Shown here piece by piece: positions 1-64,000 of a stretch of DNA of 64,000 nucleotides (position 1 is the first letter of the stretch; every line of letters begins with the position of its first letter). The translations under genes were made by a program, and so were the position numbers. The notes below the pieces were generated by a model that was not told the DNA's origin, made no database searches, and worked only from the letters and a program-made list of their open reading frames with translations. The DNA lies in IMG/VR virus record IMGVR_UViG_3300009130_000002; one strand, written 5' to 3'. Source of the DNA: a virus.

Positions 1-2
1 GA

Positions 3-710
3 AAATCTCTTGCGCTATTTGGCGGAACTGGATTTAAGAGAGCAGCACTCAGCGGTGCGGCTAGCTTGTTTCTTACTGGCTACGATGCCTACTTGGGTTA
101 CCAAGAAGAAGGAGTTTGGGGTGCAGTTAAGGGTGCTGGAACAGGTATGCTTATTGGTGCAGCTTTCAACAAGGCAGTCCCAGCTGTCTTTGGTCCAGGC
201 TGGCAAGGAGCAAAAGCGGGATGGGGCCTAGGTAACGCTGTGGGTGGAGTTGGAGGAATTCGCAAAGCAGCAGCAATGCATAAAGCTGCACAAGGTGGTG
301 CGACTGTTGCATCAACCACTGCTCTTGCAGTTAGAACAGCTGGTGTTGGAAATCAACTAGTAAAGGTTGGTATGGCTGGTAGAGCTGCAGGAACGGCTAT
401 GGCTTGGGGCTATGGTTTAGCCTTTGGAGCTGCAGGAGCCGTTGGAGCTACACTCTTGAGTCCACTAGCTTTGGCGGGTATGGGGGCCATGGCAGTAGCT
501 GATAGAGCAGTTGATTTTTATGAAAGAGGAACGCAAGCAGGTATCAGAGAGAGGCAGGTTAGAAACCTAGAAATGGGAGCACCAGTTGCAGACCCATTTG
601 GAACCATCTCAACTTTAAGACAAAGAAGTTTATCTGCATTACAAAATAGCCACGTCAATGGACGGATGGCACTAGGAAATGAGGCAGCACTTCTTCATTC
701 CAGTTTTTAG
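3..710 (+). CDS. Gly/Ala-rich (glycine-zipper) putative virion/membrane protein, 5'-truncated by window edge
   Basis: Frame is open from position 3 (KSLALFGGTGFKRAALSGAASLFLTGY...), so the track start at 66 is not the true start. Many GxxxG/GA hydrophobic segments, then a polar helical C-terminus (TLRQRSLSALQNSHVNGRMALGNEAALLH). Ends TAG at 710. Confidence 0.7.
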   Translation, partial: KSLALFGGTGFKRAALSGAASLFLTGYDAYLGYQEEGVWGAVKGAGTGMLIGAAFNKAVPAVFGPGWQGAKAGWGLGNAVGGVGGIRKAAAMHKAAQGGATVASTTALAVRTAGVGNQLVKVGMAGRAAGTAMAWGYGLAFGAAGAVGATLLSPLALAGMGAMAVADRAVDFYERGTQAGIRERQVRNLEMGAPVADPFGTISTLRQRSLSALQNSHVNGRMALGNEAALLHSSF

Positions 711-722
711 GAGGCATAGGTT

Positions 723-1412
723 ATGATTAGAGCAGGAGCAGCACAGGAGTTTTTCAGCAATATTGTTGGTAAAGGTCGAGGTTATTCTGAAGTGGATAGC
801 ATGGAATCTGGAATGGGTTCAGACATGTTGAAAGCAGCATTTGATTTTGCTGGAAAAAGCGGAGTCCATGCAGCAACAGCTGTTGGGGCTGTGGGTGGAG
901 CTGTTGGTGGAATACTTAGTAGCGATGCAGATCAATCCTGGTATACAGGAGCTGCGCAAGGTGCCTTTGCTGGAACCCAAATAGCAAGAAGAGGGCTTGG
1001 TGGAAGAGGTGTTGCTGGAGCTGTCATGGGTGGTTTGTATGGTATGGGGGCAGATGATACCAGTATAATGGGTGGAGCATTGATGGGTGGCTTAGGAGCT
1101 GGAGCAGGTGTGAGATATGCAAGACATGGATTTAGAGCAGGAAGAAGAGCACCAGCAGCTTATAGAAACAAAAAGGGAGAAGCGACAAAGAGAGGTTTCG
1201 TAGGTAGGGTTGGATTCGGAATGAATGCTGTTAAAAATGCAGTGAGAAGAGATGTTGGTTATAATTGGAGACAACAGAATCCAATCAGGAAAAATAGATC
1301 AGGTGGAGTTAATGTTCGTTCTCAGCCAGCTGGCAGACCACAACTGCAACTTCCTGCAGCTCGTGGACCTAAACGAGTTAACGGGGCAATCCCACTTGGT
1401 GGCGGTTCTTAA
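723..1412 (+). CDS. Gly-zipper protein with basic C-terminal tail (hypothetical, putative virion/membrane protein)
   Basis: GGAGG at about 710-715 upstream of the ATG. Two Gly-rich hydrophobic repeats (AVGAVGGAVGGILSSDADQS / VAGAVMGGLYGMGADDTS) followed by an Arg/Lys-rich tail. Confidence 0.7.
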   Translation: MIRAGAAQEFFSNIVGKGRGYSEVDSMESGMGSDMLKAAFDFAGKSGVHAATAVGAVGGAVGGILSSDADQSWYTGAAQGAFAGTQIARRGLGGRGVAGAVMGGLYGMGADDTSIMGGALMGGLGAGAGVRYARHGFRAGRRAPAAYRNKKGEATKRGFVGRVGFGMNAVKNAVRRDVGYNWRQQNPIRKNRSGGVNVRSQPAGRPQLQLPAARGPKRVNGAIPLGGGS

Positions 1413-1427
1413 AAGAAAGGATAATGA

Positions 1428-3482
1428 ATGAGAGATCTAAATACCTGTTCTCAGAAATGCTTTAAATGCATTAAAGGGTATAAGAGAAAACACTCCCTAA
1501 TTCAGGGCCAATCATTTGAGATTAACTGCAATGGCATCCCTGATCATTATATCCCCCTGAGTATATTGGAGGATATTCCAGAAACAGAAAGAGAGATCGC
1601 TCTTGCAATGGTAGATCCTGTTGCATGGGCTGCACAAACTCTTGACTGGCATTGCCTTGATCCCGAGGGAGAGGTCTGGAAAAGAAAAAACCCTGATGAG
1701 TATTATGCCTGGAAAGAAAAGAATCCAGATGCAAGTATTTTTGGGAAGTCTAGATATCATCGACCTTATCAAGCAACAATGCTCAGGTGCACTGCAAAGC
1801 GTAAAGTGTTTAGGATTGGACGACAGGCAGGAAAGACAGAAACACTAGTGGTAGCAATGCTCTATGCATTATTTACAAAGCCAGGAATCCCAGCAAATGA
1901 AGGCTTTAAGATAATCCTGATTACACCCTATCAGGCACAAATCGATTTAATCTTCAACAGGATGATGCAGCTGGTGCGCTCCAACCCTGTCACACAAAAC
2001 TCGATAAGAAGAAACGTAAAGGCACCAATTTACACAGTGGAGCTACACAATGAAAGTATTATTCGCGGTTTTACTGCTGGGACTAAGTCTGGCGGTAACG
2101 CTGAAGCTGTTCGTGGACAACACGGTAATATGCTTGTATTTGACGAAGCAGACTACCTCAGCTCTGGCGACATGGATGCCGCTTTAAGTATTATTACCAA
2201 CTATCCGAATGCTACAGTTTGGATGAGTTCCACTCCTTCTGGTAAGAGGGAGAGGTTTTTCCAAACATGCAATAGTAAGATTTTTAAAGAATACCATTTC
2301 ACATCAGAGGTTAACCCCATGTGGAATGATGAATTAGAGTCTCTTTTTAGAGAGCAATTAACAGAAATCGGTTATGATCATGAAATTTTGGCTAACTTTG
2401 GTGAACAAGAGCAAGGTGTTTTTCAAAATAATTACATCCAGGCAGCAAAAGCTAGATATAATTATGGAGACCTTCCATATAAAAACACATGGACCTATAC
2501 AATCGGAGTAGACTGGAATGACATAGGAAACGGTACAACTATTTCTGTTCTTGGATTTAATCCTGCAGAGAATATGTTTTATGTTGTAGATAGAGCCGTT
2601 GTTTCCAGGGAAGGTTGGACGCAGTTAAGTGCATGCCACAAGATTGCAGAATACAATAGACTCTGGAGGCCTATCGTTATTTATATCGATGCAGGCTTTG
2701 GTGGTACGCAATATGAGGTTCTCAGAAAGTATGGCTTTGATTCTTTAAGTGACCCGACAAAGGGCCCAACACATCCAGATTCTCGTTTAAGAGATATTGT
2801 TAAAAAATATGATTTCGGTAGTAAGGTTGACGTACACGATTTATTTACTAAAAGATTAACTAGTAAACCTGCAAAACCCTTTTTGGTTGAGAGTACAGTT
2901 CGTAGATTTGAAACTAACGATATTAGGTTTCCTGAAAGTGATGAAAAATTGGAAGCCCAACTTCAAGGTTATATTATTGATCGGATAACTCCCACGGGAA
3001 CTCCGGTTTATGCTGCAGGTGATGAGTCAGCTGGTGACCATGCTCTGGACGCATTAATGCTCTCTGTGCTAGGATTTACCTTGGAGGTCACTCCCTTAGG
3101 CAAGCCGAAGTATGATACGGGTATCGCTTTTTCTGGAAAGTTCGGAGAAGGAGTAGATGCTCTTATACACGAAGGAGATACGGTTGTTCATCCAGGAAAT
3201 CGAAAAGAAAAACTACAGGAAGAAAAAGAAAGACAAAGGCCAGCATCAGGAAGAGATTCTGTTGTGAATAAACAGACTGCTCTCTTGGGAACTCAAGGTT
3301 CGCTTCCTGCCTCAAATACCCACAAGGGCAAACAGAATGTTGGTTTATGGGCTTGGCCAGGATTTGGACATGATGCCCCAAAGCCACGAGTAAGAACCCT
3401 TACCGAGGCTGAAAGTGAAGCCAAGAAAAGAATAGGCTTAAGACCAAAACTATCAAACAAGCCAGTTAGAAAAAAATTCTAA
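1428..3482 (+). CDS. terL: Terminase large subunit
   Basis: Q-motif (RPYQ), Walker A FRIGRQAGKT, Walker B MLVFDEAD, motif III SSTP, RNase H-like nuclease acidic motifs IGVDWN, IYIDAG and DHALDAL. RBS AAAGGA. Confidence 0.95.
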   Translation: MRDLNTCSQKCFKCIKGYKRKHSLIQGQSFEINCNGIPDHYIPLSILEDIPETEREIALAMVDPVAWAAQTLDWHCLDPEGEVWKRKNPDEYYAWKEKNPDASIFGKSRYHRPYQATMLRCTAKRKVFRIGRQAGKTETLVVAMLYALFTKPGIPANEGFKIILITPYQAQIDLIFNRMMQLVRSNPVTQNSIRRNVKAPIYTVELHNESIIRGFTAGTKSGGNAEAVRGQHGNMLVFDEADYLSSGDMDAALSIITNYPNATVWMSSTPSGKRERFFQTCNSKIFKEYHFTSEVNPMWNDELESLFREQLTEIGYDHEILANFGEQEQGVFQNNYIQAAKARYNYGDLPYKNTWTYTIGVDWNDIGNGTTISVLGFNPAENMFYVVDRAVVSREGWTQLSACHKIAEYNRLWRPIVIYIDAGFGGTQYEVLRKYGFDSLSDPTKGPTHPDSRLRDIVKKYDFGSKVDVHDLFTKRLTSKPAKPFLVESTVRRFETNDIRFPESDEKLEAQLQGYIIDRITPTGTPVYAAGDESAGDHALDALMLSVLGFTLEVTPLGKPKYDTGIAFSGKFGEGVDALIHEGDTVVHPGNRKEKLQEEKERQRPASGRDSVVNKQTALLGTQGSLPASNTHKGKQNVGLWAWPGFGHDAPKPRVRTLTEAESEAKKRIGLRPKLSNKPVRKKF

Positions 3483-3500
3483 TTGTCTTCAGGAGTTAAT

Positions 3501-3854
3501 ATGACATTTGTGGTAAAAAAAATAGATTCAAATACAGAGCTTAGTGCTGACAATACTTTTCAGAATCCCCTCTGCTTCACTTTTGATGGAATAGTTGGGG
3601 GGAGTAAACTAATGCAACTCCTGGTTGAGAATACCGGTAATGCGCCAGAAAGCGGTTTGGAAGCAAGGGTAATAAATAACACGACTGGTGGCGTAGTAAC
3701 TGTGCAATTTGGCTCAACTGGAGATGCTTGGGATAATACCTACGCTATCCCAGATATCCCAGCAGGACAATCTCAAGTCTTCTGGGTGAAGATTGATATT
3801 CTGGCAGGACAATCGATCCAAGTTTTTAAAGGCATAAAGATTCAGGTGGCGTAA
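3501..3854 (+). CDS. Small beta-sandwich (CARDB/Ig-like) hypothetical protein
   Basis: AGGAG at 3491-3495 favours ATG 3501 over the track TTG 3483. Pattern LLVENTGN...IPDIPAGQSQVFWV resembles CARDB-type Ig folds. Confidence 0.55.
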   Translation: MTFVVKKIDSNTELSADNTFQNPLCFTFDGIVGGSKLMQLLVENTGNAPESGLEARVINNTTGGVVTVQFGSTGDAWDNTYAIPDIPAGQSQVFWVKIDILAGQSIQVFKGIKIQVA

Positions 3855-4564
3855 TGAGCAGTAAACTAGATTATGACAGCAGGGATCTACTTGAGTATAG
3901 ACCAGATATTGGGTTTATTGAACCAGAGGTTCAAAGCGAAGAACCTCCAGAGAAGTTATATACACAGCATATAGATCCAAAGACTCCAGTTCTGGTTGCA
4001 AAGGCAACACAAAAGTTTGCAGAGAATATTGAGAAAGTTGCAGAATCTGTACAAGAGGAGGCAGATCGCTTGTCTGAAGGGTTTTGCATCACTCTGGACA
4101 GAAAAAGAGATTATACTGCAATAATGGCAATGCGCAGACACTACCCAAATAGTGATCCCTTTAAGATTTGTTATGAACAATACAAGCAATGCAAGGAACA
4201 TTTACGAGAAGTTGCAAATGGAACCTCAAGTAAAATGCTTACAGCTGTTTCAAAAGAGACCATCAATAAAGAAAAAGCAGCAATAAATAAAGCGTTTGGT
4301 TCAAGCTCTACAAATAGAGATCTTAGTGAAATCCTAAGTAGTATTGGTCCGAAATCAGATATGCGACCAACCGATAAGCTGTTAGAACCCTTGGATATTG
4401 AAGAGTTTCAAGATACTGCTCTTAGACAGTTAGCAAATATGCTCTGGAAGAAATTTATCAAACCGGTAATCCCCTTGCCTCCGGGCATCTCCTTTTTACC
4501 TGATGAGATTGCTCCAATGCCCAAGGGCTCAATAACTCCAGACCAAATGATGGGTAAGAAATAA
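3854..4564 (+). CDS. Hypothetical protein (head-module associated)
   Basis: 236-aa ORF coupled to the previous gene by TAATG; mainly helical with a few Cys; no motif recognised. Confidence 0.7.
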   Translation: MSSKLDYDSRDLLEYRPDIGFIEPEVQSEEPPEKLYTQHIDPKTPVLVAKATQKFAENIEKVAESVQEEADRLSEGFCITLDRKRDYTAIMAMRRHYPNSDPFKICYEQYKQCKEHLREVANGTSSKMLTAVSKETINKEKAAINKAFGSSSTNRDLSEILSSIGPKSDMRPTDKLLEPLDIEEFQDTALRQLANMLWKKFIKPVIPLPPGISFLPDEIAPMPKGSITPDQMMGKK

Positions 4565-4565
4565 A

Positions 4566-6485
4566 ATGGAATCTTTTGGACCTACTTATACTGCAGATTG
4601 TGAAATGATAGTTCGAGTCTTCGAAAAGGCAGCAATCTATTCTACAGATCCTAGGTCTGTTTATTCCATGACAACTCCCATCCTAAGTAAAATCAGATCT
4701 GATGCACGTAATGCCCAGGATCAGTTTCAAGGACAATTCGATCTTTCTGATAGTCTAGACAAGGAGCGTATCCCTCAGAACGCAGGAATGAATAAGATAA
4801 CAAATAGTTATGATAATACTTCTGCTTTTAATATTGCTACAAACACTTCTGAGGATAAGGATTTTTATCAAGATCTTGCAAACTCTGCCTCCAATTCGAT
4901 TAATGACAATCCGACAGACAAGTCTCAAGATACAGAAGGAACTAATGCGATTGCTGACTTCTTTTATGGCTCCGAAGGTGACAGGAATAGCGCTCAACAA
5001 TGGATGAGTGACTGCATTCCTTGTGAAAATAGAATTAGAGCTGCTGGAGAATTTGTAGAGAATTTTTTTACTGGGGAAGGAACAAATGCCTATGACCAGT
5101 GGCTAGATATTCAGCAACAACATCTTCTTGGTGCAGTTCAGAAGTTAAAGTCAATTTTAGATATGTTTAGAAATCAAGGGGCAAGTGCAATGCATAGCAT
5201 CTGTGCTTTCTTCGATCAATTCAATGCGAAGTGGTGCCCTTCAGATATATTGGTTATGATCAAAGCCCTCTCGGGATTACTTATAAAAATATCAATTGAT
5301 CTTCTTGGGGATTTTAATTTTTTAGCAAGTCTTGTTGCTGCACTGATTACTCCTATCTTAAGCACGGTAGTTCAGTTATTAAAAAATTTAATCATGGCTA
5401 TTGTAGATCCTGTCTGGTGTATGATTGATGGGCTGCAAGAAGCTGTGTTAACTATGATTAGTGGAGCCTCAGAGCTTACAGAATTTGCAGAGGATGTAAC
5501 TGGTCGTGCAGGCTTTGGTGCTGGAATGACTGCTGCAGATAGAGCGCCAAAAGATATTCCCGAATTAAAAGACTTCCCTTGGACGACAGAAGATAGGGTT
5601 AACCAGACATTTGCCAGAACTGTTCCTGATTATGAACAAGCCACTATTATGAGGAAAAAGCATCCATGGGCACCAGATATGTCTATGGAAGTCCCCAAGG
5701 TTAAAAGCAGAAAAGAAGATAGAGTTTCTCTTTTTGATTATCGAGCAACTTCTGAAAATGACTGGACATATGCTCACTTTTTGGAGCTTGATCAGAAAAA
5801 AGCAAGCATGGATAAGCTTGTAGCAGAAGGCAAGATGACCAAAGATAATAAAGATTATCAGGCTGTTAGTAAAGAATGGAATGATGCGAATTTAAGAAGG
5901 TATATGAAAAATACGCAAGACTTTATTCAAGCCACAGAAGATTTGCAACAAAAAACAGATAGCTTTATTCGAACAATGATAGATAATTTAATGGAGTTTG
6001 CTTTGTGGGTAGAAAACTTATTTAGGGATACTATACTTGAGTTTGGCAAGCTTGTGGGAGATTCCTTTACTGTGGAGATGGGTTTCTTGAATAAGTCTGG
6101 TCAAAAATTAACAGCTATTCAGTCGATTTTATTATTAACTACTCTGTTAAAATGGGATGGAAAATGTGATAATGAAGAAAAGCTACAAGAACTACTAACT
6201 GAAGTTTATGGCTATGGTCCGAAAACTGTAATCTTAACAGAGGATGGGAAAGTCAAAATTGTTGATGAGCAAACAGGTGAGTTTGCAGGTCCTGTAGCAA
6301 GGTGGACCGCAATGGATATTGGAGAGATTGGGAATCCTCAATTAGATGCAGCAATGACTTCTTTACAAGAAAAGTTTACATCTCCCACAGAAATGGTATT
6401 TTCTTGCAATAAATCAAGTTCTTCCGAAATAAGTACGGCGCAAGTTAATCAGTGGATTCAGGAACTACAAAACACAACGACATAA
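4566..6485 (+). CDS. Hypothetical helical protein with Cys motifs and an amphipathic/hydrophobic core (probable virion protein)
   Basis: 639-aa ORF between TerL and portal. Motifs SDCIPCENRI and WCPSDIL; long hydrophobic helical stretch (ILVMIKALSGLLIKISIDLL...VWCMI). Confidence 0.7.
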   Translation: MESFGPTYTADCEMIVRVFEKAAIYSTDPRSVYSMTTPILSKIRSDARNAQDQFQGQFDLSDSLDKERIPQNAGMNKITNSYDNTSAFNIATNTSEDKDFYQDLANSASNSINDNPTDKSQDTEGTNAIADFFYGSEGDRNSAQQWMSDCIPCENRIRAAGEFVENFFTGEGTNAYDQWLDIQQQHLLGAVQKLKSILDMFRNQGASAMHSICAFFDQFNAKWCPSDILVMIKALSGLLIKISIDLLGDFNFLASLVAALITPILSTVVQLLKNLIMAIVDPVWCMIDGLQEAVLTMISGASELTEFAEDVTGRAGFGAGMTAADRAPKDIPELKDFPWTTEDRVNQTFARTVPDYEQATIMRKKHPWAPDMSMEVPKVKSRKEDRVSLFDYRATSENDWTYAHFLELDQKKASMDKLVAEGKMTKDNKDYQAVSKEWNDANLRRYMKNTQDFIQATEDLQQKTDSFIRTMIDNLMEFALWVENLFRDTILEFGKLVGDSFTVEMGFLNKSGQKLTAIQSILLLTTLLKWDGKCDNEEKLQELLTEVYGYGPKTVILTEDGKVKIVDEQTGEFAGPVARWTAMDIGEIGNPQLDAAMTSLQEKFTSPTEMVFSCNKSSSSEISTAQVNQWIQELQNTTT

Positions 6486-6497
6486 AAGGGGTTTTTT

Positions 6498-8702
6498 ATG
6501 AAGATATTTGGAATAGAATTTAAATCAAAAAAAGAAGCACTAGAAATAGTGGAAGTGATCGAAGACAAGGTCCCAGAAGTCAAGGCTATTATTCCTGCCA
6601 GCAAGAAACCTGCAATTGTCCCTCCTGTAAGAGATCCAGCGTTATCTTATTATTCTAATACTGGAATTTCAAGAAGAAGTAACTTTCAGTTACCAGAGTA
6701 TGATCTTGCAGAAATTGGTAGAGTTGAAGACGTTGAGAGTTTTACTCGACAAGCATTTGATAAAAAAGTGGCCTTAATGTTTAAAGAAGGTTGGGACTTC
6801 GTTGGCAAAAACCCAAAGACCTTAAAGTATATTCAGATGCGATTCGATCAAATCGCACAAGCTTCAAATTCTTCTACTTCAGGTTTGTTCAGAAGCATTG
6901 GTTCCTCTTTAATCAGAAAATCAAACTGTTTTGTTGTTAAAGTTCGCAAGATTGAGGCTTCTGGAGGCAAGGTGAGAACTCCACCAGGAAAGAAAGCTTC
7001 TCTGATTCCTGTAGCAGGCTACTTTATCGCACCTGCAGAGACCATGGAGTATAGAATTTCTGGAAACAGGATTGCTAAATGGCGACAGAGAATGCCTGAT
7101 GGAACGAAAAAAGAATACGGAACAGATAATATTATTCACTTTCATATGGATAGAAAAGAAGGATTTGTTTTTGGTACACCCACGATTGTTCCTGTATTAG
7201 ATGATATTCGTGCATTAAGAAAAATAGAAGAAAATATCGAGCTTTTAATTTATCAACATCTGTTTCCTTTGTTTCAGTATAAGGTTGGAACCCCTGAAGC
7301 ACCTGCAGGCATTACAGAAACTGGACAAAGAGAAATCGATGTGGTTAGACAAGAGATTCAGTATATGCCATCAGAAGGTGGAATTGTCACTCCTGAACGT
7401 CATGAAATCAGTACGATTGGAGCAGAGGGTCGAGCGCTTAGAGCTGAAGCATATCTGGAATATTTCAAGAAAAGAGTAATCTCTGGCTTGGGAATTTCTG
7501 CTGTTGACTTGGGAGAGGGTTCAACTTCGAATAGATCCACTGCAGATAATATGTCTCGTAACCTTATTGATTCCGTAAAGAATGTCCAGCAGATCATGGA
7601 GGCTTTTGTTAATCAACATTTGATTAATGAATTGCTATTAGAGTCTACCTTTGGAGACGAGGTTCTTGATGATGAAAATATCGTTAAAGTTAAATTCAAA
7701 GAGATTGATATTGATGCTCAAATCAAAAAAGAGACTCACCTTGCAGATCAATTTAATAAGGATATGATTACTCACGATGAGGGTCGTAGACGTATGGGTT
7801 ATGAGCCTTTAGTTATCCCAACACCTGAAGAAATTGATAGCCAAACAGACAGTGCAGATAATTATCCAGAGTGGCATAAAACAAGATGGAAAATGTTTCA
7901 GATGCCTACTCTGTTGATTCAAGCACTTGATGAGCCATTCTCCCCAGTAGCAAAAGCACTGGCTAAAGACAATTCTGTTAGTATGACTTCTGGTGACTTT
8001 AGTGAGTCTAGCAATGAGAAGCAAACGAAGGAGCTAGAATTAGTCAAAGCTAAAAAGCCAGATCCTAAACCTGCTCAGCCAGCCAAGAAGAAAGACGGAT
8101 ATTTAACAAGTACATTTAATCAAACCAAGCAAGATGTTTTGTTTAGAATATCTGCTAAAAGCAGATTAGAAAAAGATTGGATAGCTGCACTTGTGAGAGC
8201 AGAGTTGTTGACGGGGATTCAGACCTTACTGTCAGAACAAATGATAGCTTATAGAAATGGGTACGGAAAACATGCAAATACTTTTGATCCGAAATTTATA
8301 GAAGGAACAATGGTTGCAAGAACATTTTTTAGAGATAGGCTAGAGCGCTATATACATCGCTTAACAGAAGAGATTATTTCTTCCCTTAAACGAAATGTTT
8401 CTGAGAATGCAACCTCTCAAGAAATGCTATCTAAGGCTAGAGCTATTTTTGATTCTTTTGAATTTAGAACTAGATTTATTGAAGATGTTGAAATTCGAAA
8501 AGCATTTAATTTTGGAGAAGTTATTGCACAAAGAGACCTTGGAATTGAGTCTCTTTTTGTGTATAGTGATCAAGGAACGTGTGAAATCGGGAATGCACTA
8601 AAAGGGAAACAAGTACAATTAAAAAATATCACCTTAGAAGATGTCCCCCCATTTCATGCAAAGTGTAGCTACACTCTTGTTCAAAACATTCCAGAAGAAT
8701 AA
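6498..8702 (+). CDS. Portal protein with C-terminal MuF/SPP1-gp7-like head-morphogenesis domain
   Basis: Position between TerL and protease. Portal-like motifs (IIHFHMDRKEGFVFGTP, IRALRKIEENIELL, LFQYKVGT, FKKRVISGLGIS, VKVKFKEIDID). C-terminus RTRFIEDVEIRKAFNFG...CEIG...PPFHAKCS resembles the MuF signature. Confidence 0.85.
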   Translation: MKIFGIEFKSKKEALEIVEVIEDKVPEVKAIIPASKKPAIVPPVRDPALSYYSNTGISRRSNFQLPEYDLAEIGRVEDVESFTRQAFDKKVALMFKEGWDFVGKNPKTLKYIQMRFDQIAQASNSSTSGLFRSIGSSLIRKSNCFVVKVRKIEASGGKVRTPPGKKASLIPVAGYFIAPAETMEYRISGNRIAKWRQRMPDGTKKEYGTDNIIHFHMDRKEGFVFGTPTIVPVLDDIRALRKIEENIELLIYQHLFPLFQYKVGTPEAPAGITETGQREIDVVRQEIQYMPSEGGIVTPERHEISTIGAEGRALRAEAYLEYFKKRVISGLGISAVDLGEGSTSNRSTADNMSRNLIDSVKNVQQIMEAFVNQHLINELLLESTFGDEVLDDENIVKVKFKEIDIDAQIKKETHLADQFNKDMITHDEGRRRMGYEPLVIPTPEEIDSQTDSADNYPEWHKTRWKMFQMPTLLIQALDEPFSPVAKALAKDNSVSMTSGDFSESSNEKQTKELELVKAKKPDPKPAQPAKKKDGYLTSTFNQTKQDVLFRISAKSRLEKDWIAALVRAELLTGIQTLLSEQMIAYRNGYGKHANTFDPKFIEGTMVARTFFRDRLERYIHRLTEEIISSLKRNVSENATSQEMLSKARAIFDSFEFRTRFIEDVEIRKAFNFGEVIAQRDLGIESLFVYSDQGTCEIGNALKGKQVQLKNITLEDVPPFHAKCSYTLVQNIPEE

Positions 8703-8717
8703 AAATTTTGTAAAAAC

Positions 8718-8746
8718 TTGATTCTTTTAGGAAATAAGTCTAATAT
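8718..8746 (+). promoter_or_regulatory. Putative sigma70/sigmaA-type promoter for the head operon
   Basis: TTGATT (8718-8723), 17-nt spacer, TAATAT (8741-8746) in the largest intergenic gap of the window. Confidence 0.45.
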
Positions 8747-8815
8747 AAGAAATTGACACCCCTGAAAATATTAGATAAATAAAGATTAGATTAGATAGAT
8801 TAGACTTAAATTAGA
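8735..8815. repeat. ATTAGA repeat cluster with a 10-bp inverted repeat
   Basis: ATTAGA at 8770, 8785, 8790, 8799, 8810 and its reverse complement TCTAAT at 8739. TAAGTCTAAT (8735-8744) and ATTAGACTTA (8799-8808) are a perfect inverted pair. Confidence 0.75.
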
Positions 8816-8840
8816 ACCATTGCATTGGAGCAATATCTTT

Positions 8841-11063
8841 ATGGGTGATCAAAACTATCTTAAAATCAGGGACTTAGTGAAGTTTTCTTTGATTGATCAA
8901 AGCTTGATTAATGTTCGTGATGATTTTAATAATACCCCAAATTCACAAAATGCCAAGACTTTAAACCGCGATAATTTAGGAAGTCTAATGACTTTAGGCC
9001 AAGGTAATCCGCTAAGACAAGGATTACAGGTCAGAATTGCCGCTACTCATGCAGGGATCATTACAAGAAATAATGGTTTTTATTTACCTGATAGCATGAG
9101 AAAAGGTGCGAGTTCTTTTACAGAAGAATATCCAAAGCCAGTCTTGTTGCATCATGAGGATCAAAAAGATCCTGTTGGTAGAATTATGTCTGCCAATTAT
9201 AGAGACACTTCCCACGGGGTAGGAGAGCATTATAATGGAATGCTTGTTAAAAATAAATATGGGGAAGAAGTAGGAACGATTACAAATACGCTTATTAGCG
9301 ATTTTGTAAATAATAAAATGCCGTTTGGCATGCAAGTCGATGTTGTCTCAAGTATGTTTACTGATAGCCTACTTTCTGATAGTTCATATCAGGGACTGGG
9401 CTATATTGAACTTGTGGCAAACATCACAGATAAAAACGCAGTTGAAAAACTATTAGACGGTCGTTACATTACTGGATCTATAGGAGCTAGTACTGATAAG
9501 GCCGTTTGTTCTATCTGTAAATCGGATTGGACCAAAGAAGGTCCTTGCGATCACAAGCCAGGTGCGGTATATGATTCAGCAAAGTGTTTCATTATTGCTG
9601 GAGATCTGGTGTACGACGAATATTCATTTGTAAATGTCCCCGCAGATAAACACTCTAGAGTTCTAGAGTTAAATTATAATGGTTTGCAAGATCAAATTGA
9701 AATTGCAAATGATTATGAGGGGCGTCTTTACGAGGTAAAACTAGGTTTTCCTCAATATGATTCCAAAGACAAGGAGAAACAAGCAGTGTCAGAGCAATTA
9801 CCTGTAGACATCAAAGATTCCGCCACTGTTGATCCCCAAGTTCAAGCTTCTACCGTGGAAGATACCACAGTAGTAAGTGATCCTACAGTAGAGGAGGCTT
9901 CTACAGAGGAAGTGCAAGTGACTGATAATCTTGTAGAAGATTTGGAAACTGCAGTTTCTTCTGAAGAAGTCAATGAAATTACTGATGGGTCGTTTGAGGA
10001 TTTAACAGCGAAGATTCTTGATGGAGTCAAACTCACTGATGATCAAGAACAAAAGCTCTATGACTATGTTTGGAACGAAGTAGAACAAGCAATTGAGAAA
10101 GGGGAACTTCCAGAAGAAGTTAAGGATGCTAAACTCTCTGTAGAACAGAGAAATAAGTTAGCAAAATCAACCTTCTGTGGTCCTTCTCGATCTTTTCCTG
10201 TAACTGATGGTGCTCACGCATTGGCAGTTACCCGCTTACTTAATAAGTATGAGGGTGAAGGAAAAGACAAAATGCTTGCTGCTGCTAACCGAAAGGCCAA
10301 GGCCCTAGGTACAGTTCTAGCCGTAGAAAATAGTGCTCCTGTTCAGGATCACAAAATTAGTAAAGCTGAACTACTTAATCAGCTAAATCAAGTTTTCGAA
10401 CAAGAGAACTTTCACGTAGACGATAGCGTCGAAGTCCTAAATGAGGATAAGAGCACGTTGAAACAATTGGTAGCGAAACTATCAACTGTTGTTGGTGCAG
10501 AACTCATGCAAGATGCCCTTGCTGAAAGCGGAGCAATTTCCGATTCAGAAGAGCAACTCATGCAAGAGATTGAAAAACTGGAAACAGTAGCAGGGGATCT
10601 AAGAGATCAACTAGCTGCTATCCGTAAAGAGTACAACTCTCTATTCCAAGATATGGAAGCTCTTCAAGATGCTCGTATCGAAGATATCTCTAGTCTCCGA
10701 AAGGTGAAAGAGAACTATCTATCGACACTAGTCAATCTAGAGGAGAAAGAAGTTAAGGAAAGAGATTATACAGAATTTACAGATTCCAGTTTGGATTCTG
10801 AATTAAATAGATTTGTTGGATCAGTAAGCTTAGAAAAGATTACTGATAAATTAACTGACGGTCTATCGCGTATCCCTACAGAAACTGTAGAGGATCCAAT
10901 TGGTGTCCAGGAACCTGGACAATTTAACGTATCTGTGGAAGATCTTGCTAAAATCGAAGAGCACTATATGTACTTAAGACTAGGTAAGAGTGAGGCAGCG
11001 GCTGAAGCCTATCTCTCTCGAATGAGAAGAGAAGGGAAGCTTCCAGAGAAAGAACATAATTAA
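8841..11063 (+). CDS. Prohead maturation protease fused to an acidic/coiled-coil scaffold
   Basis: ATG 8841 follows GGAG at 8827. HK97/herpes-type protease pattern (HAGIITRN, PVLLHH..DPVGRI, GRYITGSIG, YDEYSFVNVPAD) with a CSIC..CDH insertion. Then an acidic region, a DUF6582-like motif (STFCGPSRSFPVTDGAHA) and a coiled coil. Confidence 0.85.
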   Translation: MGDQNYLKIRDLVKFSLIDQSLINVRDDFNNTPNSQNAKTLNRDNLGSLMTLGQGNPLRQGLQVRIAATHAGIITRNNGFYLPDSMRKGASSFTEEYPKPVLLHHEDQKDPVGRIMSANYRDTSHGVGEHYNGMLVKNKYGEEVGTITNTLISDFVNNKMPFGMQVDVVSSMFTDSLLSDSSYQGLGYIELVANITDKNAVEKLLDGRYITGSIGASTDKAVCSICKSDWTKEGPCDHKPGAVYDSAKCFIIAGDLVYDEYSFVNVPADKHSRVLELNYNGLQDQIEIANDYEGRLYEVKLGFPQYDSKDKEKQAVSEQLPVDIKDSATVDPQVQASTVEDTTVVSDPTVEEASTEEVQVTDNLVEDLETAVSSEEVNEITDGSFEDLTAKILDGVKLTDDQEQKLYDYVWNEVEQAIEKGELPEEVKDAKLSVEQRNKLAKSTFCGPSRSFPVTDGAHALAVTRLLNKYEGEGKDKMLAAANRKAKALGTVLAVENSAPVQDHKISKAELLNQLNQVFEQENFHVDDSVEVLNEDKSTLKQLVAKLSTVVGAELMQDALAESGAISDSEEQLMQEIEKLETVAGDLRDQLAAIRKEYNSLFQDMEALQDARIEDISSLRKVKENYLSTLVNLEEKEVKERDYTEFTDSSLDSELNRFVGSVSLEKITDKLTDGLSRIPTETVEDPIGVQEPGQFNVSVEDLAKIEEHYMYLRLGKSEAAAEAYLSRMRREGKLPEKEHN

Positions 11064-11080
11064 AAACGGAGGAGAAACTT

Positions 11081-12340
11081 ATGGGTTTTGATAGTTTAGG
11101 GCGTTATTCGCCTACACACAAATCTTGGGATCATGTAGGAAATATGATTCCAGTCGTAGAGCACTCCGAAGGTGTTCGTCCACATGGGGAATTCAAGCCA
11201 GCGGCTTGGCTCCCTGTTCAATTCTTTGATAAGTATTATGAAGAATACTTCGTGGTCATGCCTGGTAAAGTGCTAGCATTCGACAATCAGGGCAGAGTAT
11301 GCCCTGCACAATATGGTCTCGCAGGAGACCCTGCAATTGATTATACAACAAATGATGTATCAGCAGGAACAATTGATGTTCGTACTGGCTCGCCAGTAAC
11401 TGCTGCAGCAAGCTTCAATGTTTCAGATGTAACAGACTTTATGGGCACTGGAGAGGCAATGGGAGTTAGCGCACCGGTTGGTGTTGCTCCATATGCTTAC
11501 TGGCAGTGGGCTGGTGACGGCTCGGCTTTAGATGATGGATTTAATCCTTCAGGCTATCGTCAGCACAACCACAACCTTCAGCACAGAGTTGCAATTCTTT
11601 GTGACTATGTATTGGAGTTGCCTTTAGTTCCAGCAAATGATGGTTCTAAAACCTACTCTGCAGCTAATGAAACAAATGCAAGTAATGTAAGTACATTTGC
11701 AACTACTGGCTCTTTGCCTTTGGCCACGAACACTGTTCGTACCCCAATGGAATTTGCTGGAGCTGCTAGTGCAACTGCTCACTTTGTAAATCAAGTGGCA
11801 AGTGCTGCAGATATTGCAGCTGCTGGTGACTGGGCTATTAACCTAACCACTGGTGTGCTTTCAGTCTTTGCAACTGGAGCCATTAATACAGCAGAAGACC
11901 TTACAATTACATTTTCTCACTACAATGCAGCTTCAACTGTAACAGGAGCAAGTGTATTTGCTGCTGCTTCAGGCAACCTTAAAGCTGGTGACTTTGTTAA
12001 GTGCGATTCGGAGTCTAACTTCGTATTGGCTGACCCAAATCCATCTGTTGATGCAGCTTATTCTGGTGCTGACGCAGCACTTACCAGACCAATGATTGGT
12101 GATACTTTCGCTGATATCGTTGGTCAGGTTATTGAAGTAGAAAATGCAGATAAAGACGCTCTTGGCATGGTCAAGACCGCATACAATCCACCTTTAGGCA
12201 CTGATGCAAGTGGTAGCTCTCCAGGCTACGCTGGTCAAATGGATCAAATGCCAGGTTCCGCAACCGGTGGCGTATCAGATAAAGTCCATTACGCAGGTGC
12301 TGCTGACTTAGTTGTCCGCATCAACCTGGTATCGCGATAA
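11081..12340 (+). CDS. Capsid decoration / minor head protein
   Basis: Between scaffold and MCP; strong RBS GGAGGAG; beta-rich Ala/Gly/Thr composition typical of decoration proteins in this position. Confidence 0.65.
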   Translation: MGFDSLGRYSPTHKSWDHVGNMIPVVEHSEGVRPHGEFKPAAWLPVQFFDKYYEEYFVVMPGKVLAFDNQGRVCPAQYGLAGDPAIDYTTNDVSAGTIDVRTGSPVTAAASFNVSDVTDFMGTGEAMGVSAPVGVAPYAYWQWAGDGSALDDGFNPSGYRQHNHNLQHRVAILCDYVLELPLVPANDGSKTYSAANETNASNVSTFATTGSLPLATNTVRTPMEFAGAASATAHFVNQVASAADIAAAGDWAINLTTGVLSVFATGAINTAEDLTITFSHYNAASTVTGASVFAAASGNLKAGDFVKCDSESNFVLADPNPSVDAAYSGADAALTRPMIGDTFADIVGQVIEVENADKDALGMVKTAYNPPLGTDASGSSPGYAGQMDQMPGSATGGVSDKVHYAGAADLVVRINLVSR

Positions 12341-12354
12341 GGAGGAATTGAAAG

Positions 12355-13602
12355 ATGACAATTGAAATCAAAGACGCAAACCAATTTGAATATCTCTGGA
12401 AGAATAACGGAAATCTTCAGGATGGACAGCGTGTAAAATTAAATGATGCTCTCTCTGTTCCCAATGCGCCAATGTTAATGCCTAAGGTTATTAGCAATAT
12501 CGTAAAGGAAGCTGCAGAGCCTCTCTTGGTGGGTACAAGCCTACTACAAAGAATTAACTATTCTTATGGACAAACTATTACTTTCCCAGCTGTTGGTGCC
12601 ATGGTTGCTGCCGACATTGCGGAAGGTCAAGAATATCCAGAGCGTAGCCTCCAGATGGGTGGAGCTACCGTTACAGCTAGCATCGGTAAGTCCGGTGTTG
12701 CCGTTAAGGTAACTGATGAAATGATTCGTTATTCTCAGTTTGATGTAATTGGTATGCATCTCCGCGCAGCTGGTCGTGCTTTAGCTCGACACAAAGAAGT
12801 TAAGATTTTTAACTTCATTCGTAGCATGGGTGTAGCTTGTTTTGACAATGTTAACCCAACTCAATCTCTTAAGGGTGTTACCACTGGCCGTGATATGGCT
12901 GGTGCAGGTAATGGCTCAGTAACCATGGATGATATCTTTGATGCTTATGCTCAGGTTATCACTCAGGGCTTTACTCCAAACACTCTTTTGATGCACCCAT
13001 TAACTTGGACGATGTTCGTTAAGGATGCTACCTTGCGTTCGTTTGTCTTAGGTAACAATGGCGGGAACTGGTTTGCTGGCTGGAACGGCAATCCTGCAGA
13101 AAGAGCACCATGGGACAATAGTTCTCAGGGTGGCCTCGGTATGTCTGCGGGTCAAGATATCACTCCCGGTGGCAATGCTGCAGGTGCTGCTGCTAGTCCC
13201 CTAAGCGATTATCCCCAAACGCTTAGCACTTCACCTCAGATGCCAGGGTATATGAATATTCCTTTTAGGATTATCGTTAGCCCATTTGTACCTTATGATC
13301 CTAGACGTAAGCTTACAGACATTTATATGTTTGATTCGTCTGAACTTGGTGTTCTCATCGTTGATGAAGAAGTAACCACTGAGGAATTCGATGATCCTCG
13401 CGTAGATATTCGCAAGATTAAGCTTCGTGAACGATATGGTATCGGTATTCTTAATGAAGGCAAGGCTATTGCTACACTGAAAAATGTGCATGTTGTACCT
13501 AATGAAATGGTACTTCCTGCTCAAGCGACAATTAATATTGGCGCACATGATGCTGCTGCAATCAGAGATTTCTCTGATGATCCAACATCTTCAGTACTTT
13601 AA
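12355..13602 (+). CDS. Major capsid protein (HK97 fold)
   Basis: Strong RBS AAGGAGG and followed by a terminator. HK97-like pattern (AADIAEGQEYPE, KSGVAVKVTDEMIRYSQFDVI, ALARHKEVKIF, PNTLLMHP, IIVSPFVP, KIKLRERYGIGIL). Confidence 0.88.
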   Translation: MTIEIKDANQFEYLWKNNGNLQDGQRVKLNDALSVPNAPMLMPKVISNIVKEAAEPLLVGTSLLQRINYSYGQTITFPAVGAMVAADIAEGQEYPERSLQMGGATVTASIGKSGVAVKVTDEMIRYSQFDVIGMHLRAAGRALARHKEVKIFNFIRSMGVACFDNVNPTQSLKGVTTGRDMAGAGNGSVTMDDIFDAYAQVITQGFTPNTLLMHPLTWTMFVKDATLRSFVLGNNGGNWFAGWNGNPAERAPWDNSSQGGLGMSAGQDITPGGNAAGAAASPLSDYPQTLSTSPQMPGYMNIPFRIIVSPFVPYDPRRKLTDIYMFDSSELGVLIVDEEVTTEEFDDPRVDIRKIKLRERYGIGILNEGKAIATLKNVHVVPNEMVLPAQATINIGAHDAAAIRDFSDDPTSSVL

Positions 13603-13641
13603 TCTGATTGATTTAGACTAAAGGGCAATATAGCTCTGTCT

Positions 13642-13670
13642 AGAGGGGGCGCAATGCCCCCTCTTTTTTT
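13642..13670 (+). terminator. Rho-independent terminator after the MCP gene
   Basis: AGAGGGGGC-gcaat-GCCCCCTCT 9-bp stem followed by a T run. Confidence 0.9.
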
Positions 13671-13688
13671 ATAAAGAAAGGAATTATT

Positions 13689-14246
13689 ATGGAAGTTAGT
13701 TTGGCAAACTTGGAAAAGCATTCAATGCTGTTTATTGGTTCAGTTTCTCTGACCTCAGAAAACCCTGGACCAGTTACTCTTGATGTAGATGCTCTTACAA
13801 AAGAAGAGGCATTTCAGGTTTTATTTAATATCAAAAAGGGGGTCCTGTCTGCGACAGGAGATCTCAATCCTCTTCAGAGTAAGTTAAATGTAGAACAAAA
13901 ACCTGTTGAAGCAAAACAAGTTGTAGAAAAGAAAAAGGATTCTAAATTAACTAAGCTGCTTAGCAAATCAATTGCGACAGTGAAAAGAGAAGCCTCGGAC
14001 TTGAGCCCAGCGGATCTAAGAAAGCTTTTAGATTTAGAACAAAACAATAAAAATAGAAAAGGCTTGATTGGTTTTTTAACTAATCTAAATTCTCGTCATA
14101 CCGACGAGGTGGCCGAAAACCTTGAAAAAATTAAAGAAAATTCAGATAAAGAAGGATTAACTGCTCAAACTTTCTTGGATGATTTACCAGATGTGTTAGA
14201 ATTGGAGCAAGAAGAAGTAGAATTCACTTTGCCTGATAAGGAATAG
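13689..14246 (+). CDS. Hypothetical protein (head/neck region)
   Basis: 185 aa, RBS AAAGGA. Contains LRKLLDLEQNNKNRKGLIGFL, a short helical motif type often seen in small phage head-associated proteins. Confidence 0.65.
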   Translation: MEVSLANLEKHSMLFIGSVSLTSENPGPVTLDVDALTKEEAFQVLFNIKKGVLSATGDLNPLQSKLNVEQKPVEAKQVVEKKKDSKLTKLLSKSIATVKREASDLSPADLRKLLDLEQNNKNRKGLIGFLTNLNSRHTDEVAENLEKIKENSDKEGLTAQTFLDDLPDVLELEQEEVEFTLPDKE

Positions 14247-14250
14247 AACA

Positions 14251-15048
14251 ATGCCAGCAACCACTCTGCCAGAAATTATTGTATCTTATTCTCCCGCAAA
14301 TGGAGATGTAGGAATTCCATTAGGAGATTCCGTTACAATTCTATTTGATAGAGCAATGAATACAGAAAGACTTAAAGAGGACTTCTTTATAGAGGGTCCT
14401 GATACCGATCAATGGATCGGTCCTGGTCTTATGGAGCTAAAAGATCCAGCCAATGTTTCTCAAGGAGACTTGGATGACTTTTTGAAATCTCCAGGTTACA
14501 GAGGCATTGTACAGGGATCATTTGAATTTAAAGCGATAAGTTTAACAGATGTGACAGTTGAGGTGGATCCAGCTACTGATCCTTATAGAACAAAGCTGAT
14601 CTTTACTCCGACTCGTCCATTCGCCCCACTGATTACTTATACTGTGAATTTGGTTGAAACCTTAGATGCTACAGGAACTTCGTGGCCAGGATATGTAGGC
14701 TTTAGTTTCGAGAGTGGTTCTGGCTCTATTACTCAGTTGCCAGCTTCAATTTCTTCTTCTATTCTTGCTTCTGGAGCAACACCAAGCACGGTGGCTGCAA
14801 CTTCAGATGGGACAGGACTAAAAATGCTGTCTTCCAGCCCTATAGATTTTAGCATTAATAATGCTTCTGACTTAACAGAGATCACAATTAATTTTGATAA
14901 AGACCTAGATGCAACAACTATCACACAAGACAATGTGATTGTTGAGACATTCCTAGCTTCTGATCATCCAGGATTAGCTGGAACAGCGAAAGGAAAACTT
15001 GCAAAGCAATTAGTAGTTAACGGAAAAACTTTAACTATTAGAATTTAA
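14251..15048 (+). CDS. Ig-like (Big_5/SbsA-type) virion protein
   Basis: VSYSPANGDVGIPLGDSVTILFDRAMN...KLIFTPTRPFAPLITYTV...FSFES is a full Big_5-like domain. A second copy starts at SSSPIDFSINN and ends after NGKTLTIRI. Confidence 0.75.
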   Translation: MPATTLPEIIVSYSPANGDVGIPLGDSVTILFDRAMNTERLKEDFFIEGPDTDQWIGPGLMELKDPANVSQGDLDDFLKSPGYRGIVQGSFEFKAISLTDVTVEVDPATDPYRTKLIFTPTRPFAPLITYTVNLVETLDATGTSWPGYVGFSFESGSGSITQLPASISSSILASGATPSTVAATSDGTGLKMLSSSPIDFSINNASDLTEITINFDKDLDATTITQDNVIVETFLASDHPGLAGTAKGKLAKQLVVNGKTLTIRI

Positions 15049-15104
15049 GCACCTGTAACACAGGCTTATTGAGAAAGGATTATTACCCTTATTGGAGGTT
15101 TACA

Positions 15105-16079
15105 GTGACCCAATCTGTTACTGCAGGCAATACGATCAAACTGCGAATACAGTTCAAAGATGATCTAGGAAAGCCGACAGAAGCACAAAGTGTTTCTCTT
15201 TTTATTTTTGAACCAGGGGTAGAGACCTCTGACAATGCCCTATCTATCGACTCTAATGGATTTACTCCAACATATCTCGGAGAGGGTGTTTATGAATATC
15301 AACACACGACCCCCTGCACCCCTGTAGGAGAGTGGTCTCAGAAATGGACAGGAGATTTAACCTGTCAACCGGGCCTTAGTGCCATCATGACCTTCACAGT
15401 TGAAGCAGGGACTTCAGAGGTGGTAGCTTTTGAGGGTCCTCAACTATTCGATAATAACCTTGTCTCTATAAAATTACTTCCAGGTATTGCCTCTACTGCA
15501 GGTGACGTATTTTCAGAAGAAATAGAGATAGAATTTTTAACTAAACTAAGCCCCTTCTATAGTAGCTTAACAAAGGTTAATCTTGAAATAGGAAGCCTAA
15601 TCACTGGGGTAAAAGAACTTACGAGCGCACTCTCTATCCTGGAAGCCAGTCTTGAAGCTGACAGTCTTAGCTTCACTACGACAGCTATTAATTCCGAATT
15701 ATTTCAACACGCAAGAAGAGAGTATGTAACTGCTGCTTCTTCCTTTAGATTGGTTAGCAATGTTGGAGGAAACCTTCTGAAAGCAAAAACCCTGGGAGAT
15801 CTATCTGTCACTTACGACACTGCTTCACATAAGGAAACCCTGGAGCATCTACAAGAGATGATGAGAAAGTGGGGGGACCAGCTTATGGCTGGTGGTGGTG
15901 CACAAGCGATTAGAGGACCAAGAAGCGTAGTTAAGGGATCTTTAGATTCTGACAGACCTGTTGCTGATAGGATGTGGGAAAAGACATCTACTACAAATAA
16001 AGTCCCAGTTGGGAATACCTCTGCAAAAACTATCTCAGGTAGAAGGAGCCTTCGAACCTATAAGAAGAGGTGGTGGTAA
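15105..16079 (+). CDS. Head-tail adaptor/connector-like protein with N-terminal Ig-like domain
   Basis: GGAGG at 15094-15098 favours GTG 15105. Connector-like C-terminal motif KAKTLGDLSVTYD; gene position after the capsid genes. Confidence 0.6.
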   Translation: MTQSVTAGNTIKLRIQFKDDLGKPTEAQSVSLFIFEPGVETSDNALSIDSNGFTPTYLGEGVYEYQHTTPCTPVGEWSQKWTGDLTCQPGLSAIMTFTVEAGTSEVVAFEGPQLFDNNLVSIKLLPGIASTAGDVFSEEIEIEFLTKLSPFYSSLTKVNLEIGSLITGVKELTSALSILEASLEADSLSFTTTAINSELFQHARREYVTAASSFRLVSNVGGNLLKAKTLGDLSVTYDTASHKETLEHLQEMMRKWGDQLMAGGGAQAIRGPRSVVKGSLDSDRPVADRMWEKTSTTNKVPVGNTSAKTISGRRSLRTYKKRWW

Positions 16080-16603
16080 TGAGTAAGCGCTACCTTTATC
16101 CTCTTAGCGGCTCTACAGAACCAGACATGAGGAGAGAAATGAATAACACCCTTGATGGGGGTTATCCAGAACTAGCTAAGGGGCAGTCTGCTTTGTTTCG
16201 AAAAATGAGAAGAACAGCAAGTGGAGCCTTACAGAAATGCCCATGTGTAGATTCTGTTACTGATGAACCAGACATAGATACATTTTGTCCAGTTTGTCAT
16301 GGCGAAGGCAACTTGTGGGACGAAACATATATCGAAATATATAAGGTTAATGAAAGAAATGAACTTATATACAAAGCCCCTATAACTGTTTTCTATTGTA
16401 AATCCTCAGTAGATATCACAACAGACGATAGAATTATTCAGTTAGTTCTAGATACAGAGGGTGAAGTCGCACAACCGTTAAAACGAAAGAAACGGTTTAA
16501 AATTAAAGAAGCTATCGACTTTAGATCTGATGGCGGAAAATTAGATTACTGGAAATTAGATTGCTATGAAAAAGCATATAAGTTCCTGAATGGTGTTCAA
16601 TAA
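16079..16603 (+). CDS. Head-closure/neck protein with Cys cluster
   Basis: Coupled via TAATG. CPC...CPVCHGEG, then a stopper-like beta region (TTDDRIIQL, FRSDGGKLDYWKL). Confidence 0.6.
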   Translation: MSKRYLYPLSGSTEPDMRREMNNTLDGGYPELAKGQSALFRKMRRTASGALQKCPCVDSVTDEPDIDTFCPVCHGEGNLWDETYIEIYKVNERNELIYKAPITVFYCKSSVDITTDDRIIQLVLDTEGEVAQPLKRKKRFKIKEAIDFRSDGGKLDYWKLDCYEKAYKFLNGVQ

Positions 16604-17313
16604 TGAGTGATTCAAGTATTTTAGAAGACTTTCTTCCTGAGGAGCTGGAAGAAGGAGAGATGGGGATAACCGTAAAGATAGTTTATGACATGACTATGGA
16701 GTCTAACTTTAAGCCATCTAAAGACACAACCCCTGGATATTCTAAAAATCTACAGGAGTTCTATGATTTAGTGAATAGAGCTTTGATTGATTATCAGTCT
16801 AGAGCAGGAATCAATATTAGAAATTATGTTAATTTCACAGAGGAAGACCCTCAACCAAAAGACGATACAGAAGTTATTTCATTTAGATTAATGAGAAGAG
16901 AGCCGGGGGCTTTTAGTCAAGGCGCTCCATTTGAAGGAGCTATAAAAAACATGAGACCAATAATTCGAGAAGAATCTCTTGATCCGGCTAATCCTGATTA
17001 TAGATTCGCAATCAATGGTTATTGGTATGACAATATAGTTCGATTCACTTGTTGGGCAAGAACGAATAAGCAGGCAAATGAAAGAGCCTGCTGGTTTGAA
17101 GATTTTATGGAAGATTACACTTGGTGGTTTAGACTGCAAGGTATCTCCAGAGTCTTATATTGGGGTAGAGGAGAAGACGAGACTGCTGTTGACGAAGGAA
17201 ACAAGTGGTATGGTCGTCCTCTAAACTATTTCGTAAGAACGGAAAAACTAAGAAAATTCGAGGAGAAAAAACTTGAACAGATTTTAATTAACTTAGAGAC
17301 AAAAACAACATAA
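16603..17313 (+). CDS. Tail terminator/completion protein
   Basis: Immediately upstream of the sheath gene; pattern VRFTCWARTNKQANERACWFEDFM...GRPLNYFVRTE. Confidence 0.6.
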   Translation: MSDSSILEDFLPEELEEGEMGITVKIVYDMTMESNFKPSKDTTPGYSKNLQEFYDLVNRALIDYQSRAGINIRNYVNFTEEDPQPKDDTEVISFRLMRREPGAFSQGAPFEGAIKNMRPIIREESLDPANPDYRFAINGYWYDNIVRFTCWARTNKQANERACWFEDFMEDYTWWFRLQGISRVLYWGRGEDETAVDEGNKWYGRPLNYFVRTEKLRKFEEKKLEQILINLETKTT

Positions 17314-17330
17314 TTAGGAGGAAATAAATT

Positions 17331-19301
17331 ATGGCGATTTTTGATAATCTTCCAGGCGTATTCCTGGAAATGATTGACGGTAACTTAACCGTCTTCCCAG
17401 ACCCTGCATCCCCTCTGTTCTTTATCTTAGGAACCTCGGAAAAAGAACCTACGAATGCAGATGGAAGCCCTTTGAGCTATCCATATACAGTAACTCAAGG
17501 AGCAGCAGAAGTGCTCGAACTATTCGGAACAGGCACTCTGTACAATACATTTGCTGAAGCTCAGGCAGGTGGAGCTAATAACTTCATTGTCTGGAGAACT
17601 GGCAATACTAATGACCCTTTATATAAACAATATGAGGGATTATTCAAAGCATATGCATATATGTATGACCAAAATATGGATGCGGTAATTCCGGGTGGAG
17701 TCTATCTTGACTCTCGAAATGTAATGGACGGCTTCCAGCAATTTAACTATGGAACAACTCCCCCAAGCCCAACTAAAGCAGATATTCTTGGCAGAGTTTA
17801 CGCCAAAGAAGTAGATGGAGAATGGCAATTTGCTTGGTGGTGGCCAGAAAATGTAGTAAATCTATCAGCATCAACTAATGGAATTGCTCAGTCACCGCTA
17901 ACAACAAATCAACTTCAGCTAACAAATGCCAATGTGGATAGCTATAATTCTTCTACTGGACTTATAAGCCTCGTTTTAACTGGTGGTGAGAGTGACAACT
18001 TCACCCCTGCCTTCATTGCAAACTCACTTAGCCTTGAAGAAGCAGCAGTAACTGCAGATTTCGTTACTATGACATCAAAAGCAACTGTTGGCAACTGCAC
18101 ATCCAAAGGAGACTACTGGCTGCATGAAGCAACAGGTGCAGTATTTATTCAAGTTGGAAGCGGTTTCGCTGGAGAATCAGAAGCACTGGATGCCATGTCA
18201 TCGCAAGTTGATGGTAGTGGAGATGCAATTAGACCTCTCTTGTCTTATGATGTTCCAAATAACCCTTCATTACTTGATCCTAATGATCTTATTGGCTCTG
18301 AGAGTTTGGCTGAAAGTGACTTCCACGAAGTCAACTTTGCTTATCAGCTTGCTGAATTCTGCCATAGAGGAAGTGAGGTTGTAGATACTCGCTTTGGCTT
18401 TATTGGAGTAAGAGATATTGCAGGCACCGGTAGCTCTGGTGACTGGGGCTCGGTCTTGCATGAGTCCAGATGGGTAGGAACAGCTGCATCGTTAGGTGCT
18501 GATGGGGCAGTTAATGATAATGGATCTGGCCTTCTCGGGAATAAATTTCTTTCAGGAAGAATTCAGGGCACCCTAATCAACCAGGGAGATTTCCCTGCTT
18601 TCCAGAACACAGCAGACTTTAATGGAGAAGGTGGATTCTTTCTATGTGATGACACGGCTTCAGCTCAAAGAGCTTGGCTAGATGGAGTTGCAAAAACAGA
18701 TTCTAATGGAAATAAAGTTGATCTAGGTAAATACATCAGCATCATGGGTTCATGGATCAATGTATTTAATAATGGAACTAGCTATAACTGCAGTGCAGCT
18801 GCAGCTTATGGTGGCATGGTAATGGGCGGCTCACTACCCATTGCAAGTGCTCCAACAAACAAGGCTTTTACTGTAGGCACCTTATTGGGAACTGTCAGCA
18901 CTCCAAAGCTTGATGCTCTGGCAGGTAAAAGAGTCGTTGCGGTTCAAAGAAAAGCAACAGGCAATGTTATTACAGACGGTGTAACGGCTGCAACTTCTGC
19001 ATCTGACTATAGAAGATTATCTACTATGAGACAGGTTGAAGCAGCAGTGGATGGCATCCGTACAGTGGGAGAACCCTTCCTTGGAGAGGGAATGACTGGA
19101 GTTCATATTGCAGGACTTGAAACAGGAATCGGAGACTTTTTGAGAACAATGGTAAGAGAGGGCCAAATCAATGATTATAGATTTCAGCTCGTTGTTACTC
19201 CTCAAATGAAGATTCTGGGTCAAGCTATCGTGCAGTTGACTTTAGTGCCAGCCTTTGAGCTGAGATCAATTACAGTAAGTGTCGGTCTTTCGGCAACTTA
19301 A
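17331..19301 (+). CDS. Contractile tail sheath protein
   Basis: N-terminal LPGVFLEMID and sheath C-terminal domain (SAPTNK, SDYRRLSTMRQVEAAVDGIR..GEPFLGEG, LVPAFELRSITVSV). RBS AGGAGG; upstream of the tube gene. Confidence 0.88.
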   Translation: MAIFDNLPGVFLEMIDGNLTVFPDPASPLFFILGTSEKEPTNADGSPLSYPYTVTQGAAEVLELFGTGTLYNTFAEAQAGGANNFIVWRTGNTNDPLYKQYEGLFKAYAYMYDQNMDAVIPGGVYLDSRNVMDGFQQFNYGTTPPSPTKADILGRVYAKEVDGEWQFAWWWPENVVNLSASTNGIAQSPLTTNQLQLTNANVDSYNSSTGLISLVLTGGESDNFTPAFIANSLSLEEAAVTADFVTMTSKATVGNCTSKGDYWLHEATGAVFIQVGSGFAGESEALDAMSSQVDGSGDAIRPLLSYDVPNNPSLLDPNDLIGSESLAESDFHEVNFAYQLAEFCHRGSEVVDTRFGFIGVRDIAGTGSSGDWGSVLHESRWVGTAASLGADGAVNDNGSGLLGNKFLSGRIQGTLINQGDFPAFQNTADFNGEGGFFLCDDTASAQRAWLDGVAKTDSNGNKVDLGKYISIMGSWINVFNNGTSYNCSAAAAYGGMVMGGSLPIASAPTNKAFTVGTLLGTVSTPKLDALAGKRVVAVQRKATGNVITDGVTAATSASDYRRLSTMRQVEAAVDGIRTVGEPFLGEGMTGVHIAGLETGIGDFLRTMVREGQINDYRFQLVVTPQMKILGQAIVQLTLVPAFELRSITVSVGLSAT

Positions 19302-19313
19302 TAGGAGGTTATT

Positions 19314-19964
19314 ATGAGTAAATTAAGAGGAGTCGGAGGAGAGTTGAAAAGTTTTAACAGCTTTTCCGGCGTAGATATTAAAGCAGTCATGGGGAGTACT
19401 GTTATCGGCGAATTACAGGCAATCTCCTATTCAATCAGTAGAGAGAAGGCACCGCTTTATACCATGGGGTCTGCAGATCCAAGAGCATACTCCCGTGGTA
19501 AAAGAGGTATTGCTGGTACACTTATCTTTTTGATGTTTGATAGGCATTCATTCTTGGGGCACTTTGGTGTTTTTAACAGCACATTGGACAGCGAGTATAA
19601 GCCTTTCTTGGACAAGGATGAAGCAAGGTTTGCTGAAAATTTATTGGGGCCAAGTACCACACTTCAAAGTATTGAAGGTACAGTTTCGGATGCTGGGCCT
19701 GATAGCAACGAAGTAAATGATACCAAGATTTCTGATCTTGGACAAAAACAATCTGCATTCTTTTCAGATCAAGTTCTTCCATTTGATGTTACCCTGGCAG
19801 CAGCAAATGAATATGGAGCTTTGGCAGTTATGAGAATTTATGGCTGTGAAATCTTAAATGAAGGCTATGGGGTTTCTATTGACGATATCGTATCTGAACA
19901 ACAGATGAGTTATATTGCAAGAAGTCTTTCTCCGTGGACAGCAGTTAAGAGACCATCAAAATAA
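19314..19964 (+). CDS. Tail tube protein
   Basis: FNSFSGVDI, GELQAISYSISREKAP, RGKRGIAGTLIF, DQVLPFDVTL.AANEYG, YGVSIDD. Directly after the sheath gene with a strong RBS. Confidence 0.82.
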   Translation: MSKLRGVGGELKSFNSFSGVDIKAVMGSTVIGELQAISYSISREKAPLYTMGSADPRAYSRGKRGIAGTLIFLMFDRHSFLGHFGVFNSTLDSEYKPFLDKDEARFAENLLGPSTTLQSIEGTVSDAGPDSNEVNDTKISDLGQKQSAFFSDQVLPFDVTLAAANEYGALAVMRIYGCEILNEGYGVSIDDIVSEQQMSYIARSLSPWTAVKRPSK

Positions 19965-19979
19965 AATTTATTTAAAGGA

Positions 19980-20007
19980 TCCCCCAGCAGTTAATTCTGC
20001 TGGGGGA
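19980..20007 (+). promoter_or_regulatory. Strong hairpin with no U-tract, overlapping the RBS of the next gene
   Basis: TCCCCCAGCAG-ttaatt-CTGCTGGGGGA, 11-bp stem. The 3' arm GGGGGA ends 8 nt before ATG 20016 and is followed by ATACC, not poly-T. Confidence 0.75.
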
Positions 20008-20015
20008 ATACCAAT

Positions 20016-20843
20016 ATGGCTAAATTAGAAAAGAAAAGATTAGATTATTCTGCATCAACATATAGTGGTGCGGACATATCTGTTATTGCAACACTTAACT
20101 TTCCGAAGGGATGGAAGCCAAAAAAAGAAGAACTATCTCTTTTGGACTCTCTTTCTAGTGTTGGAGGGGAAGTAGTAAAAGCCCTCAAGAGGATAGCCGA
20201 TCCCACAGATGGAGATAAAAGAACCTGGCAATTTGGACCTAAACAACCAAAAAGCAATGCTCTCGTAGGGGATATAGTTTTAAAAGATGGTTGGGTAGAG
20301 GGATTCGCTTTTGAGCTGGGAACAGTGCAAACGATATCCTATCAAACTCATAGACCAAAAGCCCCAGTAAGAGCACTCGGAAGATCATATGCAAAGGGCT
20401 ACACTAGAGGCCCTAGGACAATTGCAGGCTCTATGATTTTCACTGTAATTAATGAACATCCATTAAGAAGGCTTTGTAAGCAAATGGAGGATTCTTTGCA
20501 AAGTATCGATAGCAAAGATGTGTTTTCTTCAATTCTTTCTGATCAATTACTTCCCCTAGATCTAACTTTGTTGTTTGCCAACGAGTATGGAAGTGTATCA
20601 AGGATGGCACTTTATGGTGTCGAATTCCTGAATAATGGCCAAACCTTAAGTATTGAGGATTTACTCCTAGAAGAGGTTACGCAATTTGTTGCCTTGGATA
20701 TCGATCCAATGACAGACATTACAGATACAGCCAAAAAGGGTGGTGGAACTAAACGATCACTTTCTGCATCTGAAGTTTTCAAAGCCGACTTCCCTTCCTA
20801 TAATGAATGGTTAGAAAGAGTTGGGATGAGAAGGAAGTTTTAA
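20016..20843 (+). CDS. Tail tube-like paralogue (tube initiator/baseplate-proximal)
   Basis: Shares motifs with the tube: YSGADI, QTISYQTHRPKAP, RGPRTIAGSMIF, SDQLLPLDLTLLFANEYG, LSIED. Confidence 0.75.
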   Translation: MAKLEKKRLDYSASTYSGADISVIATLNFPKGWKPKKEELSLLDSLSSVGGEVVKALKRIADPTDGDKRTWQFGPKQPKSNALVGDIVLKDGWVEGFAFELGTVQTISYQTHRPKAPVRALGRSYAKGYTRGPRTIAGSMIFTVINEHPLRRLCKQMEDSLQSIDSKDVFSSILSDQLLPLDLTLLFANEYGSVSRMALYGVEFLNNGQTLSIEDLLLEEVTQFVALDIDPMTDITDTAKKGGGTKRSLSASEVFKADFPSYNEWLERVGMRRKF

Positions 20844-21575
20844 ATGTCAATAGAACGTTTTGAATATAATCTTGATTATTATAGTGGTGCCCAAGCTGCT
20901 GTCTATTTTGATGACATCATGATAGATGAAGTAACAACAATGCAGTGGACTGTTCAGCAATCAAAGGTTCCTATTTATGGATATGCATCTCAAACCTTTG
21001 ATGAGATGGCAAAGGGAACGATTATTGTTCAAGGCAGCTTTAGCATTAACTTTGTAGAAGCTGGTTATCTTTGGGCTGTTTTAAATAGGAATTACAAGAA
21101 AAGAAGAGCAATACAGTTTGATGGGGGAACAATTGGATATCCTACGATTATGGATGAAACTGAAATTAAAAGAAGAAACCAACAGGCAGTAAACAGGTAT
21201 ATTGATGCTAATTTAAATCCACGAGATGAGCCCGTAGGTTCATCAGATCAAGCGATGATAGAAGCATATAATAGCTTAAGAAATAACCCTCATGGACTGC
21301 ACGAGTATTCAAGATTAATTAACGACCATATCTGGGGTTCAGAAACATCGAGAACAATTGGTGGGATTCCAGAAGACTTTAGTGGACAAAGAAGAACAGA
21401 TAGGAAAGAGTTAAATGGATTTGATATTTATCTCGCTTTCCAACATACAGATTCAGATGTTCATACCATTACAAAAATAGAGGATGTTCATCTAGTTGGC
21501 AAAGCTCAGACTGTTGTCATTGATGAAAATCCAGTGCAAGAAGTCTATTCTTTTTATGCAAAAAATGTTATATAG
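20844..21575 (+). CDS. Second tail tube-like paralogue
   Basis: YYSGAQ, QWTVQQSKVPIYGY, KGTIIVQGSFSINF, QEVYSFYAK; more divergent tube-fold pattern. Confidence 0.65.
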   Translation: MSIERFEYNLDYYSGAQAAVYFDDIMIDEVTTMQWTVQQSKVPIYGYASQTFDEMAKGTIIVQGSFSINFVEAGYLWAVLNRNYKKRRAIQFDGGTIGYPTIMDETEIKRRNQQAVNRYIDANLNPRDEPVGSSDQAMIEAYNSLRNNPHGLHEYSRLINDHIWGSETSRTIGGIPEDFSGQRRTDRKELNGFDIYLAFQHTDSDVHTITKIEDVHLVGKAQTVVIDENPVQEVYSFYAKNVI

Positions 21576-21604
21576 TTATTAAATTAACTAAGAAAGGAGC
21601 GGTT

Positions 21605-22039
21605 ATGACAGAAGAGCAAACCGTTGAAAATACACAAACAACAGAGGCAGGAAATCCAGGTGTGGATGAAGGGACAAAAACCCTTGCTGCAATTTTGGCT
21701 GAATTCCCTCAGTCTCCAACAGAGGTGAGAATTGAACAATGGAAACAAAACCATGGGGAGGTTTATTGTTCTGGATTCTCTGAAGAAGAGCTAGTTGTTT
21801 GGAGACCTATCAATAGAAGGGAGTTTGTTCAGCTTCAAGAGACTGTTCAGGGTGCAAGTGTTAGTACCTTAGAATTAGAGGAAGAGGTTGTAAACAAATG
21901 CCTGTTATGGACTTCCCCAAAAGCCAGAATCGCCTTAGAGCATAAGGCAGGCAGTCTAACTACACTCAATGAGCAGATTATGCAAAATTCAAACTTCATT
22001 AATCCACAAATGGCCTCTGCGTTGGTAGTGAAGCTGTAG
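21605..22039 (+). CDS. Tail assembly chaperone (G-like)
   Basis: Between the tube genes and the TMP-like gene; VVWRPINRREF, EEEVVNKCLLW, KAGSLTTL; RBS AAAGGAG. Confidence 0.7.
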   Translation: MTEEQTVENTQTTEAGNPGVDEGTKTLAAILAEFPQSPTEVRIEQWKQNHGEVYCSGFSEEELVVWRPINRREFVQLQETVQGASVSTLELEEEVVNKCLLWTSPKARIALEHKAGSLTTLNEQIMQNSNFINPQMASALVVKL

Positions 22040-22046
22040 GTTCGCA

Positions 22047-22952
22047 ATGTTGGATCTCCCATCTTTAAGAAGACAATACGGGGCTGTATTTGTTACAACA
22101 CTTGAAAATGGGAATGTTATTCCCTGGAAGCAATTAACTATAGGAGAATACCTAGAGTACTCCTCCCTGTTAGAGGGGGGAGTTTACGCTAGGGCAACGA
22201 TAGAAGATGAGGTTTTCAGAAAATGTGTTCTTGACGAGCTAACCATTGTTAATCTTCCTGCGCTAAAAGCTGGAACTGTAACAACGGTTGTTCAGGATAT
22301 CTTAAGAAATTCAGGCCCAAACACTATTGACGAGCTAAACCTCGCATTGGGACTTTATAGAAATGTAGCTAATCAAGCTGTACACCAAACAGCCTCTCTG
22401 ATTACACAAGCATTTCCCGCTTATACTTTAGAGCAGGTATATGAAATGAATTTCAATGACTTCATGATGAGAGTGGCCCAGGCAGAAGCTAAGCTTTTGC
22501 AGTTAGGAATACTTGAGCAACCAATTAATTTTCATGATCCAACTGTTCAAGTTGAACAAGCTGCTGAAGAAGCACCAAAGATGGATGCAATGGAAATGTA
22601 CAGAAAGTATCAAGAGCAGCAAGAAGAAGTACAACCACAACAAACTATAATTAAAGATACTCAGATGTTTTCTAATTCTGGATTATCGGATGAAGAATCA
22701 GGATATTCAACACAAGATTTAGATGAAGAGACACAAGTTATCTTTAAAGATTATATTGACCAGTTAAATGCTGGTGAAAAGTTAAGGATTAAAACCCCGG
22801 AGGAAAGATTAGCAGAAGCTAAAATTCGTGAACAGGAAGGCAAACAAATTGTTAGCAAACAATTAAATGCAGAACAAGTTCATAATCAAGCTTTAGAAAA
22901 ACAATATGCTGAAATACTAAAGAGGGCGTCTGCTAAGAAAAAAAATAGATAG
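22047..22952 (+). CDS. Second tail assembly chaperone (GT-like), N-terminal paralogue of the previous gene
   Basis: IPWKQLTIGEY, EDEVFRKCVL and KAGTVTTV align with the 21605 ORF; extra acidic/charged C-terminus. Confidence 0.65.
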   Translation: MLDLPSLRRQYGAVFVTTLENGNVIPWKQLTIGEYLEYSSLLEGGVYARATIEDEVFRKCVLDELTIVNLPALKAGTVTTVVQDILRNSGPNTIDELNLALGLYRNVANQAVHQTASLITQAFPAYTLEQVYEMNFNDFMMRVAQAEAKLLQLGILEQPINFHDPTVQVEQAAEEAPKMDAMEMYRKYQEQQEEVQPQQTIIKDTQMFSNSGLSDEESGYSTQDLDEETQVIFKDYIDQLNAGEKLRIKTPEERLAEAKIREQEGKQIVSKQLNAEQVHNQALEKQYAEILKRASAKKKNR

Positions 22953-25900
22953 TGCCAGAAAATAATTCGAATCAGGGTTTCGTTTTAAATGCCCAGACAG
23001 GTCGAGCCTATTACGGAAAAGCATTAGGTGGACACCACATAACACAAGAAACGTGGACTGACAAGGAATACGAATCTGGTTACAATATCTCCAATCCCTA
23101 CTTCGGGAGGTTTGGAGCAGTTGCAACAGGCGCTGCAATTTATGGTGGCTTAAGAGCTAGCCCTTGGGCCTGGAATACTGCAACCCAGGCAACAAGAGCT
23201 GCTGAAGATTGGTCCCCCTTCATGTGGGGTAGAACCTTTCAGCTATCAAACATAATGTCCCACAGAGAGGAAGCTGTACGAGCTGCTCAAAACAGACGTG
23301 GAGGGACTTTCTTTAATCTGGGCGATGATACCGCCACAGCAAATTACTTACAAAGACTTTCTGATGATAAATTCAATGCTGAACGCATTAGGAAAGAAGG
23401 TGTCCGTCTTGAAGATGGAAAGCTCTATCTAGGAAGGGGTTACAATAATGTTATCCTTGAACATGCTGGAGTAATTAGAACAGCAGAGGGTGGAACTAAT
23501 ACATTTGGTCAAGCATATACCAGAGCAAATGTTAGAGGCCCTCACGACACTGTTGATTCCTTCAATGTTCTAAATAAGAAAGTTGCAGATCCCGATGCTC
23601 GTGGTGGCTATACAGAAGTAAATAGACCACAAATTGCTGGGATGCCAATCCAGTTTATTGGTGGCAAAACAAAATTCGATTATCATCTTAAAAGAGCTAA
23701 AGCAATTGCTGCAGAATTTGGTGTCTATAGATTCAATAGACTGCTGACAGATGACCTAACAGAAAGCCCACTTACAAGACCTATAATTGAAGCCATGTCT
23801 AGGATCCCTAAGGTTGGAAAGTATTTCAACCCAGAAGGAGATTCAAAGCTTGGACACAAAGGCCTTGGTGTCATCCCAGGGACACCCGGTAAAACTGCTT
23901 GGAGGCTTGGTAAAAAGCTAGCCTTAGTTGGAACTGCTGTTCCAATGGCTTACGACCAACTAGATTGGGGTGTTGAACAAGTACTTGGAACAGGGATTAC
24001 AGAAGGCATCGCTACTGCTGGTGTTGCTGCTCATCTTGGCTACGCTCATACTCTAGACTTTATATCAGGTGGCCTGTTGTATGACATGCAGGAGGGTTTA
24101 GAGAACTGGGTTCCTGGAATTACCAGTCCTTATAACCTACCAAGCTTTGCTCTTGGTGGCTTTATGGGGGGCATGTTAACTAGCGGAATTTATAAGAGAT
24201 ATTCCAGTATAAAGAAAGCTATGAATACTCCAGGATCTGGAGGTTTTGGAGAGAAGCGGAATAAGGCATGGTATGACGTAAGTGAACAGTTCGTTAATAT
24301 GGATTTTAATCCAAGAGGACCTGTTAAGTCTTGGGTTGCTAAGCAATTTAAAAAGTGGGGAACAACTGGAGTTGGAAGTGTTTATCAAGATGGGGAAGGT
24401 AACATTGCAGATCTCTGGAGAAAGATAGCAAAACCCAACAAAGCAGAAGGGGATTTTTTAGATCTACCTTTATTTGGTAGAGCAACAACAGGAAAGCTTT
24501 CTGGTTTCGCAGGGATGTTTGCCGGATCTCTTCTTACAGCCCTTCCTTCTGCACTAGGATTTTTGATTCCAGATGAAAGGCCCGAAGAGCTAGAGGCTAT
24601 TTATTCAGGTAGAAAAGAAGTAGCAGTTAGAAAGGGAAGGTTCTGGGAATTTGGCAGGGGTGACTTTGAGGGTGATGAGATAATGTATTATCGCCCACAT
24701 GCTTTTGCTCGAATGAAGTCGAAGTATAAGGAAAAAGCGATCTGGGGAGATGACTACGATATGTCTCCACTTAAAAAGTTCTATCTAAAGAACTTCACTA
24801 ACTATTTAGAAGAAAAGCACTATTATGATCGACCATATCCCATAACCTCACTGCCTTTTCAGGATGTGGCATTTTTAGGCCCTGTGCTTTCCAATACAAT
24901 AGGTAGGCTAATAAAGCCTGCTCAGTATATGCATTCAGAAGAGTGGAGAAGAAATGATGGAGAAGAGGTAAAAGTTGAGCCTTCTTCTTTTGGAAGAGCA
25001 TACGCTACAGAACTTGGAGAGACTCCAGGAGGATTACCTGTTGCTCCTTCTGGATTTACCCAAACAATTAACAAGCTCTTTTATCACCTAACAGAACAAG
25101 CTGGTTTGTGGGGATACGCTCTTGAAAGTGGCATTGATGAGTTAACTGGAACACCTGGAATATTTGATCAGTATAAGGTTATGTCTTCTTTTGGAGAGGT
25201 AACTTCAGTATCTAGGGATTTTTATGACTTAGGACTTGGTGGCATGGCTATGACAAACGAAGCCTTTCGTCGTTTATATCCATCCGAAAGAGCCTATATG
25301 GATACTTATAATCCCTTGAAGAACACAATGCCTTCTTGGTTGCCAGGATCAGGTTCTAGAGGTCCAGATTTTCAGCATGGAGACCCTTACACAAAGATTG
25401 CAGAAGGTGAATACAGACTTCCAGGTGCAGGGTATGCTGCAAGATTTTCAGATTTAAAAGGTTTAGATCCAGAAGATTACCCGCTTATTCACAAGTTTAA
25501 AATCTTAGCAGATGTCGCTCCCCACAGTAATGAGTTCAGAAAGATAGCTGCACAAGCAAAAGCTAATCGAAACAACTTTGATTCTGTTGAAGAAAGTATT
25601 TACTATGCAACCCTAGAACAGTTAGAGGCAAAACGAAGAAGAAAAGAATTTTCAGAATATAGAAACTCGCTATTTGGACAGGAAGAAGCATATGGCTCAG
25701 ATACTTCAGCAGGTGCTCTTGCTCATATAAATAGAACACAAGCACAAGGTCTGGATCAAACAACAGGTCTACTTGGTGCAATTGGTAGTGGAATTGAATG
25801 GGCTTTGCATGCACAAATGCCTTGGGAATACCTAACCCCTCTAGCTCCAGAGAGTAAGTTTAATCAAAGAAGAACAGCTGTTGAGTCTTATGAAAGGGAA

Positions 25901-26860
25901 AACATATATGGGACAAAATCAGCTTTCTGGAATAGACCGATTGAAAACTTCATTACTCCGACATTGTATTCAAATGCTCATCATCTCCTGGGATGGGATG
26001 GAGTTCCAGATAAAATCAGTAAAAGTAGAGACATAGAAGAATATTTTGATATAATCGAGTATGTTAAAAATGCTAGACTAGCTAACATTGCTGATTTGAA
26101 TAATGATCAAGAAGCTAGGCGTATTTTTGAAAAGAGAAAAGACGAAACTTTATTTGGAATAAATCCTTATAGTCAAAATGATTCCTCTATCTATAGAGCC
26201 TTGCCTTCTAGGGATAAGGCTTATTTTAGAGCATTCTCTGAAGCTAGAAGCCCTGAACAGAGAAGACGTATACTGGAACTAGTCCCAAGAAATCAAAGAG
26301 AACTTTATCTCGCAAGATGGAAATTAGAACAAACACAAGATTTACGAAAAGCACAAAACGAGGTATTAAATAACTCTATCCAGATGGATATAGCTTCAGA
26401 CAGAATCAACAGTGTCTATAGCGAAGCTCAGAACGAGGGCTTCCCAAAAACTAGAGAGCTATATCAGATGTTCATGGAATCAAAGTATCCAGGAGAGAAC
26501 TATGGAGACTGGTATAGAAGAACTCAGCTACTTCCAGATGTTCCTCTTCCTGGAGCAGACTGGGTTGGTTGGCATCCCTCAGTGGAGCTGGAAGACATTA
26601 AGCTTAGGGCTGTTTTAGATCTTGGTGAAAATATGCATGATTATGGATTCTATGATACACAACTTAGAGCTTTGGGTGGCAAGCCATTTTTAGAGCAAGC
26701 AACAAACGAATTGTTTGCGGCTAGAAGACAAGGTGATTTTCACTCAAGAAGAAACTTGAATGAAGTATTTGCCTCAAGAAGTATGAATAGCGAAATTAGC
26801 ATGAGAAAGCAATGGGGTCCAAGCTTAACACCTCAGGTTTCGGTAGAGATGGAGCAGTAA
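22952..26860 (+). CDS. Tape-measure-like / ejected tail protein
   Basis: 1302 aa, first large gene after the chaperones, GTG start overlapping the upstream TAG. Helical and Gly-rich with several hydrophobic segments (e.g. GKLSGFAGMFAGSLLTALPSALGFLI). Confidence 0.6.
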   Translation: MPENNSNQGFVLNAQTGRAYYGKALGGHHITQETWTDKEYESGYNISNPYFGRFGAVATGAAIYGGLRASPWAWNTATQATRAAEDWSPFMWGRTFQLSNIMSHREEAVRAAQNRRGGTFFNLGDDTATANYLQRLSDDKFNAERIRKEGVRLEDGKLYLGRGYNNVILEHAGVIRTAEGGTNTFGQAYTRANVRGPHDTVDSFNVLNKKVADPDARGGYTEVNRPQIAGMPIQFIGGKTKFDYHLKRAKAIAAEFGVYRFNRLLTDDLTESPLTRPIIEAMSRIPKVGKYFNPEGDSKLGHKGLGVIPGTPGKTAWRLGKKLALVGTAVPMAYDQLDWGVEQVLGTGITEGIATAGVAAHLGYAHTLDFISGGLLYDMQEGLENWVPGITSPYNLPSFALGGFMGGMLTSGIYKRYSSIKKAMNTPGSGGFGEKRNKAWYDVSEQFVNMDFNPRGPVKSWVAKQFKKWGTTGVGSVYQDGEGNIADLWRKIAKPNKAEGDFLDLPLFGRATTGKLSGFAGMFAGSLLTALPSALGFLIPDERPEELEAIYSGRKEVAVRKGRFWEFGRGDFEGDEIMYYRPHAFARMKSKYKEKAIWGDDYDMSPLKKFYLKNFTNYLEEKHYYDRPYPITSLPFQDVAFLGPVLSNTIGRLIKPAQYMHSEEWRRNDGEEVKVEPSSFGRAYATELGETPGGLPVAPSGFTQTINKLFYHLTEQAGLWGYALESGIDELTGTPGIFDQYKVMSSFGEVTSVSRDFYDLGLGGMAMTNEAFRRLYPSERAYMDTYNPLKNTMPSWLPGSGSRGPDFQHGDPYTKIAEGEYRLPGAGYAARFSDLKGLDPEDYPLIHKFKILADVAPHSNEFRKIAAQAKANRNNFDSVEESIYYATLEQLEAKRRRKEFSEYRNSLFGQEEAYGSDTSAGALAHINRTQAQGLDQTTGLLGAIGSGIEWALHAQMPWEYLTPLAPESKFNQRRTAVESYERENIYGTKSAFWNRPIENFITPTLYSNAHHLLGWDGVPDKISKSRDIEEYFDIIEYVKNARLANIADLNNDQEARRIFEKRKDETLFGINPYSQNDSSIYRALPSRDKAYFRAFSEARSPEQRRRILELVPRNQRELYLARWKLEQTQDLRKAQNEVLNNSIQMDIASDRINSVYSEAQNEGFPKTRELYQMFMESKYPGENYGDWYRRTQLLPDVPLPGADWVGWHPSVELEDIKLRAVLDLGENMHDYGFYDTQLRALGGKPFLEQATNELFAARRQGDFHSRRNLNEVFASRSMNSEISMRKQWGPSLTPQVSVEMEQ

Positions 26861-26861
26861 A

Positions 26862-29800
26862 ATGGCTGATAGTAATGACGGCTTTAAAATTGTAGATAGT
26901 GCCTTCAGAAGAAAACCGGGAAGGAGTATTGTTGATCAACGTAACACTGGGTTTCGTGATTTAGGAACAGTTACAAATTCTGAAAGACAGCTTCAAAAAC
27001 AAATCGAATATTTGCAAAAGCAAATTCAAGTACAAAGAGGCCAAGGCGCTGCAGAGGGGGCAACTCTAGATTCTACCAGAAGTAGGGCAAAAGGGGCTAA
27101 GCAGTTATTTACAGCAGGCTTTAAGCAGGCCTGGACTAGTTTTTCTGAAGAGGATCAAGGTAGATTAAGAAGTATACTTGCAGGCGGTCCAAGTGCCTCA
27201 GTTCAACAGCAGTCTCGAATAAATCGAATACTTGATGCAGAAATGCGTCCTGGTCATAATTGGATACTTGGAAGAGATGGGAGCATTCCTGCCTCTGGTA
27301 TTGCAGAGATTCTAGAAAGAACTCTTTCTGGTGGTCCAGGAGGAATAGGTAATAACTCAAATTTACTCTTAAAATTAATTAGCGCACAATCATCAGCGAT
27401 GGCTCCCCTTGCTAAGGAAACAATAGCCAATGAGGGAAAGGTTCCACAGCTCCTAACAGTTCGAGAAGATTTAGAAAGGATGGGCTTTGATTCTTACATG
27501 AAACATATTCCGGTAGAGCAAGTTGCAACAACAAAGCAAAATGTAACGCTCCCTTCAAATATGTCTTCTCAGCAAAGAGCTGTATACAAGCAATTTGGTT
27601 ATTCCCCAGAAGAAATTCACGAAAGAAATAAAAGGTTTATTCCATCAATGGCAGAAGGTGCCATGAGAGAACTTACGAGATTAAAAGATAACGGAGATTT
27701 TCAGGTATCCTTTACAGAAATCCAACACGAAACAGATTCAAGAATCTCTACCCTTAGAGGCGAGATTCAGTACCAAGATACAACCTTGCAGTTTAGGCTC
27801 CCAAAACTAACAAGAAGCACAACCAAACTAGGTCACGATAAGTGGATTGGCTTTAGTGGGGACACTCAGTCAGTTAGAAGAATGTACCTGCCTTATGAGG
27901 TTATAGAAACACCAGGGGATTTCGCAGGTTCTACCTTTATGACAGCTGATGAGTTTTATTTGAAAACCATTAATGAGGAAATTATGCCCGCTCTAAGAGA
28001 AGGGAAAATGACGGGAGAGCAGGCAAGGCAGGCATTTAAGGATGCAAGACAAATACTTACAGATGCAGAGCTACCACTAGGAAGCTCATTTAATATAAGC
28101 CCAGCTCAACAAAACTTCGAGGCAGTTAGAAGTGGAGCATCTATTGTTGTTCAAAGAACTCCAGGTTCAAGAGTTGAATCCACAGGAGTCAAGAGAGCCT
28201 ATGAAAGATTGAATGCAACAGGTATCGCAAGCTTTATTGAGGCAAATGCAATAGGCCGTCCAGATAGAGTTTATACTGCAGATACTGGAAAGCTAGGACA
28301 AGGTGTTGTTTCTCGAATTGATTTAGCTGGCATGTCTGTAACTCCAGATGAGCTAGTTGAACATGCAGGATTGCATCAAGGAGTAAGAAAACCAACCCCA
28401 GCAAAAGAAGCTATACTTGAAGCTTATGACGAATATTCTGGTTCAAGAATAACAGATCTAGAACAACGACAAGATTGGATTCGTCAATTTTTTGTTGATG
28501 GCAACTATATGCATGGGGCCGAAATGGATATTCTAAAAAGGCAACAAACACAGTTTTCTGATAACCTCGCACAGAAAGCTGAAAGGGTTGCACATATCCA
28601 TAGGATGGCATCAGCTCCTGGCTTGTGGAACAATGTTACTGCTCAGGACGTAGAAACCTTAGTCTCAATTGCTTCAAATAAAGGAATCAGTATTGGTGAG
28701 TTAAAGGGAATGAGTGGCTCTATGGGGCTAACTCATGCTCCTAGGCACCTAGCAAAAAGAATTTTGGATGCTCCCTTTAGAGTGTCTTCTGCTGATGCAA
28801 GAAGGATGGCATTAACTGCAAGCACTCCAATGGAAAACAGGCTTAGTGGATTTGCGAAGCAACTGGGAACTGTTAGGCATGGCATGGGATCTGTAGGTTT
28901 TCTAGCATCAAGAAAAGAACAAAACGAAGTTCTTAATTTAATTAAGGGCATTAAAAAGGGAGATACTGACTGGAGAAATGTTGCAGCAGATACTGCACAT
29001 TTTGATTATGCTTTTCGCATTCTACAAAAAGAAGGAACGAATAACCAGCACGCTACAAGATTTTTAGAAGAATACCAATCACTATATAAAACTCCAAAAG
29101 GAGTTGCGGGTCAAGAAGACTTAAATCAGAAAGTCATGAAACTCTTAAGTGAACACGAGGGGATGGTTAATGTTGGAGCTTACTATATAGATGAATCAAA
29201 AGTTGCAGATGTAAGTAAAGTTCCATTTGGATCTGGTGGTGCAATACACGCTCCCTCAATGAAAAAATTAACAACTGTAGAAGTTGCTGATCAGATGAAG
29301 CTTTCCACTGTCCAAGCTGGTTTATTTAAAACGCAGGGGGATGAACTTATTTTTGATACAGATGTTTTCAAAACAAAGAAAGAAATCTTCTTAGGTTATG
29401 ATGCAGGGGGAGACGCCAGGGTTGTTACAAAAGATATGGTGGACTCAGGAGAGTTTCGCTTTATGCATGCTCGGTTAATTGGCAATAGAGATAACCCATT
29501 AATTCAGCTTGATTTCATTAGGAAGCTTACTCCAGAAGAATTGGTTAAGCTCCACGGGGATATAAAAACAGGTGCCCCAACTTTAGATAGCAATAAGGCA
29601 TATAGAAATGTAACTGATGAGATTGCCTCTACAGTTCAAAGTGCTAGAGGAAGAAGAGTTTTAAAAGATCGACGAATGCAATCAGATTTAATGACATTTT
29701 CTGATTCATTTAAAAAGGGGAAAAAGAGACAGCAGCATAACAGACAAATGCTAACAGCTATGGCTCAACATTCCCTGTCTCATTTGCAAGCTTGGCAAGG

Positions 29801-32729
29801 ATCAGGATTGGCAGCTAACAAAGGAGATTATATGAATAAGATCCTCACAGAAACAAACAGAGTTACCACCCAGATGTATGACTTCAATCAGGAAGTTTAT
29901 GGTAGAGCTGCTTTTTCTGGAGGAGATGAAGCTGCAAGAAGAAGATTTGACTTGAGAACTGGAGCAGCAACATTTGATCCTAGTATAGGTGATACGCAGC
30001 CCCGATGGAAAGCAACAGGAACATGGGCCCACAGAAAAGGAACCCAGGCTCTCATGGAGCACTTTTTAACTACGGGCATTAATCTTGGCTTGCAAGCTGG
30101 ACCAAGCCTTCCTGGAGGAATGGCTGCAGGGCTAGCAGATAGATCCCTACGCTACCTAGATGCTGATTACTTTTCGGAAGTCTTTGGTTTAGTTGGAACT
30201 CATTTTGGTGATGAAGAAGCCGAAGCAATGATGACCGAAGTTCTTGGAAGAAGAATAACAAAGGGCGGCCATACGGATACCATTGCAAATCAATTAACTA
30301 AAATGGGCTTAGAAGTTCAAGAATTTATGGATGCAAGCAAAACAGGAGTATCTGCTGGTTTGATTAGGCTTCAGTACGGAGATGCAATGTCTCAACAGGG
30401 AGCAGGCAAGATGGCAACCTTTGAGCCTCGCTTTTTGAATATTCTACAGAATCCTGCATTTGGAGATCACTCTCCAGAAGTTATCGAAGATATTCTTAAA
30501 AGAATGAGATGGTTTGATTCCTCATATCAAGGTCAAGGAAAATATGGGGTTCATCAAGAAACAGAAAAAATGCTAGCTTCTATGATAGGATTGAAAGCTC
30601 CGGTTACTGGAGAATCAGAAATATATAGACCTGATCTTAAGGTTACTGACACTTCTGAGATCATGGAGGATGTTAAAAGACTTGGAAAGATTGCAGAACG
30701 TGAAGGAAAAGAATTCTTCTTGCAAATGGGAGCTGATGCCCCAGTCTATTTACCTCCAGAGTCTATGCAGGGGATGGCTAGTGAAACGAGAGAAACTTTA
30801 ACTGGTCAGAAGATAACGACACAAGCTCAGTTAAAGCAACACATTCGAGGCTATGTTACTCAGCATATGGCTGCTTCAAGTGATGCAGAGAGAGATCAGG
30901 CAGCAAAGGCCCTGAAGATTGCAATTGGAAAAGAATGGGGAGAAGCTGGAGACGGAATGGGTGCTTGGCTTCGAAACAGAATTCCCGGAAGTCAGTTTCT
31001 TACAGCCAGCCGAGATCCTGTAACGCATGCAGGAACTGAGCGATTAGGAAATTTATTTGAAAATGTAATTTCAGTTAAAACTGCAGACAGAATGATGGAG
31101 CAGATGAGAGAAACAGGTCTCTATGCAGATAACGATATCGACTTGATGATGGAAAAACTTCTTAAGGGAGAAGCTATTTCAGGAATCCTTTTTCGTCACC
31201 CGGGTATTGGCCCTTACTCCATACAGAAGACTTCATTTCGGATTGCAGGGGAAATGCAGACAACAACGGAGATGGTTGATAACAAGAAAACAAGAGTAAA
31301 GAAATTTGTTCCTAACTACAGAGTTAAAGATTCAACCATCTATATGCCCGAAAACAGGATAGATCTTGACTTAGATATCTTAGATGAATCATACGAAAAT
31401 CTGGAACAAGGGGTTCGTCACCGCGTCTCTTCCAAAGTCATGCTTGGTCCAATGGTGGGTATGGCAGGTGATTATGATTTCGATATCACTGGTGCCATGT
31501 TCTTAGATCCTAAATTAGAAAAGAAGATTGGTCGTGAATTAGCAGGTGATTCAGATTATTTAAAAGGTTATGTTGAGCATCAGATAAGATTTCAATTACT
31601 CAAAGAGCAGTCTGGTCACATGGGTGATGACACAATTGATGCAATGTCAAAAAATGCAGACCTTCTTACGGACAGCGTTAAAGCACATATCCTTCAAGCA
31701 AGAAAGCTAGGTATTCAACAAGAAAGTATTGGAACAATCTCATCTCTGATCACAAGAACAAAGATGTCAGCTTTATCTCATCTGAAAGATGAAGAAATAG
31801 GCTCGATGATGACCTTGCTGGAATGGATTGAACAAAAGCCAATTGGATTTAAGCACGTTAAGTCACCAGATGAATTGCAAGCAAAGCTCACTTCTCTTAT
31901 TGCAGGATTTGAATCTGGGGATAGAGAGCAACTTGCCCGTGGTATCGGAGCATTCCTAGAGACGGAAGGAAGTCTCTTGCAAAACCAGAAGATAACCTTA
32001 ACTGATGAAAGCCGAGCTGCCTTAAAGGAAAAGACAGGTTTAGACATCAGCAAAGAGCTGCCAAAAATAGACATAGAGAGAACAATAAACTTGATGTCTT
32101 ACACTATACAAAGAGGTCATAAAGAAGGCTTGTTTAAGGAGATAAATGCTCAGAAAGGCAAAGGCGGGGCTAACAATGTAGAGAGAGAAGTTAGGAGGCT
32201 CATTCAAGAGGAAGCTGCGGGGCCTTCTTCAGGTGCTGCAAGGTTTGCTGAAAATGTAGACCAGGTTGCTTCTAACGTAATGAACGCAGCAGGAAAGGGA
32301 GGAATTCTTCACCATAGAGGAGTTCAAGCTCTTGCAGTGATTGGCGGAATCTCTGCTCTATCTGGAATGAATGCACAACCAAAAGAAATGGTTGGTCCTG
32401 GAAAGCAGTTTAATGCGAATGTTCAGATGAATATGAACAATAGTCGGAAAGCACATAAGAGAATGACTCCTCAAGATGTTAAACCTTCTAGGGCTCCAAT
32501 CGGAAATCCTACAGGTCCAAATATGCTTAGTCAAAGAAGAGCTATGATTGCGAGTCACCCTCCTCCAACAAATCAGTATCTAGTTCGTGCCAGAGCAAGC
32601 CATCCTGATGATATCTCTATCGTCTCTCAACAAATGAAAAGATACTCTATGGCTGGTGGTTCAGTCAATGTGAACTCAGGTTCTAGATCAATACAAAACC
32701 CATATGGAAATATGAATACTTCTTATTAA
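26862..32729 (+). CDS. Putative single-chain two-barrel (DPBB) RNA polymerase-like virion protein
   Basis: Ordered beta'-like motifs: LRNRIPGS (R at 30978), ILFRHPGIGPYSIQ (R at 31194), STIYMP, GMAGDYDFD (31470-31484). Candidate beta-like VKLHGDIK at 29544-29567. Embedded in the tail module between the TMP-like gene and the hub. Confidence 0.65.
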   Translation: MADSNDGFKIVDSAFRRKPGRSIVDQRNTGFRDLGTVTNSERQLQKQIEYLQKQIQVQRGQGAAEGATLDSTRSRAKGAKQLFTAGFKQAWTSFSEEDQGRLRSILAGGPSASVQQQSRINRILDAEMRPGHNWILGRDGSIPASGIAEILERTLSGGPGGIGNNSNLLLKLISAQSSAMAPLAKETIANEGKVPQLLTVREDLERMGFDSYMKHIPVEQVATTKQNVTLPSNMSSQQRAVYKQFGYSPEEIHERNKRFIPSMAEGAMRELTRLKDNGDFQVSFTEIQHETDSRISTLRGEIQYQDTTLQFRLPKLTRSTTKLGHDKWIGFSGDTQSVRRMYLPYEVIETPGDFAGSTFMTADEFYLKTINEEIMPALREGKMTGEQARQAFKDARQILTDAELPLGSSFNISPAQQNFEAVRSGASIVVQRTPGSRVESTGVKRAYERLNATGIASFIEANAIGRPDRVYTADTGKLGQGVVSRIDLAGMSVTPDELVEHAGLHQGVRKPTPAKEAILEAYDEYSGSRITDLEQRQDWIRQFFVDGNYMHGAEMDILKRQQTQFSDNLAQKAERVAHIHRMASAPGLWNNVTAQDVETLVSIASNKGISIGELKGMSGSMGLTHAPRHLAKRILDAPFRVSSADARRMALTASTPMENRLSGFAKQLGTVRHGMGSVGFLASRKEQNEVLNLIKGIKKGDTDWRNVAADTAHFDYAFRILQKEGTNNQHATRFLEEYQSLYKTPKGVAGQEDLNQKVMKLLSEHEGMVNVGAYYIDESKVADVSKVPFGSGGAIHAPSMKKLTTVEVADQMKLSTVQAGLFKTQGDELIFDTDVFKTKKEIFLGYDAGGDARVVTKDMVDSGEFRFMHARLIGNRDNPLIQLDFIRKLTPEELVKLHGDIKTGAPTLDSNKAYRNVTDEIASTVQSARGRRVLKDRRMQSDLMTFSDSFKKGKKRQQHNRQMLTAMAQHSLSHLQAWQGSGLAANKGDYMNKILTETNRVTTQMYDFNQEVYGRAAFSGGDEAARRRFDLRTGAATFDPSIGDTQPRWKATGTWAHRKGTQALMEHFLTTGINLGLQAGPSLPGGMAAGLADRSLRYLDADYFSEVFGLVGTHFGDEEAEAMMTEVLGRRITKGGHTDTIANQLTKMGLEVQEFMDASKTGVSAGLIRLQYGDAMSQQGAGKMATFEPRFLNILQNPAFGDHSPEVIEDILKRMRWFDSSYQGQGKYGVHQETEKMLASMIGLKAPVTGESEIYRPDLKVTDTSEIMEDVKRLGKIAEREGKEFFLQMGADAPVYLPPESMQGMASETRETLTGQKITTQAQLKQHIRGYVTQHMAASSDAERDQAAKALKIAIGKEWGEAGDGMGAWLRNRIPGSQFLTASRDPVTHAGTERLGNLFENVISVKTADRMMEQMRETGLYADNDIDLMMEKLLKGEAISGILFRHPGIGPYSIQKTSFRIAGEMQTTTEMVDNKKTRVKKFVPNYRVKDSTIYMPENRIDLDLDILDESYENLEQGVRHRVSSKVMLGPMVGMAGDYDFDITGAMFLDPKLEKKIGRELAGDSDYLKGYVEHQIRFQLLKEQSGHMGDDTIDAMSKNADLLTDSVKAHILQARKLGIQQESIGTISSLITRTKMSALSHLKDEEIGSMMTLLEWIEQKPIGFKHVKSPDELQAKLTSLIAGFESGDREQLARGIGAFLETEGSLLQNQKITLTDESRAALKEKTGLDISKELPKIDIERTINLMSYTIQRGHKEGLFKEINAQKGKGGANNVEREVRRLIQEEAAGPSSGAARFAENVDQVASNVMNAAGKGGILHHRGVQALAVIGGISALSGMNAQPKEMVGPGKQFNANVQMNMNNSRKAHKRMTPQDVKPSRAPIGNPTGPNMLSQRRAMIASHPPPTNQYLVRARASHPDDISIVSQQMKRYSMAGGSVNVNSGSRSIQNPYGNMNTSY

Positions 32730-32741
32730 AAGGAAATGATA

Positions 32742-35700
32742 ATGGCTGTTAACGATTTTTTTCAATTCAATGATTTGGTTTTAAATATCCCCCCTACGCA
32801 GATTCAGGTGGCAAAAATGAATCATGCAAATACTGTTGCTAACTTAAGAACTAGCTCTCAGGCAACTATCTGGTCAAGGAATTCAGATACTACTGTTAGG
32901 GTGCAAATGTTCTTTACGGATGATCCCGTAAGAACAGCACCAAATGTAGAGACAGAGGGCTTCGATGAGATTGATTTTAAAAGAACAGGGATTACACAGC
33001 TTAGGCATATGATGTCTCAAATAAGGGTTACTCCCTTTTGTTATATTAAAAATGAATTTATTCGTGCCTCTATACTGGGTGCAGAAGTTAATGACTCAAT
33101 GATGTTTGTGGTTAAGCACTTTTCAGTTAGCACAGCAAGCGATCCAAGCTCTAACTCTTATCTTCCAGGAGCAGTTTCGGTAGAGATAGACTTAAGTTAC
33201 TTTAACTATAGAGCTTATGTCACAAACCTCCTCTATAAAAAACATCCTTTTAGTTCCGAGTTTACAGAAGATCCATCGAAATCTTTATCTTGGATGTATA
33301 TGTATTTAGCAGAACAAGAAAAGAGAAACTATCTTCAGGCTACAACATTTGTTAATGAAACAAGTGGAGCCAATGACACTGTATTTAATTTTCATGAATT
33401 TACCTTGCTTCCGATCTCTCAGGTGTCAGATACAATTAAGCAAATAAAAAGAATTAAAAATAATTCTACTAGCGGAAGTGTACTTGCTGGAGAAAGGGAA
33501 AATGTTCAGATAACTGGAGAGGAAGGTTACTATACAGGGATATCAGATCTCGAAAGAGACCTGAATATGACTCATGTTGATCAAGAGAAAAACATTAAAA
33601 TTGAAGCCATTAATTCATATTTAAATACCTCAATGGTAAATGACCAGCCAAATTTTGAGCATATGCCAATGGAGGAAATGCTAACAGCTTTCCCTCAAAT
33701 CTTTATTCCTAAAATGGGGTGGGAGGTTTATAAACTATCTGATGGCAGCGTCTATAAACTTCCTAAAAATCCAACCAAAATTTTAAACCCCAAAGCAACC
33801 TCAGAGGGATTTGATGAGGACGACCTCATCCTTTTTTCAAGGCTAGTTGACTTCTCTTGCTTTGGTGAGGGCTTGCATATCCTAGGTGTAAATATTGGTG
33901 TTGGAAATAGGACTGTTCCTCTTCCGCTACTTGGTTCAGATGCACCAACTTATCAATACCTTGGTGGAAGCGATGCAACGGTATCAATTTCTTTTAAGAC
34001 TACAAACCCTCAAGCCGTCAAAAGAATTGTGGCGCTAGAGAGCTTGTGGCGTTCTCAAACCAATAGAATGAGGAAGCTTCCTCTTAAGCTAAGAAGAGTT
34101 AAAATCAGAAATGATCTCCTAAATTTATGTGGTTTACACCACTTCCTTATAGATTCAATAAGTGTTTCAACATCAGAGGGTGAGCCAGAATGCACTTATA
34201 TTCATCTAACTTTAACAGAGAAAGAGTTTGATGGTTCAAACGAGGGCTTCACTTACGAGAAGTTTAATTTTCAACCATCTCAGAAAATATTAAACGAAGT
34301 ATACAAGGTCTTTGATGACAAAATGTTCTTAATAGAGAATAGCTTTGCCAGTAATTTCTTGGACAACAGGATTAGTATGGTGTCTTGGATTAAACAGCCA
34401 AGCTTTTGGATGGATGGAGGGGTTCGATGGGGTGAAAACTTTGTTAACAGAGAAATGATTGGAACCGGTGGTGGTGATGTAGACGGAAATATAGATGCGG
34501 GTGAAAGCTCAACAATGGGGAGCTTCTCTACTGGCAATTTCCTGGGTTATGAATCTTATAAATTTGGAATAAAACAAAATAATCTAATCAAGAATTCGAA
34601 ATCTTATGCTCGGATTTACACTGTTAAAGACCCCTCTCCGCATAAACTATTTGAAAGTGTCTATAGGGATATGCTTATAGAATACTCAATAATCTTTAGT
34701 GACTTTGTAAGAGGTCTTATAGACTACCTGCAAGTTACCTCTTCTAGTTTTAATGCCCTTAATAATGTTGCTCGTGCACGAGGAATGGATACTTCCGAAT
34801 TTCATAGGCTGGGAGCAGAACTTGAAGCAAAGTTTAGCACTTTTCAAGCAGGTAGCGGAGCAGAACAATCAAGATTAGCTGTTGAATGGGAATATAAACG
34901 TTGGCGTTTAATTAAAGAATTAACAGATCAAAAATTCCTAGGGATTGAAAGAGCAAGAAAAGACGCACACCACATCCTCATAGATAACAGATATACGCTT
35001 GGGATCGAAGACTACTCTGCTAAAACTAGTGCTTCTTACTACAGGGGTCTCCTTGAAGGAGAGATAAACGACGCTGTAACAAATCTCTGGACTGGTCTTG
35101 GTATGTTAGGTGGTGCACTGGATGGTATGATGGGATCTAAGGTAGATCTCAATGCCACAGTCGATTACAACGAAGATGAGATGTGGAAAGATTTTGCACG
35201 ACAACCGTTTGTTGTTAAGTGGCAAGCAAAAAGAAATAAGTTTTTTAAAAGAATAGCTAATGATCGGAACTATCTAAAAATATTGGGAGATATGAATCCA
35301 GAAGTTTTAGAACTAATGGAAGAGCTAAATGGTCAAAAAGTAAATGAGGGTGTAAATGCATATCCTGATTTTCCAATGAAACACGTTACTTATCTCATGG
35401 AGAAATATTTTCCTTCTTCTTTTTCTAAGCTAAGAAAGAGATTGGGAGAAATAAATGGCCTTCTTAAAAGAGGTAAATTCGTAAGCATTCCAAGATTGTT
35501 TGGTCCTGATTTTTATTTCGAATCTGAAACTGCTCCACTGGATCAAGTGATTGGATTAAAAAAATTACAGACAGCCACCTCTATGATTAAGACTTCAAAT
35601 GCTTCAAAGCCTGAGGCTTACAATGATTACTTAACAGGAGTTTATAGAAGGCAAATTGGTCCGAGAACTGATGATGAAACATATAAGTTTAGACAAGAAA

Positions 35701-38700
35701 AAGTAAAAGATAAAAGGTTTCACGAAAGGGACGCAGCAAAGATACTTGCACAAGAAGAAGCAACGAATCCCTTAAACGCATATACTCCTTCTGATTTTGG
35801 TGAGAGTTTCACAGAGGCTTTAAACTCGGATATCAATCCTCCTCCAGGAGCAGAAAGAGAAATTCAAAATCTCATGAGTATAAACAATCCGACTTCTGAA
35901 AATATTCTGGAAATGGCAGGGAACATACCCCTTACAAATGCAGAGAAAGAAGCATATGGGTATCCTGACTTTCAATGGCCGTGTGTTGAAAAGCAAACAA
36001 GAATCACCTCTAAGTTTGGAAAGCTAAGAGGTGCTGGCAATAGTCCTCACAAGGGGACTGATATTGCAAATAAAAATCCTGCAAAATCTATCGGAACTCC
36101 AGTTTATGCAGCAGCTGATGGGCATATCATTGCAATGAATCACAGAGCTTCTACTATCTATCTGCACAATACAGGAGCGGATCCTGGCTATGTAGATCTC
36201 ATCAAACCGATGGCGCAACTAATGGTAGAAGGCCTAGTGACTGGAGAAGGAGTCGGGGGATTAGGACCAAATGGAAAAGGGAAAACAGAGACCTGGACTG
36301 ACTATTTTCTCAGAAGAGACAAGGTTAACAAGCATAACATTTTTGCAGTTGAAAAATATAGAAAATCCAGAGGCTATAGTGAAGGCTTTTGGAAGAGCCT
36401 ATCTCAAAAAACACACGACAGAACGCTATCCATAACGATAAGGCATACAAATGGAAAGTGGCAAACGATATATAAGCACTTGCATGATGATGAACACTGG
36501 AGAGATCTTTATGACAAGTGGACAGCGAACAGAAAGCATCTTCCGATCAAGAAGGGAGAGTTACTCGCTTACATGGGGAATACTGGATTTTCCAGTGGGG
36601 CACATCTCCACTTTGAAGTTCGTCAAGATGGGAAGCCAGTGGATCCAGAAAAGATTATTAAACAAAATAACTTTCCTAAATCTGCTTGGCCAAAGTTTGC
36701 CTTTCAGAGCCACGACTCTGTACTGGAAAATAGCTATAAAGAATTTCAGCAATCATTCGAACAAAACAGAGGAATGAGTAAGGCTTACCCCACTTATAAA
36801 TTATATTTTGTTGAGAGTGATGAAAATGAAAGAGCCCTGTTTGGCTTTGATGATTATTTTTCTTATCAGGCTGTACAAGAGATACAGATGGTTAGACATG
36901 CAGATAATCCTGTAGATCTTTGTATCATTAGATTAACAAATATTAGTGGCAACTTAACTAATAGAAACTTCACAGACTTAAAGCAGGGAAAGGGAGATCC
37001 AAATAATCTTACCAACAGAGAAAAGGCCACAGTTACTTCTATAAATAATAATGACAAGAAAAGCGTAGAGGATCTTTCAAAAGTTGCAGAAGGCAAAGTT
37101 GATACAGCAGCTGAAAATCCAATCACCTCAATGCTACTAAAAACAGGGACTCAGATTCAGGTTAGGATGGGATATGATCCTAATCCAGATAAACTAACAA
37201 CAGTTTTTAATGGCCCTGTTATGGATATCAAATACCACGGAACAGATGACATGATTACAATAACGTGTCAAAGCCACGCGATGGAACTTGTCAATACTCT
37301 ACAAGGGGTTGGAGAGCAAGAGTGGGAAGATAAAACAGGTAAAGTCCAAACGAAACAAAATGAATTTGAAGCAGGAAAAACAAGCAGGACAGGAGAGATT
37401 ATTGAAACGTTGATGGCCTATCCAGAGTTAAAGCACTTTGGCCGATGGCAAAAGGCGACTTCTACTGGCTTCTCAATGTTAGCAGGGAATGAAGATAGTG
37501 ATGATTTCTGGGAGTGGGGTGATGAGTTAAAAAGTGATACCCTGCATTATGAGCCTTGGAAGATGGCAAGAGAGTTATATGGGGACAATATCAACATCCC
37601 GACCGGAGGAACCGCTGGGCTTATGGAGGGAACAAACTTTAAGATTTATAAAACAACGATCTGGGATGTAGTTCAAGAATTAACCCACAGACATCCAGGA
37701 ATGATTGCTTACCCCATGCCTTATGAGGGGATATGGGGACCAAGAATGACTCTTTACTTTGGCTTACCTGATGGCAACTATGTGTATAGAGATCCAACAA
37801 AAACAGAGAAAGAAGTTGCAGCAAAAATTAGATTCGTTGCAATGGATTCTCACTATACATCAGAAGGTAGAAATCGGGATATTGAGTTCATTGAACGAAT
37901 GACAGATGGCTCTGTAGAGTTTGATCAGGATGTTCTTACCGAGTTAGATTTGGATGATACACAGGGAGCAGGAACATTATGGACAAATGAGGTTGATTGG
38001 AAAGAAGATAATTTTATAAAAAACGATAAAACAATAGGAAGAGATTATGCGATCTCCAAAGCCCTTTATAATTATTCTTTAGATAGCGGCATTGTTAAGA
38101 ACTTTAGAAATTATCACCTTCTTACGAATCAACACAATATCATTGAGAATGGAATTATTTCTTCAGCTTATAGTACTTTTAATGCTGCTACAATTGAATA
38201 TACATCTGATGATCACGCCAATGAAGCTGATGACGAAAGCAAATTACAATTCAATGATGCAGAAACTTTAACACTGAAATCAGATGCCGGAATTAGAGAT
38301 GAAGAAATCAGGGAGGTTTATGCAGGCTTTCCTAACTGTATCGGATATGAGCAAGCAAAAAGATATGGCCAGTCCTTATTATGGCGCTCAATGAAAAAGG
38401 GTTATAGAGGAGGAATTGTTATCTTGGGGGATCCAAATATTAAACCATATGATATTTGTTATATTTTTGATAGCTATACAGAGATGTATGGCCCGATAGA
38501 AGTAGAGCAGGTTGTTCATCGTTTCTCTCATGACTCTGGATTTATTACAGAAATTACCCCAAGGATGTGTATTCATGTAAATGAGGAAGCTACAATGCCT
38601 GCGCTTGATGTCATGAGTCTTGTTGTAGAAGACAGTATGTTTTCCTTCTTGGGACCAACGGTCAAGATGGGCATGGAGCCTACTGGACCAATAGGGGACT

Positions 38701-39173
38701 TTGTTCAGGGAACACTTCAGGTTGGGGCAATGGCTGGAGCTGCCAAGCTTGGAGCATCAGCACTTGCTATTGGACTGGTGGGAGCAACTGCAGCGGCAGC
38801 ATTAACGGGTGTTGCTGCCATCGGGATTCTAGGTTACTTTTTTATGGATAACTTACTCCTTGATGACGGAGACAAATATGATGCTCAAGGAAATGCGTTA
38901 GGGGCTCTTGATGCTATAGGAGTTTGGGCATTCAGAAAAATGATTACAAGATCTCAAATGCAACAACTATTTCAATACAGTCCACTAACTGTCAGGGGTA
39001 GACCACTGCTAGGTGGTATGCCAATATTTAGAAAATCTTATGGACCAGGAACTTTTATCAGACATCTATTTGATAAAACTGAAGAGTGGTTTATTGATGG
39101 TTATAACGGGAAAGCGGCCTTAGAACTCAGTGAGGATATGAAAAAGAATCCAGAGTTCTATCCAGAAATATAA
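32742..39173 (+). CDS. Baseplate hub / tail-associated protein with M23 metallo-endopeptidase
   Basis: AGGA spacing favours ATG 32742. M23 Zn ligands HKGTD (36048-36062) and HLH (36603-36611) with GTPVYAAADG and GNTGFSSGAHLHFEVR. Hub-like IQVRMGY...VFNG and GDPNIKPYD...VEQVVHRFS. Confidence 0.8.
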   Translation: MAVNDFFQFNDLVLNIPPTQIQVAKMNHANTVANLRTSSQATIWSRNSDTTVRVQMFFTDDPVRTAPNVETEGFDEIDFKRTGITQLRHMMSQIRVTPFCYIKNEFIRASILGAEVNDSMMFVVKHFSVSTASDPSSNSYLPGAVSVEIDLSYFNYRAYVTNLLYKKHPFSSEFTEDPSKSLSWMYMYLAEQEKRNYLQATTFVNETSGANDTVFNFHEFTLLPISQVSDTIKQIKRIKNNSTSGSVLAGERENVQITGEEGYYTGISDLERDLNMTHVDQEKNIKIEAINSYLNTSMVNDQPNFEHMPMEEMLTAFPQIFIPKMGWEVYKLSDGSVYKLPKNPTKILNPKATSEGFDEDDLILFSRLVDFSCFGEGLHILGVNIGVGNRTVPLPLLGSDAPTYQYLGGSDATVSISFKTTNPQAVKRIVALESLWRSQTNRMRKLPLKLRRVKIRNDLLNLCGLHHFLIDSISVSTSEGEPECTYIHLTLTEKEFDGSNEGFTYEKFNFQPSQKILNEVYKVFDDKMFLIENSFASNFLDNRISMVSWIKQPSFWMDGGVRWGENFVNREMIGTGGGDVDGNIDAGESSTMGSFSTGNFLGYESYKFGIKQNNLIKNSKSYARIYTVKDPSPHKLFESVYRDMLIEYSIIFSDFVRGLIDYLQVTSSSFNALNNVARARGMDTSEFHRLGAELEAKFSTFQAGSGAEQSRLAVEWEYKRWRLIKELTDQKFLGIERARKDAHHILIDNRYTLGIEDYSAKTSASYYRGLLEGEINDAVTNLWTGLGMLGGALDGMMGSKVDLNATVDYNEDEMWKDFARQPFVVKWQAKRNKFFKRIANDRNYLKILGDMNPEVLELMEELNGQKVNEGVNAYPDFPMKHVTYLMEKYFPSSFSKLRKRLGEINGLLKRGKFVSIPRLFGPDFYFESETAPLDQVIGLKKLQTATSMIKTSNASKPEAYNDYLTGVYRRQIGPRTDDETYKFRQEKVKDKRFHERDAAKILAQEEATNPLNAYTPSDFGESFTEALNSDINPPPGAEREIQNLMSINNPTSENILEMAGNIPLTNAEKEAYGYPDFQWPCVEKQTRITSKFGKLRGAGNSPHKGTDIANKNPAKSIGTPVYAAADGHIIAMNHRASTIYLHNTGADPGYVDLIKPMAQLMVEGLVTGEGVGGLGPNGKGKTETWTDYFLRRDKVNKHNIFAVEKYRKSRGYSEGFWKSLSQKTHDRTLSITIRHTNGKWQTIYKHLHDDEHWRDLYDKWTANRKHLPIKKGELLAYMGNTGFSSGAHLHFEVRQDGKPVDPEKIIKQNNFPKSAWPKFAFQSHDSVLENSYKEFQQSFEQNRGMSKAYPTYKLYFVESDENERALFGFDDYFSYQAVQEIQMVRHADNPVDLCIIRLTNISGNLTNRNFTDLKQGKGDPNNLTNREKATVTSINNNDKKSVEDLSKVAEGKVDTAAENPITSMLLKTGTQIQVRMGYDPNPDKLTTVFNGPVMDIKYHGTDDMITITCQSHAMELVNTLQGVGEQEWEDKTGKVQTKQNEFEAGKTSRTGEIIETLMAYPELKHFGRWQKATSTGFSMLAGNEDSDDFWEWGDELKSDTLHYEPWKMARELYGDNINIPTGGTAGLMEGTNFKIYKTTIWDVVQELTHRHPGMIAYPMPYEGIWGPRMTLYFGLPDGNYVYRDPTKTEKEVAAKIRFVAMDSHYTSEGRNRDIEFIERMTDGSVEFDQDVLTELDLDDTQGAGTLWTNEVDWKEDNFIKNDKTIGRDYAISKALYNYSLDSGIVKNFRNYHLLTNQHNIIENGIISSAYSTFNAATIEYTSDDHANEADDESKLQFNDAETLTLKSDAGIRDEEIREVYAGFPNCIGYEQAKRYGQSLLWRSMKKGYRGGIVILGDPNIKPYDICYIFDSYTEMYGPIEVEQVVHRFSHDSGFITEITPRMCIHVNEEATMPALDVMSLVVEDSMFSFLGPTVKMGMEPTGPIGDFVQGTLQVGAMAGAAKLGASALAIGLVGATAAAALTGVAAIGILGYFFMDNLLLDDGDKYDAQGNALGALDAIGVWAFRKMITRSQMQQLFQYSPLTVRGRPLLGGMPIFRKSYGPGTFIRHLFDKTEEWFIDGYNGKAALELSEDMKKNPEFYPEI

Positions 39174-39182
39174 GGAGAAAAA

Positions 39183-39602
39183 ATGAGTGCAGACAAGTAT
39201 GCAAGAAACTCTCTAACTGTTCAAGATATCAATCGCTCAGAGAGTAGAATTAAACAAATTGCAGATAAAAGCAAGCAACATCATATAGAATATGGTATGA
39301 TTGATAAGATAGATTTGAAAACCAGTCAAGTTAGCCTTAGGTATTTAAATGGAAAACAGTTCAAAACTACCAGAAGGAATGGGAAGTTAGAACAAGAGTA
39401 CTATACACTTGCTACACCAATGACTGAAATCAACATGAAGTACGGAGCCCTAAGAGAGGGGCTTAAAGTTAGAATACATTGGGTAGGAGAAAACGAACCA
39501 GAAGGCAATGTCATTGTTGATGTCTTAAGTAATAACGAAAATCTAGTTGTTCAAGACTATGCATTGCCTGATATCGAGGTTGGGTTTTCTATGCCCTTCT
39601 AG
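39183..39602 (+). CDS. Putative baseplate spike OB-fold (gp5/gpV N-terminal-like) protein
   Basis: Position after the hub; GMIDKIDLKTSQVSLRY...LREGLKVRIHW resembles an OB-fold. Confidence 0.45.
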   Translation: MSADKYARNSLTVQDINRSESRIKQIADKSKQHHIEYGMIDKIDLKTSQVSLRYLNGKQFKTTRRNGKLEQEYYTLATPMTEINMKYGALREGLKVRIHWVGENEPEGNVIVDVLSNNENLVVQDYALPDIEVGFSMPF

Positions 39603-39611
39603 GAGAAACCA

Positions 39612-39962
39612 ATGAGTGAATCAGATAAAAGAAACATAAGAGTTTGGAGAGTTAATTTGGATTCTACAGCTGGTTTCGTTATCAGTCCAAATCGAGTTAT
39701 GGCACTAAGTGATAAGAAAACCTTTCTTTCTATTAGACCTGGGCATATGACTCTTCGATCCAATAGAATTGATTTACTGACACAGCCAGAAAATATCACC
39801 AAGGGGGTCATGTTTAGAGAGAATATAGGTTTTGCACAGCTAATTCCTTCCACTATCGCTAGCCCTATCCCTATGATGACAATAAATATTCCAGGAGCAG
39901 AGCTTATGGATTACCTGGTTGATTCAGGAATATTTACAATTCAAAGTTTACAGGCATTATAA
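39612..39962 (+). CDS. Small baseplate/spike-associated protein
   Basis: 116 aa with short alternating beta segments, between the OB-like gene and the gp25-like gene. Confidence 0.5.
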   Translation: MSESDKRNIRVWRVNLDSTAGFVISPNRVMALSDKKTFLSIRPGHMTLRSNRIDLLTQPENITKGVMFRENIGFAQLIPSTIASPIPMMTINIPGAELMDYLVDSGIFTIQSLQAL

Positions 39963-40417
39963 TGAAAAACTATGATGGAATAGATTTAACAATGACTCCA
40001 GATGGAGACCTTGATATTGGATCAAATGGTGATATTAATAATACAGAGAAGGACCAGATAGTTTCTTTGCAACAAAAGATTATTTCCTTATTGAAAAGCG
40101 AGACTGGTGATTGGATTGATCACCCTACGCTAGCAGTAAATTTAAGTAGTTTTGTAGGTGAACCAAACACCAGAGAAAATGCAAAGAGGATGGAAACCCA
40201 AATTAAAAATGCTCTTATCGGTGCAAGAATAGTAGAGAAGCAAGACTTAAAGGTAAGAGTGAATGCAGTTGGCCAAACAAGAGTAGCCATAGAAATTGTT
40301 GTGAGCGCTAGACCCACTGTATTCAATAGCATCTCAAGGGAATTAGAAATGACTTTCTTTTTTAATTCTAGTGATGGAAGGGTAAACTGGAGTCCAAGAA
40401 GCTTTGGAGGAATATAA
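39962..40417 (+). CDS. Baseplate wedge gp25/GpW-like protein
   Basis: DLTMTPDGDL, LQQKIISLLKSETGDWIDHPTLAVNLSSFVGEPN; immediately before the J-like gene. Confidence 0.75.
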   Translation: MKNYDGIDLTMTPDGDLDIGSNGDINNTEKDQIVSLQQKIISLLKSETGDWIDHPTLAVNLSSFVGEPNTRENAKRMETQIKNALIGARIVEKQDLKVRVNAVGQTRVAIEIVVSARPTVFNSISRELEMTFFFNSSDGRVNWSPRSFGGI

Positions 40418-41629
40418 ATGCCTTTATTTGGAGAATCAAAACAAGAAATTTTTTCTGATGTTGTCACAGACCTATTAAGTAATAGCAATATTACTGAGGC
40501 CAGTCCAGGCTCAACGGCAAGAGCGATCATTGAAGCAGTGACAAATAAGATGGGGGACATGTGGACTAAGTTTGATTTAAACATGGCCCATGCATTTATT
40601 GATGGTGCTGAAGGTGCATTCCTTGATCGTTTTGGAGAGATGTTCGGGCTTAGCAGGAACCTTGAAGCCCCCGCTAGATTTGGAACAGAGGATAAAATCC
40701 TTCGCTTTTTTGTAGTCGATGCGCTAGCTGACAGCATAACTATCCCATCAGGAACAATAGTTAGCACAGAGCCCAATGCATCAGGGACTACTTATATAAC
40801 AACTGCAACAGTGACAATCCCAATCGGTAGTGCATCAATGGAAGCTTATGCTCCTGCGGTATCAAGAAAAACAGGAGCCAGAGGAAACACAGCTCAAGGC
40901 ACTTTAAATTTTCACAATATAGATGACGGTCGTTTAAAAGTAACAAATGAAGCAGACATTACCACTGGTAGAAGAATGGAGAGTGATGAAAATTTTAGAT
41001 TTAGAATTGCTAATCAAGTCTTAAGTTCTGAAACAGGAAATTACACAGCAATCAGGATGGGCGCACTAGCTGTTCCTGGAGTTGCAGATGTTGTTATTAT
41101 GCCATTTTGGAGGGGAGTCGGAACATTCGATATACTGGTTAAAGCAACCACCCCAAAGGTTAGTGCTAGCTTACTTAGCAATGTTAGACGAGCACTTTAT
41201 TTCGTTGTATCTCAAGGTGTTAGCTTTAATGTTAGAAAGCCAAAAGAAACTGGTGTCTCAATGCAGGTTACTATTAAGCTGATGGATCCGATGGATGATG
41301 TTACAAAGCAGGAGTTAAGAAATCGAATTAGGCAAAGACTATTTGATTATATTAACAATTTAGATATTGGTCAGCCACTTAGCTTTGGGGAAATCACCCA
41401 ATTGATAATGTCAACAAGTGACAATATCAATTATCTAGGGTCCGATGGTAGACCTATTGATAGTGTTACAATCTATAAGGAAACAGATCTTTATACCACT
41501 CGTATCCCAGAGACTTTATTTTTTGCAGGAGATAGCCCCGTAAACTACACACCTGCTACAGATGAAAAGTTATTAATTGAATTAGAATATATCGCAACAG
41601 AAAATCCAATTGTTGTGATCATTAAATAG
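40418..41629 (+). CDS. Baseplate J-like (gp6-type) wedge protein
   Basis: AEGAFLDRFGEMFGLSR, IPSGTIVST, ESDENFRFRI, ALAVPGVADV, RGVGTFDILV. Confidence 0.88.
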   Translation: MPLFGESKQEIFSDVVTDLLSNSNITEASPGSTARAIIEAVTNKMGDMWTKFDLNMAHAFIDGAEGAFLDRFGEMFGLSRNLEAPARFGTEDKILRFFVVDALADSITIPSGTIVSTEPNASGTTYITTATVTIPIGSASMEAYAPAVSRKTGARGNTAQGTLNFHNIDDGRLKVTNEADITTGRRMESDENFRFRIANQVLSSETGNYTAIRMGALAVPGVADVVIMPFWRGVGTFDILVKATTPKVSASLLSNVRRALYFVVSQGVSFNVRKPKETGVSMQVTIKLMDPMDDVTKQELRNRIRQRLFDYINNLDIGQPLSFGEITQLIMSTSDNINYLGSDGRPIDSVTIYKETDLYTTRIPETLFFAGDSPVNYTPATDEKLLIELEYIATENPIVVIIK

Positions 41630-41637
41630 GAGAGGTT

Positions 41638-43371
41638 ATGGGTAAACATTCAGCTTTCACTCAAGAGCTTGCAAATGCTTTTCCAGAATGGTCAAAGGTA
41701 AGAAACGATCCAGATTCAAATGGCCAACGACTATTAAATGTAATTGCTAATGAGGTAGAAAACCTAGACTTTGCTTTACAAAAAGTAAATAAGAACACGC
41801 TGTTATCTACCAGTAATCTCGCAGAGATAGATCAATTATTTAAAATTCATCTTAATCCAAATTTTGAATTCACCGAAGAAAACAGCAATATAGAAACCGT
41901 GACTTATGTTCCTCCAACAGTTCTGAATGGAACAATAGATGGAACAATGATTTCTTCTGAAGAAGATGATCTTGTTGATACAGCACCCTCAGAACCGAAG
42001 GCAGCTATCAAGGTTGTCAAAGAAGGAAATATCAAATCTTTCTGGGAAGACAGTAAGCCTGATGCAGTTAGTGCTGGAGCGAAAATTCCTTATGGAGGTG
42101 TAGACGAAATAGAAAGCATCACTATCCAAAAGAAGATAGATGAATTATATTCTCTTCCAACAATCCTTCACCCCTTAAGAGACGTTAGGGGAGCAGGTTA
42201 TTTTTACTTCACCCTGGTTGCAGGTCATCCTTATTTCAGAAAAGAAGATGGAAGATTAGCAAGATCACGCATCCTCATAAAAGGAACAAACCGAAGAGGA
42301 GTAGAAGATTCTGAAGTTATTGTTTTTCCTTGGGAAACAACAACAACTAGCAAAAAAGAATGGAGAAGTATAACTAGCATTACCCCGGTAGATATTCTAG
42401 GGAAAACAACTCCTGTTCTTAACTGTGGGGCTTCAAACATTGAAGAAGACTCTTATCTTATCATCTATGCTGATGGTGCCTCAAAAGAAGATTATGCTTC
42501 TCTAACAAATGCCCGTTGGTCAAAAGGTAGAAAAAAGATTGATGAGTTTTGGGGTACAATGCAGGTGGAGAGTAGGGGTGTGCTTGAAAGAGCAGAGTAT
42601 GCTACAGAAGATTGGAAAATGGTAATGAAGGGGAACGTGGGGAAGGTCTCCAAAGACAGGTGGAACCTAAAAGATAGATCCAATAATAACATAAAAGAAA
42701 TAAAAGACATAGAGCTTATTCCTTTTAAAAACCAATGTTGGGCACTTGTTGTAAATTTAGACGATACAGAAAAGCTGTGCTTATATGATCTTGACAAGGA
42801 AAGTAATGATAGTATTAATGAATTAAAGGACTTAACAAAGAATCCTAGTATCAATATACTGGTTGATGATGACGATGTAGTTATTGGCGAAACAATTTCT
42901 TACCATTTGATGCATGAGAAATTTTTGAAAAATATCGCAGGAGTTAAGGTTTCTTATAGCTTTAATGGAACTATAAGTTATTTATCTGGTAACGACACTA
43001 ATTATGATTTGGTTTTTCAGAAAGACAGGATATTGAAATCTGTAGAAACTCCTACATTATTAAATACTGGGGAGTATATCTTGATAGGTGAAGTTCTTTT
43101 CTCTGACAACACGACAGAGGTAATAAAGAAGATAGTAAAAATTAAAGGGAAAAAACCTTTAAAGACATTTGATCTCCAAGCAATGGGAGTCAAGAACAAT
43201 GGGGAGATTCCTTCTGGTTTGTTTTTAGATTCAGATCAAAAGCTCTGGATAAAAACAGATAAAAGTTATCAAGAGGTAAAGACACATAAGAACTTAGCAT
43301 TGTTTGATTATGATAGAAAAGTTATTTACCTACATGAAAAGTATAAAGATTTAACAGTGGAGTACTCGTAA
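41638..43371 (+). CDS. Baseplate wedge protein (gpI/gp7-like N-terminus)
   Basis: Follows J. N-terminus ANAFPEWSKVRNDPDSNGQRLLNVIANEVENL resembles wedge-protein helical starts; beta-rich remainder. Confidence 0.55.
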   Translation: MGKHSAFTQELANAFPEWSKVRNDPDSNGQRLLNVIANEVENLDFALQKVNKNTLLSTSNLAEIDQLFKIHLNPNFEFTEENSNIETVTYVPPTVLNGTIDGTMISSEEDDLVDTAPSEPKAAIKVVKEGNIKSFWEDSKPDAVSAGAKIPYGGVDEIESITIQKKIDELYSLPTILHPLRDVRGAGYFYFTLVAGHPYFRKEDGRLARSRILIKGTNRRGVEDSEVIVFPWETTTTSKKEWRSITSITPVDILGKTTPVLNCGASNIEEDSYLIIYADGASKEDYASLTNARWSKGRKKIDEFWGTMQVESRGVLERAEYATEDWKMVMKGNVGKVSKDRWNLKDRSNNNIKEIKDIELIPFKNQCWALVVNLDDTEKLCLYDLDKESNDSINELKDLTKNPSINILVDDDDVVIGETISYHLMHEKFLKNIAGVKVSYSFNGTISYLSGNDTNYDLVFQKDRILKSVETPTLLNTGEYILIGEVLFSDNTTEVIKKIVKIKGKKPLKTFDLQAMGVKNNGEIPSGLFLDSDQKLWIKTDKSYQEVKTHKNLALFDYDRKVIYLHEKYKDLTVEYS

Positions 43372-43377
43372 AAACAA

Positions 43378-44286
43378 ATGCCAACAACTCTTAACTTTAG
43401 CAGTTCTGATTTTGAACAACACCAAGTATTTAATGAGCTAGATAAGCATGGCTTGGCTCTAGGTTTAAAAAGATTAAACGGAGAAAAGAATGCAGAGTAT
43501 AAGCAAAGACTTATGGATGTATTTGTTCATAGAGCTAACTCTAGTTACTTTGGGTTAATACATGGAATAACAAGGGAGCTGGGCTTATCTCTCAATCGAG
43601 AACTACTAATCAAACCAAAAGCAGGGCTTGATTTGAGCGCCAATAATAATATAGGGATTTTATTCAAAGACACAAGGTGCTGCGTATATCAAGATTACTA
43701 CACAGACATACCCCTTAAAGAAATAGAGAGATGGGAAATTGAAGTTGATGCAGGCTACACAGTTACTGATTTGAAAGATGCGATTGAAGCAACGCAACTG
43801 TTTGAGGTAGAGCTTCTTGGAGATGATCCAAGCAGAAGATCAATGTGCATATTTGAACAAACCTCCATAAAGGATATCCGTGGAGAAGAACTAACTGGTA
43901 AGGGAGCAAGAATCAAGCTAGAGAATCAGGGCGTTATAGAGGGTAGCGAGTATCTTGTTTCTAATAATTTACAAAATAAAATTACAGATCCAGCAGCAAC
44001 ATTAGGATCAGGAGACTACAGAATAGATTATGAGGCAGGTGTTCTGGAATGCTTAGATCTCCCAGCGAGCGGATCTTATATTAGCTATCAATGCCGAGAC
44101 GATGAATTCCTTGTGATGTCGAGCCCCATTATTGTTAACAGCTTACAGAACGAACATTTTAAAAAATTCCTATTTAGACAAATACTTCAAACAGACGATA
44201 CATATGAAAATGGATTACCTACTTCTTTTGGTGCAGATATTATTAACGAATTGCTTAGTGTCTATCCCACCACTTATAAGGCTTAA
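43378..44286 (+). CDS. Baseplate wedge-associated protein
   Basis: LDKHGLALGLKRLNGEKNAEYKQRL is the LD..G...G..R..GE....Y..R wedge motif also seen in J/I-type proteins. Confidence 0.6.
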   Translation: MPTTLNFSSSDFEQHQVFNELDKHGLALGLKRLNGEKNAEYKQRLMDVFVHRANSSYFGLIHGITRELGLSLNRELLIKPKAGLDLSANNNIGILFKDTRCCVYQDYYTDIPLKEIERWEIEVDAGYTVTDLKDAIEATQLFEVELLGDDPSRRSMCIFEQTSIKDIRGEELTGKGARIKLENQGVIEGSEYLVSNNLQNKITDPAATLGSGDYRIDYEAGVLECLDLPASGSYISYQCRDDEFLVMSSPIIVNSLQNEHFKKFLFRQILQTDDTYENGLPTSFGADIINELLSVYPTTYKA

Positions 44287-44288
44287 TT

Positions 44289-46448
44289 GTGAATTTGGAT
44301 CTCTTAATAAATATAGGATCGAGCCCAATTTCTACACAGACAGGGCATCGCTCTAAGTATATAGAAACTCCCCACCCAGGAACCAACAGTAAGATTATGG
44401 GTTGGCAGTGGGGAAAGTTTATGTGGCCAGTATATTCGGACTTGTCTGAATTCTCTTATGTTCCAACGATCTATGATGCTGAATTAAATTTAGATAAACT
44501 ATATTATCAATCAGGTTTTGGATATGAAGACGATATTAAATTGAATAATATCGTTAGAAGAGAAGTCGAACACCTAAAGAAATGGGCCCCAGTAATTAAC
44601 TCTGGAACCTACTATGTTCATGATAGAGAATGGTACCTTTTCAGTGACCAGTATATTACAGAAGCATTAGATGTTACTGCAGGCCACCATGTTTTAGGCA
44701 CCAGAAACAAGGCCTTAACCCCTATCTTTATTAGGAACTATAAGAGGAGCTTACAAACATCTGAGCTTCTTATAAATAAAGAACTAAGATATGCAATTAG
44801 GCTAGATGCAGACGGAACAATGCTACCTCCACAAGAGGGAGAGTTCATAGTTGATACAACTACAGAGCCAACAGAAACACGAATTCAATTATTTGCTAAC
44901 GATGAGACAATCAGTAGTGAAACTCAAGCATTTCAAATTACAGAAGATACTACGAGTTTACAACTTTCAGCATTTCCAGTATCAACAACTAATGCCGATG
45001 CCAACAATTGGAGTGTAGATCTTGACCTTGGAGTTCTCACAAGATTAAACCCTGCAACTGATGGCCTGAATGGAACCTCGGTAACAATAGTTTACACCCC
45101 AAGTTATGTCGTTATATATGAGCCAGAGTTTTCTTCTGGAGAAGTTACTGCAGAAACGGCAAATATCAACCCCCTGCATGTCGGAACAAATAGGGGTTTT
45201 ATTCAAATCACAACAGAGATCTTAGATCCCTTCAGTATAGAATTAGAAACAGATCTCCCAATAACAAATCCATCGAACTTTCCTTCTTCAGAATATAATT
45301 TGGATTTAGGAAACAACGTTGCTCGCTTAACAGCAACAGTTAGAAATCAAGCAGGTAGCTTACTCGAAGGAATTAGGGTTTTCTTCGATTGGGAGCATGC
45401 TCCTCCTGGAGGCTATGGAGATTATACAGATGATCCTTCGTCCATTACCAATTACAATGGAGAAGCTTACATGTCTTATAGTGCCCCCTCAACAATAAAT
45501 GATATTGGTTCCTACGTTTTAAAAGATGATATTACAGTAGCTAACGGAGGGTCTACCCTTGATATTCCAAATATTGCACAAACAAGTTTAGATAAAATCT
45601 ATATTTATGCAGTCAGTTCTGATGATACATTCATGGGGCTGGATTTTGTAAGCTTACAAAACTATTGGACAGCTGGAACCGGCAACTACTTCACAGATGA
45701 ATTGATCACAGAGGCAGGCATAAATACAAAAGACTATGAAGAAAGTTATCGTCAATATCAGGGGCAATATAGTTTACATGATTTTCATTATCCATATATC
45801 CGACCTTTTGAATTAGTTACAGATCATTCAGGTGAAACCAGAGGTCGAAAGACAATGGTCTTTGTTGAGCGAAATATTGACGGTTCTTATTTGAATCCAA
45901 ATACAGGTGTTAGATCAGATGCAAGCAATGCGATCTGGGAGCCATTAAAGCCTTTCTCTATTACAGAGGGCCCAACAACTACGAGTATTAAATATAGTAT
46001 TGATTTAAAAAACACCAATAACGACCCGCTTGATAATGACAGGATTTTTCAATATTTTGTAGTAGCAAACAGAACTATCAAGATAAAGGCTTGGGCAAAT
46101 AATGCAGCAGGCCAAAGGATTTTTTCTAATGAAATTTTGTTAAATATAATGTTACCTGATAGTCTAAATGGTGTATACTATGCAGAAGCATTGAACAGCT
46201 TGCCTTCTGATTTTATTGATGGTTTACTCACTAGCAAGTCAGAGGTGCCAGATCATATAGATGATCCATTTAAAGAAGAGTGGGATGACAACAATCCCAA
46301 TGCTACAACAGATGTAACTTCTGTTTCGATTACTCCAGATGCTAATCCCGCAGTGATTCCATTAGGATTTAGAATTGCAAACCCCCAAGGGATTACAGTA
46401 GCAAGCTTATTAGATAGAATTACATTCCTAACAAAAGAGAATGATTAA
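44289..46448 (+). CDS. Baseplate/structural protein with Big_1 (invasin-type) Ig-like domain
   Basis: GTG start. ARLTATVRNQAGSLLEGIRVFF...ITNYNGEAYMSYSAP matches the Big_1 pattern. Confidence 0.6.
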   Translation: MNLDLLINIGSSPISTQTGHRSKYIETPHPGTNSKIMGWQWGKFMWPVYSDLSEFSYVPTIYDAELNLDKLYYQSGFGYEDDIKLNNIVRREVEHLKKWAPVINSGTYYVHDREWYLFSDQYITEALDVTAGHHVLGTRNKALTPIFIRNYKRSLQTSELLINKELRYAIRLDADGTMLPPQEGEFIVDTTTEPTETRIQLFANDETISSETQAFQITEDTTSLQLSAFPVSTTNADANNWSVDLDLGVLTRLNPATDGLNGTSVTIVYTPSYVVIYEPEFSSGEVTAETANINPLHVGTNRGFIQITTEILDPFSIELETDLPITNPSNFPSSEYNLDLGNNVARLTATVRNQAGSLLEGIRVFFDWEHAPPGGYGDYTDDPSSITNYNGEAYMSYSAPSTINDIGSYVLKDDITVANGGSTLDIPNIAQTSLDKIYIYAVSSDDTFMGLDFVSLQNYWTAGTGNYFTDELITEAGINTKDYEESYRQYQGQYSLHDFHYPYIRPFELVTDHSGETRGRKTMVFVERNIDGSYLNPNTGVRSDASNAIWEPLKPFSITEGPTTTSIKYSIDLKNTNNDPLDNDRIFQYFVVANRTIKIKAWANNAAGQRIFSNEILLNIMLPDSLNGVYYAEALNSLPSDFIDGLLTSKSEVPDHIDDPFKEEWDDNNPNATTDVTSVSITPDANPAVIPLGFRIANPQGITVASLLDRITFLTKEND

Positions 46449-46468
46449 AGTTTAAAGAGGTAACAGCA

Positions 46469-49400
46469 ATGGCTGATAAATTAAGAACAACATATCCAGT
46501 AGAAGTAGTATTTACTCCAGGTGAACAACCTAGTGCTGAAAAATTAACAGCAGTATCAACCCAAGCAAAGACAGGCATGCGTATCATTGAGAATGCCATT
46601 GGAGATCTTTGGGGAACAGGAGGAGATCCAAACTTTAAAGGCTTAGAAATTCCTTCTCTTGGGCGTGTTGTCGGTCAAAATAGTTATCTAAATCCAGCTT
46701 TATTCTCCTTACAAACAACACTTACGGGAGCAACAAGAGGCCCATTCTATTATATAGAGAGATTGGATGAGGAATTTGCCGGAAAAACTACAGGCTACTT
46801 AACATTTAAACCTCATTACAATTCTAACTATACAGGTGAAACAGGATTTGATGGTTATGGCTTTATTATTTCTGATGGAACTGACGTTTTACTTGATATG
46901 TCTGCGGGAGACCCAGCAAACTCTCAGATGCATCAGGAAGGCCTTATAGGTAATATAGGGGATAACGGATCAATTGATACAAATAAGTATTTTGTTGATT
47001 TAGGCACTGGAAGATTTAGATTTCCAGAGCCTTTTGTTAGTGGAACATTAAAATATATCGGCTATTGGGTTCATCCAGATGACTGGGCTCTTGGGGATAT
47101 TGATGGGCAGGATATTGTTCCTGGAGTTATTCCTGACTTGCGATCACAACCTTCAATGCTTCATATTGAAAGACAAGTAGCAAATCCAGATGTATATCAT
47201 ATCAAAATCCCACAAAGGACTCCTCTTCAAGCCGACGTTTATGATATGGAACAAAAAATTCCAGTTCCATGTCAAGCAAATGGCGTTAATCTAAATGATG
47301 AATCAGTAGGACTTGCAGAGGCTGGATTTTCAGATGCGGAGGCTCCTCGTATCTGGAATACCAGTGATACGCATGTTTCAACTGACCCATCCTTTCATAG
47401 ATATCAAATTCCTTTGTTCACCGCTATGGCTCAGGGTGAGCAAATGAAAGAGGGTTCTATCAAGTTGATAGATAGGGTTTCCAAAGGGGTTGTTCATGGT
47501 CTAGTCTTTAAAAAATTGGATGAGGGTACGATAGAGGTTACAGATAGCTTAAAGTTTTTAGAAAGTCTCTACGACAACGTGGCAGGTAATCCCGCCACAC
47601 TTTATGGAACTTTTCAGTTAATTACGGGAGGTCCTTCATTAAGCAAAAGTGTAGCAATTCTTAGAAATGCTCTTTTTAATCATACCCATGACGGAGGATT
47701 CCAGGAAAATACTATAGATCATAGTGTATTTAAAAATAGCTCTCCAGCAAAAAATCGAGATGATATGGTTTGGACAGCGAGTAATTTCAACCAACCAGAT
47801 GATCATATTCAGTATCTCCATAGAGAAAACTCAGTGGGTGGAGTATATCGAGATCCAAATCGTAACGCTTTTTTAGATGACTTAATCATTGCCCAAGACA
47901 CTCTGGATTCAGCAACAGGCCTATACATAGGCGACCTAACAACACACGGCAGTAACAATATTTACTTTGGTATTGATGCTGGAGATTCCCCACAAATAGG
48001 GGTTACGGCCCCGCAGCTTACTGGAACTTTATGGGCAATTCCTGTAAGCAATCCAGATTATAGTGTTATAGATTTCTCTAACTTGTTTGTTGTTGATGCA
48101 AACGACGATAGGATCGAAGACCCTGGTAGAACCCTAAGGATAGAATCAGGCAATAACTCCAGTATTATTATGGATGGTTTATTAACAACGATTAATTTGC
48201 CATATCGTTATCTGAACTTTGATTCCACTCCCGGAGCTGGAACCATAGAAGCAGAAGATTATTATGACTTGATCACTCCAAAGCTATTAATCACAAAGCC
48301 TTTTGGACCAACAATTGTTAAGCTAAAGGGTTCCCCTTCGGTTACTGGTTATAAACATGGTTTTGGATCTGGTGGTGGAAATGCAATTCTTCATCTAACT
48401 GGTCATGAGGATAATACTACTCATAATTGTGGGCGATTATGGTGGGATGGAAGAAATGAAAAGTTAAAGCTTCAGTGGTTCTCTAATTCGCCTGTATCTT
48501 TCGAAGGCAATTATGGTTTTGATGGTGCAGGGCCAACAGGAGATATAGATACAAGTGGATGGCCTAGCTATACAACCCAACCTACAGCTTTAGAAATTTG
48601 GAAGAAGTATACAGGGTTGCAAAGCTTGATAGCTTCTTCTAATCCAAATAATTCTCAGCTTTATGATGATTTAACCCCAGTTACAAATAGCGATATTGGC
48701 AGTGCATCTTATGGTGATGTAACTGGTCAACTCCTGGGGCTTGCAGAACTAGAAAAAAATACAGTTAGATCTGAAGGCCCAATTCAAACAAAAAGTCTTT
48801 TTATTGAATATAGGTTAGATGAAGATAGCGGATTTACAGACTACTCAACGACCACACTTAATCAAGGAAACAGTGGAGAGTTGTTGGCAGCAAAAGTTTG
48901 GTATTATCTTTCTCTTAAAATTGAAGACAATATAGCTCCAGGAAACAGATCGTGGAGTGAACCTGGACTAATTGGGACTTCTGTCAAAGAAGAAACAGGA
49001 ACAGGCTCTACTATTAGTGTTTCGTGCAAAGTTCCAGCAAATATATATGAGTATGCTATCTTTAGAAAAGTTCAAATAATGAATACGAGTGATCCTTTTC
49101 AGTATCGTGTTTTTCGAGGAAGAACTTTTCGAAGCGAAGAAGAAAGAAGAGATCATTTTACTTCAGTAGCACCAGCAGAATATAAAACAATTGAATTCGA
49201 AGACTGGACTAATTACGATGAGAACTTGCACGATGATGGTCTTTATCAGAGCAAGTGGTCTACAACAAACCAAAAAGGTCTGATTCCTTTTTTTGCTGGT
49301 GAAGTAAAGTGGAATACTCAGATGGTATTGAACTCTGAAGAAAATGCTACAAATAACCTTCTGCTTCTTGGCAACTTTCCTCCAGAAATTATCACAACCC

Positions 49401-50671
49401 AAAATGAAACAGATCATTTAGGCGCAACAAGCAGTTTTGAATTAGGAAAGAAATTCCATATCACAGAAGGTGGAGACCTATTTCTCGCAGGCAAGTTAAA
49501 AACTCTTGGGAGTATTGAAAACTTAAATGCAAGTGGAGTTTTAAAAGCAAGAGAGTTAGGGTTAAGAGAACAAAAATTTGAAGGTCTTGCAAAGATTCAT
49601 GATGGAAACAACCTTGGGGCAGCTATAGCGAATAGCGGAAAGTGGCATTCTTATAAGGCAAGCATAAAGAGCATTAAGCAAGAAGCCATAGTCACTCCAA
49701 TTCAATTCAGTGTTGGGAATGGAGTTGATAAGCTTCTCTTAAGAGATGAGGTTGGTAATGCAATTGACGGCACTAGTATCCCATTAACTCTTCCTAACAG
49801 CACAAATGGTGATGGTAGCCTTCAAGATAGATTTTACTTAGGATTCCATCCTTTTTCTGGTGTAGCCGGAATGAATAATACATCACCTCTCAACCTCAGG
49901 TGCCCCTCCTTGAGAGAGGTTACAGCGTCTTTGAACCTAGATGCTAACCTAGAACCTGGCAGTGATTGGAAAGCACCAATCGCAGCAAGACGTGAATCTG
50001 GTATTTCTGATTATTATGGAGATATATTAACAGTAATTGCAGATTTTGGACAAGCAACAACTGAAACAGGAGCCCCCCTTGTCAGTTTAGGAGCTTGCGA
50101 GGGACTGTCACATAAGAAAATCTTAAATGTAACGCCTTCTCAGCACTTTTATACTGGTCCTTATTCTCATTTTGATCATCACATGAGTGCAAACTATAAG
50201 TATAAGGTATCTAGTTATTTTGATTTTATCGGGTGGGAGGTTTCACCAATTAGGTATTTTGAATTACATCAAGATGACGGTGTTACTGATCAAACCACTT
50301 TAAATATGAATCAGGCTCATCCATGGAAATTTTCAAGCAATCAGTTTTTAAAATTGCATTTTCGATGCACTCATCAGGATAGACATCGAACTTCAACTAC
50401 CAGCGAAGGCTCTACAACAAATTATGATTATGATATTTTTTCACTAGGAGGGCAAAATGGGGGAACTGCGGGCCCGAATGGAAGCAAGCGCCTCGGCCTT
50501 GACTGGAAGATCCCAGATCCGAATAATCCAGGACAATTTATAGATTCAGATAGTATCCCAAGCTATATTCTTGGTCAGTTAAAATTTAAGGTTACTTACA
50601 TTGAGGCAGGAGAATATAATGAGACAGTGGGTGGCGGATCTTGGTTACCTAATATTGGAGATATATTCTAA
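46469..50671 (+). CDS. Large multidomain tail fibre/baseplate protein
   Basis: 1400 aa. N-terminal FTPGEQPSAEKL, fibre-type His motifs HTHDG and DDHIQYLHR, beta-rich composition. Confidence 0.6.
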   Translation: MADKLRTTYPVEVVFTPGEQPSAEKLTAVSTQAKTGMRIIENAIGDLWGTGGDPNFKGLEIPSLGRVVGQNSYLNPALFSLQTTLTGATRGPFYYIERLDEEFAGKTTGYLTFKPHYNSNYTGETGFDGYGFIISDGTDVLLDMSAGDPANSQMHQEGLIGNIGDNGSIDTNKYFVDLGTGRFRFPEPFVSGTLKYIGYWVHPDDWALGDIDGQDIVPGVIPDLRSQPSMLHIERQVANPDVYHIKIPQRTPLQADVYDMEQKIPVPCQANGVNLNDESVGLAEAGFSDAEAPRIWNTSDTHVSTDPSFHRYQIPLFTAMAQGEQMKEGSIKLIDRVSKGVVHGLVFKKLDEGTIEVTDSLKFLESLYDNVAGNPATLYGTFQLITGGPSLSKSVAILRNALFNHTHDGGFQENTIDHSVFKNSSPAKNRDDMVWTASNFNQPDDHIQYLHRENSVGGVYRDPNRNAFLDDLIIAQDTLDSATGLYIGDLTTHGSNNIYFGIDAGDSPQIGVTAPQLTGTLWAIPVSNPDYSVIDFSNLFVVDANDDRIEDPGRTLRIESGNNSSIIMDGLLTTINLPYRYLNFDSTPGAGTIEAEDYYDLITPKLLITKPFGPTIVKLKGSPSVTGYKHGFGSGGGNAILHLTGHEDNTTHNCGRLWWDGRNEKLKLQWFSNSPVSFEGNYGFDGAGPTGDIDTSGWPSYTTQPTALEIWKKYTGLQSLIASSNPNNSQLYDDLTPVTNSDIGSASYGDVTGQLLGLAELEKNTVRSEGPIQTKSLFIEYRLDEDSGFTDYSTTTLNQGNSGELLAAKVWYYLSLKIEDNIAPGNRSWSEPGLIGTSVKEETGTGSTISVSCKVPANIYEYAIFRKVQIMNTSDPFQYRVFRGRTFRSEEERRDHFTSVAPAEYKTIEFEDWTNYDENLHDDGLYQSKWSTTNQKGLIPFFAGEVKWNTQMVLNSEENATNNLLLLGNFPPEIITTQNETDHLGATSSFELGKKFHITEGGDLFLAGKLKTLGSIENLNASGVLKARELGLREQKFEGLAKIHDGNNLGAAIANSGKWHSYKASIKSIKQEAIVTPIQFSVGNGVDKLLLRDEVGNAIDGTSIPLTLPNSTNGDGSLQDRFYLGFHPFSGVAGMNNTSPLNLRCPSLREVTASLNLDANLEPGSDWKAPIAARRESGISDYYGDILTVIADFGQATTETGAPLVSLGACEGLSHKKILNVTPSQHFYTGPYSHFDHHMSANYKYKVSSYFDFIGWEVSPIRYFELHQDDGVTDQTTLNMNQAHPWKFSSNQFLKLHFRCTHQDRHRTSTTSEGSTTNYDYDIFSLGGQNGGTAGPNGSKRLGLDWKIPDPNNPGQFIDSDSIPSYILGQLKFKVTYIEAGEYNETVGGGSWLPNIGDIF

Positions 50672-50683
50672 GGATAAATCAAC

Positions 50684-52801
50684 ATGGATATAGATTTATT
50701 TATCAACATAATCAAAAGACCTGAACTTGTTTGTTACAAGGGGAGGGTTAGTCCGCAATCAGCAAGCATTGCTTATGCTGGAAGTCAACAGCTATCTTCT
50801 GATGCTAACATGTCTATTGAGGATAAGTCTGGATTTATTTACGCCAATAAAATCACACAAAACCATATAATTAACTTTGAAAATGAGAATACGTTTAACT
50901 CTCCTGTTGATAATTTTCTAATCACAGATCGTTATAATATTGCCCTGGATTCTTCAGGCTCATTAAAAAAGACTCCCTTGTTTCACAAACACAAGCTTAA
51001 GCAATTTGCAGATCCCGCAGACGAAATTAAAAATATAAAAATATTCGATGATCTCATGAATGAAGTAACTGTTAGTGAGTTTACCTTAGATCAAGAAGAG
51101 GGTTATTTTTATTCCAACCTTGAAAGCTTTTACAATGTAACACCAGACAACACTGAAGACCCCGATGCAACAGAATACACATTCTTTTATATACAATACA
51201 CAATAAAGGATGCAACATCACAAAAGACATATGTTGAGTTGATGGATAATGAGGAGATTTTTCGAGAAGCAATATGGGAAGATTTTGGAACAGACAACCT
51301 TTTGCTTCCAGGAACACAAGCATATCTGATCAGTCCAGTCCCTGGTGATGGAGGATTCCAAATTGACCTACCTGTCTCAACAACCTTTTCTTATATAATT
51401 AAAGACAAGAATAGGTTGCAGTGCCTCTGGCCACCATCAAGAGATATTAGCAAGCCTTGGTATATTAGGGTAACAAATGGAAGGTTACAATATGCAGGTC
51501 TACCAAGATATCAAGTTTCTCCTGAACAATTTTTAGCTCAAGATTTCGATCCAACATTCGGAATAAAAAGAATCATCAAAGAGCCAGCAACTATTATTAA
51601 TAAAAAAGTAGTGAAGGTTGGCTATGAAAATATTCATCAAGCAGATGAACTCTATGTAGATCTAACAATAACAAATGAAGCTGGGGAATCTAAAGGACAG
51701 TTCAGTACAAATCCACAGCTACCTGCAGGATATACAGCCTGGAGTCTAAGCAATAGGCTTGGAATTAAAAGCATAGATCATGCAACAGGCTTTATTGAAA
51801 TAGAAGGAATTGATCTTGTAGCCACAGATACTGTTCTTTGTGATTATTATTATCTAGAAGATAAATATGAGTTTACAAAAATAGATTTTAATCCAATTTC
51901 AAATGGTGATATTTTAAAATACAGAACAGTTATCTATATAGATCCAAGCCCTGTTCCGCCTGATGTTGATACTTTAAAATACATTCAATTCAATCTAGAT
52001 GGGACAGGTGTTGATGGAGGGTTAAGCTATAACGATTGGATGTATTTAAATACTATCCAGGGTGTAAATTTTAATTCCAGTGGACAGCCAAATAGAACTT
52101 ATTTTGTTTTAGCAGATATTGTTGTTGGAGAAGCAAAAGCTATAAAAGATACCGTTACCTTAGATGTCCGTGTCTTTGGTGGAGGAGTTAAAGAGAGCAA
52201 AGCAGAAGAAGTTGAGGCAGCCTATCCAGATTACGATCATTTCTGGGATAAGGCATCTTGGGATGGAAAGCCCTACCCTGGGAATCTTTGTTATTATCTT
52301 CAGATTCCATTAAAGGGACTTATCAAGGGAGCAGGAGGAGAATATTCATTCGATCAAATACAGCCAATCTTAACAAGGCACACCTCCTGTGGTGCATATG
52401 GAGTTACTCGTGGATATGGAGTCGATGCGAAAATTAAAAATATAGAGTTTGCTATTGATCCAAATGATTCAACAAAAACACAAGCTACTGTTGTTTGGAA
52501 TGGGATAGGCAATTACACCTATAATATCAATTACAGACAGCTTGGTGCACAGTGGGGACCAACACAAGGAACAGATGCTGGGGTAAGTGATTCGCATAAA
52601 GTCGTGCAAAGAGAGATGACTTTTTCGTTAACTCCAAACCTTACTTATGAGTTTGCGGTTATCGGTGTGGATGATATAGCAGGCACCGATACAGAACTAA
52701 TCACACAGCATATAAACAAAACGAATTCTGGAATGAAAACACTTGTAGATGAATTAGATTCTTTACAGAGCTTACAGGTTTTTGTTCCCTCCCTAGGATA
52801 G
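50684..52801 (+). CDS. Baseplate structural protein with C-terminal FN3-like domain
   Basis: 705 aa, beta-rich. C-terminus ATVVWNG...YNINYRQ...LTPNLTYEFAVIGVD fits FN3. Confidence 0.55.
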   Translation: MDIDLFINIIKRPELVCYKGRVSPQSASIAYAGSQQLSSDANMSIEDKSGFIYANKITQNHIINFENENTFNSPVDNFLITDRYNIALDSSGSLKKTPLFHKHKLKQFADPADEIKNIKIFDDLMNEVTVSEFTLDQEEGYFYSNLESFYNVTPDNTEDPDATEYTFFYIQYTIKDATSQKTYVELMDNEEIFREAIWEDFGTDNLLLPGTQAYLISPVPGDGGFQIDLPVSTTFSYIIKDKNRLQCLWPPSRDISKPWYIRVTNGRLQYAGLPRYQVSPEQFLAQDFDPTFGIKRIIKEPATIINKKVVKVGYENIHQADELYVDLTITNEAGESKGQFSTNPQLPAGYTAWSLSNRLGIKSIDHATGFIEIEGIDLVATDTVLCDYYYLEDKYEFTKIDFNPISNGDILKYRTVIYIDPSPVPPDVDTLKYIQFNLDGTGVDGGLSYNDWMYLNTIQGVNFNSSGQPNRTYFVLADIVVGEAKAIKDTVTLDVRVFGGGVKESKAEEVEAAYPDYDHFWDKASWDGKPYPGNLCYYLQIPLKGLIKGAGGEYSFDQIQPILTRHTSCGAYGVTRGYGVDAKIKNIEFAIDPNDSTKTQATVVWNGIGNYTYNINYRQLGAQWGPTQGTDAGVSDSHKVVQREMTFSLTPNLTYEFAVIGVDDIAGTDTELITQHINKTNSGMKTLVDELDSLQSLQVFVPSLG

Positions 52802-52804
52802 ATT

Positions 52805-54709
52805 ATGCAGAATTTTCTAGAAAAATTTAATGGGACTATCAAGAATAGACAAACCCAGCAAATATTAAAGATATTAAATAAAAGAAAACTAGAAGGCGGT
52901 ATTCGAAATTTTAATGAATTCCGAACTCAGTTTGAAACCTTAATGTCTGATTTGGCACAAGAGACATTGGTCCCAAGCACTGTGCTTTACCCAGCAATTC
53001 CATTTAATGAGATCAGTATTGAAACTCACAATGAAATGCTCCTTAGGATACAAAATGATCTTAGTGCTTCCTTTGAGGAGTTGTTAAAGATCGCAGAAGT
53101 TCAAGAGAATCACGAAGCAATTGTTAGGGATCTCTTATTAAGAAATTTACGCTCAGGAATGAATGAGCTAAGAACAAAAATCAACCTATACAGATTTTTG
53201 AATGGGAATGGCCTTGGTTTTGAAGAAGCCCTTTACTCAACTTTCAACGGGGCTACAGGGGAAAGAACAAATCGAGCAGCAAGTGTTCCAAATAAATTAT
53301 TTGTTGATCCAAGAAATAAGTCCTTTTTAAGATCTATTTTTGATGCAGAAATTGATGTGGTTGGTGAAAGCCTAAGACTCTCTAGTAAAAATAGAAAACG
53401 AATTGGTGTTGGAGAGGTTAAGCAATTATTTGGAGGAACCAATAAGAAAAGTTTATTTGAATTGTATGGATATACAGAAAATAACTTGTCTAATATGATA
53501 GATAACTCAAAAGGAACTTACTGGAATCATACCATTAGAAGAGCAGGAGATGCAGAAACTGTAACTGTTACTTTACAATTTTTCTTAAACGGAACAAGAG
53601 AAATAAATTATCTAGAAATTGAACCATCGATAGCAGGCTTCAAACTGAAAACATTACTATTGAGAAAGCCAAATGGAGAAGTAGTACAAAATATAGCAAA
53701 TGATTTACTTATAGATAAAGACAAAAGAATTGTTTTTGATACAGTTTCAGTTGATAATTTTATAATAGAATTTGAAATTCCAAATAACGTATATAAGGAA
53801 TACGAAAACAGCACAATTGAAAACTTTAATCCCTTAAACGATTATGTTACGCCAGATGTTGCAGACCAAATTCTTCAAGTTCAGTCAGAACAATTAGAAT
53901 CATTTTCTTGTTTTGAATATCAGATTGGAATAGATAATGTGAAGGTTGGATTTACTGAACACTCAGAACAAAGCATATATGTTTCAAAGCCATTATTCCT
54001 AACAGAAGAAACTGGAATCTTAGGGCTTATCACAAAAGAGCAACGCCCTTACCTCCTTGACGGAAGACTCCTCTACACAAAAGAGGAAGAAGAGAAAAAA
54101 TACATAGGAAGTATAGAATATTGGGTTATAAAAGAGAACCTAGACAGTGATGACGAACAAAATGCAACAGTATTGAATACTTCTGTATTTCCTATTTGCC
54201 CAATGGGTAGAACCCAGATTCGTCATGAGAGATTGATCTTAAGTGAATTTTCAGGAGCCAGCGAATTCACAACAAAAGATACCGGCTTTTTGATACATGT
54301 CCCTTCTGCAGTTGCGGATGTTGAGTTGTTCAGAAATGGAACATCGATGGGATCAGGTGGTTGGCTAGGAACTACAGATCCGAATACAGACATTCTTAAA
54401 ATAAAAATTAATGAAGTTAATCCAGGAGATATCTTTACTGCAAGCTACCCTGTTAAAGTGGGAGACTCCTATGCTTCCTCCCAGGAGTCTTCGGATGTAT
54501 TTCTGACAGAAGATAAAACAGTAAAGCTAGGACCAGAGAGTATTGTTTTAATTGATGAAAGCCAGGATGATAGAATAGAAAGTTACAGACTCTACTTGGT
54601 TATCTTGATGAGACAAAATGGGAATGTGCAGGCAGCCACTCCGATGATAGAAGAGTATACCCTTGCAATGGGCAAAAGAAATATAGGAAAGTTTGAGAGT
54701 TTAACATGA
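52805..54709 (+). CDS. Baseplate/structural protein, paralogue 1 of a triplet
   Basis: Coiled-coil N-terminus plus a beta-sandwich region (IDNSKGTYW, INYLEIEP, YQIGIDNV); C-terminus TPMIEEYTL. Confidence 0.6.
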   Translation: MQNFLEKFNGTIKNRQTQQILKILNKRKLEGGIRNFNEFRTQFETLMSDLAQETLVPSTVLYPAIPFNEISIETHNEMLLRIQNDLSASFEELLKIAEVQENHEAIVRDLLLRNLRSGMNELRTKINLYRFLNGNGLGFEEALYSTFNGATGERTNRAASVPNKLFVDPRNKSFLRSIFDAEIDVVGESLRLSSKNRKRIGVGEVKQLFGGTNKKSLFELYGYTENNLSNMIDNSKGTYWNHTIRRAGDAETVTVTLQFFLNGTREINYLEIEPSIAGFKLKTLLLRKPNGEVVQNIANDLLIDKDKRIVFDTVSVDNFIIEFEIPNNVYKEYENSTIENFNPLNDYVTPDVADQILQVQSEQLESFSCFEYQIGIDNVKVGFTEHSEQSIYVSKPLFLTEETGILGLITKEQRPYLLDGRLLYTKEEEEKKYIGSIEYWVIKENLDSDDEQNATVLNTSVFPICPMGRTQIRHERLILSEFSGASEFTTKDTGFLIHVPSAVADVELFRNGTSMGSGGWLGTTDPNTDILKIKINEVNPGDIFTASYPVKVGDSYASSQESSDVFLTEDKTVKLGPESIVLIDESQDDRIESYRLYLVILMRQNGNVQAATPMIEEYTLAMGKRNIGKFESLT

Positions 54710-57663
54710 GTAACCTGTTTATAGATTTAGAAAATAGAGCGACATTGTTACAAAACAAATTAGATCGTTTAAGTAGAACTCTAAAAAATTCAACAAGCTT
54801 CATGACAAAAGAAGCGTATATGGCTGAATGCGCAAGAGTATTACAGAATTTTTATTCTCAACTAGAGAAGCCATTTTTCAAATATCAAGAAGCGATTAGA
54901 GATAATACTTTATTGCCAATTACAAATTCTGTTCAAGAGGGAAAAGTTGATTACGATTATAACGTAGCCATGGAACAAGTAATAGATAATCTAATGGTTA
55001 TCTTTTTAGAAATGGAAAACTTGGAATCAATTTCTATTGCTAACTTTAACTTTGCAATGACAGAATCAAATCGTTTAACAAATAGGTTAAAGTCTGTTTC
55101 ATCAAAGCTAGGAGACTTTATTTTATATGGTAAAAATACACTTAGTGACGTATTTCTAATTAAGGACAGCTTCAATAATTTGACAAAAGTTGATGTTGAG
55201 AGTCAATTCCTAAATGAAGCAGAGTGCTCTGTTAATCAGGCAGAAGGAATTATCACCCTCCCGGTTCTAATCAATGAAAGCAAGAGTATAACTGTAGAAA
55301 AAACACCTGCCTTAAATGACGATTCAAATGGAGTCTCTGGAAACAACCTTGAAATTGGAAAGGTATTTAATGGAGACATCAAAGTAATTAACGATGGAAA
55401 CCCAGATACATGGTACGAATATGAAAGAGTTGTAGATAAGTCTTCAGAGAATGACCCTCCTTTGGTCTTGGATATGGTCCTAGATCTTGGAAGTGGAAAA
55501 ATCTGCAATCAAGTTATTATAAATCCAAATAATTTTGGAACAAAAACAGTTTTAAAAATAGATGAAATAAGCACATCACTCAATGGAGTAGATTTTATTT
55601 CTATCAAAGATGATATTCCTATTTCTGGTTTTGAAGCTCTTGATGAGGTTAACACCTTTACCTTAGCTCCCTTTACTTCAAAATATGCTGGGCAAGGGAT
55701 CTACACCTTTACACCCAGGAAGTGTAAGTATGTGCATGTTAGATTAAGACAAGACGAACCCTATGTTATACAAACATTAACAGGTGAGAAGCTTAGGTAT
55801 GCTATTGGTATCAGAGACATAGAAATCAAAGCTCTTAAGTTTAAAAACAAAGGAGAGCTTGTCTCTCTGCCTTTAAAATCTCCAGATGAAATCAGAAAGG
55901 TGATGTTAGAGGTAACACAGAACCCGATCACTGATTCAGATTTAACAAATATCAGCTATATGATTTCTCATGACAATGGAATAACTTGGAATCAAATCCA
56001 ACCAAAACATTTAACTGGAGTGTCAGGATTAGTTTCTGTTCCAGAAATTTTAAATTACAACAACTCTGATTTTGATACGATTAAAACAGATACCCCTGTG
56101 ACTTCTTTAAGACTCAAGGTTCAGCTAGAAAGAGAGGATGCAAATTTCATAGAAGGCTCACCCTCCATGTTTCAAAAGACTGCAAGAAAAAGTGAGATTC
56201 AGGGAGTTCCCACTTCTGCCCCCTTTACGATTTCCTTAGATAAGGCCCCTGTTGAAGGGACCGTTGTTCTTGTTGATCCAATGTTTGGAAGCAAGGGACT
56301 AAAAGAATCTTCTTATTATATAAGATACAACCAGTCTCAGTCAGAAGACACATTCATTGGGTTGCCTTTTAAAGATATAAATGTCCCCATGAAAAAGGGA
56401 ACAAATAATATTGTTGAACAACAGAGTGCTGAAGAGTGGTTATTTGTTTATGTCGGAGGTGAGCGATGGCATCAAAGAACAAAGGACTGGGAAGATTATG
56501 ATTCTTCGGATACTATTCTGAATGTATTCGATTTTAATCCAGTCACAGGTGAGTTATCGTTTAGTCCCGATAGCTCTTATGCCTGTGAACAACCACCAGA
56601 AAACGCACCTATCAGCATGCATTTTGGAAGTGAAAGAATATTTCCTTCCTCCACTGTAAACGCACATAAAGCTGAATTGGATTTTCCTACAAGCAATTCA
56701 AAAGCAGATATGATTATCGAAAGACACGAAGGGACGGGCCTTAATACAGAGCAAATTTTGGCAGGAAGTACAAGGCAAATCTTAAAACATCAAAACCTAG
56801 TTAAACTCATAACCGATGGAGTGTTTTTGTTCTCTGCAATACAGGGAGATAATGCAAATCAGTGGACTGAAAAAACATTCATAAACGGGAAAGAGGAATT
56901 CACTCAAGACGCTAAGCAGTTTTCTTTTGATATGAAAAACGGAATACTTCATGGCAGTCAACCTTTTACAAAAGGCTTGACAGTACGATATGACTATTTA
57001 AAAACTGCCACCTTAACAGAAGATCAATGGGATTGGGCTACGGATGACTTGCTAAGAAAAACAATTGTCATAAAAGAAAATGGATGGAAAGATCTAGAAG
57101 ACACCGAAACATTTGAAGGTGATGATTTTGATGGTGGTACTCGAATTAATTTAAAAAATATGGGGATTGTTCGAAATAGTATACATATCGCTGTAGGTGG
57201 TTGGTTCCCAGAAGGTGGGCAGAATTTCAATAATTACTTTTTTAAAGAAGTCACTTTTATTGATGGCAAAACAGAGTTTTTAAATTCAAGTGACAATGGG
57301 CATTATTCTGTGAACTACAAAGAAGGTTGTATACATTTGAATATAGAATTAAATTTTAATGGGAATCTAGAAATATCTTATAGGTATTCAAACTATACAG
57401 CCAGCTATAGAATAGCAAGAGAAGTCGATAGCAAGCACTATGAAGTCGATACGGCCAATCAACAGATCTCAATTAAGGATGGGGAATTTTTCAGATATCT
57501 TGAAACCCCAAAGACAACACAGGCAGGTAGAGCCCCGTTTTATTTGATTAATTACGACTATGTTTCTGAGACAAGAGATGATATACAATCCCTAAGAGAT
57601 TACTTTACACCAGTTGTAAAAGACTATGTTCTTAAGGTGTTAAAGAAGGGAGCATTATTTTAA
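54706..57663 (+). CDS. Baseplate/structural protein, paralogue 2 of a triplet, with internal repeats
   Basis: ATGA overlap. NDGNPDTWY, CNQVIINP, YAIGIRDI; C-terminus TPVVKDYVL; internal repeats TEKTFINGKEEF / KEVTFIDGKTEF. Confidence 0.6.
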   Translation: MSNLFIDLENRATLLQNKLDRLSRTLKNSTSFMTKEAYMAECARVLQNFYSQLEKPFFKYQEAIRDNTLLPITNSVQEGKVDYDYNVAMEQVIDNLMVIFLEMENLESISIANFNFAMTESNRLTNRLKSVSSKLGDFILYGKNTLSDVFLIKDSFNNLTKVDVESQFLNEAECSVNQAEGIITLPVLINESKSITVEKTPALNDDSNGVSGNNLEIGKVFNGDIKVINDGNPDTWYEYERVVDKSSENDPPLVLDMVLDLGSGKICNQVIINPNNFGTKTVLKIDEISTSLNGVDFISIKDDIPISGFEALDEVNTFTLAPFTSKYAGQGIYTFTPRKCKYVHVRLRQDEPYVIQTLTGEKLRYAIGIRDIEIKALKFKNKGELVSLPLKSPDEIRKVMLEVTQNPITDSDLTNISYMISHDNGITWNQIQPKHLTGVSGLVSVPEILNYNNSDFDTIKTDTPVTSLRLKVQLEREDANFIEGSPSMFQKTARKSEIQGVPTSAPFTISLDKAPVEGTVVLVDPMFGSKGLKESSYYIRYNQSQSEDTFIGLPFKDINVPMKKGTNNIVEQQSAEEWLFVYVGGERWHQRTKDWEDYDSSDTILNVFDFNPVTGELSFSPDSSYACEQPPENAPISMHFGSERIFPSSTVNAHKAELDFPTSNSKADMIIERHEGTGLNTEQILAGSTRQILKHQNLVKLITDGVFLFSAIQGDNANQWTEKTFINGKEEFTQDAKQFSFDMKNGILHGSQPFTKGLTVRYDYLKTATLTEDQWDWATDDLLRKTIVIKENGWKDLEDTETFEGDDFDGGTRINLKNMGIVRNSIHIAVGGWFPEGGQNFNNYFFKEVTFIDGKTEFLNSSDNGHYSVNYKEGCIHLNIELNFNGNLEISYRYSNYTASYRIAREVDSKHYEVDTANQQISIKDGEFFRYLETPKTTQAGRAPFYLINYDYVSETRDDIQSLRDYFTPVVKDYVLKVLKKGALF

Positions 57664-59657
57664 TGTCTATAGAATCGACCTATAAGGGCTATCTGCTCGA
57701 AAAATATTTAAAGGAAAGACTCCGCAATGGAGAATTTGTTTCAGCATTTGAAGTTATAGATGAAGCAGAAAAACTAAACTCTTCAATTGATTTCTCTGAG
57801 CCTATTTTTGATTCGGCTACCTATGAGGTTGTTGATGAGGAAGAGGCTTCAGCTAAAAAGTTTAATGAAACATTTGAGATAGTCCAGCAAGATTTAAATG
57901 TTATATATCAAGAAGTCACCTTACTGACAGAGAACGCACTCAGTGTATACGAGCGATGGAAAATTGAGGCTGAAAACCTTGAAAAAGAACTGATTGATAT
58001 GGAGGAGGAAATTGAAAACCTCCTTTTACTATCTCAAGATACGGAAGGTTATCACTCAATTCTTGTAGATAACTTCACAAACTTGCTATCTTCAGATATG
58101 AATAGCACGACTGCAAAGGTAAATATAGAGGCTGGAGTTGTAAGTCTCAAGCCAAACTCTGACGCAACAACTCAGATATTTTTAAATAACATCCCTGAAG
58201 AAAATATTACTTTCAGAGTTAGATCAAGTGTAACATCTAGAAGTGATCTCGCAGGAGCTAAGCTCTCTGATATCTTTAAAGAAACAACCTTTATTTGGCA
58301 TACAGTATTAAAAGCCGAAAGGGTAAAGCCCATTGTCTGTGAGCTTATTGTCAAGCTTGGAGAAGAACCTATCGATATCAATAGAATCCAAATCTTAACT
58401 CATGACTCAGGGAGATCGGGGACTATGAATGTTACCCCTCTCTTTTCTACAGATGATTTAACTTACAATCAATTACCCTGCACAGATTATAGCAGGGATA
58501 TTGCCACACAAGGCAGCTTTTACTTTACAAAAATTAAAGCTAAATACTTGAAATTCATACTGGCTAAGAATGCTCCAGATGCATCTTCTGCAGATGTCTA
58601 TAGATATCAATTCGGATTTAAACAGATAGGTTTGTTTAGTGAAAGCTATGATTCGGGAACTCTGGGTAATCAAAAATTTGAATCTAACTGGCTTAGTGTT
58701 ATAGATGAGAACGGTACAACAGAGTTTGAAAAAGCAACGTTAGAAGTTTGCGAGAGCTTACCTCCGGGAACAAAAATCAATTACTACCTAACAGCAAGTA
58801 ACCTGGCTGATACACCAACAGAATGGTATCCAATTACTCCACTTAACCACGACTCAGATACCACAGAAATTCTTCACCCTAGAATATTTGAAATTGGAGC
58901 AGTTGCAAATCATTCAATAAGTGGTATGAAAGTATATAGTAATAGCGGCACCTATCTTTATAATGATACTGCCGGAACACTCCAGCAGGAAGACGTTGGG
59001 AATGAAGAAATTTATTCCTTTTTAGATTCCAATACTTATGGTATTTTAGATTACTTCCTGTATAATGAAGATAATAATGATAAAAAACCTGTAAAGATTA
59101 ACGAGTCTAGTTTGGTTTTATACAGGGGTGTTAACGACTGGAAGCTTGAAGAGCCCTATCATCACTGTGTGGTAGAAGTCAAAAACGCCAATGGCTCTAC
59201 AGTTCAAATTGGAGATCAATTAGTTTCTATTGATGATAGCCCAGAGGAATCTGGAGAAGTGACCATACCTTATGGTGTTCATAGAGTTCGTGTACATAAA
59301 CAGTACTTTGGAACATTACCAGAATTTGCTAACAGAATCATAGAAACAAGTGTTGATTTTTATGCAGCCAGAAGAATGGAAAAGGTTAGTGTTTTTGATA
59401 TGTTAAACAATGTTACCTCCACAAACTTTGACAAGTTCGCATTAGATGTAACTCTACCACTAACAACAGAGGATGTGGATCAAACTGTTAAAACTGCTTT
59501 CTTGGTAGTAAAGAGTGATGATACCGAAGAGTTGTTCGAAGCAAGATTCAATTTGATTAATGAGTTAAGAAAGTATATCAGACTAAAAGCAGAATTAGAG
59601 ACATCAGATGGAACGGCAAGTCCTTCTTTTGATGGCTATCAAATTAAGCTTGCGTAA
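57663..59657 (+). CDS. Baseplate/structural protein, paralogue 3 of a triplet
   Basis: TAATG coupling. KETTFIW, INRIQI, YQFGFKQI; C-terminus SPSFDGYQIKL. Confidence 0.6.
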   Translation: MSIESTYKGYLLEKYLKERLRNGEFVSAFEVIDEAEKLNSSIDFSEPIFDSATYEVVDEEEASAKKFNETFEIVQQDLNVIYQEVTLLTENALSVYERWKIEAENLEKELIDMEEEIENLLLLSQDTEGYHSILVDNFTNLLSSDMNSTTAKVNIEAGVVSLKPNSDATTQIFLNNIPEENITFRVRSSVTSRSDLAGAKLSDIFKETTFIWHTVLKAERVKPIVCELIVKLGEEPIDINRIQILTHDSGRSGTMNVTPLFSTDDLTYNQLPCTDYSRDIATQGSFYFTKIKAKYLKFILAKNAPDASSADVYRYQFGFKQIGLFSESYDSGTLGNQKFESNWLSVIDENGTTEFEKATLEVCESLPPGTKINYYLTASNLADTPTEWYPITPLNHDSDTTEILHPRIFEIGAVANHSISGMKVYSNSGTYLYNDTAGTLQQEDVGNEEIYSFLDSNTYGILDYFLYNEDNNDKKPVKINESSLVLYRGVNDWKLEEPYHHCVVEVKNANGSTVQIGDQLVSIDDSPEESGEVTIPYGVHRVRVHKQYFGTLPEFANRIIETSVDFYAARRMEKVSVFDMLNNVTSTNFDKFALDVTLPLTTEDVDQTVKTAFLVVKSDDTEELFEARFNLINELRKYIRLKAELETSDGTASPSFDGYQIKLA

Positions 59658-59667
59658 GGAGATATGA

Positions 59668-61356
59668 ATGGAAGCGCCTAATAGCGTAATACTAGTATCA
59701 CAATACAAAACAGTGAGCCCCCGCTCTCCTGCAAATTCAAATTTCATTAATGATCTAGTTGGACAAACTGGAGCAGATTTAAATAATTTAAAAAGTCAAT
59801 TCAATAAGTTATTAACTGGTGTAGAAAAAGGGGTTGATGAAACCATCGCCTGGGGGAATGAAGGGCATGGCCTAGATGCACATTCTCTTTTCTATGACTC
59901 AACTGCAACTACCGGAACTTACTTTGATGCTGCAGCAGGACTACCCAAATCAATTCATGATATTGTGGGTGAAATAGAAACAACAATTACAGAACTACCT
60001 ACCGAAATAAATATCACTGCAGAACAAGTATCTTTTGATACCGTTGGTCTTCCCTCAGCTTATACAGATATGGATCCTGCAAATGTTCAAGAAGTTCTTG
60101 TTAATGTTATCAATTCTATTCCAGAGCTAATAGACGGAGAGTTTACTGCCATAAACTCTAGCATTATTACATGGAATGGTGATATTATTCCAGATCTTGA
60201 TAATACTTATAATATCGGTGCCCCAGAAAAAATTTGGGCAACTGGGCATTTTAATAAGATATTTATTGGTGGAACAGAGGTTTCAGGAGATAGTTTCAAT
60301 ACTGATGCAGCATCAGTTACTTACGATGGCATAGATGCAATCACAAACGAACCTTACAAACATTATCAAGATTCATCAACTCCAACTGTTTCAGTTGTTG
60401 CAAATGTAAAACAAGCTTTAGATCTCTTAGGAGATTTAGATTCAGATCCAGAATTTAATAGAGCAGGGGAAACATTAAAAGGCCCAATGGGCAATATTGT
60501 TACTACTGTTGTAGGCACCCAAGGCATGACGGTTAGCGAATGGCTAACTGCATTGTTCTTCCCATTCGAGCCTGCAGTTCTTGATGTCTGGAATGTTCAT
60601 ACTCCAAAAGAGAAGGGCACAACACTTTTAGATCATACTTGTAACTGGGTTGTTGCTCCGAACGATGGACAGATACTTCAAATAGAAGTAGGTCTAAATA
60701 ACGGATCTTTGTCGGATACTGGAGCTACAGATGCTTCAGGGAGTCATACATTTCCGGGGTCATTTTCTACAAATACAACATTTCAGATTCAAATTACTTG
60801 TGATACGGAAACAGGAATTTTAAGCGACAGTAAAGAGCTACAGTTCTTTGCAAGATTTTTCTATGGCCATTTCCCACAGAGCACAAATAATGGTCAAGCA
60901 TCGGAAGCAGATATTTTAGCAATGGAATACGATGTAGCAGGTGCTTCTGCCTCTGCCAACCTTAGCCCAGGATATGATCCTTCAAAAATTAGTGGTGGGT
61001 TTGAATATAAGTATGGTCCAGAAGAAGCAGAAGGAAACAGTGGTATTGGCCCACAGCATATCTATATAGCAATTCCTACTTCATATCGAATCCATATGGA
61101 AAATTGGGAAGATGGAACATTTTCTGATAACTGGAAATTTGTTAGAGATTTAAGCAATTTCACAACTGTAGATGCAACAGATCCAGCACAAGGATTTATT
61201 CCAATCAATGACTCAAATAAAGGAAACTTTAGCATTAACTTGCCACTCAAAGCAGACCAAGGTCAAACTGAGGAGTATTTGCTCTACTGGTACGATGCGG
61301 CAATAAACTATCAAGTGAATTTCGTTAATCATATATTTGAATTTAAGAGCTTTTAA
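59668..61356 (+). CDS. Tail fibre-associated protein
   Basis: Fibre-type repeats AEQVSFD...NVQEVL and ASVTYD...NVKQALDLL; C-terminal domain shared with the next gene (TVSEWLTALFFPF, RFFYG, HIYIAIP). Confidence 0.6.
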   Translation: MEAPNSVILVSQYKTVSPRSPANSNFINDLVGQTGADLNNLKSQFNKLLTGVEKGVDETIAWGNEGHGLDAHSLFYDSTATTGTYFDAAAGLPKSIHDIVGEIETTITELPTEINITAEQVSFDTVGLPSAYTDMDPANVQEVLVNVINSIPELIDGEFTAINSSIITWNGDIIPDLDNTYNIGAPEKIWATGHFNKIFIGGTEVSGDSFNTDAASVTYDGIDAITNEPYKHYQDSSTPTVSVVANVKQALDLLGDLDSDPEFNRAGETLKGPMGNIVTTVVGTQGMTVSEWLTALFFPFEPAVLDVWNVHTPKEKGTTLLDHTCNWVVAPNDGQILQIEVGLNNGSLSDTGATDASGSHTFPGSFSTNTTFQIQITCDTETGILSDSKELQFFARFFYGHFPQSTNNGQASEADILAMEYDVAGASASANLSPGYDPSKISGGFEYKYGPEEAEGNSGIGPQHIYIAIPTSYRIHMENWEDGTFSDNWKFVRDLSNFTTVDATDPAQGFIPINDSNKGNFSINLPLKADQGQTEEYLLYWYDAAINYQVNFVNHIFEFKSF

Positions 61357-61374
61357 TAGCCAAGGAGAGAAAAA

Positions 61375-62901
61375 ATGGCAATCCCATTAGCAGATAATTA
61401 TAACTTACTAATCGCTGGCCCACTAGACGCCAAGCAAGTTATTAGCAGCAAGGCTGCATTACAGAATATTTCAAGTCCCTACAATGGGCTCATAGTGTTT
61501 ATAGCAGACACGAATACAATCGTATGTTGTTTTGACGCGGCAAATGTTGTTGCCAATAGCCTAGCCGGTGGTGAAATTAACGATGCGGTTTGGAAAACAA
61601 TTCCAATTGCTGGTGGAGATGGAGCTTTCTTGGCACAAGACATTACTTACGATCCAAATGAAGCAAACTTTGCTCATTACGATAACGGAGTTCTTACGGT
61701 TAAAGATGCCTTAGATGTTTTGGGTGATTTAAATTTAGTTTCAGCTACAGGGGATGTTACTCACAGCCCAATACAAAACAGTGTTGCAGCAAACTATGCA
61801 AGCACGACTACGTCAAAAGATGCTCTGGATTATTTGGCTGTAATGCAGGAGTCTCAAGCTGGCTCTATTTCTACGAATGCAACAGATATAGCTACGAACG
61901 CAACTGCAATTTCAAATGTGGATACAGATCAGGTATTCGCTAAGTCTGGTATAGCAATTAAAAATATCCCAACAAGTGGAGAGGTATTTGGAACCCCTAC
62001 AACTGGAACTGTTGGTGAATGGCTTCAAGCTGCTTTCTTCCCGTTTGTTCCTGCAAGCGGTACAAGCACAATGTTACGTGAAGACGGAGCAGACCTAAGC
62101 AACACAACAATAGAGCTAGGAGAAACAGTTAGTGGGACAATTGGTCTGACTGGAACTTGGCAAATGGATAGTGGTGATTCTGTCAGTGATGGTAAAATCT
62201 ACTATGAAGAAGCTGTTATTGGAAACACCAATAATGGAACATTTAGTGGTAGCTACACTCAGGACGCAAATGGAAATGCAAATACAGGAGATTTTACAGT
62301 TCCTGGAGCAGGAGATCCAAAGACAATTACCCTAAGTGATAGAAATTTTGCTGTATCAGAATTTGACGATACAGTTCGCTTTAAAATGTCAGCAGTGTTT
62401 GCAAATAATGGAAGTCCAGCAACAATTGAGACTCCAGTCAGAACTGTAACCTTTAAGGCAAGATCTTTTTGGGGACACACAGCCACTCAAAGTGGTGCAG
62501 GTCTTGCTGCTGAACTTAGAAGCATGCAAGCTACTGGAGGGACTGTTGGTTTGCTTAGTGGAACCGGAACATTTGATACTGTAACAGGACAACATATATA
62601 TATTGGTATTCCCCTTAGAGAGAACAGATATTTACAGCAAATTGTTCAAGCAGGTGGTAACCAAATTGAAGGTTGGGAAATTGTTACAGATCTAGTCAAT
62701 GGCACAGTAAAGGACACTACAAATAATAATGAGGTTCCAAATGGAACAAATGGATATGATGCAAGAAATACAAGTGATACTGTAGACATTCCACTACATG
62801 CAGATGCAAGTAGAACAGAAAAATATATTGTATATCGTAGAGAGGCAACATGGAATGATCCAGTAATTCCATTTGCAGGTTTTACGTTAGTATTTAATTG
62901 A
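61375..62901 (+). CDS. Tail fibre-associated protein
   Basis: N-terminal MAIPLADNY..GPLDA domain, repeat QDITYD...VKDALDVL, short coiled coil, C-terminal TVGEWLQAAFFPF / RSFWG / HIYIGIP. Confidence 0.6.
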   Translation: MAIPLADNYNLLIAGPLDAKQVISSKAALQNISSPYNGLIVFIADTNTIVCCFDAANVVANSLAGGEINDAVWKTIPIAGGDGAFLAQDITYDPNEANFAHYDNGVLTVKDALDVLGDLNLVSATGDVTHSPIQNSVAANYASTTTSKDALDYLAVMQESQAGSISTNATDIATNATAISNVDTDQVFAKSGIAIKNIPTSGEVFGTPTTGTVGEWLQAAFFPFVPASGTSTMLREDGADLSNTTIELGETVSGTIGLTGTWQMDSGDSVSDGKIYYEEAVIGNTNNGTFSGSYTQDANGNANTGDFTVPGAGDPKTITLSDRNFAVSEFDDTVRFKMSAVFANNGSPATIETPVRTVTFKARSFWGHTATQSGAGLAAELRSMQATGGTVGLLSGTGTFDTVTGQHIYIGIPLRENRYLQQIVQAGGNQIEGWEIVTDLVNGTVKDTTNNNEVPNGTNGYDARNTSDTVDIPLHADASRTEKYIVYRREATWNDPVIPFAGFTLVFN

Positions 62902-62916
62902 AAGTAGGAAGTTAAA

Positions 62917-64000
62917 ATGGCAATAGCGATAGCTGATAATTATGTGTGCCTTATAAATTGGCCTCTTGATTCTAGAAATAAAGTGCTCAGTATTGATGAA
63001 ATGAAAACAATGACCTCGCCATTTGATGGGGTAATTACATTTCTCAATACAAATGATGCTAATAGGGGTCTTTATTATCTTGAAGATGCGAACCAGATTG
63101 ATGGTGACGGTATGGACGATGCGACATATCTTGACAGTGTCTGGAAACCGGTAGGATCGGGTGGAGGTGGAGGTGGTAGCGCAAATATCAATAGCGCTCC
63201 CGATGGTTCTTTTGGTTGGTATTCATCTACTGGAACTACAATTAGTGGGCTAGACAAAGAAGCTATGCAGGTCATGGGTGGTTCAGGAAATAACTACATA
63301 AAGATAGGCTATGCTGAAGATGAACTCGCTTTGGATGTTGAAGGTCGCATACAGTTAACGGTCGCAGAAGAAGGCAATCTTGAAGTATTCGGCGTCTACG
63401 ATGGTGACGATAGAAAAGTAATGAAGGTCAAAGGAAACTGCATTGAATTGCATGACTTTCCAGTAGGAGGAGCAGGAAGCATCAAGTGGTATGATGGAAG
63501 TGCAACTCCAGAAACAATCACCTTAACAGCTAGACCAAACTTTGCAAGCTATACATTGACTCTCCCTCCTTTAGGTCCAGCTCAGGGAGAGTACCTAATG
63601 GCTGGGGCAGGAGGAAACCTCGCTTGGGGAACTCCTACGGGATCAGGGAGTGTAACTAATTCTGCTGATGCAAAGCCAATTGCTTACTATGCAAACGCAG
63701 GGGATGTTGTTAGTCCTACAGATGCAGATGCGCTAACAGTAGATGCTGGCGGAAAAGAACTTGTTGTTCGTAAAGATGGGAAGGTCATGTTCATGGATGA
63801 GGCTCATCTTACTGCAACCATGATGACTGGTGATGGAACAGGTAAAATGGGGGTTCTGTTTAAGAACACAGGAACTAACCCAAGCTACTTAGATATTGAA
63901 AAGCTTTCTGGTCCAGATGTCTGCATGAGAATAGAACCAAATGAAACCTTTGTTGGGGACTCAACTAATCCTGCACTACAAATCGGAACAGGTGGTCTAC
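62917..64000 (+). CDS. Tail fibre protein, 3'-truncated (missing from the ORF track)
   Basis: My translation from ATG 62917 is open to the window end: MAIAIADNYVCLINWPLDSRNKVLSID...GSGGGGGGS...SYTLTLPPLGPAQGEYLMAGAGGNLAWGTP, a typical fibre motif. RBS AGGA upstream. Confidence 0.75.
   Translation, partial: MAIAIADNYVCLINWPLDSRNKVLSIDEMKTMTSPFDGVITFLNTNDANRGLYYLEDANQIDGDGMDDATYLDSVWKPVGSGGGGGGSANINSAPDGSFGWYSSTGTTISGLDKEAMQVMGGSGNNYIKIGYAEDELALDVEGRIQLTVAEEGNLEVFGVYDGDDRKVMKVKGNCIELHDFPVGGAGSIKWYDGSATPETITLTARPNFASYTLTLPPLGPAQGEYLMAGAGGNLAWGTPTGSGSVTNSADAKPIAYYANAGDVVSPTDADALTVDAGGKELVVRKDGKVMFMDEAHLTATMMTGDGTGKMGVLFKNTGTNPSYLDIEKLSGPDVCMRIEPNETFVGDSTNPALQIGTGGL

What the first reader, a model, noticed from the sequence alone, without database searches (positions are those of the whole stretch)
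26862..32729. Candidate single-chain two-barrel RNA polymerase encoded inside a contractile-tail module
Seen: the 1955-aa ORF between the tape-measure-like gene and the hub carries, in the same order as the catalytic double-psi barrel of RNAP beta', the segments WLRNRIPGSQF (cf. [10 protein letters not shown]), NVISVKTADRM (cf. CGLPKKMA), GILFRHPGIGPYSIQ (cf. VLLNRAPTLHRLGIQ), DSTIYMP (cf. GKAIQLHP) and MVGMAGDYDFDITGAMFL (cf. AYNADFDGDQMAVHV). The three Mg-binding Asp positions are kept (about D1537/D1539/D1541). Established: crAss-like phage phi14:2 gp66 is a virion-packaged single-chain two-barrel RNAP, Thermus phage P23-45 has a virion RNAP fused to its tape measure protein, and SPbeta YonO is a single-chain phage RNAP. 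Inference: this myophage packages and injects its own divergent RNAP through the tail to transcribe early genes, encoded as a separate gene beside the TMP. An annotation pipeline would probably label it hypothetical or TMP. I cannot check whether homologues are already described.
Basis: partly seen in the sequence, partly recalled or inferred. Interest (0 to 1): 0.93.

Follow-up and report, generated by a model that had tools for sequence, protein, structure and literature searches.

The report
Tail-module giant protein carrying an RNA polymerase
A 1955-residue protein sitting in the tape-measure slot of an uncultured marine contractile-tailed phage contains what looks like a complete, catalytically intact single-chain "two-barrel" RNA polymerase of a previously undescribed family, so this phage probably injects its own transcription enzyme through its tail.

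Summary
ORF 26862-32729 encodes 1955 aa, and the quoted motifs lie at residues 1369-1548 (D1537/D1539/D1541). Pfam, PHROGs and PDB sequence searches found nothing. An exhaustive HMMER search found 148 metagenomic relatives, mostly 1430-1600 aa. The DxDxD triad is invariant in all 125 aligned sequences, which are only 20-30% identical to the query.

AlphaFold models with no templates split the core in two:
- Residues 760-1186 match only second-largest RNAP subunits (beta/Rpb2), and carry near-invariant K896 and K902.
- Residues about 1240-1790 match only largest subunits (beta'/Rpb1), plus RDR2, QDE-1 and P23-45 gp96.

Context is a 0305phi8-36-like myophage tail module: sheath, tubes, two-gene chaperone, gp145-like giant, this protein, M23 hub. 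The protein occupies the slot of that lineage's assigned tape measure (gp146) and shares its C-terminal signature. It is therefore probably not "beside" the tape measure but its counterpart.

Packaging, injection and polymerase activity are inferred, not shown. A remote homologue, ME3_36, exists in the cultured Acinetobacter phage ME3. I found no publication describing this family.

I rate it a new variant of a known kind (virion two-barrel RNAPs).

The parts
26862..32729 (+). P0001, the 1955-aa giant protein: a full-length member of a metagenomic family (typically 1430-1600 aa) occupying the tape-measure slot of the tail module
   Evidence: ORF list and translation. The family HMM aligns to residues 248-524 and 767-1938. 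148 relatives were found.
27603..28433 (+). Family-conserved N-terminal region (residues 248-524); function unknown
   Evidence: HMM positions 185-439 align here, i-E 2e-15. The ESM Atlas feature search gave nothing informative.
28434..29159 (+). Lineage-specific insertion (residues 525-766), absent from the ~1450-1550-aa family members
   Evidence: Gap between the two HMM-aligned blocks.
29160..30419 (+). Beta/Rpb2-like module (residues 767-1186), containing a beta-rich barrel domain at 769-907 (nt 29166-29582)
   Evidence: AF2 model m733fa7d4fc97, pLDDT 81.7. Foldseek PDB top 50 are almost all second-largest RNAP subunits. VIA second look: 50 of 50 rows are beta/Rpb2-type, Z 7.8-8.6, 212-252 residues aligned to the hybrid-binding/DPBB region, e.g. 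Rpb2 735-1059 and E. coli beta 518-1243. Wide search agrees.
29547..29567 (+). K896...K902 (KLHGDIK): a near-invariant lysine pair, candidate for the two basic residues of the beta-like barrel
   Evidence: At least 90% conserved in the 52-sequence alignment A3; consensus KxFGxxK. Sequence checked. Their spatial position in the active site was not verified.
30420..30986 (+). Connector / clamp-like region (residues 1187-1375) with invariant E1188-P-R1190, R1214 and R1371
   Evidence: Conservation. Aligned to the beta' N-terminal clamp region by VIA (model 240-376) and HHalign (beta' 249-340).
30987..31574 (+). Beta'-like catalytic double-psi beta-barrel (residues 1376-1571), with a lineage-specific beta-hairpin insertion at about 1458-1520
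   Evidence: AF2 model mbfe29f88ba44. DPBB-only proteins (CDC48-N, designed DPBB, VAT-N) align to model 377-572 at Z 9-10, rmsd 2.0-2.6. All top-50 Foldseek hits are RNAP largest subunits.
31194..31202 (+). R1445-H-P1447 (RHPxIGPYSxQ), counterpart of beta' NRAPTLH
   Evidence: R and P are invariant in 55 sequences. HHalign registers this segment to beta'.
31470..31484 (+). D1537-Y-D1539-F-D1541, the putative Mg-binding triad
   Evidence: Invariant in 125 of 125 aligned homologues. Aligned to beta' NADFDGD and to phi14:2 gp66 DFDID (that alignment is not significant overall).
31575..32231 (+). Helical region after the barrel (residues 1572-1790), with long helices at 1601-1662 and invariant E1657, K1664 and H1665 (EWxEQxPIxxKH). 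These are possible bridge-helix or trigger-loop-like elements (inference).
   Evidence: DSSP of the model. Conservation. Alignments to largest subunits extend to model 780-840.
32232..32729 (+). Low-confidence C-terminal tail (residues 1791-1955): a weakly hydrophobic Gly/Ala segment, a Pro-rich stretch, and a last ~70-aa signature shared with 0305phi8-36 gp146 (assigned TMP)
   Evidence: pLDDT about 30. The family profile hits only the last ~70 aa of gp146 in the whole 0305phi8-36 genome, E 2.8e-6. Hardies 2007 reports that only the last 60 residues of orf146 align in that lineage.
22952..26860 (+). P0002, upstream giant (1302 aa), homologue of 0305phi8-36 gp145 (virion structural protein by MS) and ME3_35
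   Evidence: phmmer E 7e-59 to gp145, collinear. Annotation of gp145.
32736..39173 (+). P0003, downstream giant (2145 aa): baseplate hub with an M23 peptidase domain (residues 1233-1304) and a C-terminal hydrophobic segment
   Evidence: Pfam PF01551 E 5e-15. phrog_20474. Homology to gp147 hub E 2e-43. Hydrophobicity scan.
21605..22952 (+). Two-gene tail assembly chaperone pair (144 aa and 301 aa) sharing one domain
   Evidence: BLASTP: residues 47-129 of the first match residues 8-89 of the second, E 4e-8. This is the same arrangement as gp143/gp144 of 0305phi8-36.
17331..21575 (+). Tail sheath (17331-19301) and three tube-like paralogues (19314-19964, 20016-20843, 20844-21575)
   Evidence: PHROGs phrog_16991 sheath E 2e-50; phrog_9206 for the three paralogues. 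tblastn to 0305phi8-36 sheath.

Best explanation
P0001 is a giant late-expressed virion protein of an uncultured marine 0305phi8-36-like myophage. It occupies the tape-measure slot of the tail module.

What the protein contains:
- Residues about 767-1790 form a complete single-chain two-barrel nucleotide polymerase.
- The N-terminal part of that core is a beta/Rpb2-like module with the lysine pair K896/K902.
- A long connector follows, then a beta'/Rpb1-like module whose double-psi barrel carries the Mg-binding triad D1537/D1539/D1541.

How it probably works (all inferred):
1. It is assembled into the tail with the help of the two-gene chaperone, and is anchored to the hub through its conserved C-terminal tail.
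2. On sheath contraction it is expelled ahead of the DNA.
3. It folds in or at the cell membrane and transcribes the first (pre-early) genes of the incoming genome independently of host RNAP. It may help pull the DNA in. P23-45 gp96, crAss gp66 and N4 vRNAP do the same job.

Shown here: fold, conserved catalytic residues, family, synteny. Inferred: packaging, ejection route, template, promoter use.
For: - The DxDxD triad is invariant in 125 homologues that are 20-30% identical to the query. R1445/P1447, R1371, G1376-S1377, E1657, K1664-H1665, E1188-P-R1190 and K896/K902 are invariant or near-invariant.
- AF2 model of residues 1000-1880 (pLDDT 75.9): the Foldseek PDB top 50 are all largest RNAP subunits. 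VIA gives Pol I A190 Z 11.9 (372 aa), RDR2 11.8, Pol IV 11.7, QDE-1 10.8, vaccinia 10.6, AR9 10.0, and P23-45 gp96 8.4.
- AF2 model of residues 760-1350 (pLDDT 81.7): Foldseek and VIA hits are almost exclusively second-largest subunits, aligned to their hybrid-binding/DPBB region.
- HHalign of the family against E. coli beta': E 2.3e-4, with all catalytic-barrel motifs in register.
- The gene is single-copy and in the same position in relatives, including a complete 188.6-kb genome and cultured phage ME3: chaperones, gp145-like giant, this protein, hub.
- Its positional counterpart gp146 of 0305phi8-36 is a virion protein by mass spectrometry and the assigned TMP, and it shares the C-terminal signature.
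- A polymerase made only late, together with tail proteins, is most simply explained by packaging for the next infection.
- No beta'-type Pfam domain (PF00623) was detected elsewhere in five relatives.
Against: - There is no direct evidence of virion incorporation, ejection or polymerase activity.
- Z-scores for the beta-like module are middling (about 8, rmsd about 6 A), and the wide search mixes them with helical-bundle matches.
- No single model spans both barrels, so their juxtaposition and the placement of K896/K902 at the active site are unverified.
- Sequence-level links to known RNAPs are weak. Pfam, PHROGs and PDB HMM searches found nothing. HHalign probability is only 44% to beta', and the comparison with gp66 is not significant.
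- A folded core of more than 100 kDa cannot sit in a tail-tube lumen. It would have to be stored extended, or in the head.
- 0305phi8-36 gp146 itself has no DxDxD, so the slot does not require an RNAP.
- A crude k-mer search for a phage-specific promoter in the complete relative found nothing.
Confidence: 0.62

Rival explanations
1. It is an active two-barrel RNAP, but it is not delivered through the tail. Either it is packaged in the head as an ejection protein, as in crAss-like and N4-like phages, or it is a non-virion enzyme that merely happens to be encoded in the tail operon.
For: Known single-chain virion RNAPs of podophages are head cargo. This is background knowledge; searches show only that gp66 is a virion protein encoded next to other virion-protein genes. 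A folded RNAP cannot fit in the tube. The C-terminal hydrophobic segment is weak.
Against: Strictly conserved position between the tail chaperones and the hub in every relative examined. The C-terminal signature is shared with the lineage's TMP. A non-packaged polymerase made only with late tail genes has no obvious use.
Confidence: 0.15
2. It is a two-barrel polymerase with a different job from promoter-dependent DNA transcription. Examples would be QDE-1/RDR-like synthesis on single-stranded templates, priming of phage DNA replication at entry, or a DNA polymerase activity as in archaeal PolD.
For: RDR2 (Z 11.8) and QDE-1 (Z 10.8) score as high as cellular RNAPs. No promoter motif was found. 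Nothing here determines template or product.
Against: All characterised phage two-barrel enzymes are DNA-dependent RNAPs (P23-45 paper). PolD did not appear among the listed structural matches (reported only as a search result). HHalign registers the barrel motifs to beta'.
Confidence: 0.12
3. It is essentially a structural tape-measure or ejection protein in which an ancestral polymerase core survives as an inactive scaffold.
For: It occupies the TMP slot and shares the TMP C-terminal signature. The 0305phi8-36 counterpart has no catalytic motif.
Against: The Asp triad is absolutely invariant, and the RxP, lysine-pair and other motifs are near-invariant, across more than 100 sequences at about 25% identity. 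That pattern indicates selection on catalysis.
Confidence: 0.06
4. The RNAP-like fold is a modelling or search artefact, and the protein has an unrelated function.
For: Foldseek E-values are modest (5e-4 to 5e-2). TM-scores are low because the matches are partial. HHalign probability is 44%.
Against: No templates were used. Two separate models hit the two different large subunits in the correct N-to-C order, and essentially every top hit is an RNAP. The conserved motifs coincide with the catalytic barrel.
Confidence: 0.05

Closest known systems
Thermus phage P23-45 gp96 (tape-measure-fused virion RNAP; PMC10770324)
   Same: A single-chain two-barrel RNAP core within the tape-measure-slot protein of a long-tailed phage. 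Presumed tail-mediated delivery and pre-early transcription. Structural match Z 8.3-8.4 over 174-200 residues.
   Different: - gp96 belongs to a siphovirus; this phage has a contractile tail.
- In gp96 the RNAP is at the N-terminus of a 5002-aa protein that also carries metallopeptidase and membrane domains. Here the core is central to C-terminal in a 1955-aa protein, and the M23 peptidase lies in the next gene, the hub.
- No sequence similarity.
crAss-like phage phi14:2 gp66 virion RNAP
   Same: A giant (~2000-aa) late, virion-type protein with both barrels in one chain, beta-like before beta'-like. It has the same short motifs, RxP...S...Q and G(S/D)DxDxD.
   Different: - gp66 belongs to a podovirus.
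- HHalign is not significant (E 0.55) and there is no HMM hit.
- The genomic neighbourhood differs.
Eukaryotic RNAi polymerases RDR2 / QDE-1 and cellular largest subunits (Rpb1, beta', A190)
   Same: These are the best structural matches to the catalytic half: Z 10.8-11.9, 242-372 residues aligned. The beta' barrel motifs align in register.
   Different: No Pfam-level membership. Single chain. A long ~470-residue connector separates the barrels. Viral tail-module context.
0305phi8-36 gp146 (assigned tape measure protein) and Acinetobacter phage ME3 ME3_36
   Same: Same slot between the gp145-like giant and the hub. gp146 shares the last ~70 residues. ME3_36 is the best structural match in the viral library (Foldseek E 2e-9, TM 0.41-0.44) and carries GGDHDQD and KFFSVGSK motifs.
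   Different: gp146 has no DxDxD and no detectable polymerase core. According to Iyer et al. 2021, 0305phi8-36 instead carries a YonO-like RNAP elsewhere in its genome. ME3_36 is annotated as hypothetical and is too divergent for HMMER.
SPbeta YonO-like single-chain RNAPs
   Same: A phage single-chain two-barrel enzyme.
   Different: YonO is a non-virion enzyme of ~800 aa. The family profile did not detect the YonO-like gene that Iyer et al. report in the 0305phi8-36 genome.

Membership tests
Two-barrel (DPBB) RNA polymerase superfamily | Beta'-type double-psi beta-barrel carrying a DxDxD metal-binding triad | tested here: met
   DPBB at residues 1376-1571 in the AF2 model. DPBB-only proteins match at Z 9-10, rmsd about 2 A, and largest subunits at Z 10-12. 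The triad is invariant in 125 sequences. HHalign to beta' gives E 2.3e-4.
Two-barrel (DPBB) RNA polymerase superfamily | Second, beta/Rpb2-type barrel module | tested here: met
   Residues 760-1186 match only second-largest subunits over their hybrid-binding/DPBB region: Foldseek top 50, and VIA 50 of 50 rows at Z 7.8-8.6 with 212-252 aa aligned. The Z-scores are middling, so support is moderate.
Two-barrel (DPBB) RNA polymerase superfamily | Two conserved basic residues from the beta-type barrel positioned at the active site | tested here: inconclusive
   K896 and K902 are at least 90% conserved (KxFGxxK, resembling beta KxxGRHGNKG) and lie in the beta-rich domain.
Two-barrel (DPBB) RNA polymerase superfamily | The two barrels pack face to face to form one catalytic cleft | not tested
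   The two AF2 jobs covered residues 760-1350 and 1000-1880 separately.
Two-barrel (DPBB) RNA polymerase superfamily | Template-dependent NTP polymerisation that depends on the Asp triad | not testable with these tools
   Needs a biochemical assay.
Cellular-type multisubunit RNAP beta' (Pfam RNA_pol_Rpb1 families) | Match to the curated Pfam models | tested here: not met
   No Pfam hit at E <= 0.1. PF00623 is also absent from five related genomes, while it rang in 14 of 14 control genomes.
crAss-like gp66 virion RNAP family | Detectable sequence homology to gp66 | tested here: not met
   HHalign E 0.55, probability 0.1%, although the RxP and DxDxD segments pair. The profile search of PDB sequences gave no RNAP match at all: its only two hits, at E > 0.1, were unrelated proteins.
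P23-45 gp96-type TMP-fused virion RNAP | RNAP core embedded in the tape-measure protein of the tail module | tested here: inconclusive
   Slot and C-terminal signature match the lineage's assigned TMP gp146. However, that TMP assignment is itself indirect, and the gp145-like neighbour could be the ruler.
P23-45 gp96-type TMP-fused virion RNAP | Sequence homology to gp96, with its domain order (N-terminal RNAP followed by membrane and metallopeptidase domains) | tested here: not met
   No sequence hit. The core lies at residues 767-1790 of 1955, and the peptidase is in the next gene. Structural similarity only: Z 8.3-8.4.
0305phi8-36-lineage tape measure (gp146) | Position between the gp145-like protein and the hub, plus the conserved last ~60-70 residues | tested here: met
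   P0002 matches gp145 (E 7e-59) and P0003 matches gp147 (E 2e-43). The family profile hits only the gp146 C-terminus in the whole 0305phi8-36 genome, E 2.8e-6. Literature.
0305phi8-36-lineage tape measure (gp146) | Protein length proportional to tail length | not testable with these tools
   No virion images exist for the uncultured phage.
Virion-packaged RNAP (functional class) | Presence in purified virions and rifampicin-resistant early transcription | not testable with these tools
   Only indirect evidence: late tail-operon context, and the counterpart gp146 found in virions by MS.

The most novel reading that the evidence does not exclude
A third, independently diverged family of ejection-coupled two-barrel RNA polymerases exists. 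Here the polymerase is built into the tape-measure-slot protein of contractile-tailed, large-genome phages: a marine clade, Acinetobacter phage ME3, and possibly, in another genomic position, Microcystis phage Ma-LMM01 gp080. These myophages would then start infection with their own injected enzyme and couple genome entry to transcription. That would make tail-lumen delivery of an RNAP a recurrent strategy rather than a Thermus-phage oddity.
Probability: 0.5. Interest if true: 0.85.

Novelty: new variant of a known kind. Interest (0 to 1): 0.78.

Why it matters
Virion RNA polymerases let phages start transcription without, and out of reach of, the host enzyme. The known two-barrel examples are crAss-like podophages, phiKZ-like jumbo phages (multisubunit), and one siphophage group in which the enzyme is fused to the tape measure.

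This would be a sequence-unrelated family in contractile-tailed phages, sitting in the tape-measure slot. If confirmed, it would:
- extend the tail-delivered polymerase idea to myophages;
- add a deep branch to the two-barrel polymerase tree (about 150 clusters at 50% identity, none annotated);
- raise a concrete physical question: how is a >100-kDa enzyme stored in, and refolded after passage through, a tail tube?

The question can be tested directly, because a remote homologue exists in a cultured phage. That phage, ME3, was not listed among RNAP-encoding jumbo phages in a comprehensive 2021 survey.

Tried and rejected
- Pfam and PHROGs scans of P0001: no hit.
- phmmer and profile hmmsearch against PDB sequences: only noise.
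- tblastn of P0001 and two family members against 50,697 GenBank phage records: no match. The ME3 homologue was found only by structure.
- Word-based homologue search: one 79%-identical Tara protein only.
- Scan of 185,579 GTDB species genomes: no relative, so no host clue and no prophage copies.
- HHalign of the beta-like region against E. coli beta: not significant, and it misaligned to the other barrel.
- Family profile against the whole 0305phi8-36 genome: only the gp146 C-terminus matched, not the YonO-like gene.
- T7-like RNAP Pfam search in relatives: uninformative, because the controls did not ring.
- k-mer search for a repeated promoter-like motif upstream of genes in the complete 188.6-kb relative: nothing stood out. 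This was crude and does not show absence.
- ESM Atlas feature search of the N-terminal 760 residues: only unnamed viral clusters at 0.76.
- Kyte-Doolittle scan: no strong transmembrane helix in P0001; its C-terminal hydrophobic segment is sub-threshold.
- phi14:2 gp66 and YonO did not appear among the listed structural matches. That is not evidence that they differ.
Full report
**Observation.** The window is almost all of a 64.9-kb viral contig with every gene on the + strand. ORF 26862-32729 encodes 1955 aa (P0001). The three aspartates are D1537, D1539 and D1541.

**Genomic context.** PHROGs annotation shows a myophage structural module:
- terminase 1428-3482, portal 6498-8702, major capsid 12355-13602;
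- sheath 17331-19301 and three tube-like paralogues 19314-21575;
- two small genes, 21605-22952;
- three giants: P0002 (1302 aa), P0001 (1955 aa) and P0003 (2145 aa, with an M23 peptidase);
- gp25-like and J-like baseplate genes, 39962-41629.

**What standard annotation sees.** It sees nothing. P0001 has no Pfam or PHROG hit, no PDB sequence hit and no tblastn hit in 50,697 phage records. A word-based search found a single 79%-identical Tara Oceans protein.

**The family.** An exhaustive HMMER search with residues 700-1850 found 148 cluster representatives, 121 of them at E <= 1e-10. Most are 1430-1600 aa. P0001 aligns to a profile of the full-length members over residues 248-524 and 767-1938, so it is a complete member with insertions.

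In every homologue that covers the region, one xGDxDxD motif lines up with D1537-D1541. In a 125-sequence alignment with 14% mean column identity, the only invariant columns are these three Asp and E1657. Other positions are invariant or at least 90% conserved:
- R1445 and P1447 (RHPxIGPYSxQ);
- R1371, G1376 and S1377;
- K1664 and H1665;
- E1188-P-R1190, R1214 and P1298;
- K896 and K902.

This pattern indicates selection on a catalytic centre rather than on a ruler or a scaffold.

**Fold of the C-terminal half.** An AlphaFold2 model without templates covers residues 1000-1880 (pLDDT 75.9, pTM 0.70). It shows a double-psi barrel at 1376-1571, with the triad in the loop before the last strand.
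- Foldseek against the PDB returned only largest RNAP subunits in the top 50, including AR9 nvRNAP beta', Thermus and E. coli beta', phiKZ nvRNAP and an archaeal largest subunit.
- An independent all-against-all aligner gave Pol I A190 Z 11.9 (372 residues), RDR2 11.8, Pol IV 11.7, archaeal RpoA' 11.5, Pol II 11.4, QDE-1 10.8, vaccinia and ASFV 10.6, Mtb beta' 10.3 and AR9 10.0.
- P74 gp62, which I take from my own knowledge to be the counterpart of P23-45 gp64, scored 8.5. P23-45 gp96 scored 8.4.
- Barrel-only proteins scored Z 9-10 on model residues 377-572.

**Fold of the N-terminal half.** A second model covers residues 760-1350 (pLDDT 81.7). It shows a beta-rich domain at 769-907 that contains K896/K902.
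- Foldseek hits are almost exclusively second-largest subunits: Pol I A135, vaccinia Rpo132, Mtb beta, Rpb2 and archaeal subunit B chains.
- A second-look alignment gave 50 of 50 rows of that type, at Z 7.8-8.6. Some 212-252 residues align to their hybrid-binding/barrel region, for example Rpb2 735-1059 and E. coli beta 518-1243.
- In the wide search these matches are mixed with helical-bundle noise and the Z values are middling. I therefore rate the beta-like module as moderately supported.

Two separately folded halves hit the two different large subunits in the order expected for single-chain enzymes. That is hard to ascribe to chance.

**Sequence-level check.** HHalign of the family profile against E. 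coli beta' gives E 2.3e-4 (probability 44%) over beta' residues 249-468. It puts GKGxG..R..GSRF on [21 protein letters not shown], the VGI..A..MF helix on CGLPKKMALELF, RHP on NRAPTLH, and LxPxVGxAGDxDxD on LHPLVCAAYNADFDGD. The DSTIYMP/GKAIQLHP pair is the exception: DSTIYMP lies in an insertion, and SKVMLGPMV is the true counterpart.

The comparison with phi14:2 gp66 is not significant (E 0.55), although it pairs the same two motifs. A profile search of PDB sequences finds no RNAP. The family therefore belongs to the two-barrel superfamily by fold and motifs, but to none of the described families by sequence.

**Which protein is the tape measure?** The closest cultured relatives by sheath and hub are Bacillus phage 0305phi8-36, Acinetobacter phage ME3 and a Moorella phage. 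In 0305phi8-36 the order is sheath, tube, tube paralogue, gp142, two chaperonins, gp145 (virion protein), gp146 (hypothetical tape measure, virion protein by MS) and gp147 hub.
- P0002 is collinearly homologous to gp145 (E 7e-59), and P0003 to gp147 (E 2e-43).
- P0001 sits in the gp146 slot. The family profile matches only the last ~70 residues of gp146 in the entire 0305phi8-36 genome (E 2.8e-6).
- Hardies et al. 2007 assigned orf146 as the tape measure from its correlation with tail length. They noted that only its last 60 residues aligned with the presumptive counterparts in the related BtI1/BwK1 elements.
- The two small upstream genes share a domain (E 4e-8). [quoted passage not shown]

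So the RNAP-like protein is the positional counterpart of the tape measure, and its C-terminal signature matches. It is not a neighbour of the tape measure. gp146 itself has no DxDxD. According to Iyer et al. 2021, 0305phi8-36 carries a YonO-like RNAP elsewhere.

**Distribution.**
- Homologue contigs keep the same synteny.
- IMG/VR holds 16 loci on contigs up to 188.6 kb. One genome is complete. Each genome examined has a single copy, flanked by a 2111-aa gp145-like giant and a 1968-aa hub.
- None of 185,579 GTDB species genomes carries it.
- Against predicted viral structures, the best match is an uncharacterised ME3 protein (E 2e-9, TM 0.41-0.44). This is very probably ME3_36 (1603 aa, annotated as hypothetical), which lies between the gp145-like ME3_35 and the hub ME3_37. 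I matched it by organism name and size, not by accession.
- ME3_36 carries GGDHDQD, a REP...S..Q segment and KFFSVGSK. HHalign on the lysine-pair region gives E 1e-3.
- Neither the ME3 genome paper nor the 2021 jumbo-phage survey reports an RNAP in ME3.
- A Microcystis phage MaMV-DC protein is the third-best match. A likely counterpart, not verified, is Ma-LMM01 gp080 (3562 aa), which carries GDFDGD but lies outside the tail module.

**Mechanism.**
- Shown: a conserved catalytic triad and basic residues, beta-like then beta'-like modules in one chain, and a fixed place in the tail operon.
- Inferred: the protein is made late and incorporated with chaperone help. Its C-terminal tail engages the hub, and it is expelled on sheath contraction. 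It folds in or at the cell and transcribes pre-early genes, possibly while drawing the DNA in. This is the model proposed for P23-45 gp96.

Open problems remain. It is unclear how a core of more than 100 kDa is stored. It is also unclear whether P0002 or P0001 sets tail length. Template and promoter specificity are unknown, and a crude motif search in the complete relative found nothing.

**Novelty.** Literature searches returned the P23-45, crAss, N4 and phiKZ work but nothing on this family. I class it as a new variant of a known kind, the virion-delivered two-barrel RNAPs. What is new is a new sequence family, a contractile-tailed host virus and a different fusion architecture.

Noticed in passing
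L026 (Microcystis phage Ma-LMM01, NC_008562) 57700-68388, minus strand: gp080 is a 3562-aa hypothetical protein carrying SNLGDFDGDTFSAIFF at residue 2537, which resembles the family's aGDxDxDxxSAm motif. A MaMV-DC protein fragment is the third-best structural match to the catalytic model (E 6e-6), and I assumed it corresponds to gp080. The gene lies outside the tail module. The published transcriptome paper names no phage RNAP, although its early genes sit in one 5.8-kb block.
   Followed up: partly
L025 (Acinetobacter phage vB_AbaM_ME3, KU935715) 33172-37983: ME3_36, annotated as hypothetical, is a remote homologue of the finding in a cultured phage. It has DHDQD at 1217 and KFFSVGSK near 630, and occupies the same slot between ME3_35 and the hub ME3_37.
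   Followed up: partly
window 21605-22039 and 22047-22952: [quoted passage not shown] This is a frameshift-free, two-gene version of the G/GT tail chaperone, as described for 0305phi8-36 gp143/gp144.
   Followed up: yes
window 19314-19964, 20016-20843, 20844-21575: Three consecutive paralogous genes after the sheath all hit phrog_9206, which is labelled 'major head protein'. By position and by analogy with the 0305phi8-36 tube and tube paralogue, they are more likely tail-tube paralogues, so the PHROG label looks misleading.
   Followed up: no
window 32736-39173: The hub giant P0003 combines a gp27-like/hub region, an M23 peptidase (residues 1233-1304) and a strongly hydrophobic C-terminal segment (2014-2032). 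Homologues vary widely in length (1903-2329 aa).
   Followed up: partly
window 22952-26860: The gp145-like giant P0002 varies from 1263 to 2111 aa among relatives and has Gly-rich hydrophobic segments. It is an alternative, or additional, candidate for the tail-length ruler.
   Followed up: partly
window 44289-52801: Large downstream genes (719, 1400 and 705 aa) have no PHROG hit at all. They are presumably fibre or baseplate-periphery proteins of unknown type.
   Followed up: no
window 1-60: The first 60 bases of the window are not part of the held contig: window place 61 is contig base 1. The held contig shows no terminal repeat, so the genome is a fragment, probably about a third of a ~190-kb genome judging from the complete relative.
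   Followed up: partly
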